Shown: positions 1-64,000 of the stretch, one piece after another | Numbering within the stretch: the first letter of the stretch is position 1 | Layout of the letters: each line of letters begins with the position of its first letter | Origin: Tubulanus polymorphus | Lineage: Eukaryota > Animalia > Nemertea | Direction of reading: 5' to 3' | Assembly: GCF_964204645.1 (NCBI RefSeq) | Contig: NC_134026.1 | Location: forward strand, 21,734,150 to 21,798,149 | Length of the DNA stretch: 64,000 nucleotides | Notes under the pieces: generated by a model | Told to the model about the DNA's origin: nothing | The model's database searches: none | What the model saw: the letters and a program-made list of their open reading frames with translations, nothing else | Position numbers and translations under genes: made by a program

Positions 1-3000
1 AAGGCTCACATTATCTCCCAGAGAGCCCGAAGTAGAAATGTCGGAATTTTTTAGCCAATGCTCATTGACATTTTGTTGTTAGTGTGTGTGTCTGCGTAAT
101 GCATGTGACCTGGATTTAAAAATTCCTACTACAAGCGGGCACGATGACACTCGAATAATGAGAAAAAACCTCGAGCCACGGAAAAAGAAAAGAGGCACTG
201 TGAGCTTTTGTAGCGTTGTTGTTATGGTGCTAGTGATAATATGTTGTATAGGATTATAAAAACCGATTGATGAAATATGGGCCGGAGTGTTGTCTGGGAA
301 ACAAACTAATGCTTAATACGTGAGTTATGTATCGTTTTTCTAGAAGAATGTTCTCACTGGATGAAGAGTTGTTTGAGATGTGTTTGATTAAGACCTGCTA
401 AGTGTTTTATTTGTGTAATATTGTACTCGATTTGTCCTCAGTCTGTGTAAGAATATGCTTGGTTTTGCACGTTAATGTATGTATCGTATTATTATGATTA
501 TAATGATAATTATTAATATTATTAAGTATATATGTGTATTTATGCGCGAGCTCTCTCTCTTTCTCTCATATTGAAAGTACCGAATGAAAATTATGGCTTT
601 TCGATGCCCGGTCATTGATAAAAGTATATAGATATATATGCACTGTTTGATGGTAGTGTTATCCATTTCGCTTGAGAATCTCATTTCAAACTGTAATGTT
701 GCCACAGCAATATCGCTCCTGTAGTAGATGGAAGGTTTCCGTGTATAAAGTATTGATTAATGAAAAGCAATCGGAAGCCTTCCATGAAAAACAAAACAAC
801 TTCCTGAAGAATGTTTGCGCGAGCGGGATCACTTCTGAATTCTAGCCTGGCGGTGCTGGTATTAAGAAATAAAAACATAACATTAAGAACTTAGAGACAC
901 ATTAAAATGTGTGTAAATATACCTTAATATAATTATTGTTAACATTCTCATTATTGAGAATAAAATTCTATTTCATGTACAGAATAAAATCAATGCTTTT
1001 CGTTCCTTAAATTTTCGTAGGATAGCCATTTGGCCTTGACTGCGGTTGTTGTTTGGTCAGGATGACTGGTGGAAGGTATATAGATATCAAACTGTCTGTA
1101 TGCTTATCTGTTCGTTCGGTAGCAGGTGAAAGCGTATGAGCTTTTATCGTTTTGCACTTGGACTCGCCTCTAGTGGGTTCGTTCGGCCATAAGAATCGCC
1201 GATTCTTATTCCCACCTCATCCCATCCTTTGTCTCCAAATGATGAATGCAGCAGCCCTTGTTTCGTTTGTGGCGATATTGATTGTTGTTGGACCAATACG
1301 TGTGGTAATGTACCTATACTACCTTTGTTAGATTTCGTCCGGAAACTCATTATCAAAATTAAATAGCTGCTAGGGAATACGGCAAATGTTGGATTCAATA
1401 ATTTATTATTTATACGCTATGGTAGTGTATATGTATATACTGAATTAACAACCGCACCCATTGAATTAACACTTCAACATAAATAATAGCCGTTTACAAT
1501 TTTACTTTCATTGAGTTCACCGAAGCGTTTCGACTGCACTGCTGTACGCACTTTGAACGTGTCCTTTTCGAACACGTCTGTGCCGAGTTTCGGTGACGCA
1601 GTATTCCGATAGAGATAAAGAATATCTCGAAAAAAGGATTCTGAGCTGTTTTTCATTGTTTGCCCATCACTATCCAGTTCGACGACTTCCTTACGAACAA
1701 GTGCCCAATGGCGAAGCGGTGATTGAACCTGATTTCACGTTAGTCGCGTTCCCAAAGGAGATTTATGCTGCATATATCTAAATGTATATATACTACATCG
1801 GAATCTAAAAATATCTCATCAAAAATATATGTACGTGCATAGGGCTATCTCAATATGCAAATCCCGGAGATTTTTAGCGCTCCCAGGGGTGGCCTAGATA
1901 CTACGCCAAACTGTCTGTACTGAATACTGAAATTCATTTGTTACAAACAACACCAAATATGGCATCAGATTACTACGATGGGGGTCAGGCGTGGGCTCAG
2001 ACCGCAAGAATATACTTCTCATGACTAGTATTGGGCCCAATCATGTTATCACGTGTCACTCGAAGGGTTAAAAATAATTTTTGAAATTGAGGTTAAAATG
2101 ACGTTCGCTCTTATTCCGCTTATCTATCTTATTCAACGCTATTATGGTTGTCCTCAATTAGCCGTTATTTTGCCGAATGTTTTTTGTTCTATAAATGTAT
2201 TCGCATTAACTTTTCGATTGTGTTTGCTTTCACTCTCTGCGGCGAAGAAACTCCCTCGACAATAATAATTTGTCGGTCAAGGCTGCCATCTTGAATTATG
2301 AGCGGAGAAACAAGGACGCGCTGATCAACTCGGACGGACGACTCTCACCCGTAAGCCTGTACAATGTCGCTATATAATTTATTGCGCGCGGATTTTATCA
2401 CCATGAAATGATAGCACCAAACTAAAAGATACGTCGATCCGTATCCATGGTTACTATGGTTACATTTCGTACAGGAACATGAATCAGGCTTGTGTAGTGT
2501 ATGAATATTATAGTGGATTGTCAATAATACCAACTCATTTAATTGCCTGGATTGCGAGACAGCTCGTTAAACCAAGCTTAAATACCATTTACATGAACGT
2601 GTAGATCGGTACGAAACTGAACAAAATTCTTCCGTATACATATTTCATCTCCTGATTACGTCAACCTACATTATAGTCTTATAAGGGGCGCTTGTTTATT
2701 TTGGAAATCATTTTTCGATATATGGCCTTTATCGTTCTATATATCCGTTTTGGGCCTCTATGATGGGGAGAGGAACCCGAGTACCCGATACTGCTTTATC
2801 TCTCGACATTCTCAAATTGACCTTGTATACTAGTCGTGTGCGGTCAATATAAACATAACCACATGTCGAAGTATTTGGATCTGGAGAATGCTATGAATAT
2901 TGTCCCTTCTGTTGTATTATTGATCTCGCAAATGTACACTTGAGATGGAAATATTTACCATTAGCGCATCCACTACAAGGCCTTCTTAGGTTTGCCGCCA

Positions 3001-6000
3001 TCATGGGTGTCATCATGGACGTAGTTTATGCGCCGCAGTTGTCGCGTACATCGGGGTTTTTTCATGCAAATTAATGGCCGCTATTTACTTATTGATGAAT
3101 AACATTGCGCCATTGTGCACATTCATTATTTACGCTATGATATTCAAACGGTGGATGTGACTGACTCATATAGCATTACATTTACTATCGATTAATTACT
3201 AGTTAATTGTATGTAAGCTGGAAAAACGAGTGGATCGATAGGAATAAGTGTAAGCCGTAATGTCATTTCACTTCCCTGGTGAAAGATAGTCAACCATTCT
3301 CTTTTCGTTTTGTGCAAAACGCGCAAATACTACAGCTTAGATATACTGTCAAAATGAAGAATCATATGTGCTCATCAAAGTTTCATATTTTACCCGCCAA
3401 AATTTCCTCTGACCATCAAAACTAAAACATTGAACTTGACCGACAAAAATTCGTAACATATAATGTTCTCCGCATGATCAAATCTTGACGCGTGAAATCC
3501 GATGTTGATATATATACGTGGTCTAAATCACAATGGTAAATACTTTCATAATCAAAATTTCATATTTTCTAAGCTGTGAAAGGTTGCCGGGTAAGATGCG
3601 ACGTTTTGACGGGTAAAATCGTTAGACTAGCAGATATGGTTCTAATTTTTGGACGGAATACCATCGATATCATGTAGATTCAACGTAGATGTAGATTCGA
3701 TTATATCATGTAACGACCTGATGTTTTGTCGGGTGAATTATGAAATTTTGACTTCATTTTGACTGTAATTATATATTTATATATGTATATTTCTAATCCA
3801 TCTAAAATCAAAATCAAAGAAAAAGCCCGAACAAAAAAAACTGCCGTATTTTCCCTACGAAGACACGATAAATAAATCCCAAAGCTGCATTAATTACTCG
3901 TAGATATTGACGAACAAATCAATTTATAGCATCTGACTCAGCGTAGGGCGGAAATCAAAGCATGTATAAAATCACGGATCGTAGATGCGTGTATAGATTC
4001 CACGCAAGACTTAAACTGATCAAAGTGCTTTTGTAGGTGTTCGACAACGGGTATTTCAATATTGCAATACTCCGGCCTTCCTATTCAATATGATCATGAT
4101 GTCGTGCCTGGAGCTCCTAGTTCTGTTCTCCCGTACCCAATACTTAAGTACATTCTATACACTACACTTGTTTCGGTACAAGGAAAAATATCTGCATGTA
4201 AATATTTCACTTGTTCCACAAAAGAAGATACACAAGGAAGTGTATCTAATAGTGTATGGCAGAGAACTAGTGATCGCACCTGGTGTGACTTGATTTCGAG
4301 TTATTTGTAAACTTTAAACCCTCGCAAGAAGATTTACGGCAAAGGCATGTTTGTGCTCTCCGGATCAAACTGTACACGTCATATATACTCAAAATGTACT
4401 CTAAAAAGGTCAGGCGCAGGAATCCAAAACACCCACGAAAAATTATGTCACAATAGCAAATCCTTGACTCACTGTGTAATGCGAAATGGCCGGATTTTCT
4501 TACATCATTGATTGGACCGCGGATAAATTGTGCGTCCATCGAGTAGTTTGAGCATGGACGTATAAACTAGATTAGTTTAATACGTTCATGGTTTTGAATC
4601 AGATGGTTTGATCTACAATACATGTATAAACAAGAATTCATTCCACAACAACCCGGCTACGATATGGCAAATAATCATAAATGAACATTAGAACAAGGGA
4701 CTATTGATGAGGAAACTGAACCTGCACTATTCTCGATTTTATGTAGGCTCACCTGTGAGACTTTTTCGTTGGCTCATCTTTGGATCAGTCACGAATGTAT
4801 TTTCGACGTGAATGGTCGATATTTTATGACGTGGTCTATAGTCGATTGGCCCTATAGGCCCAGCATCTTTCCAACCAATTGAATCGGATGTGTTGCATGA
4901 TAACAACGTGTATTCATTTTAGTTTGGCGAATATTCCCAATACAAATTAAGTCAGTCTTCGAAATCAACCTACGTGTGTCTTTAAAGTTTTTTTTTTCTT
5001 TTATGGAATCAATATTTATGTATTTTCCAGTTAAACCAAGAGCTCGTTATCACTATGTATATTGAGGGGTTTTGTGCGGTGTTCGTGCCCTACATTTGAA
5101 AGATGTTTTGTTTCTATTATTTTCGAGGCGCACATTTTTATTACAGAATAGAGTTTTACCCGATTTCCAGCATCATTACATGCAGAACTTCTCAGCAGGG
5201 TTGTTCGTACAAGATGCATGGAACGCTTAGCAAGGTCATTGGTGTTTACATGAGATTCACGTCATTGCTTATTATCGATCAGTTGCCGTATTACACAGTG
5301 CTATAGCACTGGTACAACATCGTAGAGATAAATACATCGAACTACAAATAGATATAGCGACGATATTTGGTTCGTGGCATGATATGAACCACCTGGCTGC
5401 ACACACATTGGGTCATGCGAGGGAGAATTACCCAAACAGAATTTTGTTTTCCAAGAACCAGGCGGTGCTGTTTACAAGAAGCAATTATATCGCAAAATGT
5501 GTGGTACCTGGGATCATTTGTTGGTAGGGGTATATCAACTGATAGCATGCGGCTTAAAATAGCTACATATTAAAACAGCACATGGAACGTACACGTACAG
5601 GAAGTAGAACAAGGCTATTGAACTTATTACTGCACGTAGTCAACAGCAATATATCAACCATAAGTTACAACGAGCACAGCCGGTTTTTTAAAAGCGTCTA
5701 TTTCAATGAGTGACAATGTAGTTTTTGAGAATTTCATTACTTTTTCCATACGAATAGCATTTCATCTCATAATTTCAATGCGCATGTGGATAAAAGTGCC
5801 ATTGTATAATGCGCTAACAGCAAATCGCTTAAATGCAGTAGAGCTCGTCATGTTTGTTTTGATATGTTTTATGATTGTTTTTTGCACGCCAGATTGTCCA
5901 TAGCGCGGCATGTACGCGCGGTACAGGTATAATAGAGTCGTTCTCTGTTTGATATTTTTTTTTAAATGTGTATATTAACATCAATTGCGCACAAAAGAAT

Positions 6001-9000
6001 GCAATTTATCGTTCTACATCTGCGAGCTCCGTGCATGCATTATAGATGAGATTGAAACTGCTCCCTGGCTTTCGTAGCAGCTTTCGCGGATAGGTGTATT
6101 TGTAACGGACAAACCGCCAGCTTAAAACCATTAGCGTCTATAAATTAATAAATTACGAACATAATCGATTTTTGCATAGGTAAATGCCAAATGTCCGATC
6201 GAGTAACGGCTCGTGCGCAGAATCTATAAATTATTTCGTTATTTTCAAATTCCATTCAGTTTACACGGCGGCGGCGCCTGCGCATAAATATTCGCTCTGG
6301 TTCTTGCCACAGTTGTTGTTTCAGTTATCGATCAAGCGAACGATTTTTTGAACTGAAACGTTGTACAGCTCGCTCTAAGGTAACATTCACAAATGGCGCA
6401 CCATGAATTGAAAAGCAAAAAGGCGCAAGTGTTGATTTCCGTCGATATAATGTTTAACATATCTAGTTGCGATGGCACATGTGTCAGTAATGCGTAGATA
6501 GAAGGAAGATTTCTATAGAACCGAAGAATCATGGCCACGTTTTCGAAAAGCTGGTGACGACGTTGATTTTTCAAACGACAATCGTGATGAAGGTTTGGTG
6601 ACACGTGATCGAGATATCCCTCGCACAGGTTTTAAATCGACAACGTATTTTCATTTATGATTATGTAATAAATTCTTTGGTGGCATATCCGACCTGAGAA
6701 TGAAGCGGGGGTGATTCCAAAAGAGCGTAAAGATGCTACGTAGCGTAATTTCGCTATTTCAAAAATAGACTGCAGGTTTTCAAAGCATTTTGTTGATTTG
6801 AAATTTCATGCCCTAGGAGTTAAGCTGCGATCACACGGAGACGATTTGGCCCGGCTCAGGCCCGAGACAAATTTGGCCCGTGCCTAGTTTGAGAGCGCAT
6901 TCACAAGCAAACCACTCACTGGATACTAAACAATGTAAAGCGAAGTGAGTCACTTCCGGAATCTATATAGGGGGATCTGTAACCGCCCTGCCTAACACAG
7001 TAGGAAGTGTGAAACTAGAAATATCCCAAAAAACTTGGAGTCCATGCTCCGAGTAATTTTAATCGGATATCAATAACATTTCAATACTGCAAATAACCAC
7101 GGACTTCGTTCGAAATGGTAAATATATGACCGGAAACATGCGAATCAACATCAAACATGCGAATTAATGCGCATGTAAGCTAGATAAATCATAGTATTGA
7201 CATAACAAGGTACATTGATAATTAAGCTCTAATAATATAAGTATCGCTGTTAGTGCTGAATTTAAGTTCTTTTAACTTAATAACGCTGCAGAGGATCACT
7301 TCTTAATGTTTTCGTACCAATACACGATTCCTTCTAATCAATCAAAAGAACTAGTCAAGCCAACATCAAACTGCAATATTGGGCGAAAGGGCCAGGGCTG
7401 GTCCAAGTCTTTGGACAGCAATTCCTGATCAAGTTAAATCTATAGTCTTACTATTGAATCTTTTAAATAAAATCTTAAAACATCTCTTTAAACGGACCTA
7501 TTTCCCCATGATCTTATTATTGATTGTGCCTTTTTAACAGTTCCAATATTTGTTATTGCCAAAGCCAATAGACAATCATTGTAAGCTACTGATTCGATGG
7601 TTCATGAAATAAAAATGCTGTTTAAAACGCAGAGAGTTTGTATATGACTGTATGTCAGGCCAAAAAGTAATTCCTCATCAATCGTTTGACTAGGCTTTCG
7701 TTTACAAACTTCCTCGTAGTACATGTGGGTAAACTTTTCAAAATATTTGTCGATACTATATGTAGTTCGTAAAAGCCCATTCTTTGTATTTTCCAAAACA
7801 ATTATCATGACGGTGCTCACGAGACGAGACACGCTCATGTGATTAACAATGACATAACGATTCCATTAAAAACACATCTTTTAGCTTTTGACCCAGAGAG
7901 CCGAATTTATTTGAAACGAGCTTTGAGGAGAACAGAAACGAGAATCAGACTTAGTTCTGAAGTTTATTTCAAAGGCCGTGTGGAAATTGGATGGCTTTAG
8001 TATATATATACAATTTTCACCATTCCATTTTATAAAAGCCATAACTAAATAGGCAGATACACGTAGACATTGTTAATTTACAGAATGACAGAAATTCAAA
8101 AGGGCACTATTTTCAGTCACCACTTCCGGAATACATGGAAAACGGCCTGGCTCAGCGGCCGTCGATGGCGGTGGTGCATCCAGCTTACCTTCCATGCCTT
8201 CCGGACGCAATATAGATTTCCAAAATGCCCTTTCAAAATCAAAGTAGTAGATTTTTATGATTTTTATTCTCTCTTTTAAGAAGATTGGTGAAGGCAGGTA
8301 AAAAGGTGTACCATATCCAATTAAAAAGGCACATAGTAAAAAGAACAAGGAAAATGGGATTTTTTTCTGGGCCGATACTGACAAAATCTTTAAAAAAGGC
8401 AAATTCCACTTTGAATTTTAGTGTTTTAAGCTACTTGGGACCACTTAAATTGCATCCGCGGACCCCCAAACCCCCGATACTGGCTTCGCGTCATCTACAC
8501 CGCTCGCATGGCATGGATTGTCACGTTGCGTTACATCCTTGCTGTTTTTTTTTATAGAAAGTGCCCTTTTAAATTTTGTGGAAGGTAGTTGATATAGCCC
8601 CTAGATCCGCCCCTGGTAAAGGTTCACAGTGAATGCCTCAGAATACGGCGATTCGAGATCAAACGGTGCGTCCTCTTTACAAAAAAAAAGAAATATTCGC
8701 TTAACACCGGCGAAGCGCGCCGAGCATACTCAAGATTTTCATCAAAGCTTAACTTTCTTATGCGGCTGTTCTTCGCCTTTATGGACATTACGATGCTCTT
8801 TTGGGGTGTGACAATTTCTTTAGAATTGGTCCCTCGGTGCATGAGTACACGGTAAGCCTATTGCCTTTTGGACATCAAACCGCATTTGGGATATTGACAA
8901 AATTCAAAAATTGCCTCTGGATCCTCCCCTGTCTGATTTGAATAGTCCCAGCAAATACCTACCGATTCAGTGGTAGCTCGAAAAGCTTTATCATACATAT

Positions 9001-12000
9001 ATGTCAAAAACAAACACACAAATACGTCTGCGGTCACTTCACGTCAATGTACTTTACGCGGATTTTCTGTGGTATAACCAGTGGTTACGTGGCAAATGCC
9101 GGTAGAGCGATATGGGTTCTAGGAAAAGATACCACATGCTCACGTTTAGCGAAAGACTGCGTGATTAATGTCATAAGAGAAATTACGAAATAACACTATC
9201 AGTTTTCGCAGCGGTATTAGGGTATCATACCGGTATATAGGCTTATTTTTACCAGTCCAGCTGGCTCACAATTGACACAGGTGTACCCGAGTATAAATTT
9301 CAAATTTTGGTATATTCATAATATATAATTGTGATGCATGAACATTAATTTCAGCAAACAGTCAGTTGTGTAAATCTGGGGATCTTGGAGTATGCCTTGT
9401 GTCTTGATGGAAATATACGGGACCAACACAGGCTGTGCTGAAAAGACATGTTCAACGTTGACCAAAAACTGTACTTCACCAAATAGCACGTAAACTAATC
9501 TCTCGTATAGGTAGTCTTGTCAGGATCAACAAGTGCAGCAGCCATGGCTCGGGGTTTTGTCCCCACGTTCGAATCGCGCCATACCTACCTAGCATTTGAA
9601 TGTTCTTCTTTTTTTTTAGGGGCACCCGACAAGGGCAGTTAAGATTTTTTTATAGCAATGATAAAATACATGGGAACACATGTGTATGAATGACTATTTG
9701 GGTCCATCAATATTTCCTGTTTAGAGAATTGAACAGTCATTAAAAACTCAACGAAAAAATTATTGTAAGAAATGGTTTATTCAATTTCAATATCTAGGCG
9801 ATTAAACCGTTATACATGTCATCGGACATCGATACATTACAAGTCATTCAAACTTCCACACACAGATAGCGCCACTGTACAGCATATTGCCTCATGTGCT
9901 CGCCAAAAATAACGAGTCACTGGTAATATTTCTTAATTTTCAGTAGTATTACAAAACCTTTCCACTTAGACGTCGTGTGCATACGAACAGAAAAACACGT
10001 TGAGATGTGAAATTGAAAAAACCCAAGTATAAATGACACATACACATTTTTTGTATCGTTATCAAAAACTGTTCGACTTACAGTGCGTTGTGAACAATCG
10101 TCTGCGACGGGTCGCGCCACTTATCAGACGCGCACACACGTATAAATCGTCGATATTCGCTCAATATCAACACTGACCTTAAATCATATCTACGAAAAAC
10201 AACGATTAAACTGTCGTTCGAAACGACAGATTGATCGATGAGATAAGTCTACGACGTCTCCGTACTAGGGACCGGACGCATTTCGAAATTATTGACGAAA
10301 AGAAAAAAAAAACGTATAGGCAATTTTAATAATGAGAATGACGTGAAAAAGAAACCCAGTCAAGCTTTTCTGGCGAATAATTGGGTCGCGAATAGTTAAA
10401 TGCGGACAGCTAAACAAAACTTAACGAGAATATATCTATTCTAAGTACATGTACGTTGTAAACTATGTCCTACTTTTTTCAAAAATAGAAACACGCTAGA
10501 ATTTGGGCATTGGAACTACAAGTGAAGGCAAATAACCCTATAAAAATAGAGATCATCTTGCAAAATTCTAACGCACCTCCCCGATTCAAGAAAGAAGCCT
10601 TTTTTACAGCACTGACTATTACTGTAAAACAGGGACCGCCCATTCTAGACATACAGACCCATATTCCATATGATTCTTTTATCTCGTAAAGTAATCTTTT
10701 TTTGAAAATTATCAGTTATGAAAATGCTTCGACACTTGACTAAAACAAACACGATGTTTGAATTTCGTATCGTGAATCAATAATATAAACCGAATTCTTA
10801 ATACTATGTACATATATACTCCCGGGTACAAAGAACGCGAATTACAAATAATACATGCAGTTCACTGCTGACACTAATATATCACAAATCATCTCTTAGT
10901 CTTGAAACATGAACAAAGGACAGGCGAACTTATTTTTAATGCCGTTTGAATTGAAGCAGCGACACCATGTCTATTAACGCATTGCATTTAAGAAACATAA
11001 GCCGTATTCAAACAATGGTAGCATTTTTGTCACACATTCGAGCTAACAACGACTACAGCCTGGGCCAACATGAAACCTAGCCGAAAACATATCAATACAT
11101 AGTAATTGTTTATTGCCAGCTTATGTTTTTTTACCAACATTGTTATCAAGCGAGTTTTAGCTAGATTAGATGTTATATGAATATGAAACAAAAGAAGACT
11201 TCGTGAAATCATGACTGGGTAATGAACTGACATGGATGACAAATACTATCAACAATGCTAATAGTATGAGGTGTCAATACAAGGTTCACAACCTCACTGG
11301 CCAACTGGTAATCCGTCTGCCCTAAAATCAGATTGAACTGAGTTTAAATTTTTCGGTACAATCAGAGTTTATCGACCGCGCAAATTTCACAAGCTGTCGA
11401 ACGACCAACGTTTAGCTACAGAATTAAAATTTGACACACGATTAAAAATTCCAAACCAGTCTACTGGCTCCAGGTTTTTTCAATAGTCTTACATCAACTT
11501 CTGGATACATTACATAACATGCAGTTCCAGAGATATTTTAGGTAACAGCTTTTGAAGTGGCTTTGATTCAACACGAGGGAACCACATTTATCACTACTTT
11601 CGGTAATGTGGCGGACGTATGGAGCCAGTTTCACAAACGAATAACGATTATTCAGATTATTCACTAATATGTACAAACTTTTTCACTTCCAATGACTAAA
11701 CTAATCAAAATTTTCCTGTTGGCGAAGATAAATCGTGTTAACTTCCAACCTAGTTTATAAAAACGGGCCAATTTCGTCCATTTAATGGGATAACACTTGA
11801 ATAGTATCGAGCTATTTTGGTACATAATACGCAGGAAAAGACCAGCTCTTCCTTAAAAAAAAAACCATCGCAAAATAGTAACGCTATGGAAAACATTGTT
11901 GATCGTGCTCAGATAATCAAATACTAGCAGCATTTCCGAAAATATTCAAACTGTTACTGGGATCTGATGAATGGTTAAGTCATAATATTGACATCTGAAT

Positions 12001-14470
12001 GAACACAGCATCCATTGTATAATGGCTTTAATTGCTCTCGATATATCGATATTTACTCAGCCTCGACTTTTTAATATATCAAAGACACGCTGCGTGTTGA
12101 CATAATATACGAAGCATGATTTTCCCCGTAGCGACGCATTTCATTTCTATGGAAATATCCGCGATCGATATTCCCGGGTACAGTTGAAATTTCACGTCGT
12201 AAAATAGAATCCGCCCCGCAGTCGTACGCGCTATGTAAGTCTAGCTTCGGTGGAAACCTAATCGTCGGGCGTCAAGCTTTTTGATATCGGATAGCGCGTA
12301 GCGCTTGTGGAAATATCCGATCGTTGAAAAAATGAAACAGGTTCGCTTACGAAATAGAGCATACATATGGCATAACACAGCCCTCGATTTAAACAGGTCA
12401 CAATAGTCTAACACGGTTGATGTATAAACATATTCCTGAATGTACTTCGGAAAGGCAACAATGAACCGCAAAATGACACAACGCAAAAAATAGAGCGCAT
12501 GAAAAAAAAATCGAATTAAAAAACTGAAGCACGAACACTTCTAGTTTTGTTTATTCGAAGTTGTACAGTACATCCGCAACCCGATTCGCGTCTTATTGAA
12601 GTTGAAGTGAATTTGTGTGCATTTTGATTAATCTCGATTATTCATTCGGAAAGCTTCAGCTGAATATATGCGAACCCAGACGGATGATTAAATAGTCAAC
12701 AGAAGAGTGCCTATAACCATATTCGAAATGCATGAAGTGTTGAGAATAGAGTTATTTCTACATATACCTCCATCTGTTGTCATGAAAGAATTACACCACG
12801 AACTAACTGCTAGTATATTGAAATTCAATATCGCGTTACCGATCTCAATCATTAGAATCTAGTCGCTGATCCCGAGAGAACACCAATCCATGTTGGATGA
12901 GCGCGATGACCATTATTGATTATTGCTTGATCCGACCGGTCATCGACTGATTCATTTTCAAGCCAGTCGATGACCGGGTCGATCCAATTAACGATTTATT
13001 TTTAATGCCGCACCAAAGTTCAATCAGAGAATCACATAATTATCGGTAAGTAAAATACTTGACGTACAGTCTAGAGAGTAATAACTAAGGCAAGTTTAGA
13101 TTGGTCTCAACCGATTCTGGAATTCTCTTCTGGCGCGTTCGTTTCGACCAGAATACACTCCACATATTCCGAAAAGCTTACTAACTTAGTTGGTTGCTAA
13201 CTGTGTAATTAAACTATAGGTAGTAAGGAACTTAGCGAGAAACTAGGCCTAGTAAGGTTTTATGAATACGGCTACAACAGGTAGATAGGTGGAGCATTTG
13301 TAATTCGGAATCGCTTGTCTTTGGCCCGAAACTTACCAAATACAGGGTATCAATTTGCTTCCCGGATCCACCTCTTCAGACAATCACTTGGCAATCATTT
13401 ACTGAGATATGGTGGAGGAAAAAGAGTAACATCTGGTGTATTTAATCTGTCCATTAGTTAGTTCATTTAGAATTGACAAGGTTTCAATGACCAAAAATCG
13501 AAAGGTGATTGTCGAGTGTCTGAGGAGGATCTGGGCTACAGATTGATACAACGTGCATTAAACAAACATGATTGTCTTTGTAACAATATATCAAATCAAG
13601 AAAAACATTTAATATGATATGTTACGATATGTTAAAGCATTCATTAGAGCTGGAATACACAAGCTAATTCACAATCTTGGGTTTCACTAATTTTTCATGG
13701 ACTAACATCATCGAGTTGAGTGTCCAACGTGACACAAAACTGTGGAACCAACAAATATATTCACCGATAATCTGAACCTGTACTGATGCACGGGGCTGCT
13801 AACCACCGGAAGATGCTATCAGTAATGAGTTGACATGATTTTCAAACGTTTTAACCAGCAGTCAATGGGTAAGACCATCAGTAACACATCATTTCAGAAT
13901 TCTGGACACAGCGAACAAATAGAACTCAGGCATGCCGACTCGGGAAAGCACTTGACAATCTATATCAATTACAATATTCAATGCCCCTTGGCGAACTAAT
14001 ACAAACTGTCCAGAATTATAGAAAATGTCATCAGCTACAAATTGATTGTGGTCGAAGTACTGATTTTGGTAAACAACAATGGCCACCTATCAGTGATCTT
14101 GATGTTGAACGGGGCTGGTTTTCAGCTGCACATGTAGCGTCTTACAGAAGATACATTACATATGAAAAAATCGAAAACCAGAAAATTCATCAAAAATTCC
14201 CAAAATAACTGGATTCCGTCTCCAAATGAACGTAGGGACCAACAAAAAATGAACGCGATAGCTTGGCTGCTTAAATACTGACATAGAGAAATTCGAAAGC
14301 AGTTCCGCTTCATAACATAAAAAACTTACTTCTTGATATGCAAAATATATTGCCAGTATGATAAATGTACATCGTCCATCAATGCACACAATTGTCTTTT
14401 AAACAAAGCAGTATTAATCATTATTAAAGCTAATCTAATAAAGTAAAGCAGAGACACCTCCTCCATTGAC

Positions 14471-14582
<112 letters not shown>

Positions 14583-15037
14583 CGGTATCCTATCCCTTTA
14601 TGCATGTGCGTAATTCCTTAAGTCACATTAGGAAAATCTTCCTAACATCTCGTTCAGTTGTCTGATGACCAGTTGTTTGTTCATTTCATGGGATGGTGAA
14701 TTCGAAACACCGGTATGCGAGTTCACTGTACCACTGTTTTTCGGAACCGTCATCCTCCTGTGTTGCTAGGATGTGTCGCATTATCAGGGAGAAATTCACC
14801 CACCCTGACTATAACATATGTGTCGTTCTCTTTAAATGTATGTATGCAGTTCAATTTAGGAAGTTGCAGTCTACGAAAAAGAGAGGAAAAGAAAAATGAT
14901 GCATGGAAATTAGCAAAATTAGGAGAGGGACAGTAGCTGATTAATTCTTTTTTAACTATCCACATACGGCTTTTTAAGAACCATCCTTCCATCAGCCGTG
15001 CATAAGATATTCAGTTTTTTAGAATTGCAAGACTTTG

Positions 15038-16301
15038 AAACTAGGGGTCCAGGGACACCATGCCCACTTGGGAAGTGGTTTCAAATGCTCAACAATCTAA
15101 CAATTTCAATATTCAACGCCCCCTGGTGACCATTTACAAAAACCAACGACCTTGAAACTCACCAAAATCATAGAACATGTCAGCAGCTACGATTTTGTAG
15201 ATTGTGATAACAAAATATGCCTCGTTACCAATTTAATATGGAAATACTAAGTCATTCTACTATTCAACGCCCCCTGGTGACCATATTCAAAACCCAATGA
15301 CCTCGAAACTCACCACAATCATAGAACATTTCATGAACTTCAACTTTGCAATTGATCATGGTAACAAAATATGCCTAGGTACCAATATAATAAGGAAATA
15401 CTAAGTTATTCTACTATTCAACGCCCCCTGGTGACCATATAGAAAAACTAATGTCCTTAAAACTCGCAACAATCATAGATGATGTCATGAGCTACAACTT
15501 TCCAATTGATTGTGGTTACAAAATATGCATAGGTACGAATATAATAAAGAAATGCGAAGATATTGTATTATTCAACGCCCCCTGGTGGCCATATACGAAA
15601 TCCAATTACCTTGAAACTCACCACAATCATAGAACACGTTATGAGCTACAACTTTCTAATTGATTGTGGTAGCAAAATACGGTTAGGTGTCAATATAATG
15701 TGGAAAAACTTTTTCCCACTTATGAATGAGTACTGGTGACACAAAGATGGCCGCCAATTGCGTCATAATTGGCTGATGAAATACCTGTCTCAGGTATAAA
15801 ACATCCCTTTCCAAAGAATACCCATCACAAATTGCAATGAGAAAGGGCAAACCAGTAGGAAGCTACAGGACTCAGAATTCGGGCCAAAATTTACATTTTT
15901 GGGCACTAAAAAGGTCATAAGACGGCCATCTTGAGTCCGACCGACCCAATTTTTGTTATGTTGATGGGCCCTGGGGGATTCACATATATCCGAAAGATCA
16001 AGGTAATTGATCAAAGCGTCTTCAAAATTTCCCTTAAAAAGTTCAAAAATGTGTAAAAAGTGCTGATTTTGGCAACAACAATGGCTGCTAGTCGGCCATC
16101 TTGATTCTGACAGGGCCAGTTTTTGGGCTGAAGATGTGTCTAGGGTAGATACATGTGTAACCCAAATATCAAGACGTTACCTTGAAGCGTCTTCAAAACT
16201 TCCCAAAATAACTGGATTCCGTCTACGGACGGACGGACGGACGACAGACGAAAAGTGAATGCAATAGCCCGCTGGGACTAAAGTCCCAAGTGGGCTAAAA
16301 A
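15038..16301 (-). mobile_element. Non-autonomous Helentron-associated element (HINE/DINE-1/pearl-like) with central tandem array
   Basis: On the minus strand it starts TTTTTAGCCCACTTGGGA. The subterminal IR GCCCACTTGGGA lies at 15062-15073 and its reverse complement at 16284-16295. There is a terminal hairpin TGGGACT-AA-AGTCCCA, an (ACGG)n microsatellite at about 16225-16245, a central array of ~154-bp units, and a 3' short palindrome followed by CTAGTTT. Confidence 0.75.
15110..15700. repeat. About 4 tandem copies of a 151-154 bp unit inside the HINE
   Basis: ATTCAACGCCCCCTGGTG recurs at 15111, 15262, 15416 and 15570. Confidence 0.93.
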
Positions 16302-17810
16302 TTGAGAAAACATAAGGAACTCTACATTCATTGAAACATGGACTAGAGTCAATGATTGAAATTTCTATTCCAGCTTCGGTTTTCATTGCCATTAATACCT
16401 CCATCGAGTGCACAATGCTAGTGAAATATGCGATTATACACTGTGAATTAACTGTACATTCGCTATATTGAACGATGAAAAGGCTTTCAGTGTATATTTG
16501 TTTTTTTGAAGGAGAACCCCTCCATCATTTAACAAGAGTGTGCGATTGAATATAAACGATTCTCAGGCCAGCAACCACACCACTCACTATTTATCGAGCT
16601 TAAGTCAAGAGATCTGCCGACACATCGCTGTCAAATAGCTACGCACGCGCACGACGCCACTTTCGCGACTGGCAGAGTTGATTCGACGTTTCGGCGAATA
16701 AAGCTTTTCAGTATTGAGCGAGTGAATACAAAAATCTGCAATGCATGTATGTTTGTGTGCATGCATGTATCAAATAGACTTAGTACCCATCGACAGCACG
16801 TAGCCATGGGAACTTTACACGGCATGCATGCCAGTTTTTAATTTCCATACAACTCAATAATATGATAATGACAACTGTTTTATTAGTCTTTTATTGTAAG
16901 GCGTTAATACAGTGCAATCCGCACACATTAACAATTGTAATATCAATCCGGCTGACGATTAATTATATTAATTGCATAGTCGACGTTCGACGACAGCACT
17001 TCGTAATAATGAAAGTGTTCACAATCTGAACACAGCGTCAATCAAAAACGAATTGTTTATTCCTACGTTTTTTCTTTTTACTTTTCAAACCTATATTACG
17101 GTTCAACTGGCTTAATCTGAATAACGAGTTTTAATCCAGAGTAAATTGAATCTGCATTTCTAACAAAACAAACTTCATTGGTCCCGAATGACCTGCATTA
17201 AATGCGATCTTACTCTACTTTGTAAATTGAATGAACAGCGCAACGGAATTAATTATATCAGGGCAAGGACGAATAATTTTTCGATGTCAACAACAATAAG
17301 GACAATAAGACACCGAGCACACAGCTGGTTCGCGAATAGGCTAAATTTATCAACACAAATTTCAATAAAGAAAAAAACTACAAGCGATCTATTTTTGTGC
17401 GCTAGGCTAAAAAGATTCAATGCCTTGTTACCCATTACTGCAGAGCTTAAAAGTTAACCTGGCCGGCCGCCTATCTACCCTGTACATTACTTTTCTTTTT
17501 TAAATCATGACAAGCTAACCACAACAGACCCGCCAGCTATCGAAATGAACTGATTTGGGATTTACAAAATAAGCCGGCCAGACCGATCAGGAGAAAGATG
17601 GTATCATTTTCCTAGCATTAATATCAGTGAATATTTCTTTGTACCAGTATATACATGTAAGCATGGCTAACCAGCCATTTACTTCACGATAGGTGGAGGC
17701 TTATTGTTGGCGCTTTCATTTTAAATAAAATTCTAGATTACTAGAGGGCAGCACAGTGCTGCTACAAACCTCAGACTCACCAAGGATGTCACTGGGTGAA
17801 TATTATGCTG

Positions 17811-20800
17811 CTACTTATCGTCGAAGATGTGATTTTTTAAGAATTTCATCATACCGAATGTTCGTAATCGCTTGCGACCTGAAACCACATTCGCGAAAAT
17901 CAGAATGATGCAGATACTAGAGTTGAATCTACTTTCCCTAAAATATATGCCGTTACTAATGAATTCAAGATTTATACCCCCCACTAAAGGCATCGATCCA
18001 ATTATTTTTCAATTACCTTATTTGTGTACAACAATCTGATTAAAGGATTCTTAATGAAGATAACCAATTGAAAAGTTGGAACTTGCTGCTAAAACGATTG
18101 ACCTCTTACCGAATATTTTATGAAGCTGATCATCACATATCATAAACTGTCCATTTTTAGGATCCTACAAAAGAGATGAAGATCAGAATGAAACGTACAC
18201 CGTAATCGGACTGAGTTAATCCTTACCGAGACAAATGACCCGATCGAGGCTAAAAATGTATTTACCTTCAGATTTCGTTCCTTTACTAGATTCCACATGA
18301 ATTTGACAACATCACTTCTGGGCATCTGAAATATATTTGTGGAGTTTTATGCAGACTAGTGCCAAATTATTAACATCAACCAGTGTATAGAATGATGAAT
18401 TTCTAGAAAGAAGTCTGCGTACCGAATTTGCACCGACAACTTCACTTAAAGCTGGTGATAATCTACATGGTTTGGAATATGTGGAAGTACCTGTAAAATT
18501 AAATGTCAAAGCTCTCTTAATTACTGGTAAATTCTATTATCTTTTAAACCACATCGGTATACCGCAGTGGGTTCTAAAAGGGCTAATGAACAGTCTTCTA
18601 TTCACCTTTTCGTTCTTTCTTTTCTTTTTTTCCAGTCACCTGAAGATTTAGATAAACATAGGAAATATTAAGAGCGATTAAGGGAGCTGTGGTCACAGGG
18701 ACTAAACAAGTTGCTCTATCAGACACCTGCCATCAATCAACACCACAGTTAGAAGGATTCCAGGGACACTGTGTGTACGTGGTGAAATGTTTATCAAACG
18801 CTGCGATCACACAAGCATTTTTGACCCGAGCCTAATTATTTTAGTATCAAGTCAGTAGTTTAAGTAATCTACTGCACCCTGTAGAATGGGAACAAATTTT
18901 CGAAATACTTCTTTAACTGGCTGGAACCTGTTCATATTTTCCCCAAAAGAACTTTGTGTGCATCTATCAACAAACATCTATCTAAGATGGCCTCTGATTG
19001 CGTAACAATAACTAGATTCTGTCTTAAGACAAGTGAGCGCAATATGCCCTAAGTGGGTGAAAAATCAGAAAATGAAGCGGAAGCAATTTACAGAGCATTG
19101 CGCTGTACGAGGGATAATCTGTTCCTTATCATTTTCGAATATTTCTTACCTTTTTGGCTTTAGGTTGAGGTTTCCCTTTTCTGGTTCGTCTACCACCATT
19201 TTGTTCTTCCTCCTGAAGTCGTTTGGCCAATGCTTCGTCCCCATCCTAGAGGGTGATAAAATAACAGCTAAATGAACAAGAGGGCATCAAAAACCGAGGA
19301 CTCATCTTTCAGCGAAAGCGAACATATCAGTTTGCATGAATAGCATTAACTGAAAAATCTAAGGTTTTCCAAGTTCTATAAAATCTGTGATCATTCAATC
19401 TCTTGATAAATAAATGTTCTTAACGAGTGGGCTTTTTGCACTACAGAGACAAAAATAATCAAGAAATCTAAGGAGTTTATGGTGGCCCTTCATATGATCA
19501 TTGCACATGATACTCTTTGATTTCACAAAAGCGCATAAACAAGTCATCTGATGGCGACATACGAGAGAACTAAAAACAACCTGACATATCATATCACTAA
19601 AAACAAAAATTCATAAATTTTTGCTATAATGAATTAAATCAAAAAAAAACTTTGAGTTTCCGTTATTTCCATTAAATTTGCCTTAATTATTTTGCTTACA
19701 CTTACTTCGCTTTCAGCCCCAGAATCAATGACTTCTTGAGACTTGGCTTTTTTACTTTTGCCGGGTGAGGGTCGATTGGAAGATTTACTATTTTTGGCGG
19801 CCTAAAAACATAAAGTTGTTTAACTGAAGATAATCGTGCTCACAGATCATTTGCGAAGACAAAATGTCGAGAAATCCTGCGCGCATATAAAAATATTTGA
19901 TGTGAAACCTTAGTTTTCGGTGCAGATTTTGCCTTTTTCGGAGCTGGTTCATCTGCATCTTCATCTTCACTCTATGATTAAAAAAACAAAACAATCATAG
20001 GCCTAATTGAAAATCAAACAGTACATTCAATTTTTGACCAACACAAACTGGAGTGTAACAGAGAATAAAAATAAACTGACACACCTGCTCCTTCAGTATA
20101 AACTTATTTTAGCATTACTGTTTGTATAGGATTTTAACCCTTTCACTAGCAGAGTCCAAATATATTACATCCAATGTTCAAAGAACTATACCTCTTCATC
20201 TGAAGTGGCTTCATCAGACGTCTGGCTTCCGTTTTGTGTTTTTTCATCGATCATATCCATAAGGCACTTATCAATTTCCTTTTTCCTACAAAATGCATAA
20301 AACGTGAGAATACCGGGTAATATCATAACGAGAAAAATATTACTTGAAAATGGACTCGATTTCGGTGCGACGATGTAAACTTTGAAATGAAACTGTCATT
20401 TATCGGAATGACAGTTCTTGAAAGACATCTCGGAAAGATTGATGAGCGTGCACATTCGCCCAGAATATGGGTACATCCGAAAACTACATGTTTCAAAATT
20501 CACAAGCTAGTAAGGCCATCTGACGTACTCTCAGATAGACATTAAAATTGAAATAGACATAAGACAAGAGTTATTGAAATAGATTGATCCATGATGCCAC
20601 CATGTGGGATAGGTAGCTGAGGGGGCTTGTATTTAGTAGGCCTACTGCGACACCTAAACTGAAAATAATGAAATACCGTAGTCATGAAATGAAACATGTA
20701 CCTGTCTGATAAATCAGCATTAAATCTCTCTTCTAACTGCTTTCTGACGGTTTTTGATGACAGCTCATTTAGATCAGCTCCTTGTAAGATGTCTGAAATT

Positions 20801-23083
20801 GATTGCAATAAGGTCAATACAGCCATTCCACTAAGTTTTGATTCGAGGGTTAAAATATTGAAAATCGAACTGATTTCAACTGTTGATTAGTTTCAAACTA
20901 TTAAACAAGAGAACTATAAAACTTCTTCCTTATATGGACGTCAAATAGTTATTTCGTCTTAGTTGATTATTTCATTCTAGTTAAGTTTGGAGAGTGAAAG
21001 ACATGTTTGTATGCATCACAGGGGCCTTGCTCAACATGCCCGTATGGAAACAACATTGTCGTTTCAAATGAAAACAGAAACAGAAGATTAATATTTTTTC
21101 TCTATTTACCCGCTATGTGCAAGGATACTGGTGCACAGTAGTCTAGTACCTACTAGTCTACTGTATACTATAAAATATACTAACAAGAAAACTGAATATG
21201 TGAGGTTTGTAATGAGAGTTAATTTTTCACAATCGGATTAGTGGAACTGGATTTCTAGTGGTTTTAAGTCACAGTGAGTGATTGAAAAGTATTGAGAAAA
21301 TGTTGTTCGTGTCTGTGGTACATCAGACACTAAAAGGTACTTGGTGAAGTTGAAATAGACATCAGTGTTACATACAAGGGAAGGAGTTAGTCTGAATACC
21401 AGTCGTTGTTACCGGTTCCCTACAACGTCTGACGCGAAAGTATCATATAGAGGTTAACTCCTGTTAATAGCAATGCAACAACTGATTTTAGTGTCAAATC
21501 AAACCTTTGTACTAAAATAAATAAATTAGTTACCTTGTTGACTTAGAAAATGTGTTTTATAATAATATTTTTGATGATTTAAATCGCGAACCGGAGAATT
21601 TATTGATTTGATTTGAAATGAATTGATTGCCACAATCGGGATTTCGAATACGGACTAAATTAATAAAATGTGAAAATTCAATATGTCTCTCTAAAATTAC
21701 TCTAAATGTAATTTCTTGTTCATAAAACGCATTAATTTAGGTCAATTTTAACCTTAAGAATTTGAAACAAGAATAATATCTGCATTGGCATCAATGTCAG
21801 TCCAAGTTCAAGTCCGAATCCGTAATTTACACTCCCATCATGCACCCACGAAAAGCCGCCCTATTTGCTATGTTGCTTCACTTCAACTATTTTTTGAGGC
21901 GACTAGTCAAAAGTTTTGAGCTACTACGATCGTCAAAAGCTACTTAGGATTACAAATATATGCACAAGCAATAGTTAACTTCCATCTGATTACAGAACAG
22001 TCAGTTTGAGGTAATTGATGGTGTTTTGAGTGGTGAAATAGACGCTCAAAGCCTCGGACGAAAATTAACCTTATATGAGCACTTTCGTTTGGGGAACAAC
22101 GGTTAGGTACTAGACTAGGGAAGGAATGTGTTTGCCTTTGGATCATGCCCGGTTAAATTACCTTTTTTTATTAGCAGTAGTCGGACCGCATATATAAGTA
22201 AGGCAGTGGATATATTACCGTATCCAGCCGAGTATTTTTTTCCGCTATTTTACCGTTCATCGTCGCTGATTGGCTGATTTACGCCGCGCATGCGCACAGA
22301 GGTGCGCGACTTAGAAAATTCAAGGAAAGTGTGGAGAACAGAGTTATAGAGAAAATAGAGCGGATTGAGCGAGACTCCAACCCGGGCCAGTAAATAACTA
22401 GTGCAGCGTCATACCACACCGAGCTCGCTGAAAACCACCCGAATGCTTTAACTATCTATAGTACCCCACCTTACCCTAATCCTATCCCTAGGGGTAAAAA
22501 GGAACCCTCTGGACCCTCTCGACACTAACCCTATCGAAACCCGAACCCTAAACCCAATATACTGATTTTATTGTTACTTATATTAGTTAATACTATATAT
22601 ATATATATATATAGTAATAATGTACGGTAAAATAGCAGAAGTAAATACTTTGCCGTATACCAAGTATACGGTTAGTTAAATATCCACTCCGTTTAAGTAA
22701 TCTAAATCTTTGTTGGGAAATGAATGAAACAAGTCACCTGACAAGAATGAAAAATTTTTTGAAATCAAAAACAAGACTAAGTAAAAGGGAGGCCCAAGGC
22801 AGCGCACCATCAGAAAAAGAAGGGCCCGGCTCTGGGTAGGGAGCAACATAATAGTTGAGGTGAGTATTTGAACCCGAGTATTTAATTAAAAGGGCACTTG
22901 GCGCAGTGCCATCCATCATTAATTACAAAGCTACCGATTATCATGGCTTCGATATAGTTTTACGCAAATATAAACAAGTATTCAAAACACAGTTGAATAT
23001 GGTAGAATACTAATATTTATACCTGCTATGGCCATTTTTATGTCTCCCATCGAGACACTGTGTTCGGAGTGGTCTTCCGCCAT
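17811..23083 (-). CDS. Spliced DEK_C + SWIB/MDM2-domain protein (UAF30/Spp27/TRI1-like)
   Basis: GT-AG exons join in frame. Exon 23023-23083 gives MAEDHSEHSVSMGDIKMAIA, exon 20702-20792 gives DILQGADLNELSSKTVRKQLEERFNADLSDR and exon 20192-20285 gives KKEIDKCLMDMIDE (DEK_C). Lys/acidic linker exons lie at about 18.6-20.0 kb. SWIB exons read YSKPCRLSPALSEVVG / MPRSDVVKFMWNLVKERNLK / RKRLRTFGMMKFLKNHIFDDK*. Internal exon limits are approximate. Confidence 0.88.
22206..22689. mobile_element. Degenerate non-autonomous element with imperfect terminal inverted repeats (intron 1 of the SWIB gene)
   Basis: AGTGGATAT...CCGTAT...AGTATTT...GCTATTTTACCGT at the left end is mirrored at 22620-22689. Internally there is a tRNA-like A/B-box remnant and TAACCC-like repeats. 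Confidence 0.45.
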
Positions 23084-23242
23084 TTCGATTATGATGTAAT
23101 CACGGGGTTCGAATCCCACAAATAATAAATGTCACACGTTATTGGACCGACTTTTTCCGCCGAACAGAAGCGCTAATAATAGCTATTTTCGCCACTTTAT
23201 CCGAAAAGATGTTATTTTTCTCTAATCATTCTTTAATCGTCA

Positions 23243-23460
23243 GGAAAATTCGCTATTTTTTATTATATTGTTATATTATTATTTGATAGAATAGTTTTCA
23301 AATGTTCGCGCCAACCTTATTAAATTAGGCCGAAAGATCAACGTCTAAATTCGTACGGTATCTTGATACAATATTTTAGACGTTGATCTTTCGGCCTAAT
23401 TTAATAAGGTTGGCGCGAACATTTGAAAACTATTCTATCAAATAAACATAGCAAATTTCC
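23243..23460. repeat. Long inverted repeat / hairpin (MITE-like)
   Basis: Perfect arms of about 71 bp (about 23279-23349 and 23375-23445) flank a spacer of about 25 nt. Imperfect pairing extends to 23243 and 23460. Confidence 0.92.
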
Positions 23461-24596
23461 GAAGCCCATCATTTGAAACAAAACTTAAACCTGGACAGAA
23501 GGCTGGGCGAATGGTCCCTTTTACTGCCTCCAAGGAAAAAAAGGCACATCTCCTAAAAAAAGAAACTTCAATACCAAAATCATTTTCCAAAATCACTTTT
23601 TTTGGGTGGGTGCTTGTGTGGGTGGATGTTTGGGTGGGTGTGGTTGAATGGGTGGGTGGTTGGGTGGATGGATGGATGGATGGATAGATAGAAAATTATA
23701 GATAAAAATTCTGCGCTTGCCACCTATTTCGATGGGTAAACTGATTAATTATGATAAATGTGCGCTATTTATACGGTATTTTGATTGGTTTTATCACTCA
23801 TTAGGAAAATGGACTACGATATTTAGTCTTATCTTGCGAATTTCCACCTATAGTCTTTGTTGCTCGAATAAACGTGGCAATCAGCTGAAAATAACGAATC
23901 AAGAATAGATTTCTTTTTATTACGTTCTCAGGGTAGATGATTTGATGTTCGAGAAACGCAAGAAACCCCCAATTACCGCCACGCGACCAACTGTCATTTA
24001 GATGCGGTGATAAATCACTGAAATTAGTCTGTTTTGAGCTTCGGAAAACATTCAACAACAGAATTCAGCTCCACGTATGTTCGACGGTGAGCCTAGAGTT
24101 AAAATTATACCATTTCGATTAATCAAAATTACTCTAACTCAAATTTTTCCTCTCAATTCACCTCTCATTCAGTGTTATCAACGTTAGTTTTATGTCGATT
24201 TTTACAAGAAGCATAAATGTAAGAGGTCAGTTATTGTTCGTGATTGATGTTTCATGATCGCATGAATTACATAAAAATTATTAAGATACGAACGACGAAA
24301 TATCGAGAGAAATATTCGTTCTGGCAAATTTAATGTAAGCTTATATGAAAGAAACACACCCAGGAAATGGAATACTAGCGTAAGTGATCTGATATAGAAT
24401 TGATTCGTACAGCATCTGAATTAGATTAAGTATTTGGAAATGTTTTGATTGCTTAGAGCGCAACTATGACGCGCGAACCGACTGTTATTTACATCACCAA
24501 CCGCTTTATCTAACGCACATCATTTGAGAAAAAGCGATGACAACGCATTCGTCGATTTGATTTTTCTACTTCACGGACGTATTTTCTACCGGCTTA

Positions 24597-27500
24597 ATGA
24601 AAATGATGATGATGAGTTTCGTAGCCTTACAAATATCATTATACACAATAATCGCTTTGAATTCGAAAAGAACTGATGCCGCTTTTGAGATTCCCAATTT
24701 GGACGATAAACACTTTGAAGTTGACGGAGATTTAGTTTTGGGCGTTTTATCGTGGATCCATTACAGCGACGAGAGAAACGGATGCTCCGAGAAAGCGTTT
24801 TTACCAACGGGAATCGCGTGGACTGAAATGTTTAAATTTGTCGTAAATGAAATAAACAATAATGCCACGATTTTACCAAATATAACGCTGGGATTGGACA
24901 TCTACGATGAATGTATGAGTACCCGAATCGCTGCCGGTCGAGCAATGCAACTACTGCACCGAGCTGGAACATTTCAGGATACCGCTTCAAATTTTATGTC
25001 ACGAAAGCACCTCGTCGGGGTTATTGGGGGTGTTTTTTCGTCAACGGCTGTCGCCATATCCAGGATCTTCACTCCGTTTGAACTACCGCAGTTAAGTATG
25101 TCGGCGACTTCGGCCGAACTCGATTCTCGATTTTATTTCCCGTATTTTCTACGCTTACCGCCGTCAGATGCCGCACAGACGATCGTCATCGTAGATCTCA
25201 TTCGATATTTTGGTTGGAAATATTTTGCAATTCTCTATCGCGACGACAGTTACGGAATCAACGCCATGCAGATGATCGTGCATCTTACGCGAAAATTACC
25301 GGCCGTTTGTGTCGCTTATAGTAAAGCAATAAGCGACGACAACATCGCAGAAGACACGAGGACGATTGTAAAACAATTAATCAAAGACGGAAGAGTCCGA
25401 GTCGTCGTTACATTTCTATATTCGACGGCCGCATCTGGTTTATTAAGAGCTGTTAATGACATAACAAAGACGAACTATTTCACTTTTATATTTAGCGATT
25501 CAATCGAACCGGCAGCGTTGGATGCCTTTGGAAATTCGCTCGGCGCATTACGTATAGGCGTAGAGTTTCAGTTTAAAGCCGAAGATTATTTCTTTGACAT
25601 CTACGAGAAATACACATACAAAAATCTGTCGACGAATAATCCTTGGAAACACCTGTATATGGAGCGAATTTTTAACTGCACGTGGGTACCATCAAAATTA
25701 TCAATGTGTCAGCAATTCGTGGACACACCGTTTATCAAAAGTCTAATGGGACGGTCGGTGTTCTTTACTTACAGTAGGGCACATGATACAGTTTTGACTT
25801 ACGCAATGGCCTTACATAAACTGATTGAAACGAAATGTCCAGATCTTTTTTCACATTTCAATAAAACGCTAGCAAAAATGTGCGTCACGACTAAACATTT
25901 GTTACCGTACCTATACAATGTTTCATTCGACGGCAAAACAGGTCACATTTTCTTTAATGATATAGGTAACGGAATGAAGCCTTATAACATAGACCAATGG
26001 CAGTTTACTGAAGGAAAATTTAAACTGGTTGAAATCGGAAATTATGACCTATCCACCAAAATGGTATCAATCAACAAACGCTTGGTAATGTGGTATAATT
26101 ACACGCGAAAAGGAACTGGTGGAAAGTTTTTGGTGATTCCCTCGAAAACACCGAAGTCGACGTGCAGCGACCCGTGCAAGCCAATCGAATACGTTCAAAC
26201 ATTGGAGTCAAAATGCTGCTGGGAATGCAATAGATGCCGGAACAACGAATACATCGACATGCACATCACGAAAGGAAACCCGTGCATAGCATGTCCGCTG
26301 TACATGTGGCCCAACCCTGATGACTCCAGGAGCTGCAGAAAACTATCTCCGCAATATCTAAACGTGGAGCACCCGATTGGAATCGGTTTGTGCTTCGCGG
26401 CTGTTGTTGGTATGATAATAACTTGTCTGGTGACAGGTATCTTGGTCAAATACCGCCGAAACCGACTGGTGAAAGCGTGCAGCCTGGCACTTAGTGTATG
26501 CACTTTAATGGGAATTCTCTCTAGTTTTCTGGTGGTGTGTTTACTGATGATAAGACCGGAACGATTTGTATGTTGGCTGCATCGGTTCGGTTTTGCCATC
26601 TCGTACACGGTCGTTTATACCCCTCTTCTGGTAAAGAGTACGCGCATGTATCGCATCTTTTGGGCTGGTAAACGCGGTATCTCGAAACTGAAATATATCA
26701 GCAACTTGTCACAAATGATCGTCACATCTATTGTATTAATACTGCAAGTAAGTAATCTCCACAATGCGCATTCTAGTTCAAATAGAATTAGCTAAGTTTT
26801 ATATAGAATGATTTCTAAAGCGAGACACTTTTGAATTACCAGGAAAAGGTTTAGATATCTTAAGCAATAATTGTGATTTGCGTGTAATTCAATAGGACTT
26901 CGAGGTATGAGTAATTGGAAAAGTAGGCTTTCAGATCAGAGGTCGAGAGGTCGAGACACCACTCATCACCACAAGTAATTTTTTTTCCTAATAAATGGGG
27001 GAGAATGAACACCAACCAGAAAACAATAATGTTAATGAAAATCAATATTATTGCCAATATTGTAAAAAATACATCGATAAATCCCAAAAATCACGACATG
27101 AAAAAACTGCAAATCATATAAAAAATGTAATAGATTTTGAAACACTAGATAATACAAATGAAAGAAAAGAACGATTAGATGATATGAATGTGGATGAAAT
27201 AAAATGTGAAGTTTGTGATGAATTTATAACAAAAAGGAATTATAATAGACATCTCGAAACAGCAAAACACCATCAAAATTTGAGTAATTATGTTTTAGGA
27301 AAAGATTATTTTGATGATAAACCTCAAAAAGTAAAAAAAAACAACTTCAAAAACTAAATCCATTTCAAATAAACCTTACATGGAAAATGTTAGAAATTAT
27401 ATTGATTCACTAGAAATAAAAGATACAATTGAAATTTTAGAAACATTACATAGTAAAATTGGTCCTGCAGCTATTATATTTAGATTTTTCAAAGGTACAA

Positions 27501-30500
27501 CAATAGAAGATTATAGTACATTTAATGAAATAATAGAAAAAATACTAGATTTGATAACAGATGTTGAATATCCAAAAATTAGTATCTCTGGGAAAGTAAG
27601 TTTTATGAAGTCAGAAGAAAAAATGGATTATAATATTCAAACACTCTCTGAAGAAATAATTTCAAAAACGCAAATAAAAGAGAAGTTAGAAAAAATATTT
27701 AATGAATTTAAACGTCATATTGAAGAAAGATATTTTGAGGGTTCTGGCTTAACATTGAATGAAATTATATATTTAGATTTAAATGTTTATAATACAAAAA
27801 GAAATAAAACATCAAAAAGTAATAAAATGTTTAAAAATGATTCAAACTTTACAACAGAAAAGGATATTAAAGCATCATCTTATATTAAATTACCATTTAC
27901 AACAAAAGCAGTAATAAATATTCAAAATGAAGATAATAAATGTTTTCTATGGTCAATTATTAGTTGCTTACATCCAACACAGGAAAATGTTTGTAGAATA
28001 ACATATTACCGGAAATATGAAACATTATATAAAATTGATCAATATCCAATAACTGTAAAAATGATTCCTAAAATAGAAATAGTTAATAATTTAAAAATAA
28101 ATGTATTCGAATTAATGCAATTACCAAAGACAAAAGGTGAAAATATTAAAGATTATACATTGGAAGCTTTATATTTAACAGAATATTATGATGATGAAAA
28201 TGCTATAGATTTGTTATATTATAAAAAAGATGAAAATGAACATTATATGTCGTTAAAACAAATTGATTTATTCTTTAGAACAGAAAGTGATCACCATAAT
28301 AAAATTTATCTATGTAGAAAATGTTTATCTAAATTTATGACTGAGAATACATTATTAAAACATAAAGAATTATGTGATAATAAAGATTTTTGTAAATTAA
28401 TAATGCCAACAGAAAAAGATTATAAATTGAAATTTACTAATCATAAATTTAAGAATATTGTTCCATTTGTAATTTATGGGGATTTTGAATCGTTGAATAA
28501 AGAATTAACTGATCAAGATAGAAAAGAAATATATAACAAAAAGCAATTATTAAAATCAATGGATAAAGGAAATGAATTAAATGAAGACACAATACAAGAC
28601 CCACCAATTCTAAATACAATCAAAAAAGTTCATCAAAGAGCTGCTGCTTATGGAATTTATATAAAATCAAATTATCCTGAATTATATGAAAGTCAATATA
28701 TTTCTTTTAGAGGTGAAGATGTAGTTAATGATTTTTGTAACAAAATGATTGAATTAGAAAGTGATTTTGCAAAATTATTAAACAAAAATGAAAGAATAGT
28801 TATGACAAAAGAAGATGAAATTGATTTTAATTATGCAACTCATTGTTGTTATTGTGAAAAACGTTTTTATTCATTTGATAAAAAAGTTAGAGATCATGAT
28901 CATTTAAATTCAAAATATCGTGGAGCTGCTCATGAAGATTGTAATTTACAAGCTAAAAAAGTAAATTTCGTTCCAATATTATTTCATAATTTATCAGGCT
29001 ATGATACCCATCTATTTATAAAACAATTATCGGGAAAATTGGGTGCATTTAATCAAGAAATAGAAGAATATAATGCTATGAATGATGTAAATGTAAGAAA
29101 ATATGATTTTAAACTATTAGCTAAAACATCTGAAAATTATATTTCATTTCAATTTGGTTGCATTAGATTTTTAGATTCTTATAGATTTCAAGTTCATTAG
29201 ACAATTTATCAAAAAGTTTAGTTGATAATGATTTTATAATAACTCGATATTATTATCAAAATGAACAAGATTTTAAATTATTGAGATATAAAGGTGCAAT
29301 TCCTTATTCATTTTATAAAACACACAATGATTTTAATGTAACAGAATTATTAAAAGATCAATTTTATGATCAATCAAAAGAGGAGTATGTGAAAGATGAA
29401 GTGTTTAATAGAACATTAAATATTTGGAACCATTTTAAGATGAAAAATCATGGTGAATTAGTTGATTTATATTTAAAATCAGATGTTATGATATTGGCTG
29501 ACATATTTGAAAAATTTAGAGAAGTTAATTTGAATCATTTTAATGTTGATCCTTGTTATTGCTACTCTAGTCCTGGTTTACCCTGGCAATGTGGTTTAAA
29601 ATATACAAATGTAGAATTAGATTTATTAAAAGAACCAGACATGGTTTTATTATTTGAAAAATCAATTAGAGGTGGAATTAGTGGTGTTATGGGAGATTGG
29701 TATTTTAAAGCAAATGATGAATATAAATTATTATATATTGACGCCAATAATTTATATGGGCAATGATGCAACCTCAACCACATAAAAATTTTATATTAAC
29801 AGAAGTTGAAAATGATGATAAAACTGATTGGGAAAGCGCAATTATGAGTTTAAAAGATGAAGCACCAATTGGTTATTTCTTTGTAGTTGATTTAGAATAT
29901 CCTGAAAATATAAAGTTTAAAACAAGAAACTTACCTTATTGCCCAGAACATTTAACTGTAGATGATAGTTATTTAAGTGAATACCAGAAGAAAATAAAAC
30001 CGAAAGATCATGTTTTACAGAAAAATTAATACTTACTCAAAATAATAAATACAATTATATCGTTCATTATAGAATGTTAAAATTTTATCTAAAACAAGGA
30101 ATGAAATTAAAGAAAGTACATAGATATATTGAATTTAATCAATCGAAGTGGTTAGAAAAATATTCTAATTTAACATCCATTTAACTGTGGATTTCCATTA
30201 ATAGCCAAAAATACGGACAGTTACATACTAAAAATCAAGACAAATGACATAACAAAAGACTTAAAAACATTAAAACATCATTTTGATTTTAGCAATTATC
30301 CCAAAGATCACGAACTATTTAGTAATGATAATAAAAAGATTCCTGGTAAATTTAAAGATGAATTAGGGGGTGATGAAATGATTGAAATTGTTGGGATAAG
30401 AAGTAAAATGTATAGTTATAGAACAAAAGATCATGAAGCTAAAAAGTTAAAAGGAATAACAAAACATGTGGTTGATAAACATATAGAATTTCAAGATTAT

Positions 30501-33500
30501 ATAAAGTGTTTATATAAATCAATTGTAATGAAACATAAAATGAATTGTTTAAAATCAGAAGATCATGAGATGTACATTAATGAAGTTGAAAAAACTAGTT
30601 TGAATCCATTTGATGATAAAAGGCATATTTCAGATGATGGTATAAAAACATTACCTTATGGCCATTAATCATTAATATTTCTATGAAATTGTTTCATTAT
30701 GAATAAATCATTATCTTCTGAATCATTAACTTCTGAATCATCATCTTCTAATTCTTCATCTTCTAAAAGTTCTATATTTTGTTCATTAATACATTCAATT
30801 AAATATCTATAACTTTCAATCATTAGATGTTCTTCATTTTCATCTGATTGTTTTTCTATAATTTCTTCAGGTTCTTCCATTTCATTTTTCTCATTTAAAT
30901 AACGTGTTATATTGTTCCACATTTCATCTCGCTCTCTTTGTTTCTTTTTGTTTGTTAATTCATCAAATTGAATTATAATATCTATGTTTAAATAATTTAC
31001 AATCTAATTTAAAAAGAATTCATAATTAATTGAATCTGTTATTCTATTTTCCAAATGATACATTAATATTTGTTTGAATATTTTTTTTATATTTTCCATA
31101 TCTTCTTCTGTTAATTTAGGTTTTTCATAATAACCATTAAATAATAAATATAAATACATTTTCTTTTGTTTTGTGTTAAATGTTGATGGAATAATTGTTT
31201 TTATAATATCTTTTTTAGTTATTTCACCATTTTTATTTTCTATCATTTTCATTTTTTCAAGCCATTGCATATATTCTGGTGTATGATCTTCTATAGAAAA
31301 TATTTTAAAAATTTCATCTAGATAATTTAATTTTGGTTCTATGAGAAAATCTCTAGTTTTTTCTTCACCCCATAAATTCCTTAGCTATTCACAATCAACA
31401 CAAAATTGCACAGGACCTTCTTGTCTTAAGGTCGCATAATAACATTGTGGGCATTTTTGTTTATAATTTCTTGGTAATAGATCTTCATTAAGCTCTTGGT
31501 ATTTACTTACGTTTTCTTTATGTTTTATTGTTCTATTATGTAGATTTGAATTACTTGCTGTAATAATCAATTTACAATATTTACAATAATATGTTTTTCT
31601 TGTTAATTCATTATATTGTTTTTCTAACTTTTCAACTGTTTCTTTATTATCTGGTCACGTTTTCTCATATTTCATTTTTTCTAATATTTTATTTTTTCTT
31701 TCATTGAATTCTTCTTCAAATTTATTAGAAATTTTATCCATATGTGCTTTACGAAATTGATGTTTCTCCCAATCTTCTATATTTTCAGGTCTATATTTTA
31801 TTCGACATTGCTCACAGAGATAATCTTTTATATTATCCTTATCATAGAATAAGAAAGGTCTTTTCCAAATAACTTCAGATTCAACTTCAACAGAATTACT
31901 ATTACTTTCATTACTATCAACATTAGCCGTTGCGCCATTAATTTTACACTTCTCTGAATGTTTTTTAACATAATTTCTTGAGAATAATTTATTACATTTT
32001 GGGCAGTTTAGTTTAGGGGGTTTATAATTTTCTTCATGTTTTTTCATATGTCGAGCCATATTACTTTTTCTTAGAAGTTCACCACTAATTTCACATGCTA
32101 TCTTCTCATCCATTTATTAGGGAAAAAAATTACTTGTGGTGATGAGTGGTAATTTTTTTTATGTTATAAATAATGGTAGAATTAAAAGAATACAGAATAT
32201 TTGTTGATTCTAGAAGACTTACAAATTATAAATCACATAATTTACTAGTTCAATTAGATAGAGAATTTAAGAATTGTGTTGATTTGAAATTAGTAGATAT
32301 AAGTTTATGTAACTCATTTTACAATATATCAGATAAAACTGATGAACATAGAAGCCTTTTTATTTTTGATAAACTTGGTAGTAAAATGTTTCAACTTATG
32401 ATTACACCAGGATTATATAATTTAGAAACATTAGCGCAAGAAATTAATAGAAAAGCTCGGATTGGATTAGGTAATGGTGATTCTAAATTTAATATTAAAT
32501 TCATAAAAAGTGAGAGCTCTAATAAAATTAAAGTAAAGTTTGATGATGAAAATATTAATCATAATGAAGAAGTGAATATTGCTTCATTTTCAAGAAGACA
32601 TGCTTACATGGTAAAAAAAAACCTTTTGCTAAACTGTTAGGAATTCCTCCAGATAAGCTTATTGTTGGAAACATATACGGTATATCAAATTTAATACCTT
32701 TTACACATTTTTATATTTATTGCAATTTAATTGATCCTACAAAAACATTTGAAGCAACTAAAAATATAACTTGTAATTCTAGTATACTAAATATTTTACC
32801 ATTAAAAATGTTAAACAATTTGGAACGCAAATAAATTATAATTTAGCTGAATGTGATTTTAAACCTTGTATTCCACATATCAATAATTTTAAATTAGAAA
32901 TAAGAAATCATAATGGTTATTCAATTGATTTGAATAACATTCCTGTGATATATGAATTAGTTATAAGATGTAGAGAGTAATTTTTTTATTATATAAATGA
33001 ATATAACTGTTGGACCGAGTATATGTTTTGGATTTGATTTTAAACGTGAGAAAGAAATGAAATTTAACATTAATGATGTAATTACACATATCAAAAATAT
33101 TGCATTTTCTAATGAAACAACATTTGAGTATGAAACAACAATAGATAAAGAAACTTTAAATGTAGAAAAGATTACTAATTTAATTAGAGAATCTTTAAGA
33201 TTTTATGAATTAGATGACGATTTTATCATTATTTCTAAAATGGAAAATACATTTAATACATATGAAGTTACTTTTACTCGAGATGAATATAATATATATA
33301 AAGTAAAATCTAATATGAAATATTGGCAGAATCAATTAAATTTTGCTGTTCATTGTGCAACAACTGGTTGTGGTGTAAGTTGGCATGAACACTTGAAAAA
33401 TTTGAAATATTCTGATTTAAAATTCATTCATACAATATTTAGATTTCACACATATTTTCAAATCAGAATAATATTAAATGAATTAGAATGCCCTTTACCT

Positions 33501-36500
33501 GGATCGAAATATTTTAAAGAATTGGATAATAATATTAATCTATCTATGTTTTATAATATGTAATGAATTTAATATAAATATTAATTCCGATTTTAGAGCG
33601 CATGGTAGATTACATGGTGTTGGTGAACAGTATGAAATAAAAAGAATTGATTATCTGCATAGAATTGGAGCTTATCATAATTATAGAATTGATAATAATA
33701 ATGGATGGATTAATTTTATTGAATCTTATAGTGAAGGATTTACAAAACCTGGTATACAAAGAATAAATCAATCAATTAGAACTTATTTGATATGTATTTT
33801 AGGTGCGCAAGTTGAAACAAGATCACCAATAGTTGGAAATAATAGTACTTCATTTGATGCGCAGAAACAATTTAAAATATTATTTGAAGATTCCATTCAT
33901 AATGATAAAAATAGATCGATTCCAGAAAACATTGTAAGATATCAAAATTATTTAGATAAATCTCATGTAAGACTAAATTATTGTATAGGTCCTAATCTAT
34001 TAATTATTTCTAATGATTTAGTATTAAAGATGGGAAATATAATTGGTTATAATAATCTAATTAAAACTGCAACAATAAATAATTCAATTGGATTAAATGA
34101 TATAAATAAAAAGATTATTACTACTCCAAAATTAATGGAAGGTGAAAAAAATATTCAATCAACAGAAACTAAAACTAAAAATATTAAATTGCATAATGAT
34201 TCTAAAATAAAAGATTACAATACATCAGAAAATATAAAAACTGATAATATTCAACATGATATAATTAAAACTGATAATGATAATAAATTCCATGAAAATA
34301 CTAAATTAGCTTTAACTTGTATAGGAATTGTTATAGGAGGAATATTATATTTTAAATTTTAATTTTTTTATTATATAAATGGATGTAGAAGGTGGAGAAG
34401 ATATTGGAATGGATAATTTTGATGAGCCTGGCATAACTGAAGAACAACAACCTGATTTTAGTGAAACAAGTTTTAATGATGGTAATGAGCCAGAATATAA
34501 TAATAATTTAAATATGCCTGATTATATTAAAAATGCAGAATCACAATTAAATCCTGAAAATTTAGACCCAGATTTAGTAAAACAAGATTTAGATAATTTA
34601 AACACAATACCTAAATTAAAACATATAATTGAAAATTCTGAATTTAACATAAATGATGAAGACGTTGGACCTTTAGCATATAAATTAAAATTTTTAGATA
34701 ATGGTAAATGGTATTATCATTTGAAAGGTGATTATTATATTGATATCACTTATAAAAATCAAAACAAAATATTAGCAGAATCAACTTTAGAAAAATTAGA
34801 ACCAGGTAGAATTAAAAGAATTAGTAATAGTAATGGTAATGTAATAACTGATGTTATAAAACAAGAATTAACTGTTAATGATATAGACGTGTTTAAACAA
34901 AGAATTAATGAGTTATTTGACAAAATCAAAAAGAACTCAGAAACAGATACAACTTCTGAACAGAATAAACTTCCAAAACTAGTAAACTTAAATCAAATAA
35001 AGTTCTAATTGAAAAACTTTTACCGAATGGATTAAATGATGCAACAGATCAAGAATTAGAAGATTTAAATAATATATTTTCTGTTGAAGCAATTATAGAA
35101 ATTAAAAGTATAAGACTTGCATCTGATAAAATTGCGCATGATAAAAGTATAAGAGATTTTAAAATTAGAACTTTAGAAAAAGAATTAACTGATAAAAATA
35201 AAGAAATAGAACAATTAAAGTCTGATTTAGATCATCAAGTAATTGATGAAATAGAATATAGGCAAAAAAAATTACGTTTAGAAAAAGAAAAAGATGATTT
35301 AGAATATAACATAGAATTACAAAAAGAAGTAATTAAATTATTATTAAAATCATATGATTATAATATTAATAGATTAAAAGTTATTTTTAAAGATTTATTT
35401 ATAAAACCAAATTCTGAAATATCATTGAAAGATAGAATAAAGTTATTATTTAAATTAGAAGGAATAACAATTCTTTCAATTCTAACAGCTGTAACTATGT
35501 TATTTACAACAATTGGTTTAGCAATATCAAATTCTTTGAAATCTACTCCTACTCCCAATAAACCGGATAAACCCCCGAATGATAATAATTCTATACAAGA
35601 TAAAGTTAAGGATGGTTTAAAGAAATTAGCAAAATATTTATGGGAACTATCTAAAAAATCTGCTGCAGCTTTACCAGGAATTATTGCATCAATTGTTGGT
35701 TTTATATTGAAATCTGCTTGGAATATTCTTAACTTTGCTGCTGAACATATTATTTTATTTTTAATTACAGTTGTAAGTGCTATCATTTTTGGGTTAGTGA
35801 ATATGATATCAAAAAGATATCAAGAAAAAATAATAAAAAATAAATAATTAATTTTTTTGTTAAATAAATGAGTGGGAGTTATATAAGTCCTTCTAAGATT
35901 TCTAGAATATCTAAGGCTATTAAAGCAGAAAGATCACATCATATAATTACACATAATCCTTCAAATATTAATCCCAATGAAACTTTATATGTTAGAATTC
36001 CTAGATTAACACAAAATACTTTTTATGTTCCAAATAGTATTTATTTATCAGCTGATATAAAAGTAACTGGTCATGATAATAATTATGTTGTTGATAATGT
36101 TGGGAGATATTTGATTAAAAAATTAACTATAAAGATTGGTCCAGAAACAGTTTTCTCATTAGATGATTATAATTTATTTATGCATTATAAAGATTTATGG
36201 TTAACTAAAGAAAATAGAAAAAATATGATATTTCAAGACATTCAATCGGAAAACCATAATAAATTAAGATCAGGAGCTAATGACGCAATAGTAACTCGTA
36301 CCGCAGATAATTTGATAAAAAAGATTTATGGAAGTAAATATCAAATTCCATTAGATTTTGAATTGATAAGTAATAATGCACCTTTATATAAATATGTAAT
36401 TCAAGAAGATATTATGTTTGAAATAACATTTGCTCCTGTAAATGAAATTGTATTGTCTAGAAATTGTATTTGTTAAAGACATGGGTTATAAATTATCGAA

Positions 36501-39500
36501 TATATGTTTAGAATATGACACAATAACTAATGAAAATATTGCTAGCACAATTCAAACTCAATACAATCAAGGATTTTCATTATTATATGATTATATTGAT
36601 AAATTTAAAACTGTAACTATTAATGCAAATGATGAAATAATGAGAATATTAACTTCCCAAGAAGATCTATTAAAGGTATATTAATATTTTTACTATTGCA
36701 ACATATTCTAATGGTGTAATAAAAGTAGATAATTATTATAATCCTGAAATAACAAAAGTAGAAATAACTATCGAAGGTATAGCAAATAAAATATTTTGTC
36801 AGGGAATGAGAATGATAGATCAGTGGCCAGAAATAAGAAAACATTTTATGAATGAAAAAGTAAAATCATTTGAAAATTGTAATATTAATCAAATTGATTA
36901 TTATACCGGCATGCATTATGGTTAGATTTTAGAACAACAGAGGATAATTCATTACATGGTTCTGGAAAAAAATTACAAAACACTAAAGATGGAATACAAT
37001 TATTCATGACAAAGAAAAAAGGAAGCCTAAATTTCAAAATGCATATTTATATTATATCTGACGCACAATTAAATATTGTAAATTCACAATTAGATAGTAT
37101 TCAATATAAATAATACTTTTAAATGGATTGATGTTTTACCAAAATTGATAGAAGGATATAATAATTCTTATCATTCTTCTATTGGAATGAAACCTACTGA
37201 TGCTAGAAAACCTGAAAATGCTGAAATTGTTTGGAATAATTTATATGGAGCATTTCTTGTCGATGATTTTGGTGAACCTAAATTTAAAGTTGGTCAAAAT
37301 GTTAGAATTTCTAAGTATAAAAAGATATTTGACAAGGGATACGATCGAAATTTTACTAGGGAAATATATAAAATAAAAAAGGTAATAACAACAAAACCAT
37401 ATGTCTATAAATTAGAAGATTTAGATGGTGAAGAAGTTGATGGGTATTTTTATGAAGAAGAATTGAGTTTAACTACTGAAAATCTAGAACAAGAATATAA
37501 AATTGAAAAAGTATTAAAAACAAAAACTATTAAAAGAAAAAAATATTCTTTAGTAAAATGGGTTGGATGGCCAGATAAATTCAATGAATGGATATTATCA
37601 AGTAAAATTAAAAATATATGAATGAATAAGGAATTATTTATATTTGAGCCTCATAATATGTTAATTTCTGGTGTAACAAATTGTGGAAAAACTTATTTTA
37701 TGTTAAATTTATTAGAGACTTTTTATAAAAACTATTTTGATAATATAGTATTATTTTGTCCAACATATGAATTTAATCAAACTTATGATAGAAATATTAC
37801 TAGAAATAGTAAATTTATTACATTAGATCCTAAAACAGTAAAAGAAAATTTAGATAATTGTATTAAAATAGCAATAGATATTTATAAAGGATCAAATACA
37901 TTATTCATTATAGATGATTGCGCAAATTTACATGATTCAAAAGTGAGAGAAAGTGAGTTATGTTACTTAGCTTTTTCTGGGAGACATTTTGGGATAACAA
38001 CTTGGGTTTTAAATCAAAAATATAATTCAATTGTTAAAGATTTTAGAGAAAACATTAGATTTTTAGTTTTATTCTACAATAAAGATAGAAAATCGATGAA
38101 AAATGCACTTGAGGAAAATGATATTATTCCACATGATTTACATAATGAATATATGGATAAGTTGAAAAATATTAAAAGATCAAAATTACTATTTAGATTA
38201 CAACACCCATTTAGATATGAATTTATTTAAATTCAACTGGCTTGTTAATCTAGTATATTTTTAGTTACATTCTAGTTGAATTCTAGTTATTAGTAGTTGG
38301 AACAAAAATCAACTAGATTTAACAATATTTCAACTAGCTTGTTAATCTAGTTTAATTCTAGTTACATTCTAGTTGAATTCTAGTTGTAAGTAGTTGGAAC
38401 AAAAATCAACTAGATTTAACAAGAAATAAACAAAAACAACAATATTTCAACTAGCTTGTTAATCTAGTTGAATTCTAGTTACATTCTAGTTGAATTCTGG
38501 TTGCAACAACAAAACTAACTTATTTGTTATATAAATGGTAGGTGAAAAGAAAATAAAATCTAAAAATGGTGATGTTCCAATTGAAAAAACTTTAGATGAT
38601 TTAGGAATAACAGAAACAAAATTAACTCCAGATGATGGTGCTTTGAATAATGTAACAACAAATAATAATTATGAATATTATCTTTATTGTAAACATCAAT
38701 TAGAAATATTAATAGCATCTGGAAAATGTAAAAATTTTATTGGTAAAAATTTAACTTATAATGAATTAGATACAATGAAATCAGATGAAATTATTAGATT
38801 ATTTAAGATTTATGAAACCGCGAGAACAGCTAGAATTAATGACGCGATATCAGAAAATGTAGTGAAAGGTTATAGTAAATTATGTAATTATATGCTGCCA
38901 ATTCAAGATGAAAATAGATTATATGCTGATTTAGAAAATGATTATTTAGTTATGACTGAATTAAATAAATGGATTGGAGATTTATCATTTCAATTAGGTG
39001 GATTTATGACATTATTATCAACTGGAATTATAACATTTTCAAATATTGAAAGTAAAAATATTTCTATAATAAATGAACAAGGTGGAAGAAGTGAAGAAAA
39101 ATCCGAGATCACAGAAACAAAATGAATGGTCTCGACAATTAGGAATTAAATCACAAGAATTTAAAAAAGCTAAAAAAGAAGGAATAAATAATGAAAATTT
39201 TAATAATAGTGAAAATATTGTTAGTTCTACTCCTTCTGGTAATAGAATATTTGATAAATATTTATATTTTACAGTTGGATTTGTAATTGTATTCATTTTG
39301 ATTGGGTGTAATTGGTATAAGAAATCAAATAAAATTCATGATATTAATAATTCTGAAACAACTGCTATCAAAAATGAAAATAAATCTGAAATTCCAAAAT
39401 TGACAATAAAAAAATGGATTAATATTTTAGAAAAAAAGCAAAAAAAATCATGTTTTTAATCAATTGAATATTAATTGAATATCTCACTACTTTTGTTAAT

Positions 39501-42500
39501 CTATACGGAGCAATTAAATTGTCCAGATAAGTCATTTCGGATTCTAGATATTCATTATTTTTATTAATTTATTTTTTTAAATTTAATCAACAATTTCTAA
39601 ATCATGATGGCCATCTTCATTTTTTCCATGATAGATTATTTTAATCCTTCTAAATCTTTTAATTCCTCTATACTCAATGAAACCCATTTATCAGGTAAAA
39701 ATACTTTAAATTCTCGCGATGTACTAACATTGCAGTAGCTTAAATTAGCTGATACTTTCTCTCCATATTTAGTTTTTATCTTTTCTAATTTCAATATTTT
39801 ATGTTCAATTTCTTTTGTAACATCAACTAACTTTTTTATTTCAAATTGTTTTTTTTGTTGGTTTTATTCTGTTATTTATTGTTGCTAAGAATCTCCCATT
39901 TATAAGGAAAACAAATTATTTGTGGTGATGAGTGGGGATTACTTCCCCTTGTATAAACAAGCACGCTATTAACCGTTCTCACCCAAGCCTCACGGCATCT
40001 ATTTATCGGGGCACAGTCGAAGTTTTAAGAAATTTGGGGAATTATGAGATTTGGCGATTGGGTAGATGATACAGTCTTCGACTGGTCTAATTTAAAAAAA
40101 ATTGTCAACTTGTGACCGACTTCGATTCACTTTTGCCTCTAAGCTGGTCTGCAACTTCATTGCCTCCATGGTTGAAGAAAGAGCTCTTCTGATGTCTGCT
40201 TCATCATGAGCATATCGTGTAGCCAGCCGGCCCGGTCCCGGGGCCCGGTTTGGCTGTCACTCGATATCCTAGACTTGAGTCTGGGTTGAAGTAGACATTG
40301 TCATTTAAATAACTTATTCATGTTATTCTGTATGAATTACCCGTGTGTCTTGTATTTTGTATTTTCTTAGTTTAAAATTTGTAACTTTATTGAATTTTAT
40401 CCCGGAATTTCAATGAAATAAGGATCAATAAAGTATTGAATTGAATTGTCACCTTATACACATGCCATCAGTGGACGCGGAGCCGTATATGACAGCTATG
40501 CTATTATAAATTGCTAATCTCATGAAACCTGCATACCCCTAATATCGAACATATTTTCTAAAACATTTGAATATTATATGTTTACACGTTTTTATATAGA
40601 CCGCTTGTAGCCGCCGATGAAATTCACACCGGCCCTACTCAGATCGTAGATAGCTTCGTCATTCCACTAGCATCCCCATGACAGGGTCTGACTTTTATAT
40701 CAGACTTCCAAATCGTGTATACATCCGCCATTTAACCGAATAATCCGATTTACTTATCATTTCTTTTTATGCCTGCCGCTCCTGATATAATCATACATCA
40801 TTTACTATTACAATACGTCTTCTCATGATATTCAATGCAATATAACATTCCGACGTTCAAATGGAGGTCATTATATAATCACAGGGAGCCATTCTACATC
40901 TTTATCAATAATATTTTGCCAAATAGCTTGTATGTGTACACATAAACCTGTGACGTTTTGCACATCGATTTACGGTTGTCGTTTGTAAAATGACGCTGAA
41001 TGGTTAGCATTGTTAAGGTTTCATAATGGTAACGTTTTATAAGGCGTCAAAAAAATTACTTGTGGTGATGAGTGGTGTCTCGACCTCTCGACCTCTGATC
41101 TGAAAGCCTACTTTTCCAATTACTGGTATGATTATGTTATATAAGTATGTACATTATCACTTATGACAGATAAGCGTAAATTACTGTTTCATTTAATACG
41201 CTTACAGTGTACTCTCACTAATCAGACTCATCAATTTGTAGTGGATTATGCCATTTATAAGAGTTGTGTACCCTCTACAATCCACCCAGGATCCCCCTGC
41301 CAAAATGTTTTTTGATAGTGTGAGGGACATTGTGATCGAATGTATCTTATTTTGATTATTGACTGAATTTCTTCAGTTTTTAATCAAGTTTTTCCTTTGG
41401 TATATGTTAATCCAACCGATCCATCATTTCACAAACCTTGGATAACTCCTTGTATTGTCACAGCAATTAAAACAAAAAACAGCCTCTATAGGAAACTTGT
41501 TCGAACTCGTTCTGATAAAATAAAAACCAAGTATAATTCGTACCAAAATCTCATTTAAAAGCTTATTAACAAAGCTGAATCTGATTATTATTCTGAAAAG
41601 TTACTTGCTGCTGGAAATGATATGAAGAAAAAGTGGAATCTGTTGAACACAATTTTAGGGAAACACTCATTCAAAACTACCAAACTCCTTTACCTCCGAT
41701 CAACGTATAGCACCCTGACATTTCCGCCTTGCAAGTATAGCACCCTGAGATTTCCGCCTCGCAAGCCCAGGGTAACTACGTAAAAAATCCTTAAGTCGAC
41801 GATCAGGAAGCAACGACGAGAAAGCGTTCTTAAAACTTCAAACTCAAACTTAACTTAAATTTCACTTTATTTTCTTGGATATATCGGAGAGACGAGGCTG
41901 GACATCCAACCCGCTCAAAAGCTACAACTCGAATCTCTGATTTCTTTCAACAAATTTTCCACCAGGATACTATTACATAAGACACCAAGGGTGGCAGAGA
42001 CCAGAAGGCAGTTATCAAAACAATACAAACTGACTGACACTTCAAGTACATTTCTAAAACAAACAAACAGTCCGACACTCCAAAACTGATTGCCATCCTG
42101 CCCCCTTAGTAACATCGATGAAAATAAGACAATATTTGTAAAATAAGAAATAGAATTCATAACTTGACCTAAAAATGCTCTGTTAATTTAGACTAAATTT
42201 AGTTAAATATCTACGGTGTTATATTCTCCCATTGCATCTCCTTCAACTTTTGCATGTAATGCAAAAGTTGAGTACATTATGTAAAAATACATTCTTATTG
42301 GTATATCATTATAAACTGATGATTAATAGAATATGTATAAAATGCTCTGGGTTTGCAATTTAACTTATTTGAGTTACAATTAGAATACAATGAACAAACA
42401 CATTTACGTTGTTTGAGGAAATTAACTATGGTAGAAGCAGTAAAGATGTATTTCATAATATGATATATATGATTTTGCTTTCTAGATTATTCCTTAAAAA

Positions 42501-45500
42501 TTAACAATACAATCATTTTAAAAGGGTAGGGTTACCAGTCGTCCCTGTAGCACGGAATGACTATAAGTTATTAAAAAGGTTTTTTTTGTAGATGAAATGT
42601 ACTAAACCCACCACCATTGATGAATGATATATATATGCTAATATGGTTACATTATGCTAAAATGGAATATCTATGAATACAAATACTTAAAGAAGACACA
42701 AAACGTTCAGATCAATTACGTGACAATACCAAAACAATGAAATTACATAAATGACACATAGTCTATCCTAGGTTTTAAAATAAATCATTCTTCTCTTCTT
42801 ATGTGATGCAGAAAGGGAATCAGCAGACGTTTACTGAATAATCCTTTTATTTCGATCATTACGTATATACTTTTATTTTTACCGCAACTCTTGTGTATAT
42901 ATTCATATCATTAAATTTAACTTCCTATCAATCCCACATATTTTAATATTCATATAATTCTCTTTTTATCTGCTGTGACATACAGCTAGTCTAATCTTAC
43001 ATTGTCATTCTTTTTCCAATCGATCTCAATTAACATTAATCATGCTCGTAGACGTGTACTAAGCAATTAATAGTTAGTTTTCATACATATGATATTGGCA
43101 AATAAATTCAACTATGTACTAAATAATTTCTTCATTGTGCTAGCGGAGGTGAGCAAAACACAATAACTCCACTAAATACATTTATTTTCTATAGCCGTTT
43201 TGAGCGTCTTTTCTTCGATTTTCTGACGCTTTCAGACGGTAGGCGCGCTGTCCCAGAATCTGTACTGTTGGGACAGAGATTTAAACTGCTCATGATCTGC
43301 ATCGAGCGATAAACTTGTTGTTCGAGTGCAGGAATACGAACGCACATTCCTGTGTATTTCTTTTCGAGCTCTTGGTTTTCGAATTTTAGCCGGTTATTTT
43401 CTGTGATCGTATTTCGAATAAAATTTTCCTTTTTGGCTGTTTGCGAATTTGAAGTTTCTAACCACGGCGCAACGTTTAAAACGGTATTTTCAATGGTGCA
43501 CTGAGAACTGGCATCACATAAAGTCTTTTCAAATGGCAATAAATCGCATTGAATGCAAATATCCTTTATCCGAAACTTCGAGTTGAGTTTGAACGCTTAC
43601 GTCTCGGAGCCATGGATCCTCAAGCGCATCATGCCAAAAGTCTGACGGTTGATCACGATTTGTTGATGATATCTGACACGATTGTTCCGAATTTCGATAT
43701 TCAACAGATTTCAGTTTTTCATTCGTGACACGAAGCTGATTTTCCAAGCTATGAATTTTCTGTTCTAACTGGCTGACTTCAAAACGCGATTCTTTCCAAC
43801 GATTGTAATTGTCCATACGTATTTTGTCCCGATTTCGTTGTTTTTCGGATTTCCGACGAATAAATCTTGTTTCTCTTCTGGGAAATTTTGAGAATTGAAC
43901 TGGACAAAATCTAGCGTAATGTCCGATTCCAGAACAAAGATCACACACAATTTTGATTGATTTACCGTAACAGTGCGCATCAGTTCGATGTCCTTTTTGC
44001 CTCCATTCCGGATGTGAATTCCAACGTATTGTCATCTTGAAGCTGGGGAACTTAGCGACAGATAGTTCAGCACTCACTTTAGCTCGAGGACAGATACCTA
44101 GGTTTTTCTTTATCGTGCCCGGGTTCTCCACCAATTATAGCACCCTGACATTTCCGCCTTGCAAGTATAGCACCCTGAGATTTTCGCCTCGCAAGCCCAG
44201 GGTAACTACGTAAAAAATCCTTAAGTCGACGATCAGGAAGCAACGACGAGAATGCGTTCTTAAAACTTCAAACTCAAACTTAACTTAAATTTCACTTTAT
44301 TTTCTTGGATATATCGGAGAGACGAGGCTGGACATCCAACCCGCTCAAAAGCTACAACTCGAATCTCTGATTTCTTCCAACAAATTTTCTACCAGGATAC
44401 TATTACATAAGACACCAAGGGTGGCAGAGACCAGAAGGCAGTTATCAAAACAATACAAACTGACTGACACTTCAAGTACATTTCTAAAACAAACAAACAG
44501 TCCGACACTCCAAAACTGATTGTCATCCTGCCCCCTTAGTAACATCGATGAAAATAAGACAATATTTGTAAAATAAGAAATAGAATTCATAACTTGACCT
44601 AAAAATGCTCTGTTAATTTAGACTAAATTTAGTTAAATATCTACGGTGTTATAAATGCATTCTTCCTGGTGATACAAATATTGCCAACGAGTTCAACAAT
44701 TTTTTTTAAATATTGGTGAAAAGCTTGCTAGTCAAATCCCCGATACAGGGCAATCTTTTCATCAATATATGAATAATCGTGTCAATGAAAATATCTTTTT
44801 TTCTCCCTACCTCGCCCAATGAAATAAGTGATGTTTTTTCGGGTCTTCCCTCAAAAAAGAGTGCCGGTGTTGATGGTTTTAGTATTTTTATCATTAAACA
44901 AGTAATTGATACCGTTAAGTTCCCTCTATCCCACATCTTTAACCGTAGTCCTCAGACGGGAATAGTCCCCAACGATCTCAAAATTGCTAAAGTTTGTCCT
45001 TTGTTTAAATCAGGAGCCCCTTATTCTTCTGATAATTACCACCCGATTTCTTTGCTTCCTAGCTTCTCAAAAATTCTGGAAAAATTGGTTTACAACAGAT
45101 TAGTTTCATTTTATAACAAACAGGATATTGTAATCCCCAACCAGTTTGGTTTTCGTCCTAAGCATTCAATTGCTTTGGCACTAACCAAGGTCGTTGACAA
45201 TCTTACTGAAGCCCTAGAAAAGAAAGTTATTTCTATAGGATTATTCTTGGACCTTTCGAAGGCATTCGATACTGTTAACCATTCAATGTTGCTAAAGAAA
45301 CTCGAGTTTTATGGTATCCGGGGGGTTTGTCATGATTGGTTCAAAAGTTATTTGACTGATAGGAGTCAAGTAGTTAGTTATGATAATACTACATCATCCC
45401 CATTAAAGGTACTAATTGGTGTATCGCAGGGTTCCATTTTAATTACTCCTTATTTTATACATGAACGGTTGCGTTAATGCATCCAAGTTACTCCAATTTA

Positions 45501-46571
45501 ATCTTTTTGCCGATGATACCAATTGTTTTTATAGCCATACAAATATTAATGAATTGGTTTCTACATTAAATTCAGAACTAGTAAAACTTGGTATCTGGTT
45601 TCAAGTGAACAAACTTTCTTTAAACATTAAGAAATGTCACTTCATGATTTTTGGTAATGCAAATCACTTCAATTTTCCCATTCGCTTAAATGGTGAATTA
45701 ATCAAACATGTTCACAGTACAAATTTCTTAGGTCTTTTCATAGATGATAAATTAAATTGGGATGTCCATATCAAAAATATTTGTTGTAAGGTTACACGCT
45801 CCATTGGAATTCTGAATAGATTTAAAAAACATTTCCCATCATATCTCCTTATTACCCTTTATTATAGTTTTGCTTATCCTAATTTACAATATTGTAATTT
45901 AATCTGGAGTAGTAACTATGCAAATAAGCTTAATGCACTCTTTTTATTACAAAAAAGGGCAATAAGAATAATTAATAAGTCCCATTATCGTGAACACACA
46001 GATCCTATCCTCTCCTTATTACCCTTTATTATAGTTTTGCTTATCCTCATTTACAATATTGTAATTTAATCTGGAGTAGTAACTATGCAAATAAGCTTAA
46101 TGCACTCATTTTATTACAAAAAAGGGCAATAAGAATAATTAATAAGTCCCATTATCGTGAACACACAGATCCTATCTTCACGAAATTAAACATTCTCAAA
46201 TTGAAACATATTACCAAATTTCAACTCAGTGTATTCATGTTCAAATTCAATAACTCACAATTGCCAAATTCTTTCAACCATTATTATCAAAGGAATATAG
46301 ATATACACTCGCTATAACTCGCTATTCAACTAGAAACAATAATTTTTTCCCTATTGCTAGATTCAGGACCAACAATACTCAATTTTCTGTAAAAATCTCT
46401 GGTCCTGTTGCTTGGAACCATTTGCCAAAAAGTCTGAAAAATCTTTCGTGCATCCATATTTTCAAGATAAAACTTAAATTGTATCTCATGAATTTGTGAT
46501 TCTGAATTATCCAAGTTAATTTTAATGCTTTTGTATCTGTCATCTGTTACCAGAGTGTAAGAATGTATGTA

Positions 46572-46641
<70 letters not shown>

Positions 46642-47731
46642 TGTGTGTGACATGTTTGGTGTAGGTATATGACTGTATGTGCGTGTGTATGTGTTCGTCT
46701 GTTCGCGTGAATCTGTGTGTGTCGGGGGATTAGAAACTTTCATAAGCCTTTGTAGGCTTCATCTAATCTCCCCCGCATTGTATTAAAATGTCCCATACTT
46801 GTATATTTTTGTATATCCTTATGGTATGTTGTAATTTATTGTGGAAATAAATTATTATTATTATTATCCATCACACAGCGAATGCGGGGTGGATTTAGGG
46901 GAGCTCCCTTATGTTTGAAGCGATAACATTTTCACAAATCATTGGGTTATTGTGTTTTAGAACGACTTAAGATGTCCAGAATGCGATCCTGTTTTCAAAT
47001 GTTCTTGTGGGATGACCCGAAAACCCCTATTAAGCTTGTAGTTTATGTACCACGTACATGTATTAACAACAAAATAAGGCCGAGTTAGTTAAGGGCCCCC
47101 GTTTTGAATTCCTGGATGCATTCCCTAAAGAGTACCATTTTCCTCCTGAACCCTTGGCCTCTGAAATCCTGGATCCACCCCTGCTGTCATGGTGTGCCAC
47201 CTCCACCTCTACATACGTCTAAATTCTTCTTTTACGTTTTCTGTCTTTCAGGGAATGCTTGTATTGATATCGGCGTTAGTTTACCCGCCAGTTCCACGGT
47301 TTATCATGCCAGTGCTGACGAGACCGTATGTTGAACTGATTTGCGACCTGCCTGTTCCAGCGCTTGTCATACCGCTTTCATTCAACATCCTCATCATTTT
47401 AGTCACGACCGTGCTCGGATTCCTAACAAGGGCGTTACCGGATAACTTCAACGAATCGCGTTATATATTTCTGTCAGTTAGCGCTACATTTTTCTTATGG
47501 GTCGCTTTTTTGCCGACGTACTTTTCGGCATCAACCGCGGCCCACAAAATTATGCTGTTAGCGCTTTCTCTTATTCTAAGCTCTCTTGTCATATTGACAT
47601 GTATTTTCATGTCTCGTTTGTATGGTTTGTTTTGCATTGACGGAGATGCGATGACGTTTCTGACCATAAATGCTTCATCTGTGGGACAGGCCACCACCTC
47701 TAGAAACATTCAAGTCAGTTCGATATCGTAA
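24597..47731 (+). CDS. Class C GPCR (mGluR/CaSR-like), paralogue 1; exons 24597-26747 and 47252-47731
   Basis: Signal-peptide-like N-terminus, Venus flytrap domain (LPNITLGLDIYDEC, PQLSMSATSAELD, YFLRLPPSD), nine-Cys domain (CSDPC...CCWECNRC) and 7TM (TRALPDNFNESRYI in exon 2). The donor CAA|GTAAGT and acceptor TTTCAG| are at the same positions as in the paralogues. Confidence 0.93.
26910..26985 (+). repeat. Left TIR (76 bp)
   Basis: AGTAATTGGAAAAGTAGGCTTTCAGATCAGAGGTCGAGAGGTCGAGACACCACTCATCACCACAAGTAATTTTTTT, the exact reverse complement of 41049-41124. Confidence 0.97.
26995..27357 (+). CDS. Protein with two C2H2-type zinc fingers; possibly the frameshifted N-terminus of pPolB
   Basis: CQYC-x12-H-x5-H and CEVC-x12-H-x5-H fingers. 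The ORF ends just after an A9 run, 22 bp before the pPolB ORF. Confidence 0.7.
   Translation: MGENEHQPENNNVNENQYYCQYCKKYIDKSQKSRHEKTANHIKNVIDFETLDNTNERKERLDDMNVDEIKCEVCDEFITKRNYNRHLETAKHHQNLSNYVLGKDYFDDKPQKVKKNNFKN
27380..30668 (+). pseudogene. Protein-primed family B DNA polymerase (pPolB), frameshifted, motif B deleted
   Basis: ExoI IYGDFES, RDHDH...YRGAAH...CNL insert, ExoII FHNLSGYD, ExoIII YLKSDV, PolA YIDANNLYG, a partial motif C 'TDSY' at about 30213, GKFKDE, RSKMY and C-terminal DDKR...TLPYGH. It is split over ORFs 27380, 29281, 29763 and 30378. Confidence 0.94.
30665..32113 (-). pseudogene. Single multi-zinc-finger protein gene of about 482 aa with acidic C-terminus, broken by three in-frame stops
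   Basis: ORFs 31655-32113, 31385-31570, 31004-31270 and 30665-30922 share one frame, and the gaps between them are open. Motifs include CPKC..H..C, CEQC..H..H, YYCKYC..H..H and CPQC..CVDC. Confidence 0.78.
32111..32175. promoter_or_regulatory. Bidirectional viral promoter region: TIR-like box pointing left, T-tract/TATAAATA-ATG pointing right
   Basis: The reverse complement of 32111-32150 reads ACCACTCATCACCACAAGTAATTTTTTTCCCTAATAAATG, nearly identical to 26958-26997. It is followed directly by T8-ATGTTATAAATA-ATG of the penton gene. Confidence 0.7.
32173..32980 (+). pseudogene. Minor capsid (penton, single jelly-roll) protein, frameshifted
   Basis: N-terminal YRIFVDSR...LDREFKN...LVDISLCNSFYNIS and ITPGLYNLETL. 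Downstream frames give HFYIYCNLID and INNFKLEIRNHNGYSIDLNNIPVIYELVI*, a pattern typical of Polinton/PLV minor capsids. Confidence 0.75.
32997..34362 (+). pseudogene. Viral protein of unknown function (about 450 aa, one frameshift) with C-terminal transmembrane anchor
   Basis: YWQNQLNFAVHCATTGCGVS...FRFHTYFQIR...LPG. After a frameshift near 33550 it continues into GIQRINQSIRTYLICILGAQ and ends LALTCIGIVIGGILYFKF*. No signal peptide is visible. Confidence 0.7.
34379..35847 (+). pseudogene. Acidic/coiled-coil protein with C-terminal hydrophobic helices (about 490 aa, one frameshift)
   Basis: ORF 34379-35008 is followed by an open frame from about 35011 that is in frame with 35425-35847. A heptad-rich region precedes GITILSILTAVTMLFTTIGLAI, ALPGIIASIVGFIL and IILFLITVVSAIIFGLV. 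Confidence 0.7.
35868..37113 (+). pseudogene. Major capsid protein (double jelly-roll), several frameshifts
   Basis: About 410 codons of beta-rich sequence: NPSNINPNETLYVRIPRL...VVDNVGRYLIKKLTIKIG...YKLSNICLEYD...PRRSIKGILI...NPEITKVEITIEG...LWLDFRT...HGSG...HIYIISDAQLNI. It sits beside the ATPase and integrase. Confidence 0.78.
37114..37621 (+). pseudogene. C-terminal half of a retroviral-like (c-)integrase with chromodomain; DDE core missing
   Basis: KWIDVLPKLIEGYNNSYHSSIGMKP, KFKVGQNVRIS..FDKGY..NF, GYFYEEEL and chromodomain YKIEKVL...LVKWVGWPDKFNEWI. It begins immediately after the MCP stop. Confidence 0.88.
37622..38230 (+). CDS. A32-like (FtsK/HerA superfamily) genome-packaging ATPase, intact
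   Basis: Walker A GVTNCGKT, Walker B LFIIDD, motif GRHFGIT...LNQ and arginine-finger FREN. Confidence 0.92.
   Translation: MNKELFIFEPHNMLISGVTNCGKTYFMLNLLETFYKNYFDNIVLFCPTYEFNQTYDRNITRNSKFITLDPKTVKENLDNCIKIAIDIYKGSNTLFIIDDCANLHDSKVRESELCYLAFSGRHFGITTWVLNQKYNSIVKDFRENIRFLVLFYNKDRKSMKNALEENDIIPHDLHNEYMDKLKNIKRSKLLFRLQHPFRYEFI
38232..38510. repeat. About 2.6 copies of a ~97-117 bp unit built from CTAG-centred 11-bp subrepeats and hairpins
   Basis: Units start TTCAACT(A/G)GCTTGTTAATCTAGT at 38232, 38329 and 38446. ATTCTAGTT is reiterated, and there is a stem TTCAACTAG-9nt-CTAGTTGAA. Confidence 0.88.
38535..39125 (+). CDS. Helical viral protein of unknown function, weakly hydrophobic C-terminus
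   Basis: Intact 196-aa ORF starting TATAAATG. The C-terminus contains LGGFMTLLSTGIITF. Confidence 0.65.
   Translation: MVGEKKIKSKNGDVPIEKTLDDLGITETKLTPDDGALNNVTTNNNYEYYLYCKHQLEILIASGKCKNFIGKNLTYNELDTMKSDEIIRLFKIYETARTARINDAISENVVKGYSKLCNYMLPIQDENRLYADLENDYLVMTELNKWIGDLSFQLGGFMTLLSTGIITFSNIESKNISIINEQGGRSEEKSEITETK
39073..39459 (+). CDS. Small basic protein with a single transmembrane helix
   Basis: TAAATG start, Lys/Arg-rich N-terminus and TM segment YLYFTVGFVIVFILIGCNWY. Confidence 0.6.
   Translation: MNKVEEVKKNPRSQKQNEWSRQLGIKSQEFKKAKKEGINNENFNNSENIVSSTPSGNRIFDKYLYFTVGFVIVFILIGCNWYKKSNKIHDINNSETTAIKNENKSEIPKLTIKKWINILEKKQKKSCF
39583..39899 (-). pseudogene. Small (about 105 aa) beta-rich viral protein, frameshifted; possible OB-fold ssDNA-binding protein
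   Basis: Not in the ORF track. Manual translation gives MGD/LATINNRIKP.../KKLVDVTKEIEHKILKLEKIKTKYGEKVSANL...FKVFLPDKW.../IIYHGKNEDGHHDLEIVD*. It is preceded by the TIR-like promoter box. Confidence 0.5.
40040..40448 (+). mobile_element. Probable 3' remnant of a LINE inserted in the right arm of the Polinton
   Basis: More GC-rich than the virus and ends AATAAAGTATTGAATTGAATTG, a typical non-LTR tail. The 5' limit is uncertain. Confidence 0.35.
41049..41124 (-). repeat. Right TIR (76 bp)
   Basis: Reverse complement of 26910-26985, followed by the TSD GGTATG. Confidence 0.97.
41706..44653 (-). mobile_element. Non-autonomous LTR retrotransposon (2,948 bp; gag-like ORFs only)
   Basis: 518-bp LTRs at 41706-42223 and 44136-44653 differ at about 5 sites. 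Termini are TATAGCACC...GGTGTTATA. The PBS TGGTGGAGAACCCGGGCA (44117-44134, minus) matches the tRNA-Ala 3' end. There is a purine tract next to the other LTR and flanks AACG/AATG (4-bp TSD, one mismatch). Confidence 0.9.
43189..44134 (-). CDS. Gag-like CCHC zinc-knuckle / coiled-coil ORFs of the LTR element (two overlapping frames)
   Basis: CDLCSGIGHYARFC (CX2CX4HX4C) in 43529-44134. Coiled-coil segments occur in both ORFs. No protease, RT or integrase. Confidence 0.65.
44779..46069 (+). pseudogene. LINE reverse transcriptase domain (frameshifted)
   Basis: ORFs 44779-45477 and 45461-46069 carry consecutive non-LTR RT motifs. Confidence 0.92.
45844..46177. repeat. 167-bp tandem duplication inside the LINE
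   Basis: TCTCCTTATTACCCTTTATT...GATCCTATC occurs at 45844 and again at 46011. Confidence 0.9.
46564..46648. repeat. (TG)n/(TGCG)n microsatellite in the LINE 3' UTR
   Basis: Read directly from the sequence. Confidence 0.95.
46885..47183. mobile_element. MITE-like element with GGGGTGGAT...ATCCACCCC ends
   Basis: The terminal inverted motif is visible, and related ends occur at about 8600-8615 and 8915-8930. Homology to the paralogue-2 intron resumes at about 47184. Confidence 0.45.
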
Positions 47732-49368
47732 ATCGCACGTACGACCTAGGTGTGCGAAATTGAACTGACTCCCGTGGCTATGGTGGCTGATTCAGCCCAT
47801 AATTGAAAATACAGATCTATGCAAATCTATATGAACCTCTGTATACGGCTAAAGACATGATAAACGATTTTTTACATTTTGGTTTTCTCTCGCGAGCATT
47901 CGAAAAGTCGGTTTTTTTCGCACGAGAAAACAAAAGATTGGCCAATGCAATGTAAAAGATTTCTTATCTAGCTTCAGCCGTTTAGAAAAATTGTTCAAAC
48001 CAAAGCGTTTTGTATTTTTGTGCGATAGAACAAAAAGTTTGGAAAGCAAAAGGTGGGTCAATGTAAACATTTGTTATCGTGCCTCTATAGCTGTACAGAA
48101 CAATTTCCTAGTAAGGCCCAAATCAGCCACCATACGCAAGAGCACACTGAAAACCAACGAACTATCATTTGGTATAGATGATAACTCGATTTTATTTTAG
48201 AATCTATTTGTTGGTAAACTCATGGTCTTAGGCCTACACTATCACAATACAAATGCAGTTAATATATTGTAAAACGTACCCAAAGATCGATGTAAATGTT
48301 TATGCAATTGCATTTGTCAGTGATAATTTTGAAATTACCGCCTCGTAGATGGAGGGGACATCGAATAATGTGTGTACAGAACTTTAATATTGGACATATT
48401 GTTTCAAATGACCTTATAAAAATGAAACCGTAAAAACGAGTTTGCTATCTTCGTTGTTTGTCTCCTCTTCATTATATGCTGATGCCGTTTTGTGACGTAG
48501 TCTTATGGAGTTCATATGTACATGTATAACAGTAATATTTGTAACTTGATATTAGTAACTTGAATGCGCTTAGATGTAATGTTCGTATGAAATAATAACT
48601 AATAAATGTACTTACTGGATGTTTCAGTTTTGCAATGTATCGAACAGTGGACATCATTGATGATTTAAATATGTGTTGTGTTTGTAGCGTAAATCAGCAT
48701 TTTGTGATGTATCTTTTGAATAAAGTATGAATATGGTGATGCATGAACAGGTAAGTTTATCGTACCTTTTTTGGAGCGCGCATTTCCATTACTATGGCAA
48801 CGAATCGTGTAGTATCATAGAAAATAGTCAATGCCGACAATTAAACAAAATTATTTAAATCGTGCCTGTTTTTTAGAATTAATCTATCCAATGGAAATCA
48901 TGGGCAACGTTGGAAATCTAGCCGCATGTGGAGACCGGATCATCCACCAAGGATAATTACTCGAGACCATATGGTGCCCGTGGAGAACAAGCAACAGAAC
49001 CGGACGCATGTACAAATGCAGTTTAAGGAGAAAAGGGTGATGATTTTGTTGACCGGGGGGGGGGGGGGGCTAATCGGGATGTTGATTTTGCTATTTGCAT
49101 TATTCCATCGTAGATACTTAAATCCCGCACCCAAGCTTAAAACAAATATACAATCAATTTTGATTAAGCAATGGAATGCCAGTAGAGACAATCTAACCAC
49201 CGCGTATAGAATTTATTACTTTGACGACTTATTTTCACTGCTGAAAGCGCATTACCGCTGCAAAGCGAGCTGTTATTACGCACATCATTTCAGATAAAGC
49301 GATGACAACGTATTGTCGATTTGAATTTTCTTCTTTACCACAAATTTTCTACCGACTTCTTGAAAATC

Positions 49369-52301
49369 ATGACGAGCTTCGTAGCCTTAGAAATATCATT
49401 ATTTACGATATTGATATTGTATCATCCAGACAGGTCCGGTGCCGTTTTGAAGATTCCCGATTTGGACGATAAACACTTTGAAGTTGACGGAGATTTAGTT
49501 TTGGGCGTTTTATCGTGGATCCATTACAGCGACGAGAGAAACGGATGTTCCGAGAAAGCATTTTTAGCAACGGGAATCGCGTGGACTGAAATGTTTAAAT
49601 TTGTCGTAAATGAAATAAACAATAATGCCACGATTTTACCAAATATAACACTGGGATTGGACATCTACGATGAATGTATGAGTACTCGAATCGCTGCCGG
49701 TCGAGCAATGCAACTACTGCACCGAGCTGGAACATTTCAGGATACCGCTTCAAATTTTACGTCACAAAAGCACCTCGTCGGTGTTATTGGGGGCATTGTG
49801 TCGTCAACGGCTGTCGCTATATCCAGGATCTTCACTCCGTTTGAACTACCGCAGTTAAGTATGTCGGCGACATCGGCCGAACTCGATTCTCGATTTCATT
49901 TCCCGTATTTTCTACGCTTACCGCCGTCAGATGCCGCACAGACGATCGTCATCGTAGATCTCATTCGATATTTTGGTTGGAAATATTTTGCAATTCTCTA
50001 TCGCGACGACAGTTACGGAATCAACGCCATGCAGATGATCATGCGTCTAACCCGAAAATTACCGGATGTTTGTATCGCTTACAGTAAAGCAATAAGCGAC
50101 GACAACATCGCAGAAGACACGAGGACGATTGTAAAACACTTAATCAAAGACGGAAGAGTCCGAGTCGTCGTAACATTTCTATATTCGGCGGCCGCATCTG
50201 GTTTATTAAGAGCCGTTAATGACATAACGCGCACGAACTATTTCACTTTCATATTTAGCGATTCAATCGTCCCGTTGGGCACCTATGAAAATGCAATAGG
50301 TGCATTGAGTATAGAGGTAGAATTCGACTCTAAAGGCGAAGATCATTTCTTTGACATCTACGAAAAATACACTTACAAAAATCTGTCGGCGAATAATCCT
50401 TGGAAACACCAGTATATGGAGCGTATGTTTAACTGTACGTGGGTACCGTCAAAATTATCTAAGTGTCATCAATTCGTGGATACGCCGTTTAGCGAAAGCC
50501 TGATACGAAGAAGGTCGGGATTCTTTACTTACAGTATGGCACATGATACAGTTTTGACTTACGCAACGGCCTTACATAAACTGATTGAAACGAAATGTCC
50601 AGATCTTTTTTCACATTTCAATAAAACGCTCGCAAAAATGTGCATTACGACTAAACATCTGTTACCGTACCTATACACTGTTTCATTCGACGGCAAAACC
50701 GGTCACATTGACTTTGATAAGAATGGTAACGGAATGTCCCCGTATCAAATAAATCAATGGCAGTTTACTGATGGAAAATTTAATATGCGTACAATCGGCA
50801 ATTATGACCAGTTCACCAAAAAAGTGTCCTTTAACAATAACTTGGTAATGTGGTATAATTACACGCGAAAAGGAACTGGCGGAAAATTTTTGGTGATCCC
50901 CTCGAAAATACAGAAGTCGACGTGCAGCGACCCGTGCAAGCCCACCGAATACGTTCAAACATTGGAGTCAAAATGCTGCTGGGAATGCAATAGATGCCGG
51001 AACAACGAATACATCGACGCGAACATCACAAAAGGAAACCCGTGCATAGCATGTCCGCTGTACATGTGGCCCAACCCTGATGACTCCAGGAGCTGCCGAA
51101 AACTCTCTTCGCAGTTTTTAGACATCGAGCACCCGATTGGAATCGGTTTATGCTTCGCTGCACTTATTGGTATGATACTAACTTGTCTGGTGACAGGTAT
51201 CTTGGTCAAATACCGCCGCAATCGACTGGTGAAAGCGTGCAGCCTGGAACTTAGTATTTTCATTTTAGTGGGAATTCTTTCCTGTTTTCTGGTGGTGTGT
51301 TTACTGATGATGAAACCGGAACGATTTGTATGTTGGCTACAGCGTTTCGGTTTTGCCATCCCGTACACAGTCGTTTATACCCCTCTTCTGTTAAAGAGTA
51401 CGCGCATGTATCGCATCTTTTGGGCTGGTAAACGCGGTATCTCGAAACTGAAATATATCAGCAACTTGTCACAAATTATCACCACATCCGTTGTATTAAT
51501 TCTGCAAGTAAGTAGTCTCCATTTTGAGTCCGTAAAAAACATTCCAGTTTCTGTCTAATGTGTTAAGTTTTATATAGAATAATTTTATAAGGCGATTTGA
51601 AAATCTTGAATTACCAAGTTAGATATTTCACGTGATAATTGCGATTTGTGAATAATTCCATTTGATTTCGAGTTACGATTATCATGTATATCCTTATGTG
51701 TAACTGTGCAATATCACTTGACACATAAGCATAAATTGAGCGTCATGAGATGCCACATCCACTTCTAAACATATTTCACAGTTCTTCTTTGACGTTTTCT
51801 GTCTTTCAGGGAATGCTTGTATTGATATCGGCATTAGTTTACCCGCCAGTTCCACGGTTTATCATGCCATTGCTGACGACACCGTATGTTGAACTGATTT
51901 GCGACCTGCCTGTTCCAGCGCTTGTCATACCGCTTTCATTCAACATCCTCATCATTTTCGTCACGGCCGTGCTCGGATTCCTCACAAGGGCGTTACCGGA
52001 TAACTTCAACGAATCGCGTTATATATTTCTGTCAGTGAGCGCTACATTTTTTTTATGGGTCGCTTTTTTGCCGACGTACTTTTCGGCATCAACCGCGGCC
52101 CACAAGGTTATGCTGTTAGCGCTTTCCCTTATTCTAAGTTCTCTTGTCATATTAATATGTATTTTCATTTCTCGTTTGTATGGTTTGTTTTGCATTGACG
52201 GAGATGCGATGACATTTCTGACCATAAATGCTTCATCTGTGGGACAGGCCACCACCTCTAGAAACATTCAAGTCAGTTCGATTTCGCAATTAGAAGTATA
52301 A
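49369..52301 (+). CDS. Class C GPCR paralogue 2; exons 49369-51507 and 51810-52301
   Basis: Same architecture as paralogue 1, with a 302-bp GT-AG intron. The first ATG is at 49369; the ORF-track start at 49321 is TTG. Confidence 0.94.
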
Positions 52302-54858
52302 GAAACTTCTTCACCAAAAGAACTGTCAAATGTCTCCTTGAGTTTGCGTTTATTGATTTAACTTCGTTTTGAATCATACGTAAATTTCCCTGGCAATCTC
52401 GCTCTTTCTATTTTCTTTTCAGAACGCCAAACCTCTTTATGGATTCAATCAAATGTAGACATTTTATCTAATTTACCTGATTACCTATGGTCTGCGCATG
52501 GCATACTGCTAAACGATCTTCGACGAGTACCATCTATTTGCAGAATGTCCTATTTCAAACCAGCATCGACCTGGAAGGGCCCCGTAATATTTGAATTGCG
52601 TAAACTTCTTAGCCTTGTTAAGCTCGTATAGAAAAAAACCTTACAGGCAATTAGAATATATATTACATAAAACTACGAACAACCCTTAATCAACCTTTAC
52701 CCATCACATACGGATTTGAAACGTAATTCATAATCATTTCGGTCTCTTGTATCTGTAACAACCTTGCATTCTTGTTTTTGTGCATTAAGTATTTTGTGTA
52801 ATTTTATTTGTTGTTTTTTTTTTGTCAATTATACATCAAAGCAAGCCTTATATTTGCCACATTTTTTACCGGAACGTCACTTAACCATCCTCCAAACGTT
52901 ACCCGGGACATCCATACATTACAGCTAAAAATCGCCTGAAAACACAAAATACGATACTGATTAATTGTTCAGCATTCGTTTTTTTGCGCATCGCACTGTG
53001 CCGACCCGAAAATTAACAAAAATACGAAAATGTACAATTTCAACGTCATTCGAGATCGGAGACTATATCATCCGTTGACGGCTTAGTATAGAAGTTGAAA
53101 AATTAATTGAATATGGGATCGCTTTGCTCCACGCAGAGGTAATGATCCCAGAACTACCGTAACCGGTTGACACGATGACATAAATATCACTAGTAAAAAA
53201 CTAGATCATAAAATAAATCATGCTGATGGATAAATTGAAAAAGAATCAAGTTTCCGAAGCCTTAACGCAAATATGATAATCCTTCGAAGCACTCACTTAT
53301 TATCAATTGTTAATCTCAACGTTTTCGTGTGTATTTTCATGTCAAATGAGAGAATATCACACTAAACGTCATCGACGGTGTATATAGACTTGGTTATTGA
53401 GACAATGCAAACATAACAGGGCGGTGCCCTCCATTCTTTGTTGTTTTATGAGTTCTAGTGCAATGGAATTCCCCCGGGTCATCGCGACTTGATACCAACG
53501 CACGAACCAGGAAGGTTATACTAGGAATTTGAGACTCACTTTCGTCCACGTTTTATTGTATCATTCGCCTTATCGTGATATGTACCTATGTTTCTGACAA
53601 TGCCAATTATGAATACGACGATAGCATCAATACACCCCACCGGAGATGCCGAATACGAAGTTCAAAAGAGGGCGGTGACTTGTTCGTATCTAACAATTTA
53701 TATAATATATAAGTATAATAAATTGATATAAGCCATGGTCATTTTACTTTACGTCGAAATATTATGTCAGGGTTCACGAGTTGTGAAAATGCTGATATGG
53801 GTTGACAAATGTTTGGCACACAAGGATTTCAACAAGGCAAGATGGGTAGAATTAAGAATAGTTCAGGTGAAAAGCGTAATTTGATGCTGATAAGAATATT
53901 GAAGTTGGTATACGGAAATAATGTCGCAGGAGAAAGTTTACAATGGACTACATAACAATATTGTTTCATTTCCGCTACACATTATCAACAATTTGCACAG
54001 TTTACAAATAATATCCAATTTATATACAATTTGCGCCGTTTACAAAAAGTCATTTACAACATTTCATTAATGAAAAATTAAATCATCAAAAGTCTTCACA
54101 GTTTACCGCTCATGTGTCACGGCACGGTTTTTTCACAGTTAATCCGCACAATTTATCACTTCACTTACCCATCACTGTTAGAGTCCATGATCTAACCAAT
54201 AGACTTCTTGACCTATGACCGTCAGATGAAATTTGTCTGTCTGATATCATTTTGGCGTGAAATTGACTTATTTACATATGTTTCCGGGAAAATTTTTTCC
54301 TAGGGAATTTTTTCCTACATTTGTTCGAATTAAGTGGTTCTATTCAATTGATGAATATTAATGGCAGACAGATAGCATCTAAACCTTCACAAAATAGGAA
54401 TATATATCTACATAGAACTCGTGTATTAGTTAACAGCAATATATGCATATAACTGAGATCAACGTTTTTCATGCATTTTGGTACTCGAATTATTTGTATT
54501 GGTACTCTGAGCAATTTTTGTGAAGCACAAACTTTAATTTTATTTTCTATTTGTGCCGGAATAAGTATCTTGCCAGGTTTTTCTCCCAAACTTCCTCATC
54601 AAACATATACTGAAATCCGCATCTAAACTGAATATAGATAGAAATGAATTTTAATTAGGAAATGTAATACCAGTAGAGGCAGTAACATTACATACCGTAC
54701 ATGTACTGTTTCGATTGGTTTTCACTGCTGAAAGCGCTTCGTCGCGCAGACCGCGAGTTATCACGCACATCATTTAAGAATAAGCCATGTAATGACACTA
54801 CAATCGTCAATTTGATTCTCCTACTTCATGCACGTATTTTCTACCGACATCATAAATA

Positions 54859-57819
54859 ATGATGATGAGTTTCGTAGCGTTACAAATATTTCGTAGCATT
54901 ACAAATATATTGCTCACCTTAATGATATTGAATTTTTCGGAAAGGTCCGACGCCATTATGGAGATTCCCGATTTGGACAATAAACATTTCGAAGTTGATG
55001 GAGATTTAGTTTTGGGCGTTTTATCATGGATCCATTACAGCGACGAGAGAAACGGATGTTCCGAGAAAGCGTTTTTAGCAACGGGAATCGCGTGGACTGA
55101 AATGTTTAAATTTGTCGTAAATGAAATAAACAATAACGCCACGATTTTACCAAATATAACGCTGGGATTGGACATCTACGATGAATGTATGAGTACCCGA
55201 ATCGCTGCCGGTCGAGCAATGCAACTACTGCACCGAGCTGGAACATTTCAGGATACCGCTTCAAATTTTACGTCACAAAAGCACCTCGTCGGTGTTATTG
55301 GGGGCATTTTGTCGTCAACGGCTGTCGCTATATCCAGGATCTTCACTCCGTTTGAACTACCGCAGTTAAGTATGTCGGCGACATCGGCCGAACTCGATTC
55401 TCGATTTCATTTCCCGTATTTTCTACGCTTACCGCCGTCAGATGCCGCACAGACGATCGTCATCGTAGATCTCATTCGATATTTTGGTTGGAAATATTTT
55501 GCAATTCTCTATCGCGACGACAGTTACGGAATCAACGCCATGCAGATGATCATGCGTCTAACGCGAAATTTACCGGACGTTTGTATCGCTTACAGTAAAG
55601 CAATAAGCGACGATAACATCGCAGAAGACACGAGGACGATTGTAAAACAATTAATCAAAGACGGAAGAGTCCGAGTCGTCGTTACATTTCTATATTCGAC
55701 GGCCGCCTCTGGTTTATTAGAGGCTGTCGATGACATAACGAGGACGAACTATTTCACTTTCATATTTAGCGATTCAATCACTCCGAGTGCGTTGGGAACC
55801 GGCAGAGAAAATGCAATAGGTGCATTGAGCTTAGGTGTAGATTCCGGGTATAAAGGTGATGATTATTTCTTTGAAATCTACGAAAAATACACATACAAAA
55901 ATCTGTCAGCGAATAATCCTTGGAAACACCAGTATATGGAGCGTATGTTTAACTGTACGTGGATACCGTCAAAACGATCAAAGTGTCAGCAATTCGTGGA
56001 TACGCCGTTTAGCGAAAGCCTGATACGAAGAAGGTCGGGATTCTTTACTTACAGTATGGCACACGATACAATTTTTACTTACGCCATGGCCTTACATAAA
56101 CTGATTGAAACGAAATGTCCAGATCTTTTTTCACATTTCAATAAAACGCTAGCTAATATGTGCATCACGACTAAACATATGTTGCCGTATCTATACAATG
56201 TTTCATTCGTCGGCAAAACAGGTCACATTGACTTCGATAAGAATGGTAATGGAATGTTCCCGTACCAAATTGACCAATGGCAGTTTACTGATGGAAAATT
56301 TAAAATGCGTACAATCGGCAATTATGACCAGTTCACTAAAGAATTGTCTATCAGCAGAAGCTTAGTCACGTGGTATAATTACACGCGAAAAGGAACTGGT
56401 GGAAAGTATTTGGTGATCCCCTCGAAAATACAGAAGTCGACGTGCAGCGACCCGTGCAAGCCCACCGAATACGTTCAAACATTGGAGTCCAAATGCTGCT
56501 GGGAATGCAATAGATGCCGGAATAACGAATACATCGACGCGAACATCACGAAAGGAAACCCGTGCATAGCATGTCCGCCGTACATGTGGCCCAACCCTGA
56601 TGACTCCAGGAGCTGCAGAAAACTATCTCCGCAATATTTAGATGTAGAACACTCAATTGGAATCGGTTTATGTTTTGCGGCTGTTGTTAGCATGTTACTA
56701 ACTTGTCTGGTGACAGGTATCTTGGTCAAATACCGCCGAAATCGACTGGTGAAAGCGTGCAGCCTGGAACTTAGTGTTTTAACTTTAGTGGGCATTCTCT
56801 CTAGTTTTCTGGTGGTGTGTTTACTGATGATAAGACCGGGACGATTTGTATGTTGGCTGCAGCGATTCGGTTTTGCCATCTCGTACACGGTCGTTTATAC
56901 CCCTCTTCTGGTAAAGAGTACGCGCATGTATCGCATCTTTTCGGCTGGCAAACGCGGTATCTCGAAACTGAAATATATCAGCAACTCGTCACAAATGATC
57001 GTCACATCAATTGTATTATTGTTACAAGTAAGTAGTTTACCACATGATTCCTTGAGATAGCTCCTACATTCTGCTAGTCTTGATATACATATACGTTTTT
57101 TTCAAAGTTAGGATTTGTAATCACTTTTTGAATGTGCGTAGATGCCATTTATCATTCCTAAATTTCACTAAAAATGTCGTTTGATACAACCATGAATTCT
57201 TTTTTTGTGATCATGTGATGATTTGACATCTCCATTAGCTCGATGCTGCAAGTATTGGGCTATTGTCATACTGTGCAAATTGGAAAGTCTACCTGCAAAA
57301 TATCTATGATATGGATGTGTTCTGTCTTTTCAGTCATTGTTAGCAGTGACATCGGCATTAGTTTACCCACCAGTTCCACGGTTTATCATGCCAGTGCTGA
57401 CGACACCGTATGTTGAACTGATTTGCGACCTGCCCGTCCCAGCGCTTGTCATACCGCTTTCATTCAACATCCTCATCATTTTCGTCACGGCCGTGCTCGG
57501 ATTCCTCACAAGGGCGTTACCGGATAACTTCAACGAATCGCGTTATATATTTATGTCAGTGAGCGCTACATTTTTCTTATGGGTCGTTTTTTTGCCGACG
57601 TACTTTTCGGCATCAACCGCGGCCCATAAAGTTATGCTGTTAGCGCTCTCCCTTATTCTAAGTTCTCTTGTCATATTGATATGTATTTTCATGTCTCGTT
57701 TGTATGGTTTGTTTTGCATTGACGGAGATGCGATGACGTTTCTGACCTTAAATACTTCGTCCGTTGGACAGGCCACCACCTCTAGAAACATTCAAATAGG
57801 TTCAATTTCACGCGCTTGA
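54859..57819 (+). CDS. Class C GPCR paralogue 3; exons 54859-57027 and 57334-57819
   Basis: Same architecture, with a 306-bp GT-AG intron. Confidence 0.94.
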
Positions 57820-57956
57820 GTACATTATGTTTAGTGGAAATACCGCAGTGACAACTGTTGTGACTTCTCTTTTGACGTCCATATATTCGTTTTATTTTAT
57901 CTACCATGGACGTATGAACTAAGATTTCTTTGAACTAGGCCGTCCTTCTAGTTTAT

Positions 57957-58635
57957 ACGTCCATGGTTATACGTTTATCAGTTTTATATATTGTTAATCG
58001 ATTGCTCCAAAAGAAGATATATCAATTTCTCCGAGCATAACAAAATACGTAGCACAGTCAACCTCGGTTAATCCGTCACCGGTTAAACCATATAATTGCT
58101 TATTCCGTATAAATAAATTGGTCCCGTTTTTCAGTAACGTTATACCCTTTTAAAATTCTTTGTCTAATTCGTACTCCATAATCCGTATTTTCACTTATTC
58201 CGTAGACAAATGCATGGTCCCGTTGTCCAATTTATATGTAAATCCTTATGTGTAATCCGTATCAGCTGTTGGACACATACACTTGAAGTACATACACTTA
58301 AACGTCCATGGTTATACGTTTATCAGTTTTAGATATTGTTAATCGATTGCTCCAAAAGAAGATATATCAATTTCTCCGAGCATAACAAAATACGTAGCAC
58401 AGTCAACCTCGGTTATAATCCGTCACCGGTTAAACCATATGATTGCTTATTCCGTATAAATAAATTGGTCCCGTTTTTCAGTAACGTTTACCCTTTTAAA
58501 ATTCTTTGTCTAATTCGTACTCCATAATCCGTATTTTTACTTATTCCGTAGACAAATGCATGGTCCCGTTGTCCAATTTATATGTAAATCCTTATGTGTA
58601 ATCCGTATCAGCTGTTGGACACATACACTTGAAGT
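57957..58635. repeat. 345-bp-period tandem duplication
   Basis: ACGTCCATGGTTATACGTTTATCAG...GGACACATACACTTGAAGT occurs at 57957 and 58302. Confidence 0.92.
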
Positions 58636-58900
58636 GAAAAAAGTATAAACATCTGATCTAATGAGGTTAATGTGGTCAGTAGGAAATATAAGAAACTCCA
58701 GAAAACTGAAGTTAATCCATCAATGTCGTATAGTCTCAAACATCACTGAGAGATAACTAAACCGGCTATTATACGGATTAGATCATAGTTTATACGGATA
58801 ATAGTTATTCGTATCAATAACGAATTATCTTTATCCGTATATAACTTAATCCGTACTAGGCTCAGTCCCTAGTGATACGGATTAACCGAGGTTTGACTGT
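58400..58900. mobile_element. Tc1/mariner/pogo-type MITE (left part duplicated at about 58056)
   Basis: The left end CAGTCAACCTCGGTTATAATCCGTCAC mirrors the right end GTGATACGGATTAACCGAGGTTTGACTG, which is followed by TA. There are internal AATCCGTA/TACGGAT repeats. Confidence 0.65.
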
Positions 58901-60775
58901 ATCAATATCAATATCGAAGCTGGCAAATCTGTACACAATATAGTCCTAGCTATAACAGCCGAGTAGCCGCCGTATAACCTGTAATCTAAGTCTTCATTTT
59001 TTAGAAATTCATTGAAGCTGAAATGATTTGCACCAATTTTGTATCAATCGGGTAGATTTCAGATTTAAATTCATTGCTCCTGAAATTATACATTTTTTTC
59101 GAGCACAGGATACAAAAATACAGTTTATAGTTATATTGTACAATTACAGTTACTCCAGCAGTTACAGTCACTCCTTTCTTATATAAAGTTCGTATATGCG
59201 TATCGTGCACAACGCTAGATGAGGCTATGTACCTTTTTCATAGGCCTAAATACTACTTGCTTCCTTGAGATGTTTGGGTCTTGTGATGTAAAAAGGTTCA
59301 TAAATTTTCTTAGATCATAGGGAAAGTTACTTGTTGTTGCGGTATGTACCAACTTCTTAACCTTTCGAAAAAGTGCACTCAATTATAAAATGGTATTCAT
59401 CACCGATTTTTCCTAGGTTATTTATTTGTTACAAATCCGTTCATATATACAAATTCCCAATATCGTTGGAAAATTCACACTCCAGTATAAAATGATATTT
59501 GTCGCCGATAGAATTCAGGTTGCATTTATTTCAAACTCGTTCGTTTTGTGGTTTGTTTTTATATCTACCAGGCTTTATTGGTGATTTATGGTTGGAACAT
59601 CTAGATATACGGCGAGATTCTTTGGCCTCGTGATTACGACGTAAGATATTTTTTTTGTCCCCGATCCATTTTGAATATTCTATTCGTATTTTATTTGGCG
59701 GATCGATCCGTGCTTAATTTAATTGATCGTATTATCTTCAAGTTTCACGAGTGTCCAGAGGTAAAAGCATTTTCCTTAATAATTTCGTTTTGAGAGGGAA
59801 TGTAATTTGGGTCCTTAGTAAACAACCGATAACCACAGTGTACACGTGTTTCGGTTCTTTTCACCAGATTGATCGGGTCGCACTAGCCTGCAACGGGGCT
59901 GATCCTTGTTTACCAGGGTATGGTTGCACGTCTTACCGATGGCGTAGGCTTCGGTGGTAAAGACTTCGACCTCGGAGTGTATATAAATCATTGAATTACT
60001 CCAAGCTTCGAATGCGTCCGGGTATCAATTTCAAACATTTACGAAACAACGAACTGATTTTTCTTTCACACATACCTTTTATTGGAAAAATGACTTGATT
60101 AGAAAAATATACAAATCAGAATAATTTTCTTGCATAAGTAAAATAAAAATATATAATATTCAAAATATTAAACATCTCATTGATATTAGCAAATTATCAG
60201 TAGTTAATTTCCACTAATACACATTTTTAACATCATATAACATGTCCTTGCTCGTATTTTCTTGGAAATCTAGAGGTTTAACAGAGTACATAAAATCACA
60301 TCTTGTTTTGACAAGTGCTAAAAGACTGTCCCGAAAAGGAAATCATAGCCAACGATGGTGACAATGAAATATAAAATACTCGTTTTCTATTTCGACATTT
60401 ACAAAGCACAATACTATATTTGATAAGCAACAGAGAACTCTCTCTCTCTCTATCTTCATCTCTTTATGGAATATATGTTCGTTAAAAAAGTCGAAAAATT
60501 TTAGCACAAATGTAAAATTACCAAGATACGTAAACGTAATCTAAATAATAATGAATTCACCCTTGATGTCATTATAGCGTACATGCAAAATAAAATCCTT
60601 CGAGGCATTTTGTACCTGCACGAAACAGATCGGTAATTCGTTCCCACGGATATTTCTTTGAAATAGAACGCATTAAAACGTGTTGATGAAAGAACCTCAG
60701 GCGTCGTGAAAATGCCTAATTAACTCTAAAAACAGATTGCTTATTCGCATATCTCGCTTTTCTCTGGTGGCTTCA

Positions 60776-63563
60776 TCATACATATCTAGCGCGTTGTTTA
60801 TAAGGCACGGTAAGACAAACGTTGTTGATCGTCGGCAAAGGCTCCTGCGTGTAGAACCGAACCAGCTCTTCAACGCTATCGAATGTGTCCTTACCAATCG
60901 TGTACTTCTTATTCTTGAAATAAAAAAAAAACAGTTTTCATTTGTGGGATTTCACTTTCCACATTTCCACTCGCGCCGCTGGATCCAGTTCCACAGATTG
61001 CGAGTCAAGATTTGACTCGAAGTTTACTCATTGAAAATGAACTAATTCTAACTCAAGAGTTAACTCTTAACTCACGACTGAACTGGATCTCGATGGCTCA
61101 TTCATTACCGAGCTATTCTTACCGGCATCTGCAGCTCTTCGATCACATACTTTTTCGTCTTACCAGAAACGTAAACGACAAGAACCTGAAAGATGAATTA
61201 ATCATTAGAAAAATAAATCGTCATCCAAATGTAAAACGCATGTACACTGTACACCGGTACTGAGAAAAATGAGTTCGGCAAAATTCATAGATCTACCCAT
61301 TTGCTATTTGTCCCTGGACGCACTAAGTAGACACCGGTTTCACCAATTTCCTCAAGAGTACTAAAGAGCACATCATATGAAATGAAATTAATTCCGACAT
61401 AAGCAAAGTTCATTTATCCGTAAGCGATACACGGTTGTGGATTTGAATTCTCATCCAGGGGAATCAAATTTAGGTCAATAGACACAAATACAGTAAAAAT
61501 CATTCATAATGCCACAGTTGGGACCAATGGGAAAAAAAACACAGCGTCATAACGAAATTGGCCTAACAAAGAACGGTATTTTTATAGAATTTGAGCTAAA
61601 TTGGATTGGGCAAATTTATTCTCTGAAAAATGTGCAGTGGCATTATAAAGGATGGCATCATAACAGACTTTGTCTGTCAAATTCTAATAAGAAAATGATT
61701 TTTGTATCCTTAAATATTCATAAGGCATTAAAACATACCGAATTGCACTTTCTTTGCTCCCTTTAAAGTATATACTAGCAATTTGCTGAAACAAATATAG
61801 ATTATTTCTAATAAATTCTGCCTACATTGTTACTACGGAAGAATAGCATTAAGAATATATTCACCTCAGTAGCCTTTGCAGTAGCACTGGCTTGGGCAGC
61901 TTTTACTTCCTGTGAACAAAGTTGAAAAAAAAATTTTTCATCTTCTGTACAGGTCAGGCGGCCAGTTGCTCAAAAGTTAGAGTTAACCAGTGGATAGTTG
62001 ACATAGTGAAAATCAATAGTTCATTGTTGCTGTGGTATTTATCCACCAGTTGTCTTTAACAAACTTTTGAGCAACCCGGTTTTAAGTTTCATAACACAAT
62101 CGAGGAACTTACAGGACCATCCATAGGTAGATAGTGTTCACTAAATTGTGTATTCGAAACATTTCCGATAGGATGCATTCTGCCACGTCTAGGAGTGGGA
62201 GGAATTGGTTCAACATAAGGTGGCGAATCGAGCTATATTTGAAAGTAAGAAATTAGTTCTACATGAGTAATAGGAACTGAAACCGCCCAGATACTCCATT
62301 TTTCCCTGCAGGGTGAATGACATACTAGGTTCCTAAATAAGTTGAATTTTGAAATTTCTGGTAGATTATGACATTTCATGAGGTTGCCTTGACTTAAGAT
62401 ATTATCATTTACAAAGTCAGCTAATCGAAACGGCTAAATGAAAAAATGGTGATTGTGGCTTATGAAGAGAGAAAATACATGTATATGCACAAGTAGAAAA
62501 TATAGAAAGGAGAATTCATACAAACCCTTGGTTTACTAGGTAGTGTCGGTTTCACTGGAACAGTAGGGATGGTTTCTGCACCAATGGGAGGGATCCGAGG
62601 ACCAAGTCTAGAAAATTCCAGAATAGAATTTTGTTTCGAGCATTAGAATTCATGGCACGATCGGAGTTGCCAGTGAAGTTCAACTGGTCTCACGATTACT
62701 GAGAGGATTACACTTAAAATCAACTTCGTCCTACATTGTATAACTAAACAAACAATTCAAAATCCTTTCACAGTGTCAATGTTTGTACTGTGGTATGCTG
62801 GTGTCCCCAGGTCAAAAATTAAAGCAACTTAAATTTAAAAAAAAACATGTATTTTTGATTGGGCCTTAATACCATCATGTGTCCATGGTGAATATAGCTA
62901 GATATCAAATAAAAATTCCAAAATTGGGCCAACCACCCGAACCAATTGGTAAAAGTTTCACAATCTTTCAGAAGAAATCAGAACTAAGTTTTCTTGTGTG
63001 CGTACATAAAATCATAACGATGTGTGATGACTACTGCTATACAATACTTATTGTCATATGCACATCAAATGTCAATTTAATGGCGAGCCCAGCTTATCGC
63101 AGTGAAAGAGTTAAGACCAGTCATTAGAGTTAAATCAATTCTTCGCCTGTGGAACTAGCTCCAGGACCAGTTCAATGTCGTTCAATGATGTTTTACATCA
63201 AACATTCATTAGTTTAAGCTTTGCATGGGAAGAAATCTGAAACGTTTTTCCTTGCAAAATAACGCATTTAAAAGCGTGACTGATTTAGTTTGTAACGCTG
63301 GATCCCGAGGACTATCCACTACTTACGATGGCTTAGGTGGTGGTGGTGGTGGTGGTGCTTGGTCAGGATTCGTTTTCCCATATCCTGGTAACTGAAATAT
63401 GCCAGCAGTTATCACTAAGCTTTCACAACCGATAACACTTAAATTGATTCAGTATGATAGAATTTACCCGCGGTAGAGGGGGTGGTTTCTCTGATGGAAG
63501 CGGCAATGGAGGTCTCCTCTTCATATCACTTCGTGATTCTGAATTTGAACGTGACGGCTTCAC
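60776..63563 (-). CDS. 3' part of a proline-rich adaptor with C-terminal SH2 domain (SH3BP2-like); 5' exons not located, probably beyond the window
   Basis: Small GT-AG exons missed by the ORF track: VKPSRS...RRPPLPLPSEKPPPLPR / ...APPPPPPPKPS / LGPRIPP...PVKPTLPSKPR / ...EHYLPMDGP / EVKAAQAS... / QIASIYFKGSKESAIR / TLEEIGETGVYLVRPGTNSKW / VLVVYVSGKTKKYVIEELQMP / NKKYTIGKDTFDSVEELVRFYTQEPLPTINNVCLTVPY...* (last exon 60776-60913). Confidence 0.8.
61966..62078. mobile_element. Short intronic MITE
   Basis: Inverted ends GTTGCTCAAAAGTT ... AACTTTTGAGCAAC with internal GTGGATA/TATCCAC symmetry. Confidence 0.5.
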
Positions 63564-64000
63564 CTGAACATCTGTAACAGCTAATATCGCAAAGATAGCA
63601 CGAGTGACTCGGGTGATTAATTATCATTTTCAAATAATAACAGACAAACTTTCTATCTACAGTAGAACTAACTTCATTCAGAAGAGAGAAGAAATGACTA
63701 AAAATTTTACCCTTATTTTCAATTCATTGTAAAAAAATGTGCTCTTTTTCCGACTGATTTATAATTTTTTTAGAATAGCATAAAGAATCAATATGGCTTT
63801 GCAATTAGAAGTCACAATTCTGGAAAAGACGGGCATCTGTTTTATACCCATTGTCGGGTATTGACCATGTAATAGGGAATTTCCCCTCTTATTTAATATT
63901 GATTGATGGATTAATTTTCATTTGATTTGAGTTTTGTATCCTAGCACACCACACCTGCCGGGAGTGAAACAGGGGGTTTGATATTAAAGTACAGATAAAG

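Follow-up and report, generated by a model that had tools for sequence, protein, structure and literature searches.

Does the 14.2-kb element in this genome represent a canonical Maverick/Polinton that has merely lost a gene, or a virus of another kind? The initial annotation of the window (the whole 64,000-nucleotide stretch analysed here, from the nemertean Tubulanus polymorphus) described a complete Polinton-like endogenous virus without an adenain-like protease and proposed a distinct virion design and life cycle. Positions 26904-41130 of the window are a single 14.2-kb insertion (Table 1). An inverted-repeat search of 16 kb gives terminal inverted repeats (TIRs) of 76 nt that are 100% complementary, and these, with the 6-bp target site duplication (TSD) GGTATG at both ends, bear out the borders first proposed. 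Two inverted pairs come next in length, one of 57 nt (82%) and one of 48 nt (94%), both of them internal copies of a promoter-like motif. The outer 48 nt of the left TIR contain a direct repeat, GAGGTCGA GAGGTCGA, and the motif begins in the inner 28 nt. The termini are 5'-AG...CT-3'; a 6-bp TSD, TIRs, and AG..CT tips are reportedly canonical for Mavericks/Polintons, as Kapitonov and Jurka are said to have described in 2006.

The element interrupts a short intron in a gene for a class-C GPCR (Pfam ANF_receptor 4.6e-55, NCD3G, 7tm_3). As a proxy for the empty site, the intron in a tandem paralogue of this gene is collinear with both flanks: 26742-26907 aligns to 51502-51675, and 41148-41182 to 51705-51737. 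GC is 0.225-0.242 over 28001-40000, compared with 0.33-0.42 outside the element; in round figures the element has 23-24% and its flanks 37-39%. Such a strong contrast could suggest a misassembly, or contaminating DNA fused to host sequence; however, the TSD, the collinearity of both flanks with the paralogous intron, and raw reads of this species, which independently show the family at many sites, make this reading wholly improbable.

Table 1. Features of the element and its borders, in window coordinates.
Feature	Position	Strand	Evidence or remark
Left TSD GGTATG	26904..26909		One related hexamer at the equivalent site of the paralogous intron
Left TIR, 76 bp, 5'-AG start	26910..26985	+	Outer 48 nt and inner 28 nt
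Promoter-like motif (ACCACTCATCACC.., T-run, TAAATG)	26958..27005	+	Repeated at 32150-32103 (-) and 39935-39879 (-)
ZnF(zf-U1)-EndoVII-like-pPolB gene, broken	26995..30668	+	Pfam zf-U1 3.2e-9, DNA_pol_B_2 5e-5
Multi-zinc-finger gene, one frame of ~483 codons, three in-frame stops (TGA, TAG, TAG)	30665..32113	-	zf-U1 4.7e-8
Penton-like minor capsid gene, 2 frame changes	32173..32974	+	tblastn of L001 254-aa protein: 3 pieces, 3 frames
Chimeric TM-anchored protein gene, 1 frame change	32997..34362	+	tblastn vs L001
Coiled-coil protein gene, C-terminal TM segments (p485 family), 1 frame change	34379..35847	+	tblastn vs L001
Double jelly-roll MCP gene, 4 frame changes	35868..37110	+	tblastn of relatives and fold of a relative's model
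Integrase remnant, last 173 aa (rve core end and chromodomain)	37094..37621	+	Chromo 9.5e-5
A32-like packaging ATPase, open frame, 202 aa	37622..38230	+	Pox_A32 5e-13, above cut-off; 80% identical to L001
Tandem repeat array, 97 bp x 2, and 11-mer CTAG-rich sub-repeat	38232..38503		Repeat analysis
p206-family helical protein, open frame	38535..39125	+	tblastn vs L001
p130-family small TM protein	39073..39459	+	tblastn vs L001
Small conserved gene (L001 114-aa family), 2 frame changes	39586..39899	-	tblastn; own promoter-like motif copy at 39935-39879
Non-coding segment, 1.1 kb, inside right end	39936..41048		No ORF >65 aa
Right TIR, CT-3' end	41049..41124	-	Inverted-repeat match
Right TSD GGTATG	41125..41130		Same hexamer as left side

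The gene order first proposed is upheld by ORF, Pfam, and tblastn results. Compared with intact relatives, the whole copy has about 15 frame changes, three in-frame stops, and three internal deletions. These interrupt pPolB, the integrase, and the two capsid genes alike, and leave the A32-like ATPase and two small genes as the only ones with open frames. The five frame changes of pPolB are near 27330-27370, 29170-29190, 29757-29760, 29996-30014, and 30178-30210. By tblastn an intact relative (P0162, 1363 aa) follows frames 1,2,1,3,2,3 in the window, with residues 1071-1186 unmatched. The integrase matches only residues 121-293 of the protein from L001, an intact metagenomic relative, its N-terminal part and catalytic core having been deleted, and the p75, p139, and p144 genes, located between p126 and p442 in L001, are missing. 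Relative to intact relatives, three to four genes for small membrane proteins are thus gone, along with the catalytic core of the integrase and about 116 aa of pPolB (between 30178 and 30210). Together with the frame changes and stops, these losses contradict the description of the element as complete: it is decayed and non-autonomous, one of many copies of a Polinton-like virus. The multi-zinc-finger gene is homologous to the ZnF protein of L001, while the chimeric gene has about 20 p126-like codons and continues as a p442-family TM-anchored protein from about residue 54. The N-terminal 209 aa of the p485-family protein are unlike L001. At the position of the repeat array, L001 has an array of 108 bp x 2.5 with a sequence unlike that of the window.

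Raw reads of the same species contain many diverged copies of the element, corresponding to about 4-35 copy-equivalents at at least 90% identity. Read depth is 75-740 over the element versus about 15-23 over the flank, with 1220 family reads at ≥99% identity, 14095 at 95-99%, and 19146 at 90-95%. For 503 family reads the match ends at the TIR tip and the flanks are unlike (agreement 0.35). At nine break sites 40-83% of family reads differ from this copy in length, and the remaining reads match its state in numbers far above the single-locus expectation; as reads cannot be assigned to this locus, an assembly error at single break sites is possible. The 1.1-kb non-coding segment, absent from the initial annotation, has GC of about 40% overall and about 0.21-0.56 per 100 nt. 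It belongs to the family and not to this copy alone: 274 family reads connect the promoter motif with sequence resembling its inner edge.

Beyond this species there are 26 MCP homologues at 48-76% identity and 24 metagenome loci of relatives; the longest relatives are ENA contigs of 14.3 and 16.9 kb. L001 (11.5 kb, GC 0.17-0.22) is intact and syntenic with the window element, lacks the pPolB end, and carries the full integrase region (two ORFs) and a dNK gene; in L003 and L008 the integrase is one ORF of 359-362 aa. The relatives' integrase has rve (1.5e-10) and Chromo (1.2e-6) matches in Pfam, and its PDB match is the PFV integrase core. The pPolB has 244 homologues, many with PF03175 and PF02945; relatives 1319-1365 aa long show 60-61% identity, with the same N-terminal zinc fingers, while the named animal pPolBs (three beetles and Hydra) are 29-31% identical. 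The p442 family has 1321 matches, and its model (pLDDT 78.5) has no fold match in PDB. Scans of IMG/VR gave no MCP or p442 relative, and ATPases there are only 26-31% identical. The gene set and the syntenic relatives support a Polinton-like endogenous virus of a lineage set apart from canonical Mavericks, with intact syntenic relatives in metagenomes. Two further points are supported by these data: the accessory genes, including several for membrane proteins, are common to syntenic relatives, and related elements exist as unannotated proteins, found here as unnamed homologues and metagenome contigs.

Pfam assigns the MCP to no family above threshold, and the MCP profile matches no PDB sequence. 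A model of the 76%-identical relative (pTM 0.77) matches PBCV-1 Vp54 in Foldseek (1.4e-13, TM 0.57) and, in BFVD, NCLDV MCPs of many families down to 3.6e-16; the model has a double jelly-roll (DJR) fold. For the penton-like protein, the Atlas structure neighbours are Nucleocytoviricota/Preplasmiviricota proteins of about 250 aa and DUF5901 (TM 0.73-0.82), and Pfam DUF5901 is below cut-off (0.0015); the assignment is a lead, not proof.

If the element were an ordinary Maverick/Polinton, an adenain gene would have been deleted in this copy, and at least three internal deletions show that gene loss does happen here. However, L001 holds the deleted regions, and these contain the remainder of the p126-family gene, three small membrane-protein genes, and the integrase, but no protease. 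Pfam hmmscan, from which divergent members may escape, covered 23 window proteins, and none of the 22 that are element ORF pieces matched a peptidase family at E<=0.01; the same threshold gave no protease family in 16 ORFs of L001, 18 further relatives' ORFs, and five pPolBs, and even E<=5 gave none in ten proteins, mostly of no assigned function. The structure models covered proteins other than those of 206, 126, and 114 aa. The MCP, with neither a Pfam family above threshold nor a PDB sequence match to its profile, also speaks against an ordinary Maverick, and simple deletion is quite improbable. Since no scanned ORF of the relatives has an adenain-like match in Pfam, the absence looks like a trait of the lineage, in agreement with the initial report of no adenain-like protease. 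According to a preprint (10.64898/2026.06.19.733378), the protease is a core gene in only one major group of Polinton-like viruses (PLVs) and usually lies outside the core. A state without protease is therefore normal for PLVs in the wide sense and by itself not strong evidence for a new virion design. That half of the original proposal gains no support here, while the other half, a distinct life cycle, gains from the sequences at the start codons.

Among 56 ORFs of at least 100 aa in 13 relatives with GC of 0.20-0.44, 47 have TAAATG at the start codon, against a background in which TAA precedes just 2-9% of all ATGs (binomial 6e-40); stop-start abutments explain only two of the 47. In the window element, eight of ten gene starts have a T-run, a spacer, and TAAATG. 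The motif's consensus reads AA.TTTTT at -18..-11, followed by a spacer and A.ATAAATGG. The composite motif lies on ORF starts in 17 of 21 matches in L001, L003, and L008, and has three occurrences in 49.8 kb of host flank. Relatives at 35-46% MCP identity have TAAATG in 0 of 15 cases and TATA-rich motifs instead. To our knowledge, this combination of T-run, spacer, and TAAATG at the ATG characterises Poxviridae alone. In PMC4542343, TAAATG at the start codon serves as the marker of poxvirus post-replicative genes, including those of a fish poxvirus. These comparisons show a putative start-site motif that is conserved across the lineage and has the form of a poxvirus late promoter. The literature search gave no paper in which TAAATG is connected to polintons or virophages. 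Among the genes, the two with zinc fingers have the strongest motif copies. Caution is needed, as the motif is AT-rich and the genomes are AT-rich too; it may also be a lineage-specific signal with the host or the element's zinc-finger proteins as its reader.

Several known systems resemble the element in part. It shares with Mavericks/Polintons (Polintoviricetes; adintoviruses) an EndoVII-like pPolB, an rve and chromodomain integrase (in relatives), the DJR MCP, an A32-like ATPase, TIRs, a 6-bp TSD, and 5'-AG..CT-3' tips, but differs in the missing adenain family match, an MCP missed by the Pfam threshold and PDB sequence profiles, an accessory set of p442 and p485 families and small TM proteins, short 76-bp TIRs, GC of 20-24%, and poxvirus-late-like start sites. 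PLVs sensu Yutin 2015 and Bellas and Sommaruga 2021 have the same core of MCP, A32 ATPase, and, on the present lead, a penton-like protein, alongside replication and integration genes that vary, and are likewise abundant as unnamed metagenome contigs; unlike PLVs, this family combines pPolB with an rve integrase, as Polintons do, and is endogenous in an animal. In virophages, according to PMC6723459 and PMC10945749, a giant virus's late promoter is upstream of most or all genes. Mavirus and the EMALEs of Cafeteria have pPolB, rve integrase, DJR MCP, ATPase, many integrated copies in host genomes, and a late-promoter-type motif before genes, which in mavirus is the giant virus's own; judged by descriptions, the present lineage is set apart by an animal rather than protist host, a motif of poxvirus and not CroV type, and no protease found. 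The entomopoxvirus-associated PLVs (AHEV_PLV1/2, CBEV_PLV1, and Ca_PLV1) are, according to PMC11296320, about 12 kb with terminal repeats and are proposed poxvirus hyperparasites. All four are described there as encoding an A32 ATPase, an L2-mu-like protein, and an adenain protease, with a PLA2 domain in three, pPolB in two, animal-genome integration in one, and no rve integrase detected in those with pPolB. By that description alone, gene content differs from that of the window lineage; promoters and TAAATG have no occurrence in the text of PMC11296320.

On balance we lean towards reading the element as a decayed, non-autonomous, multi-copy PLV in a GPCR intron, from a lineage that is likely a virophage-like parasite transcribed by a putative poxvirus-like giant virus. 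The reason is the poxvirus-late-like T-run/TAAATG found where nearly all of the lineage's genes start. Integration would be by the family's rve integrase, probably supplied in trans because this copy is without the catalytic core, and replication would be protein-primed, via pPolB. Transcription would take place in a cytoplasmic virus factory, by the RNA polymerase of the helper, and the virion would be icosahedral with an internal membrane, the capsid maturing without an adenain of its own. Two observations count against a helper: the element lies in nuclear DNA with its own polymerase and integrase, like self-sufficient Mavericks, and, according to PMC11296320, adenain is present in all entomopoxvirus-associated PLVs, the only viruses proposed as poxvirus hyperparasites, whereas this lineage has no adenain match.

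The first of these observations fits a self-sufficient nuclear Maverick-type virus or transposon, of which this copy is a dead member and in which T-run/TAAATG serves the element itself as a start signal, with the host machinery or the element's zinc-finger proteins as its reader. The pPolB is of the EndoVII-pPolB type of animal genomes, the rve-chromodomain integrase (in relatives), TIRs, 6-bp TSD, and many nuclear copies are as such a virus would have them, and the zinc-finger genes bear the strongest motif copies. However, RNA polymerase II starts about 30 nt downstream of a TATA-like box, and a box abutting an ATG cannot serve that ATG. The motif also equals the poxvirus late form including T-run and spacer, its type differs between clades while the genes are constant, as expected if helpers change, and element GC is 14-20 points under that of the host. 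A virus without helper is the less probable reading. If there is a helper, it could instead be a cytoplasmic giant virus outside poxvirus kin with a convergent TAAATG-type late initiator. NCLDV capsids of many families as fold neighbours of the MCP, and TATA-rich motifs in sister clades, would suit such a helper, and we know of no marine invertebrate poxvirus; the apparent restriction of the whole T-run/spacer/TAAATG arrangement to Poxviridae and the described role of TAAATG there (PMC4542343) nevertheless make convergence unlikely.

The preferred reading, of a virophage-like parasite with a poxvirus-like helper, can be extended more tentatively. The lineage may be one of integrating animal virophages, with tens of copies, wired to the late transcription of an undiscovered poxvirus-like virus of marine invertebrates, and sister clades with TATA-type starts may have been rewired to other giant viruses. 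Intact copies could be an inducible defence against giant viruses, as mavirus is in Cafeteria. If this is true, animal genomes would hold integrating virophages keyed to poxvirus-like late transcription.

The element in the window is almost certainly a decayed Polinton-like endogenous virus. The hexamer GGTATG lies immediately outside both terminal inverted repeat (TIR) arms, the tips read 5'-AG...CT-3', and GC content is 0.225-0.242 over window positions 28001-40000 vs 0.33-0.42 in the remainder of the window. The open reading frame (ORF) on the left flank is part of an animal gene, with ANF_receptor (4.6e-55), NCD3G, and the first half of 7tm_3. A two-exon class-C GPCR gene is present in the window as three tandem paralogues, which are 85-92% identical at the protein level and have introns of approximately 180-250 nt. 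Both flanks of the element, first the left and then the right, have collinear counterparts in the second paralogue's intron; with this intron as a proxy for the empty site, everything between the TIRs is one insertion. In the first paralogue, the virus copy together with other insertions has lengthened the intron from approximately 180 nt to 20 kb, and that paralogue may therefore be a pseudogene. The same intron holds a retroelement remnant in two adjoining frames (RVT_1, 1.3e-18 and 3.7e-4). Rfam had no match at the gathering threshold in window 20000-48000.

The initial annotation is confirmed in its observation of the element and in its gene order, but not in its description of the copy as complete: comparison with intact relatives reveals frame changes, stops, and deletions throughout (table below). 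The zinc-finger ORF near the left TIR and the polymerase frames form a single gene, and intact pPolB relatives of 1319-1365 amino acids have the same two N-terminal zinc fingers, an EndoVII-like motif, and then the polymerase. Of the integrase, an rve type with a chromodomain, only the C-terminal 173 residues remain, the N-terminal part and catalytic core having been deleted. The opening codons of a p126-like gene have been joined to the p442-family gene, a fusion that removes the genes for the small membrane proteins p75, p139, and p144; these lie between the two in the metagenome locus L001, and other relatives conserve them as well. Only the ATPase, a 196-amino acid helical protein, and a 128-amino acid transmembrane (TM) protein still have open frames. 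A variant genetic code does not account for the breaks; frame changes are not curable by code, and the relatives already have open genes with the standard code.

Features of the element, its host gene, and its relatives (window positions unless a metagenome locus is named)
Feature	Position	Strand	Detail
Element	26904-41130		14,227-bp insertion
TIR arms	26910-26985 and 41049-41124		76 nt each, 100% complementary
Left-flank ORF	24597-26795
Class-C GPCR paralogue pieces	24582-26762, 47198-47728, 49306-52298, 54859-57813
Left flank vs second paralogue's intron	26742-26907 vs 51502-51675
Right flank vs second paralogue's intron	41148-41182 vs 51705-51737
Retroelement remnant	44773-46069
Zinc-finger ORF of pPolB gene	26995
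pPolB			five frame changes and a gap of ~116 residues
Penton-like gene			two frame changes
p442-family gene	32997-34362; L001 2996-4321		one frame change in window copy
p485-family gene			one frame change
Capsid gene			four frame changes
Small minus-strand gene		-	two frame changes
Minus-strand zinc-finger gene		-	three in-frame stops
Tandem array	38232-38503; L001 9088-9361		~100-bp units
1.1-kb segment	39936-41048		non-coding
Deoxynucleoside kinase	L001 10343-10981		1.7e-31
BRO-N	L017 638-1462		4.8e-25
VRR-NUC	L017 160-606		1e-5

The capsid protein has a double jelly-roll fold: a relative with 76% identity was modelled (pLDDT 72, pTM 0.77), and the model matches PBCV-1 Vp54 (1.4e-13) and NCLDV capsid proteins (as low as 3.6e-16). 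The profile of the major capsid protein (MCP) gave no match against PDB sequences. The ATPase is A32-like (5e-13) and is the only element protein matched in a PHROGs search. The Atlas structure neighbours of the penton-like protein are Nucleocytoviricota and Preplasmiviricota proteins of approximately 250 amino acids, with DUF5901; its identity as a penton is only a lead. A tandem array lies between the ATPase and the next gene both in the window element and in L001; the sequences of the two arrays differ, and the window units are rich in CAACTAG/CTAGTTG half-sites. The array is possibly an origin, packaging, or binding site.

Sequencing data indicate that the element is one of many related copies in the species. 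The raw Illumina reads (run X6) carry the same species label and come from a separate sample and study; read mapping and comparison with the Logan contigs (runs X1-X4) covered window 26000-39540. Read depth was approximately 15-23 on the flank vs 75-740 across the element, and of 34,461 reads mapped, 1220 were at least 99% identical, 14,095 were 95-99% identical, and 19,146 were 90-95% identical. At the TIR tip, 503 reads stop matching and run on into unlike sequence (agreement 0.35), the pattern expected from many insertion sites. A further 490 reads of X6 diverge 19 nt inside the tip (window 26929 vs 26910) into a related but different terminal sequence, which points to a subfamily with diverged tips. 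At nine break sites, 40-83% of the family reads differ in length from the window copy; the remainder share its state and are far more numerous than one locus would yield. Broken variants thus seem to have been copied in their turn, a pattern that fits mobilisation in trans. As the reads are not assignable to the window locus, individual breaks may nevertheless be errors of the assembly. In the Logan contigs of X1 the ratio of element to flank in summed depth is 130-1400, vs only about 4-35 in the raw reads of X6; one possibility is more free or amplified element DNA in the X1 sample. Short pieces with 93-100% identity to the element occur in one marine metagenome run, a hint, not proof, of a marine habitat.

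Inside the right end of the element is the 1.1-kb segment, which has a higher GC content and a copy of the ..TTGTGGTGATGAGTGG motif on either side. It belongs to the family and is not a private nested insertion: 274 family reads join the promoter motif to sequence resembling the inner edge of the segment, and the segment has no other match in the window or the loci.

With the first capsid fragment as query, 26 proteins of 362-420 amino acids were found at 48-76% identity, all unnamed and on contigs of up to 16.9 kb, and a scan of metagenome contigs gave 24 loci. Synteny between L001 (11,483 bp, GC 0.17-0.22) and the window extends from the penton-like gene to the TM protein. All the L001 genes except the integrase have open frames; the integrase region is full (rve and Chromo) but split over two ORFs of 125 and 293 amino acids, while the integrase of loci L003 and L008 is one ORF of 359-362 amino acids. 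L001 also has small membrane-protein genes and a deoxynucleoside kinase (dNK), which in the PDB is most like deoxynucleoside and deoxycytidine kinases. Other loci have the same genes reordered, plus BRO-N, VRR-NUC, and zinc-finger genes; BRO-N and VRR-NUC both occur in L017. In IMG/VR, relatives of the MCP were found in 0 of 67 stretches and of p442 in 0 of 157, and ATPase relatives at three loci were only 26-31% identical. The proposal of a distinct lineage is supported.

The window covers the TIR and pPolB side and L001 the rest, so that jointly they represent the whole genome. By hmmscan, no peptidase family matched any scanned ORF of the window or relatives; going by this profile search, the absence of adenain looks like a lineage trait. 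It is less unusual than the initial annotation supposed, because most PLV groups do not have a protease as a core gene, according to 10.64898/2026.06.19.733378.

The p442 family adds to the virion module a large protein family without a fold assignment, numbering 1321 homologues, the contigs of which span 1 kb to 1.47 Mb. The protein has a C-terminal TM anchor. It has no Pfam family and no usable Atlas match, and its profile gave only chance rows against PDB sequences (E 0.12 and 0.15). Its confident model (pLDDT 78.5) had a best Foldseek E of 1.2 against PDB and a best VIA-align Z of 4.5, with none of at least 5 among 48161 chains, which is not proof of a new fold.

The inner part of the TIR recurs twice within the element, each copy just upstream of a gene. 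The common upstream form at genes is a T-run, a spacer of approximately 6 bases, and TAAATG, with ATG as the start codon. In 13 relatives (GC 0.20-0.44), 47 of 56 ORFs of at least 100 amino acids start with this form, against a background of 2-9% of all ATGs in those loci coming after TAA (binomial 6e-40); in the window element it is found at eight of ten starts. The composite motif has 21 matches in L001, L003, and L008, 17 of them at ORF starts, and three in 49.8 kb of host flank. Divergent gene pairs have the motif on each side of a short spacer. TAAATG could instead be a stop-start overlap, with TAA as the stop of the preceding gene, but this applies to just two of the 47. Where capsid identity is 35-46% (relatives L013, L014, L016, and L017), TAAATG is found at 0 of 15 starts, and TATA-rich motifs immediately precede the ATG. 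Promoter type varies by clade, with the MCP-ATPase genes retained.

A T-run, short spacer, and TAAAT(G) at the start codon is reportedly the poxvirus late (post-replicative) promoter. A TATA-like element abutting the ATG is unsuited to RNA polymerase II. TAAATG is used as a marker of poxvirus post-replicative genes, including those of a fish poxvirus, in PMC4542343, and according to PMC6723459 and PMC10945749 most or all genes of virophages are preceded by the giant virus's late promoter. From the poxvirus-late form, the misfit with RNA polymerase II, and the virophage precedent, we infer with about an even chance of being correct that a poxvirus-like helper would transcribe the lineage in the cytoplasm, as is done for a virophage; the helper is putative and the transcripts are predicted. 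Sister clades would then have switched helper. The PLVs associated with entomopoxviruses differ in that all four elements have adenain, whereas no peptidase was matched in the window lineage; the main text available for that paper (PMC11296320), supplements excluded, has no occurrence of "promoter" or "TAAATG." A literature search for TAAATG linked with polinton or virophage returned only unrelated papers.

To our knowledge, virophage biology and virophage-based defence are established in protists only, and we know of one proposal for animal virophages, the PLVs found in entomopoxvirus occlusion bodies. The lineage described here combines the Polinton pair of pPolB and integrase, starts of the poxvirus-late type on nearly every gene, and an endogenous state in an animal, a combination that would make the question of integrating virophages of poxvirus-like viruses in animals directly testable. 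The start-site motif is a sequence handle that predicts the kind of helper to seek. This conserved, poxvirus-late-like start site is the most interesting feature of the element. Through it, what is otherwise a dead transposon copy points to a possible virophage system in animals.

Follow-up and report, generated by a model that had tools for sequence, protein, structure and literature searches.

A box resembling poxvirus late promoters at the gene starts of a defective Maverick/Polinton-type provirus in the ribbon worm Tubulanus polymorphus

Poxvirus late promoters are described as a T-rich core and, after a spacer of ~5–7 bp, TAAAT(G/A), where transcription begins with no 5' UTR (PMC5294985). 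Promoter boxes have also been followed in small integrating viruses: the clades of endogenous Cafeteria virophages differ in promoter motif, and only those with late promoters like those of CroV were reactivated (10.1101/2025.10.09.676808). In animals, the occlusion bodies of entomopoxviruses have yielded Polinton-like viruses; these are small, have inverted repeats, and are proposed to be poxvirus hyperparasites, and one relative is integrated in a beetle genome (PMC11296320). The main text of that source contains neither “promoter” nor “TAAAT”, and reports no promoter link.

The window analysed here (the whole 64,000 nt stretch) contains a defective, integrated provirus of Maverick/Polinton type. 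Like the animal Mavericks/Polintons (Polintoviricetes, adintoviruses), it has a protein-primed PolB, an rve integrase, a double-jelly-roll capsid protein, a penton-like protein and an A32 ATPase, with terminal inverted repeats (TIRs) and a 6-bp target site duplication (TSD). It differs from them in being extremely AT-rich relative to its host, in the N-terminal zinc fingers of its PolB, in the lack of any detected protease, and in a box at the ATG, which a more GC-rich, distant clade within the family lacks (TAAATG at 4/171 genes in 35 contigs). With mavirus and the EMALEs it shares small size, integration, a capsid gene, the lack of an RNA polymerase, and one short box before nearly all genes, its type varying by lineage; those viruses, however, have protist hosts, a TCTA box and CroV as helper, whereas the host here is an animal, the box belongs to the poxvirus late type, and the gene set is Maverick-like, with no known helper. 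The occlusion-body viruses differ in having very divergent capsid proteins, an adenovirus-type protease and, in some, a tyrosine recombinase and primase-helicase (PMC11296320); their hosts are insects rather than a marine ribbon worm.

The provirus and its decay

The provirus spans 26910–41124, as bounded by perfect 76-nt TIRs and the TSD; the limits given in the earlier note (26979–39910) were too small. That the virus is integrated in an animal genome is borne out by the TSD and by the insertion site, an intron of a class C GPCR gene. A tandem paralog of this gene has a short intron, and similarity of the host intron to the paralog stops at ~26913. G+C content is 24% in the element, 38% in the host DNA and 20% in a relative, L013. 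The features are as follows:

26904–26909: left copy of the TSD, GGTATG
26910–26985, plus strand: left TIR, 76 nt, 100% identical to 41049–41124, inverted
26976–26997, plus strand: box TAA-T8-CCTAA-TAAATG at the PolB start
26995–30668, plus strand: PolB, protein-primed, with an N-terminal zinc-finger part (26995–27357)
30668–32113, minus strand: zf2, zinc-finger reading frame, 152 aa
32111–32132, minus strand: box TAA-T7-CCCTAA-TAAATG at the zf2 start
32150–32175, plus strand: variant box TAA-T8-ATGTTA-TAAATA-ATG at the penton-like gene
32173–32980, plus strand: penton-like gene (DUF5901-type), two frame changes
32978–32999, plus strand: box TAATTTTTTT-ATTATA-TAAATG, its TAA the penton stop codon
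32997–34362, plus strand: deletion-made fusion of a 126-aa gene start and a conserved ~420-aa core gene (L013 orf442 family), one frame change
34360–34381, plus strand: box TAATTTTTTT-ATTATA-TAAATG, its TAA the stop of the preceding gene
34379–35847, plus strand: ~490-aa coiled-coil/hydrophobic protein (L013 orf485 family), one frame change
35849–35870, plus strand: box TAATTTTTTT-GTTAAA-TAAATG at the capsid gene
35868–37110, plus strand: major capsid protein, double jelly roll, four frame changes
37100–37621, plus strand: rve integrase with chromodomain, C-terminal remnant
37622–38230, plus strand: A32-type packaging ATPase, intact, 202 aa
38232–38542: 97-nt tandem repeat, three copies, rich in TCTAGTT(GAAT)
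38516–38537, plus strand: weaker box TAACTTATTT-GTTATA-TAAATG
38535–39125, plus strand: conserved small protein, 196 aa (orf206 family)
39055–39459, plus strand: 128-aa gene with weak box ATATTTCTATAATAAATG
39586–39935, minus strand: decayed right-end gene (homolog of a 114-aa L013 ORF), box TAATTTGTTTTCCTTATAAATG (39899)
39936–41048: non-AT-rich 1.1 kb separating the decayed inner unit from the true right TIR
41049–41124, minus strand: right TIR, 76 nt, 100% identical
41125–41130: right copy of the TSD, GGTATG

The PolB, ~30% identical to PolBs from beetle and Hydra genomes, is broken by five frame changes and lacks ~117 residues relative to a 1363-aa relative (P0139). What had been taken for a separate zinc-finger gene at 26995 is its N-terminal part, so that PolB too begins with the box. 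The zf2 frame runs on past three in-frame stops (TGA, TAG, TAG). For the penton-like gene, Atlas structure rows for the L013 homolog give TM 0.73–0.82 to viral proteins of ~250 aa; fold prediction for the orf442 family was not successful (pLDDT 43). The L013 capsid homolog has a predicted fold with pLDDT 86.9 and matches the capsid proteins of PBCV-1, iridovirus, Sputnik and mavirus (E 1e-10 to 4e-16).

The integrase has lost its first ~120 residues and gene start by deletion, and the ATPase ATG directly adjoins its stop; the exact TAAATG is absent from this copy of the ATPase gene but present in L013, L014 and L015. The third copy of the 97-nt repeat extends into the box at 38516–38537. The protein downstream belongs to a family occurring in 28 loci, is helical with a hydrophobic C-terminal stretch, and by sequence is not TBP-like. 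The 128-aa gene (ATG at 39073) overlaps the 3' end of the gene before it, as does its L013 homolog, and the right-end gene carries stops and frame changes. An Rfam search of the 1.1-kb stretch beyond it gave no match. Gaps in the structural block, previously put at under 40 bp, are 16–22 bp or 0, except for the 304 bp of tandem repeats before 38535. With so many frameshifts, stops and deletions, this copy is unable to serve as an inherited defence, which speaks against the suggestion that it is a working inherited antiviral hyperparasite.

The box at gene starts

All nine start sites listed earlier are present at the positions and on the strands given. Eight end in TAAATG: 26995, 32997, 34379, 35868, 38535 and 39073 on the plus strand, and 32113 and 39899 on the minus strand. 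The ninth, the penton start at 32173, is T8-ATGTTATAAATAATG, with TAAAT(A) three bases upstream of the ATG. Five sites are exact matches to TAATTTTTTT-N6-TAAATG (TAA, a run of T7–8, a 6-nt spacer, TAAATG), and position -3 is T in every box. The box at the PolB start is the inner unit of the TIR, its TAA-T8 part lying in the inner end of the left TIR; it is repeated at 32103–32150 (94%) and 39879–39935 (82%).

At 24% G+C, TAA before ATG and runs of T might arise from composition, and the rule that an ORF begins at the first ATG after a stop favors TAAATG. Element-wide, the word does occur at the expected level (33 copies, with 28–33 expected from order 1–3 Markov shuffles) and is not enriched. 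Its position, by contrast, is far from random: TAAATG is present at 8/10 determinable starts vs 25/549 other ATGs (Fisher p = 2.6e-9), and at the first ATG of 8/21 ORFs of at least 80 aa vs 4/71 of 20–79 aa. In 24 related metagenome contigs, some at 38–39% G+C, it begins 54 of the 66 ORFs of at least 150 aa and 19/33 of those of 80–149 aa; the identical ORF rule applied to the same contigs gives 18/347 for ORFs of 20–79 aa, and among long ORFs of distant relatives the figure is 5/184. Two contigs of 38–39% G+C (L028 and L030), where the TAAATG background is 5%, have it at 8/8 and 6/6 gene starts. A composition artefact is rejected as extremely improbable on these grounds: the long vs short ORF contrast, the 38–39% G+C contigs and the Fisher test in the window.

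The box at gene starts is confirmed as real and conserved across the clade whatever the G+C content, well beyond the window. TAAATG is found at 30/36 genes in the window's subclade and 13/15 in L013. TAAAT is invariant and followed by G or, at the penton gene as well as in L032 and L040, by A. The second element varies: the window and L013 share the T7–8 run and 6-nt spacer, the AT-rich group has a TAA-T-run ending at -12 to -10, and GC-richer relatives have A at -16 (72%), T at -14 to -12 (61–78%) and an 8-nt spacer. That the ATG of the box is the real start is indicated by capsid residues G4 and P9, near-invariant in 24 sequences. In divergent gene pairs (L019, L020) the two ATGs are 4–6 nt apart. 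Sister lineages have other sequences: a 16-nt ATG-proximal box at 4/4 genes in L022, and TATATA at 8/10 genes vs 13/443 ATGs in L047.

What might read the box

The architecture is, as had been proposed, that described for poxvirus late promoters, with TAAAT(G/A) overlapping the ATG (PMC5294985); the comparison of the two-part layout was with this published description. Since the ATG lies within the box, no templated leader is possible, as in poxvirus late promoters. The systems differ in that the element is a 14-kb virus without RNA polymerase or late transcription factors, and in the upstream block, ~20 bp in poxviruses but 7–10 nt in the window and just A(A/T)TTT in the GC-richer relatives. 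The absence of an RNA polymerase gene agrees with the earlier note: searches of 19 ORFs from the window and 15 from L013 at E<=0.01 detected no RNA polymerase or TBP domain, and neither did searches of 10 of the L013 ORFs at E<=1, though these could overlook a very divergent TBP and the L013 sequence does not include the PolB end of the genome.

The best explanation, put forward tentatively and given somewhat less than an even chance, is that the box serves as a promoter/initiator for a poxvirus-like polymerase which a helper virus provides. Throughout the clade, the T-run or AATTT block, the 6–8-nt spacer and TAAATG, with its ATG as start codon, would be read by a viral RNA polymerase of this kind supplied by a co-infecting large DNA virus, probably of the poxvirus/asfarvirus kind. 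The box would then be a transcription start and not a translation signal; transcripts would begin within TAAAT, with slipped 5' oligo(A) heads predicted as in poxvirus late mRNAs, and related lineages with other ATG-proximal boxes may be paired with other partners.

A translational role is improbable. The genes might be expressed as long polycistronic RNAs driven by a small number of promoters, in the TIRs for instance, with U-run...UAAAUG marking internal (re)initiation and the in-frame TAA terminating any upstream reading. The head-to-tail order of genes on one strand, with gaps of 0–22 nt, would suit this, as would the three window cases and some L013 cases in which the previous gene ends on the TAA of the box or on one preceding the ATG. 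The ATG-adjacent TAA is mostly not the upstream stop, however, which may be up to ~100 nt away; the first gene, inside the TIR, has the same box without any gene upstream; and both members of divergent pairs carry it. We know of no such (re)initiation mechanism in animal DNA viruses.

A stronger competitor, though still unlikely, is that the element uses the box as a core promoter/initiator of its own for host RNA polymerase II, with no need of a helper and with mRNAs expected to have very short leaders. A DNA-binding factor encoded by the element might take part, with the zinc-finger proteins of the two ends and a divergent TBP that escaped detection as candidates. Zinc-finger modules are indeed fused to PolB and present in the minus-strand gene, the chromodomain integrase inserts into nuclear DNA, and different boxes in sister lineages would be expected if each had its own factor. 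Against this, the box adjoins the ATG and is not set ~30 nt upstream of it, the residues encoded directly behind that ATG are conserved, -3 is always T, divergent ATGs are only 4–6 nt apart, and the window and L013 ORFs yielded no TBP domain, although a very divergent one could escape. A TATA box would set the Pol II start ~25–30 nt downstream, which here falls inside the ORF, and the geometry is unsuited to TATA-directed Pol II starts or to scanning translation in animals.

The helper-virus reading draws on placement at gene starts, conservation, two-part layout, ATG geometry and the lack of a polymerase or TBP gene; the low G+C of the element and L013 relative to the host is a further point for it, as are the precedents of the Cafeteria virophages and the occlusion-body viruses and the different ATG-proximal boxes of sister lineages. 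Several observations weigh against it. The general assumption for animal Mavericks is a nuclear life, and integration of this element is by an rve-chromodomain integrase. Agreement with poxviruses in the three bases preceding the ATG has odds of only ~1 in 64, and T-rich upstream stretches come easily where a genome is AT-rich. At least four changes of box type are needed on the tree, which makes the trait labile. Inside genes, poxvirus-style avoidance of T5NT could not be detected once codon usage was allowed for; AATAAA is frequent, as had been noted (51 on sense strands), but equals the codon-shuffle expectation, neither avoided nor enriched. No helper virus is known for this host, and the 64-kb window holds no further viral insert. 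An IMG/VR scan for the box (16 bases) reported 120 stretches; each of the 80 contigs listed had a single match, which is chance level, with no box-rich large virus among the matches listed. If the box is nonetheless read by a helper's polymerase, the virus would be virophage-like, dependent on the polymerase of a co-infecting large DNA virus.

The provirus and its insertion site

The AT-rich island belongs to a larger insertion, of which it forms the core: a defective Maverick/Polinton provirus at 26910–41124, with TIRs of 76 nt (76/76 identical) and the same 6-bp TSD, GGTATG, on both flanks. It lies in an intron of the first of three tandem receptor paralogs. The receptor shares 87% identity with a protein from the ribbon worm Tubulanus polymorphus, the matches after it reaching only 27%, so the host is an animal, probably this species or one near it. 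The next paralog has an intron of ~230 bp, and its similarity to the first copy ends no more than 4 nt from the left TIR. A 20-kb intron is found in the first paralog only, and holds reverse-transcriptase-bearing retroelements (44773–46314) as well as the provirus.

Host features around the provirus (window positions)
24561–26795: class C (metabotropic-glutamate-like) receptor paralog, first of three
24597–26750: exon 1 of the class C GPCR gene hosting the element in its intron
~47165–47728: exon 2 of the same gene
49306–51558: class C receptor paralog, second of three
54856–57060: class C receptor paralog, third of three

An inner TIR unit carrying a box (CCACTCATCACCACAAGTAA-T-run...TAAATG) recurs at 26958–27005, 32103–32150, and 39879–39935, so that the left 5.2 kb, with the PolB gene and a minus-strand gene, are bracketed by inverted copies 94% alike. 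Among PolB relatives of full length, the closest are on contigs of 4.6–6.7 kb only. There are hints, at the sequence level, that the PolB end may be a separately mobile or exchangeable module. Separating the true right TIR from the gene next to it, a decayed right-end gene, is 1.1 kb of host-like composition (39936–41048), not AT-rich, without a long ORF, an Rfam match, or a second copy within the window; an Rfam search over the element gave 0 matches. The gap between the ATPase gene and the next gene (38232–38542) contains a 97-nt sequence, rich in TCTAGTT(GAAT), in three tandem copies, and the close relative L013, a metagenome contig, has 74-nt inverted repeats in the same intergenic place (9085–9409). 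The repeat region is possibly a cis-acting site, e.g., an origin, packaging, or binding site.

The gene set is that of a Maverick/Polinton. PolB (26995–30668) aligns in six pieces to residues 8–1337 of P0139, a 1363-aa relative with 61% identity. A separate gene proposed earlier at 26995 is instead the N-terminal zinc-finger part of PolB, both parts being one protein in P0139; the same alignment rules out 27380 as the PolB start with “zf1” as a gene of its own. There are 247 longer PolB homologs, many with PF03175 and some, at ~30% identity, on contigs from beetle and Hydra genomes. The integrase is a C-terminal remnant with a chromodomain (Chromo, E 8e-5), while its L013 counterpart, 79% identical, has both rve (E 1.5e-10) and Chromo. 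The L013 homolog of the capsid protein (76% identical to the window pieces) was modeled with pLDDT 86.9, and the model matched capsid proteins of PBCV-1 (Vp54), SGIV (an iridovirus), Sputnik, and mavirus in Foldseek (E 4e-16 to 1e-10); by this prediction the protein is a double jelly roll. The penton-like gene has a weak DUF5901 match (E 0.0015), and Atlas structure rows gave TM 0.73–0.82 to unnamed viral proteins of ~250 aa, one set of them named DUF5901; a named penton was not found among these rows. The A32 ATPase (Pox_A32, E 5e-13) is intact. Among the invariant residues of a conserved ~420-aa family are Q, C, H, and N; its model reached only pLDDT 43. PDB sequence searches with this family and with the capsid protein, as single sequences and as profiles, gave 0 matches. 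Further genes are a minus-strand zinc-finger gene, two conserved genes (the ~420-aa gene being one of them), two small genes, and the decayed right-end gene. No protease family, adenain-like cysteine proteases included, was recognized in the window or L013 ORFs. L013 also has a deoxynucleoside kinase gene (PF01712, E 2e-31; 10340–10981, minus strand), preceded by a TAAATG box and missing from the window copy.

The earlier note held that the element encodes no RNA polymerase, and a Pfam-level search of the window and L013 ORFs found none. TBP was likewise absent from the Pfam matches, both for 19 ORFs of the window and 15 of L013 (E ≤ 0.01) and for 10 L013 ORFs with the cutoff relaxed to E ≤ 1; a TBP that has diverged very far could escape such a search, as could one encoded where the L013 contig is incomplete.

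Judged against L013 and P0139, the copy is badly damaged. There are five frame changes in PolB, which is also short of ~117 residues, four in the capsid gene, two in the penton-like gene, and one in the ~420-aa gene; a deletion that took out two small genes has joined this last gene to the beginning of a 126-aa one. About the first 120 residues of the integrase are gone, three in-frame stops interrupt the minus-strand gene, and both stops and frame changes occur in the right-end gene. Only the ATPase and small genes look whole. An alternative genetic code does not account for the stops, which are mixed TGA and TAG with frameshifts alongside; read with the standard code, L013 is open. The earlier suggestion that this is an inherited antiviral agent is not sustained for this copy, whose frame changes, stops, and deletions leave it too damaged for such a role. 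The perfect TIRs and TSD look young, whereas the interior looks old, carrying several deletions and frame changes well above ten in number; the sole explanation we can offer is that AT-rich DNA may be indel-prone.

The TAAATG box at gene starts

The box consists of a T-run, a spacer, and TAAATG including the start codon. All nine start contexts read from the sequence in the earlier note are present, at the positions and on the strands given there.

Start contexts in the window (window positions)
26995 (+): exact TAATTTTTTT-N6-TAAATG
32113 (–): exact TAATTTTTTT-N6-TAAATG
32997 (+): exact TAATTTTTTT-N6-TAAATG
34379 (+): exact TAATTTTTTT-N6-TAAATG
35868 (+): exact TAATTTTTTT-N6-TAAATG
38535 (+): weaker version
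39073 (+): weaker version
39899 (–): weaker version
Penton-like gene start: TAAATA, then ATG

Enrichment of TAAATG depends on how it is asked. As a word it is not enriched: the 24% GC element has 33 copies on both strands, against 28–33 in Markov shuffles of order 1–3. By position it is, with TAAATG at 8 of 10 determinable gene starts vs. 25 of 549 other ATGs in the element (Fisher p = 2.6e-9). Taking the first ATG after a stop as the start is not the source of this signal; under that rule TAAATG is found at 4/71 ORFs of 20–79 aa and at 8/21 of ≥80 aa. In the block of plus-strand genes, all four plus-strand runs of seven or more Ts are inside boxes. Only ~2 would be expected within ORFs by rough calculation, and these runs support no claim about terminators. 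Across 12 genes, sense strands gave no signal past codon-shuffle expectation for avoidance of T5NT (the poxvirus early terminator), and none for AATAAA; the lowest case for either was orf455, with 0 vs. 3.2 expected (P = 0.04 among 12 genes).

The ATPase has 146 homologs, nearly all unnamed, with metagenome collections among the sources; the best are 60–82% identical, and the few named ones carry a Bartonella protein annotation. Eighty loci came from one metagenome scan. In IMG/VR, the ATPase alone retrieved zero relatives and an ATPase alignment only 12 loci, at 22–26% identity; a scan there for TAATTTTTTT-N6-TAAATG (at least 120 stretches) gave no box-rich virus among the 80 listed, with one match per contig. 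The TIR word was unmatched in all 92 relative loci examined, and matching ends were not found in L013.

TAAATG at starts in metagenome relatives
L013 (ATPase identity 80%, 20% GC): 13/15 genes
L015: 5/7
L026 (39% GC): 4/4
L028 (38% GC): 8/8
L030 (39% GC): 6/6
L032: 5/6
24 clade contigs, ORFs ≥150 aa: 54/66
24 clade contigs, ORFs 80–149 aa: 19/33
24 clade contigs, ORFs 20–79 aa: 18/347
More distant contigs, ORFs ≥150 aa: 5/184
Well-supported distant clade (35 contigs, mostly ~50% GC): 4/171 genes

Several starts scored as misses within the clade come close to the box (TAAATAG-ATG, TAAAT-ATG, TAAAATG). That the box is an artifact of composition is so improbable as to be nearly negligible, being refuted by the short-ORF, distant-relative, and gene-start controls.

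The upstream part of the box differs among relatives. In the AT-rich group it is TAA-T-run, and the window copy and L013 have a T7–8 run with a 6-nt spacer. GC-richer relatives have a 5-nt A(A/T)TTT block followed by an uninformative 8-nt spacer, with A at -16 (72%), T at -14 (78%), T at -13 (61%), and T at -12 (70%). On a quick IQ-TREE phylogeny of 79 ATPase rows, whose backbone is weak, the box marks three subclades and requires at least four changes. Other relatives have other boxes: contig L022 has AATTATATAWTAT at 4/4 genes and at no other of its 87 ATGs, abutting the start codon as TAATTTATAATTATATAWTAT-ATG in all four, and contig L047 has TATATA within 20 nt of the start at 8/10 genes vs. 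13/443 ATGs. The TATATA-rich boxes recall the TATATA late motif of African swine fever virus, as described in PMC5294985. Two clade genes without TAAATG, the L013 integrase (~7560–7587) and the ATPase of contig L017 (~625–649), have AAAAT(T/ATT)TGAAA ~10–25 nt 5′ of the ATG; this recalls AAAANTGAAAA, quoted as the poxvirus early-promoter core in the same source; a sample of two allows no judgment.

Possible function of the box

On sequence evidence, the ATG within the box is the true start codon. Residues 4 and 9 of the capsid protein are near-invariant across 24 sequences, and the ATGs of divergent gene pairs are 4–6 nt apart. With the start codon inside the box and divergent ATGs this close, a templated 5′ leader would have nowhere to fit. 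Pol II initiation directed by a TATA box would land within the ORF, and position -3 is T, which suits scanning poorly. Use of the host Pol II system, or of a system with an element-encoded factor, is to be weighed against a box that contains the ATG rather than lying ~30 nt upstream of the gene start, and against the lack of any TBP found in the window or L013 ORFs; we consider it unlikely, if still a serious candidate. Action of the box in translation, as a signal on polycistronic RNA, is a good deal less plausible: the outermost gene, just inside the TIR, has a box as well, as does each partner in the divergent pairs.

The layout resembles that of poxvirus late promoters, which PMC5294985 describes as lacking a 5′ UTR and as built from a T-rich core of ~20 bp, a 5–7-bp spacer, and TAAAT(G/A) where transcription starts. 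The likeness, at the sequence level, holds for TAAAT(G/A) overlapping the ATG; the upstream block, in the window copy as in the relatives, is shorter than the ~20-bp core. Precedents come from two further sources: promoter motifs vary from clade to clade among endogenous virophages, with reactivation confined to clades whose motif matches the helper's late promoter (10.1101/2025.10.09.676808), and polinton-like viruses have been found inside entomopoxvirus occlusion bodies (PMC11296320). What the box resembles is a published promoter class; the helper of this element is putative.

The box, then, would be a promoter read by the RNA polymerase of a helper virus. What we infer beyond a conserved box at gene starts is tentative, with helper-read promoters as the best single explanation; they are preferred because of the leaderless geometry, the poxvirus-late-like layout, the lack of a detected polymerase or TBP, and the virophage and entomopoxvirus precedents. 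It is quite possible, though less likely than not, that this whole Maverick/Polinton clade, one member of which is in a ribbon worm germ line, consists of virophages of as yet undiscovered poxvirus- or asfarvirus-like viruses of marine animals, with the helper's late promoter on every gene, and that sister lineages whose boxes are TATATA-like or of another kind are adapted to different helpers.

The finding joins two known kinds of thing, the Maverick/Polinton and virophage-type promoter matching. No report of a TAAATG box on Mavericks, polinton-like viruses, or virophages was found in the literature searched, supplements aside, and the word “promoter” is absent from the main texts on entomopoxvirus PLVs (Barth 2024), adintoviruses (Starrett 2021), and PLV diversity (Bellas 2026).

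A conserved box matching the poxvirus-late class, on elements without a detected polymerase, makes it concretely and cheaply testable how animal Mavericks/Polintons express their genes and whether any of them depend on another virus. If the helper reading is false, an unusual leaderless promoter type of animal nuclei would still have been defined. If it is true, the virophage lifestyle would extend from protists to animals, the polinton-like viruses associated with entomopoxviruses would be tied to a much wider group, and undiscovered large DNA viruses of marine invertebrates would be indicated; and if the sister boxes are indeed tuned to other helpers, box type could therefore predict unseen large DNA viruses of animals.

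Follow-up and report, generated by a model that had tools for sequence, protein, structure and literature searches.

This locus raises the question of why a 16-base sequence (the box), which lies in both TIRs of a decayed Polinton/Maverick element, is found again inside the element, before some genes and not before others. The analysis of the window, the whole stretch of 64,000 nucleotides of Tubulanus polymorphus DNA that hosts this element, suggests, with a probability of roughly 0.45, that the box is the upstream element of a two-tier promoter that sets the polymerase, predicted SSB and predicted ZnF-VLTF3 genes apart as a replication/regulation class.

The element is 14.2 kb long, and tens of sister copies are present in the same species. 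Features of Maverick/Polinton elements found here were pPolB, an rve integrase, TIRs, a 6-bp TSD, a major capsid protein and an A32-like ATPase. The TSD (GGTATG) is located at 26904-26909 and 41125-41130, and 6 bp is the TSD length of Maverick/Polinton elements. The left TIR (76 bp, 26910-26985, plus strand, first letters AG) is 100% identical to the right TIR (41049-41124, minus strand), and its inner part contains a short direct repeat, a box and the start of a T-run. The pPolB unit (26995-30668, plus strand) is split over several frames and begins with two N-terminal U1-type zinc fingers (zf-U1, E 3e-9); one piece matched DNA_pol_B_2 (PF03175) at E 5e-5, under the curated cutoff, and the fragments at 27335-30668 probably form one gene. 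The ZnF-VLTF3 fusion gene (30665-32113, minus strand) contains three in-frame stops. It is followed on the plus strand by a gene in three pieces (32173-32980), tentatively regarded as penton (minor capsid)-like by its position and likeness; no family matched it above cutoff, and a word-based protein search with the penton-like piece gave no homologs. Other plus-strand genes are a conserved gene with no assigned function (32997-34362, two pieces), which is a single 442-aa ORF in locus L025, the closest long relative; a coiled-coil/hydrophobic-tail protein gene (34379-35847, two pieces); the major capsid protein gene (35868-37113, four pieces; Capsid_N, E 8e-4, under cutoff); the C-terminal part of an rve integrase with chromodomain (37094-37621), at 79% to an L025 ORF that matches rve at E 1.5e-10; an intact A32-like packaging ATPase gene (37622-38230; Pox_A32, E 5e-13); and two conserved genes of 196 and 128 aa with no assigned function (38535-39459). 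Relative to L025 the integrase gene has lost about 0.8 kb of 5' sequence, its start included, and repeat analysis located three palindrome-rich repeats of 97 nt at 38232-38542. The small SSB-like gene (39636-39899, minus strand; 69% to its L025 ortholog) is frameshifted close to its start, the frame from ATG 39899 ending at codon 5, with a short 3' tail in another frame; its label comes from a phi29 SSB cluster score of 0.85, a weak lead. The 1.1-kb segment at 39936-41048 is host-like in composition (GC 38% and CpG o/e 1.06 vs 23% and 0.43 in the element core), with no ORF above 65 aa and no RNA family (one sub-threshold Rfam match). No RNA polymerase subunit was found among the 26 translated pieces, and gene order is heavily shuffled among related loci.

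The sequence-only reading had counted four copies of the box, three of them 20 nt before an ATG, and exact matching on both strands confirmed both observations. Box 1 (26959-26974, plus strand) lies 20 nt 5' of the pPolB-unit ATG (26995), and the same distance separates box 2 (32134-32149, minus strand) from the ZnF-VLTF3 ATG (32113) and box 3 (39920-39935, minus strand) from the SSB-like ATG (39899). Box 4 (41060-41075, minus strand), in the right TIR, is followed by a T-run and TATAAAA without an ATG. With up to three mismatches allowed, there were no matches beyond these four, a number reached in 0 of 100 shuffles (chance mean 0.31). Since boxes 1 and 4 belong to identical TIRs, box 4 is not independent, which leaves three independent copies. 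The repeat extends beyond the 16-mer and comprises box, T-run, CC and TAAATG (48 nt at 94%, 57 nt at 82%); its similarity extends past the ATG, and the CC spacer is confined to box modules.

The claim that capsid, ATPase and membrane genes have no box in their own orientation was also borne out (0/7 of the other starts), although box 2, which sits in the 59-bp divergent promoter of the ZnF-VLTF3 and penton-like genes and is oriented toward the former, is also 23 nt before the latter in reverse orientation. Because the gene previously described as multi-ZnF carries a VLTF3-like domain, the genes marked by the box are those for the polymerase, an SSB-like protein and a VLTF3-like factor. All three of these replication/regulation starts have it vs none of the seven others (Fisher p=0.008), a comparison in which genes with no assigned function account for four of the seven starts that lack the box, so that the 'structural' class is partly assumed, and in which the integrase, a non-structural gene, is not scorable because its start is deleted.

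Directly downstream of the box lies a core made of a T-run and TAAATG, which was found at 8 of the 10 gene starts of the element. Before the pPolB unit (26975-26997, plus strand) it has the form of a poxvirus late-type initiator overlapping the start codon, and TAAATG with no box precedes the genes starting at 32997 and 34379, the major capsid protein gene and the two genes of 196 and 128 aa. Vaccinia late promoters have been described as a TAAAT(G) that overlaps the start codon, preceded at about 10 nt by T residues and, still further upstream, by A/T-rich sequence (PMC11980589), and the core matches them in both the TAAAT(G) and the upstream T. Across 22 related loci, TAAATG was present at 65 of 85 ORFs of at least 100 aa vs 178 of 2876 of all ATGs (6%), and at 0 of 13 host-side ORFs. 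In these 65 starts T peaks at -12, -13 and -14 (53, 42 and 47 starts, respectively), and 13 of them are head-to-head, with genes 5-7 nt apart at overlapping TAAATG. Mere stop-start coupling was ruled out as the origin of the motif, an in-frame upstream stop being present in 1 of the 65. In poxviruses, late transcription by the viral RNA polymerase begins within TAAAT and yields a non-templated 5' poly(A).

The product of the ZnF-VLTF3 gene is predicted to consist of zinc fingers fused to a divergent VLTF3-like (poxvirus A2-like) late transcription factor domain, in the order four fingers, zinc ribbon, VLTF3/A2-like domain and acidic tail. Atlas features gave VLTF3 at 0.95 for the L047 homolog, which has no N-terminal fingers; a profile reached a PF04947 protein at E 7e-5; and cowpox and entomopoxvirus VLTF3 led the matches of a fold search carried out with a weak model (pLDDT 54.5, best E 0.04). 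There was no direct Pfam match to Pox_VLTF3 (PF04947), no match of the region by word-based protein search and no match in a PDB fold search, and the single-sequence fold of the L047 protein had a pLDDT of 41.9, too low to be of use. The sole match of a PDB sequence search was a TFIIB zinc ribbon at E 0.16, and no TFIIB identity is claimed on that basis. The fusion is kept in P0125 and P0129. The fingers are few and partly U1/JAZ-type, with a 10-residue linker in one pair and no TGEKP linkers.

Conservation of the box in sister elements had been proposed as a check on the sequence-only reading, and the outcome was divided: box 3 is present in sister copies, but none of the 23 related loci contains the 16-mer (best, four mismatches), and a 22-letter pattern gave 0 metagenome matches. 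Among the reads of the species, 334 carry the box with the box-3 upstream context, so that box 3 is family-wide, and 344 have the penton-like start not preceded by box 2. A second terminus type, detected in 636 reads, differs in the outer 19 bp and keeps the inner box-bearing part. Variable columns were 0 of 16 in the box vs 4 of 20 in the spacer (p=0.08), with no significant difference in conservation. In L025 the orthologs of the ZnF and SSB-like genes are preceded only by C-rich patches, and the two most C-rich of 15 upstream windows are theirs; the similarity of patch and box is not significant (1414 of 5000 shuffles score as high). The zinc-finger recognition code predicts a 6-mer found in the box, and likewise in 3008 of 20000 shuffles; co-variation of the code with the L025 patch was discarded as evidence, since 14 of 15 upstream regions fit the L025 pattern. 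Loci L044/L045 have their own palindromic box before the integrase and genes with no assigned function. A repeated word in L028 was dropped because coding repeats account for two of the three copies, and 24 IMG/VR matches of the 16-mer were attributed to chance (0/24 followed by TAAATG within 30 nt). Searches of viral contigs or genome contigs gave no relatives of the element.

Two expression classes, as previously proposed, are plausible given the distribution of the box, the presence of box 3 in sister copies and the frequent lack of box 2 before the penton-like gene; that proposal had missed the TAAATG core and the VLTF3 domain. The extra box likely marks a separately controlled replication class, and on the preferred reading it would be a lineage-specific upstream element, derived from a TIR-copied promoter cassette and most likely read by the element's own ZnF-VLTF3. 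Most genes of the element begin at the poxvirus late-type core, and the box comes in addition before three of them alone, those for the polymerase, the predicted SSB and the predicted ZnF-VLTF3. The cassette, from box to start codon, would have been copied in register from the TIR onto the two internal genes and then kept. A poxvirus-type RNA polymerase from a putative helper virus may read the core, and the ZnF-VLTF3 fusion may bind the box and tune the three promoters, including its own. The right-TIR box would be a by-product of TIR identity, with no need of an origin role. A box that turns over quickly next to a conserved core is consistent with a co-evolving reader encoded by the element. 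Counting against this explanation, A2L, capsid D13L and ATPase A32L of vaccinia all belong to the intermediate class (PMC11980589), so that VLTF3 before capsid is not the poxvirus order. Also against it are the absence of the 16-mer from related loci, the lack of significant similarity in the L025 patch and of significantly stronger conservation than in the spacer, the ready duplication of the module, the L047 protein without N-terminal fingers, the placement of the L044/L045 box and the weakness of the fold model. It is a rather doubtful extension that this Polinton lineage is a virophage of a putative poxvirus-type virus, in which the ZnF/VLTF3 adaptor would bind a private, fast-evolving box and steer the helper RNA polymerase to the adaptor's own gene and to those for polymerase and SSB, with concerted changes of fingers and box from lineage to lineage.

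A serious rival, though on balance unlikely, is neutral spread, in which the TIR promoter, together with its start codon, reached two internal genes by recombination or gene conversion and the box is an inert passenger. This would account for the similarity beyond the ATG, the exclusive CC spacer, the shuffled gene order and the lack of the box outside the species, and the two internal genes with a box lack 7-8 residues at the start relative to their L025 orthologs. Tandem copies of the module in 70 reads show that it duplicates readily, and there are contigs that diverge within the box (5 in X2, 3 in X3). However, both pastes are in register on non-structural genes and none is found on the seven other starts, box 3 is family-wide, and the C-rich patches of L025 precede the same two orthologs.

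The box contains ACCACA, a Runt-domain site, and a host transcription factor might bind it for nuclear expression of polymerase, SSB and VLTF3, after which VLTF3 would bring host RNA polymerase II to the TAAATG cores, and no helper virus would take part. The lack of RNA polymerase subunits among the translated pieces agrees with this, in mriyaviruses VLTF2/3 is retained although RNA polymerase is missing, and their replication is believed to be nuclear (PMC11253617), and coral polintovirus genes are expressed, clustering by function (PMC11131425). The proposal is nevertheless improbable: the site of a conserved host factor should persist, but ACCACA is missing from the L025 patch, and a poxvirus-type initiator would suit the head-to-head genes better than Pol II promoters would. 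Least probable of all is that the box is an auxiliary origin, or a terminal-protein/polymerase site, doubling as operator, which would couple replication and transcription as earlier proposed. Both terminal boxes lie 50-65 bp from the element termini, the polymerase unit has N-terminal fingers, and adenovirus ITRs carry host-factor sites; but any promoter within a TIR shows at both ends, the inner TIR recombines with the different outer 19 bp, and the analysis brought up nothing that ties the box to the replication origin.

The preferred two-tier promoter bears on the transcription of animal Polintons and on their need, if any, for a helper virus, and the conserved core, the VLTF3-like factor and the class-specific box are sharp handles on this transcription; if it is true, animals would have virophage-like elements with their own transcription cascade. 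Maverick/Polinton elements (Polintoviricetes, 'adintoviruses'; PMC8502044, 10.64898/2026.06.19.733378) share with this one pPolB, an rve integrase with chromodomain, capsid genes, A32 ATPase, TIRs, 6-bp TSD, a size of about 14 kb and multiple copies in an animal. The adenain-type (adenovirus-type) cysteine protease, a criterion of Group 1 Maverick-Polinton, was not matched here among 26 translated pieces or 22 proteins, mostly from relatives. VLTF3 has already been reported in a polintovirus subgroup (PMC11131425), the word 'promoter' is absent from the main text of PMC8502044, 10.64898/2026.06.19.733378 and PMC11131425, and neither a poxvirus-type core nor a class-specific box in Polintons was found in the literature searched.

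With the vaccinia late/intermediate promoters and A2L (VLTF3), the element shares a predicted A2-like factor with zinc ribbon, but the core is here also on polymerase and SSB-like genes, which are early genes in vaccinia (PMC11980589), the factor is fused to extra zinc fingers, RNA polymerase is not encoded and a GC-richer 16-mer is added. The pGKL yeast cytoplasmic virus-like elements are linear and have two-part promoters, with a conserved sequence 20-40 nt before the start codon and a TAAAN initiator; unlike here, they have their own RNA polymerase and an upstream sequence, different from the box, before every gene (PMC6211774). Mavirus-type EMALEs (PMC8547959) and PgVV/Gezel-14T (10.1101/2022.07.28.501842) are small integrating viruses whose genes share a large-virus promoter motif; in PgVV a motif marks a gene subset including the polymerase, as the box does here. 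Their hosts are protists, their motifs Mimiviridae-type and their helper known, whereas here the host is an animal, the core motif poxvirus-type, the subset motif private to the element and the helper putative. The entomopoxvirus-associated PLVs, with tyrosine recombinase and primase-helicase instead of rve and pPolB, and with no promoter analysis in the main text of PMC11296320, are a precedent for small integrative viruses tied to invertebrate poxviruses.

The 16-mer box occurs exactly four times in the window, at 26959-26974 (forward strand) and at 32134-32149, 39920-39935 and 41060-41075 (reverse strand), with no others at up to three mismatches and a mean of 0.31 in shuffles. Copies 1 and 4 lie within identical 76-bp TIRs (26910-26985 and 41049-41124), so only three of the four copies counted in the sequence-only reading are independent; the claimed spacing was confirmed, with an ATG 20 nt downstream of three copies and none behind copy 4. 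The repeated cassette comprises the box, a T-run, a CC spacer and TAAATG (48 nt at 94%, 57 nt at 82%). Box 2 is located in a divergent promoter, in reverse orientation and 23 nt from the penton-like gene (32173-32980, forward strand). The inner TIR (26935-26958) also contains a short direct repeat of AGGTCG, its two units separated by 2 nt, which resembles a nuclear-receptor DR2 site.

These copies belong to a decayed 14.2-kb Polinton/Maverick (about 26910-41124) with 23% GC, bounded by the TIRs and a 6-bp flanking duplication, and inserted in what appears to be an intron of a class C GPCR gene (ANF_receptor, NCD3G, 7tm_3), about 160 bp beyond the apparent splice donor (26795-26910); two paralogs of this gene are found at about 49100-51700 and 54600-57050. 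The A32 ATPase (37622-38230, forward strand) is intact, the capsid genes and pPolB, with its two N-terminal U1-type fingers, are broken, and only the C-terminal part of the rve-chromo integrase is left, its start missing. No protease gene was found among the translated pieces of the element or the other proteins examined, mostly of relatives. Repeat arrays unrelated in sequence, located after the ATPase or before a 196-aa gene, are present in four elements (window 38232-38542; related loci L025:9096-9412, L028:17-214 and L029:3551-3643) and are candidate internal origins or enhancers. Box 3 and the right TIR are separated by a 1.1-kb host-like segment (39936-41048), whose first 30 bases are common to sister copies, and the host-side sequence contains long palindromes and a 151-154-bp tandem repeat (14471-14581, 15110-15710, 22587-22620, 23279-23445).

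The gene behind box 2, previously read as multi-ZnF (30665-32113, reverse strand), is a single 482-codon frame when three stops are read as X. The C-terminal half aligns with a protein of 292 aa from locus L047 (E 1e-7), which falls among Pox_VLTF3 clusters in the ESM Atlas (27 of 30 hits, score 0.95). A Pfam search gave no direct hit for the VLTF3-like domain of the window, and a low-confidence model of it (pLDDT 54.5) retrieved cowpox and entomopoxvirus VLTF3 first in a fold search (TM 0.50, probability 1.0, E 0.04-0.13). A two-sequence profile yielded 11 proteins. One of them carries PF04947 (E 1e-24) together with an A2L ribbon; another two, P0125 (41% over 403 aa) and P0129, are complete ZnF-VLTF3 fusions. 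The gene is thus predicted to encode a ZnF-VLTF3 fusion; VLTF3 has already been described in polintoviruses (PMC11131425). The N-terminus of P0125 is nearly that of the ZnF gene of L025, the closest long relative, which identifies this ZnF gene as the ortholog; in L025 it shares a divergent promoter with a deoxynucleoside kinase gene (10340-10981, dNK E 2e-31). The SSB-like nature of the small gene behind box 3 (39636-39899, reverse strand) is no more than a lead. The box precedes 3/3 polymerase, SSB-like and VLTF3-like starts versus 0/7 other starts (p=0.008). The proposed division into two expression classes is plausible; its structural side is partly assumed, since four of the seven genes have no known function, and the integrase, having lost its start in this copy, falls outside the count.

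The core motif is far more widespread than the box. TAAATG is found at 8/10 gene starts of the element, and a scan with an ATPase alignment revealed 23 related loci (41-80% identity), counted as 22 because L030 nearly duplicates L029. In these, 65/85 ORFs of at least 100 aa begin with TAA-ATG, against a background of 178/2876 ATGs overall, 17/254 short ORFs and 0/13 host-side ORFs; excluding three loci lacking a usable start, so do 16/20 ATPase genes. Upstream of these starts, T is most frequent at positions -12 to -14, and A at -16 to -18. Mere stop-start coupling was rejected, since TAA closes an in-frame upstream ORF in just one of the 65. Thirteen of these starts stand head-to-head, in some cases separated by 5-7 nt; integrase and ATPase genes are so arranged at L037:1429-1434, L038:1019-1024 and L035:1587-1594, where the two TAAATG motifs overlap as a palindrome. 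In sequence, the core matches the vaccinia late promoter, in which TAAAT(G) spans the start codon and a T lies about 10 nt before it (PMC11980589).

From a single WGS run with the same species label, about 12% was mapped, 45,398 reads falling on 25500-39500. Summed depth was 16-23 in the flank, 117-757 in the element interior and 1057 in the terminal bin, which points to tens of diverged copies. Box 3 is conserved within the species: 334 reads run into the box from the sequence preceding it in the window, and 374 run out of it into the SSB-like gene. The penton-like start was reached from other sequence in 344 reads, so many copies carry this gene without box 2, the box going with ZnF-VLTF3. 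A second terminus type was seen in 636 reads, the TIR being common only from 26929 inward, and mixed flanks in 680 reads indicate many insertion sites. In run X1, single contigs link 32660 and 35798 to 26910 at the terminus or to 26974 in the box, and represent nested or rearranged copies.

Outside the species, conservation, which the sequence-only reading had raised, was not found: a metagenome search with a 22-letter box pattern gave 0 matches, and the 16-mer is absent from the 23 loci (best, 4 mismatches); the start of a box-class gene is covered in few of them. In L025, the ZnF-VLTF3 ortholog is preceded by an island rich in C, set between runs of A and T, and the SSB-like gene by a less marked one, these regions ranking 1st and 2nd of 15 in C content; similarity of the island to the box is not significant (1414/5000 shuffles as high). 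Other private words precede other gene sets in L044/L045, L047 and L029. The L044/L045 word is another lineage-private one, a palindromic box of TTCGTC...GACGAA type before several genes and in arrays (L044:3244-4527; L045:2187-4635 and 9308-11092). In L029, 24-mers are arrayed in threes at two places (1553-1671, 4920-5038), immediately upstream of a zinc-finger gene of 408 aa in one case and inside an HNH gene in the other.

We tentatively favor, at a probability of roughly 0.45, a two-tier promoter. Its old, conserved core would be read by a poxvirus-type apparatus, supplied by a helper virus whose existence is suggested by the lack of an RNA polymerase gene in the element. The box would be young and lineage-specific, and most likely the site for the element's own ZnF-VLTF3. 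It was probably copied out of the TIR along with the core and the start codon, as both internal box genes are 7-8 residues shorter at their start than the L025 counterparts. The zinc-finger recognition code predicts a 6-mer for these fingers that occurs in the box; it also occurs in 15% of shuffles and the L025 control was unspecific, so this fit is a lead only.

Neutral spread of the cassette is less likely, given the class-specific placement, but a serious rival: the box module stands in tandem in 70 reads and a few contigs depart from the match inside the box (5 in X2, 3 in X3, one sample), both of which count against function. That the box binds a host factor under nuclear Pol II transcription is unlikely beside the poxvirus-type core; mriyaviruses, which keep VLTF3 without an RNA polymerase (PMC11253617), speak for it. 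Coupling of origin and operator through the box, proposed from its presence in TIRs and before genes alike, is improbable.

No paper ascribing TAAATG promoters, or boxes restricted to one gene class, to animal Polintons turned up in the openly accessible literature searched; an earlier mention may exist elsewhere. Taken together, box, poxvirus-type core and ZnF-VLTF3 gene make the transcription of animal Polintons a directly testable question. The poxvirus analogy is imperfect: vaccinia expresses its polymerase and SSB genes early, and A2L, D13L and A32L all belong to the intermediate class (PMC11980589). Promoters borrowed from a helper have precedents among protist virophages and PLVs (PMC8547959; 10.1101/2022.07.28.501842).

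Follow-up and report, generated by a model that had tools for sequence, protein, structure and literature searches.

Polintons are held to link the membrane-containing tectiviruses to the membrane-less adenoviruses, and terminal inverted repeats with a 6-bp target-site duplication are a Polinton/Maverick trait. Maverick-Polintons in general encode an A32-like packaging ATPase, and no virion had yet been observed according to the available part of a recent preprint (10.64898/2026.06.19.733378), which also groups the A32 ATPases of animal elements from Octocorallia, Hydrozoa and Bivalvia with those of Aquintoviruses; its text contains neither 'membrane' nor 'promoter'. Membrane-active accessory proteins of adintoviruses are described as minor capsid-core proteins in the accessible portions of PMC8502044 and PMC11071296. 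In phage PRD1, packaging of the 14.3-kb terminal-protein genome goes through P9/P6, which sit on the membrane proteins P20/P22 (PMC4267777, in part).

The window analysed here, a 64,000-nt stretch of the Tubulanus polymorphus genome, contains a Polinton copy of 14.2 kb (26910-41124) with 76-nt inverted ends and a 6-bp target duplication, carrying the protein-primed PolB, rve integrase and A32-like ATPase of Polintons and Mavericks at large (Table 1). The copy is decayed, with most of its genes broken. Its polymerase region matches a POL profile and the Pfam families PF06220 (3e-9), PF02945 (0.005) and PF03175 (PolB; 5e-5 on the window piece versus 6e-19 in one relative), and we found no Pfam match, in the window pieces or three relative polymerases, to the OTU domain that adintoviruses and group 1 Mavericks have at the PolB N-terminus, for which Pfam may be too insensitive. 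Pieces of the putative major capsid protein (MCP) are 65-83% identical to a 415-aa ORF of the relative locus L003, and PF16903 matches were at E 8e-4 (window) and 1e-3, both under the cut-off. The N-terminal half of the integrase is deleted, a loose read stopping at the junction, and the surviving half was identified through the L003 protein (PF00665, 1.5e-10). Gene order is penton, X, Y, MCP, (integrase half), ATPase, a helical protein (HEL) and a basic single-TM protein (BTM).

Table 1. Features of the Polinton copy (window coordinates)
Feature	Position	Strand	Remarks
Left terminal inverted repeat	26910..26985	+	begins AGTA; target-site duplication GGTATG (26904-26909) directly before
Zinc-finger ORF and protein-primed DNA polymerase B with EndoVII-like domain	26995..30668	+	several pieces
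Four small ORFs, zinc fingers in two	30665..32113	-	ORF list and Pfam
Putative penton (minor capsid protein)	32173..32980	+	three pieces; position and homology to relatives
T-run, spacer and TAAATG, example	32975..32999	+	also 26995, 34379, 35868, 38535, 39073
TAAATG start motif, reverse-strand cases	32113, 39899	-	sequence
N-terminal ~80 codons fused in frame to X	32997..33236	+	from separate 118-126-aa gene of relatives
Protein X	33237..34362	+	one frame change; ~350-aa globular domain, low-complexity stalk, hydrophobic C-terminal tail
Protein Y	34379..35847	+	one frame change; acidic disordered N-terminus (ETSF), antiparallel coiled-coil hairpin, hydrophobic helices
Putative double jelly-roll MCP	35868..37113	+	four or five pieces; PF16903 E 8e-4, under curated cut-off
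rve integrase, C-terminal half with chromodomain	37094..37621	+	79% to L003 residues 121-293
A32-type packaging ATPase	37622..38230	+	intact; PF04665 5e-13
Three direct repeats of ~97 nt	38232..38542		between ATPase and helical gene
HEL, 196-aa helical protein	38535..39125	+	intact; in 15/15 relative loci holding ATPase
BTM, 128 aa; N-terminal helix basic, one TM at 39259-39315	39073..39459	+	hydropathy
Right terminal inverted repeat	41049..41124	-	76 nt, 100% complementary to left; then GGTATG

The initial annotation described X as a tail-anchored protein of about 450 aa, and the anchor stands: a hydrophobic tail occupies 34303-34359, and 109 of 117 full-length relatives have one (median 2 residues beyond it), none has an internal hydrophobic segment, and an N-terminal hydrophobic region appears in 1/117 only, 116/117 being without one by a hydropathy heuristic. 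The length does not stand, since X and Y each lie in two frames (changing within 33487-33563 and 34969-35008), which makes ~450 aa and the ~490 aa given for Y read-through estimates; intact close relatives measure 439-442 aa and 448-485 aa, respectively. Furthermore, the first ~80 codons are 32-35% identical to the neighbouring gene of relatives (E 5e-11 to 6e-9), whereas their best match to the N-terminus of relatives' X has an E of 0.08, and the window ORF is a fusion of the two. The described motif WQNQLNFAVHCATTGCGVS does sit in 32997-33563, and a looser form occurs in 103/117 relatives. The window tail is marginally hydrophobic (KD19 1.71, which we take to be about +3.8 on the Hessa scale). 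A strongly hydrophobic stretch opening the 33487 frame was rejected as a TM segment, being out-of-frame sequence; X homology begins at 33556. No Pfam family matched any of 35 X members, and with C99, H106, H122, C160 and E162 (L003 numbering) conserved in 113-117/117 relatives, X could itself be an unrecognised enzyme.

The hydrophobic end of Y was likewise borne out, with helices at 35470-35526, 35662-35718 and 35749-35805 and an amphipathic helix, following a Pro linker, between the first and the latter two. All 82 Y relatives have an internal hydrophobic helix and 75/82 a C-terminal one. Structure prediction for Y was weak (pTM 0.35), the monomer model being an antiparallel hairpin at 242-348 that matches IpaB (Z 10.5, rmsd 1.4, 104 aligned) in a tie with many unrelated hairpins, ESCRT-III and F-BAR chains among them, and below the Z ~13 that the search tool asks for helical bundles. 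In IpaB the hydrophobic helices lie downstream of the hairpin. Class I fusion glycoproteins have a signal peptide, a glycosylated ectodomain, a furin-type cleavage site and a trimeric parallel coiled-coil core; Y does not fit the first three of these traits, with an N-terminal hydrophobic region in 0/82 relatives (hydropathy heuristic), fewer sequons than expected (167 vs 206) and RxxR sites near expectation (52 vs 48.8). Its N-terminal 260 residues are rich in short motifs: ETSF in 32/82 relatives (shuffle mean 0.25), NPx[FY] in 21/82 (2.5 in shuffles) and [ED]x[IVMF][EP][LM] in 56/82 (10 in shuffles). Acting once the particle is taken up, Y would insert its hydrophobic and amphipathic helices into the endosomal membrane while the acidic N-terminus exposes host-sorting motifs. 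It resembles a penetration or translocator protein more closely than a class I fusogen; of the two roles first proposed, penetration fits better than fusion. The 139-aa gene of relatives, lost from the window copy, is an equally good fusion-peptide candidate. No Pfam family was consistent among 25 Y members, and neither these nor the 35 X members matched gasdermin or PLA2. N-myristoylation and a cysteine-rich ectodomain are traits of poxvirus L1, A16 and G9; the myristoylation pattern occurs in 0/117 X and 0/82 Y relatives, with median Cys counts of 4 and 0.

The two genes after the ATPase fared differently. BTM is, as first described, a basic single-TM protein; its net charge is +12. Its conservation is poor, with 11-19% identity to distant relatives and a dN/dS of 0.88 in one pair, and it is present in 9/11 MCP loci that hold the ATPase. 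HEL in the window has one weakly hydrophobic C-terminal helix and no TM-strength segment (max KD19 1.37), so its listing among the membrane proteins is not supported for this copy; HEL of five GC-rich relatives has an N-terminal hydrophobic helix. None of the four window proteins has an N-terminal hydrophobic segment by the hydropathy heuristic, in line with the reported lack of evident signal peptides. Relatives carry three more hydrophobic genes lost here: a 75-aa hairpin, the 139-aa protein, hydrophobic at its ends, and a SLATT-like 2TM protein, whose N-terminal start bears P[TS]AP in 4/15 loci and [LIV]YPxL in 3/15, motifs similar to ESCRT late domains and both missing from the window's subclade.

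Searches returned 1,174 matches to X and 1,306 to Y, 588 of the latter at E <=1e-10. Across 18 loci with an MCP, X was found in 17 and Y in 16, the association with this MCP type that the initial annotation had asked for. Most relative loci were picked by X and five by MCP alone; both X and Y are present in four of these, the remaining one being a 1.9-kb locus of MCP only. HEL accompanies the ATPase even in loci where both have been relocated and turned round, and L006 is an exception in reading MCP-X-integrase with no Y in between. Estimates of dN/dS are 0.16-0.43 for X (5 pairs), 0.12-0.43 for Y (4 pairs), 0.12-0.38 for HEL (2 pairs) and 0.10-0.29 for the two small proteins (4 pairs); the genes are under purifying selection, and X and Y are intact and syntenic in relatives. 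The outcomes that the initial annotation named as refuting did not arise: the hydrophobic segments are family-wide, and the proteins are not host cargo. Four to six proteins with TM-strength helices are kept inside the capsid module across deep divergence.

No peptidase family was found by Pfam in any of 30 ORFs of at least 110 aa without assigned function in 14 long loci, in line with the absence of protease that the initial annotation had asked to be tested. Across 24 window pieces the sole peptidase-named match was DUF1796 (E 0.074), on the integrase fragment, and the adenain-like cysteine protease of adintoviruses and group 1 Mavericks was not found here. Judged by Pfam and gene tiling, this is a Polinton lineage without a detectable maturation protease. 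To our knowledge, PRD1 has no maturation protease.

Hydrophobic segments alone are no proof of a lipid virion, nor does the A32 ATPase discriminate, although it was first offered as a sign of an internal membrane, since Maverick-Polintons generally encode one. What remains of that proposal is a conserved, linked and selected set of hydrophobic proteins which, together with the lack of a detectable protease, makes it likely that the particles hold a lipid membrane; as membrane-active accessory proteins are already known as adintovirus minor capsid-core proteins, a lipid-containing virion is likely rather than demonstrated. We tentatively favour, at close to an even chance, a PRD1-like arrangement in which these signal-peptide-less proteins would build and use a membrane inside the capsid. 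X would insert post-translationally through its tail, a flexible stalk carrying its globular domain, and would serve in attachment or as a tethered enzyme. HEL and BTM, in roles like those of PRD1 P6 and P20/P22, would hold the A32 ATPase and the DNA at the membrane, at the vertex used for packaging. Against this membrane reading stand the window HEL without a TM-strength helix, the divergence of BTM, the marginal X tail, the weak Y model, the order in L006, and the fact that a nuclear-assembling virus has no obvious source of inner membrane.

A close rival, which we nonetheless rate as somewhat unlikely, is a non-enveloped capsid with L2- or pVI-like penetration proteins, in which Y and the 75-aa and 139-aa proteins would be internal membrane-active minor capsid proteins freed in the endosome, while X, BTM and the SLATT-like protein would be non-structural and serve egress. 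The short motifs of Y suit it, although the window Y has ETSF and no NPxY/F. Adenovirus pVI requires protease maturation, and none was found by Pfam in the relatives' loci, which argues against a pVI-type pathway. The build of X (350-aa conserved domain, Pro-rich stalk, terminal TM) is also unlike an internal lytic protein, and the deep retention of TM-strength proteins in the capsid module weighs in the same direction. On the other side, the available parts of the literature describe papillomavirus L2, from a virus without envelope, as inducibly transmembrane, with an NPxY that binds SNX17 during entry (PMC5744145), PLA2X, GasderminX and Cupiennin as membrane-active adintovirus proteins (PMC8502044), Macc as a capsid-core class (PMC11071296), and SLATT/holin-like polisuvirus proteins as interpreted egress or defence proteins (10.64898/2026.10.13.758929).

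It is less probable still that the proteins do not belong to the virion as fixed components and instead remodel membranes of the infected cell, as a factory, as a viroporin or through ESCRT-driven budding that adds a loose outer wrapper. Tail-anchored proteins have their N-terminal domain facing the cytosol, which would place the X domain there, and the late-domain-like motifs and the long helical hairpin of Y, with ESCRT-III and F-BAR among its tied matches, agree; but those motifs are patchy, and strict retention beside MCP, penton and ATPase with a common start motif suits structural genes. A reading of the ORFs as host cargo, as soluble enzymes or as artefacts of decay in a single broken copy, which the broken genes, the fused X N-terminus and the enzyme-compatible Cys, His and Glu of X might suggest, is very improbable and already contradicted by more than a thousand matches to each family, by intact, selected and syntenic relatives, and by the lack of any Pfam family in X or consistent one in Y.

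The common start motif is TAAATG after a T-run, found at 8/10 window gene starts versus 33/559 ATGs (binomial p 6e-9). It marks 40/42 starts in two subclades and 0/124 in 29 other loci. A T stands at -10 in 5/8 (window), 13/14 (L003) and 12/15 (L008/L015) starts, and at -11 in 8/8, 12/14 and 13/15, respectively. These starts have the sequence of poxvirus late promoters, TAAAT then G overlapping the start codon, with the upstream T that the vaccinia late consensus places at the 10th base (PMC11980589, in part), pointing to possible dependence on a helper virus. Such a helper would supply a poxvirus-type late transcription apparatus to the window's subclade, which we consider possible, if short of probable. 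Helper dependence cannot account for the membrane kit, since the 29 loci that lack TAAATG carry it too.

A wider and rather unlikely picture is that of a PRD1-like integrating membrane virus lineage, widespread in marine invertebrates, with X and Y as a previously undescribed entry machine, X anchored and Y translocator-like, two branches of which would be virophages using the late transcription and cytoplasmic membrane factory of poxvirus-like helpers. If true, the helper reading predicts poxvirus-like viruses in these hosts, and the TAAATG signal offers a way to test for dependence of animal Polintons on large DNA viruses of the cytoplasm. More generally, a protease-less animal lineage with a fixed membrane kit is a concrete candidate for a membrane-containing Polinton form, and X and Y are two large unnamed families (>1,100 matches each) of candidate entry proteins. 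We found no report of the kit or the TAAATG signal in the accessible literature, although these genes may already have names in supplementary files of the 2026 preprints, PMC8502044 or PMC11071296; the six family motifs do not occur in the part of the PMC8502044 supplement preceding its sequence compilations.

As models for Y, papillomavirus L2 offers sorting motifs and an inducible TM, and the type III translocator IpaB a coiled-coil hairpin with hydrophobic helices after it, with no homology shown to either. Poxvirus mature-virion proteins (H3, L1, A16/G9/J5) share the C-terminal anchor, the large exposed N-terminal domain (as in tail-anchored vaccinia H3; PMC6336343, in part) and, by the hydropathy heuristic, the lack of a signal peptide, and poxvirus late promoters the TAAATG overlapping the start codon with T upstream; in contrast, the proteins here have no myristoylation signal or Pfam match, Y has a median of 0 Cys, and the element encodes neither RNA polymerase nor redox pathway. 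Entomopoxvirus-associated polinton-like viruses (PMC11296320) are similarly small and integrating and are proposed poxvirus parasites, but have a cysteine protease gene and, in most cases, one for a phospholipase; 'promoter', 'motif' and 'membrane' do not occur in that text. The Aquintovirus-grouping animal elements, compared by description, also have marine-invertebrate hosts outside the main Maverick groups, and six records from a bivalve, Mactra antiquata, contain X. Maverick-Polintons and adintoviruses (Polintoviricetes groups 1 and 2) share inverted ends, 6-bp duplication, pPolB, chromodomain-bearing rve integrase, MCP and penton (both putative here), A32-like ATPase and animal integration, and adintoviruses, in the available part of PMC8502044, membrane-active accessory genes (labelled PLA2X, GasderminX, Cupiennin and SLATT); unlike them, this lineage has no detected adenain-like protease or PLA2 domain and a larger fixed set of TM proteins. 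Against PHROGs, the window-family proteins gave no match beyond two weak ones. PRD1 infects bacteria and has no integrase, and the likeness to it is architectural: a ~14-kb linear genome, protein-primed replication, a capsid of jelly-roll proteins (putative here), and small TM proteins and a helper factor that work with the packaging ATPase (PMC4267777, in part), for which the candidates here are HEL and BTM by gene linkage.

The AT-rich island that holds the membrane-protein genes (about 23% GC, with flanks at 35-40%) is a 14.2-kb integrase-type Polinton insertion, and GGTATG is duplicated outside both of its inverted arms. The element carries a protein-primed PolB that is broken, a penton-like gene, the tail-anchored protein X, the coiled-coil protein Y with its hydrophobic helices, a putative double jelly-roll major capsid protein (MCP), half an rve integrase and, behind an intact A32 ATPase (PF04665, 5e-13), a 196-aa helical protein and a 128-aa basic single-transmembrane (TM) protein. 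The 732-aa ORF that ends shortly upstream of the insertion reads, by its sequence, as the N-terminal part of a class C G-protein-coupled receptor, which would point to an animal host. In one run of genomic reads labelled as the same species, 18,773 aligned, with 410 at least 99% alike, 7,168 at 95-99% and 11,195 at 90-95%; the species therefore has many diverged copies of the element.

Features of the window and of related loci (L and P numbers; L003 is the closest intact relative)
Feature	Position	Remark
Inverted arms, 76 nt, perfect	26910-26985 and 41049-41124	bound the AT-rich island
45-nt motif (CCACTCATCACCACAA...TAAATG)	26959-26997, 32110-32154, 39896-39940, 41036-41080	in terminal repeats, also before three gene starts
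About 1.1 kb of host-like GC	39950-41036	inside right arm; no second copy in window
Direct repeat, 300 nt, 99% alike	41706-42005 and 44136-44435	outside element
Three ORFs, 732-745 aa	24597-26795, 49321-51558, 54859-57060	
139-aa protein	L003:2014-2433 and relatives	lost from window copy
Conserved amphipathic hairpin protein, 73-81 aa	L003:1733-1960; L012:7292; L036:12850	
SLATT-like 2TM protein	L023:314-937(-), L027:173-751(-), L036, L038	late-domain-like motifs
Deoxynucleoside kinase (PF01712, 1.7e-31)	L003:10340-10981(-)	TAAATG start; absent from window
Replicase, superfamily 1 helicase-type domain (AAA_30, 6e-11)	L019:9967-13404(-)	no PF03175 match
Interval between 139-aa gene and PolB	L023:8441-8982	no integrase
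Fibre-like gene beside penton (PF03906, 1e-11)	L023:941-2218(-)	GC-rich relatives, not window's subclade
Module in records labelled bacterial	L036-L039; P0014, P0018	Anaerolineae, Saprospiraceae, Sulfurimonas, Bartonella

The hydrophobic segments, sequence motif and charge patterns that the initial annotation ascribed to X, Y and the basic TM protein are present as described, but X and Y are each split over two frames. These breaks are not family-wide, as many reads differ in length from the window copy at the break sites (75/139 for X, 83/129 for Y). Furthermore, the first 80 codons of the window X correspond to a different gene, which in relatives encodes 118-126 aa (E 5e-11), and not to X itself. 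Among the read ends listed, no strong loose ends mark this fusion junction, while the integrase deletion does show them; other copies in the species may therefore share the fusion. The helical protein, also proposed as a membrane protein, has no TM-strength helix in the window copy.

Both X and Y belong to large families. X gave 1,174 matches among 7,995 candidates scored, the named records coming from a bivalve, and Y gave 1,306 at E <=0.001, of which 588 reached 1e-10 or better. Family statistics were restricted to proteins of at least 380 aa starting with M, which retained 117 of 124 X and 82 of 155 Y sequences. A hydrophobic tail is found in 109/117 X proteins and an N-terminal hydrophobic region in just one; all 82 Y proteins carry an internal hydrophobic helix, 75 a terminal one and none an N-terminal region. 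Neither set is enriched in sequons or has a myristoylation pattern.

Profile mapping over 39 related loci delineated a stable set comprising penton, X, Y, MCP, ATPase, the helical and basic TM proteins, and three small hydrophobic proteins: a hairpin of 75 aa, one protein of 139 aa with hydrophobic ends, and a SLATT-like protein with two TM segments (PF18142 at E 2.5e-4 to 0.004, below the cut-off). The last three were not detected in the window copy even at lax thresholds, in one search to 39500 and another of the whole window. X is present in 17 and Y in 16 of 18 MCP loci, a count biased by most loci having been found via X; the five found via MCP alone, three of them from one assembly, agree where long enough. 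The helical protein accompanies the ATPase in all 15 ATPase loci. Pairwise dN/dS was below 0.45 for every tested protein except the basic TM protein (0.88, one pair). The replicase of L019 amounts to a swap beneath the same capsid module. The module records labelled bacterial, two of which adjoin reverse-transcriptase genes, are probably mis-binned animal DNA.

The model of X (pTM 0.73, pLDDT 71) is confident for residues 1-357, apart from 177-215, and continues as a disordered stalk and the tail helix; each of the residues C99, H106, H122, C160 and E162 is conserved in 113-117 of the 117 relatives. In BFVD and PDB, Foldseek matched this model to nothing at E <=0.001, and in VIA no chain among 48,161 reached Z >=5, the matches listed there mostly covering the tail helix; these null searches do not show a new fold. 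ESM Atlas returned no usable feature match for X or for residues 220-485 of Y. The Y model is poor overall (pTM 0.35), and nothing in BFVD matched it at E <=0.001. After a disordered acidic N-terminus it forms an antiparallel hairpin at 242-348 and then a hydrophobic helix; a proline linker leads on to an amphipathic helix and two more hydrophobic helices. Its VIA matches are generic hairpins confined to residues 241-358, with the C-terminal hydrophobic part barely covered, and its ESM Atlas structure matches stayed below a TM by query of 0.5. PDB sequence searches with profiles of X, Y, MCP, the helical protein and the 139-aa and 75-aa proteins gave nothing better than E 0.01; a bluetongue VP5 match (E 2.1) was dismissed as coiled-coil noise. 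Two weak matches emerged from PHROGs among 14 proteins. When IMG/VR was scanned with Y, X, MCP and the 139-aa protein, the four scans together yielded one weak match (E 1e-4), which was set aside.

What might Y do? It is best read as a penetration protein, whether the particle has an inner membrane or is non-enveloped; a class I fusogen fits less well, as signal peptide, glycosylation and cleavage-site marks are missing. The motifs ETSF, NPx[FY] and [ED]x[IVMF][EP][LM] are enriched in the N-terminal part of Y, and RxxR and PPxY are not. A second fusion candidate is the 139-aa protein, which has no similarity to Y in a profile comparison. Its hydrophobic N-terminal peptide is conserved and rich in Gly/Ala, its central part is helical and a TM segment lies at its C-terminus. 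This layout is like that of a small fusion subunit, or of a type I protein, although the N-terminal peptide could instead serve as a signal peptide. The hairpin protein could, at a guess, be the Cupiennin of the adintovirus paper. The SLATT-like protein starts with P[TS]AP in 4/15 loci and has an [LI]YPEL-type motif in 3/15, like ESCRT late domains.

TAAATG overlaps 8 of 10 gene starts in the window but only 33 of the element's 559 ATGs (p 6e-9), and each of the eight starts is preceded by a T-run at -7 to -13. The same holds for 19/21 starts in four AT-rich relatives and 21/21 in six loci of 35-39% GC, with 0/124 in the other 29 loci. The two groups that use it are each well supported in the tree; support for their union, and with it for a single origin of TAAATG, is weak (33/7; 38% of bootstrap trees). 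AT-richness alone does not explain the motif, given 12/12 such starts in L008 and L015 (36-39% GC) and none in 28-35% GC loci of other branches. A host TATA box is unlikely, since at that position it would place the Pol II start within the ORF. In the available text of PMC11980589, late promoters of vaccinia have the consensus TAAAT followed by a G, which overlaps the start, and a T lies ten bases upstream; such a T precedes 5/8, 13/14 and 12/15 starts in the window, L003 and L008/L015, respectively. As the element encodes no RNA polymerase, the simplest reading of these start sequences would be a cytoplasmic helper, a tentative proposal that we consider rather less than evenly balanced. Outside poxviruses, a similar signal may reportedly be used by yeast virus-like elements. 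In insects, PLVs associated with poxviruses have been described (PMC11296320, which does not mention promoters), and papers mentioning both TAAAT and polinton did not, by title or opening of abstract, concern such starts. The 45-nt motif is possibly a distinct promoter class.

The lipid-membrane virion put forward in the initial annotation starts from real, conserved proteins, and its direction is reasonable but unproven. The A32 ATPase, offered there as evidence, does not decide the matter, since Mavericks generally encode one, according to the available part of 10.64898/2026.06.19.733378. The same text has group 1 Mavericks mostly carrying a protease, and adintoviruses were collected by theirs (PMC8502044, as far as accessible); no peptidase family was found among 30 unassigned ORFs of at least 110 aa in 14 long loci. 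The number and fixed linkage of TM-strength proteins, the tail anchor of X, the protein of basic helix plus TM segment that follows the ATPase, and the lack of any detected protease together favour a Polinton lineage whose virion would have an inner membrane, at what we judge just short of an even chance. A non-enveloped particle is somewhat less probable but a close rival. Against the inner membrane, papillomavirus L2 offers a precedent in the consulted text of PMC5744145: an inducible TM protein in a non-enveloped virus, with sorting motifs like those of Y. Membrane-active core proteins and SLATT/holin-like genes have already been catalogued (accessible parts of PMC11071296 and 10.64898/2026.10.13.758929). 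That the hydrophobic proteins are non-structural seems improbable.

The window copy is a decayed, incomplete example of a broader and apparently little-described Polinton variant. X, Y and the other membrane proteins are not named in the portions of 10.1101/2025.02.07.637071 and PMC11131425 examined, and Y or the small proteins may already be named in sequence files of the PMC8502044 supplement. For an inner-membrane virion, the available texts provide two models: PRD1 has the same arrangement of proteins with TM helices and an ATPase (PMC4267777), and vaccinia H3 illustrates how a tail-anchored protein can join a virion membrane while its domain stays exposed (PMC6336343).
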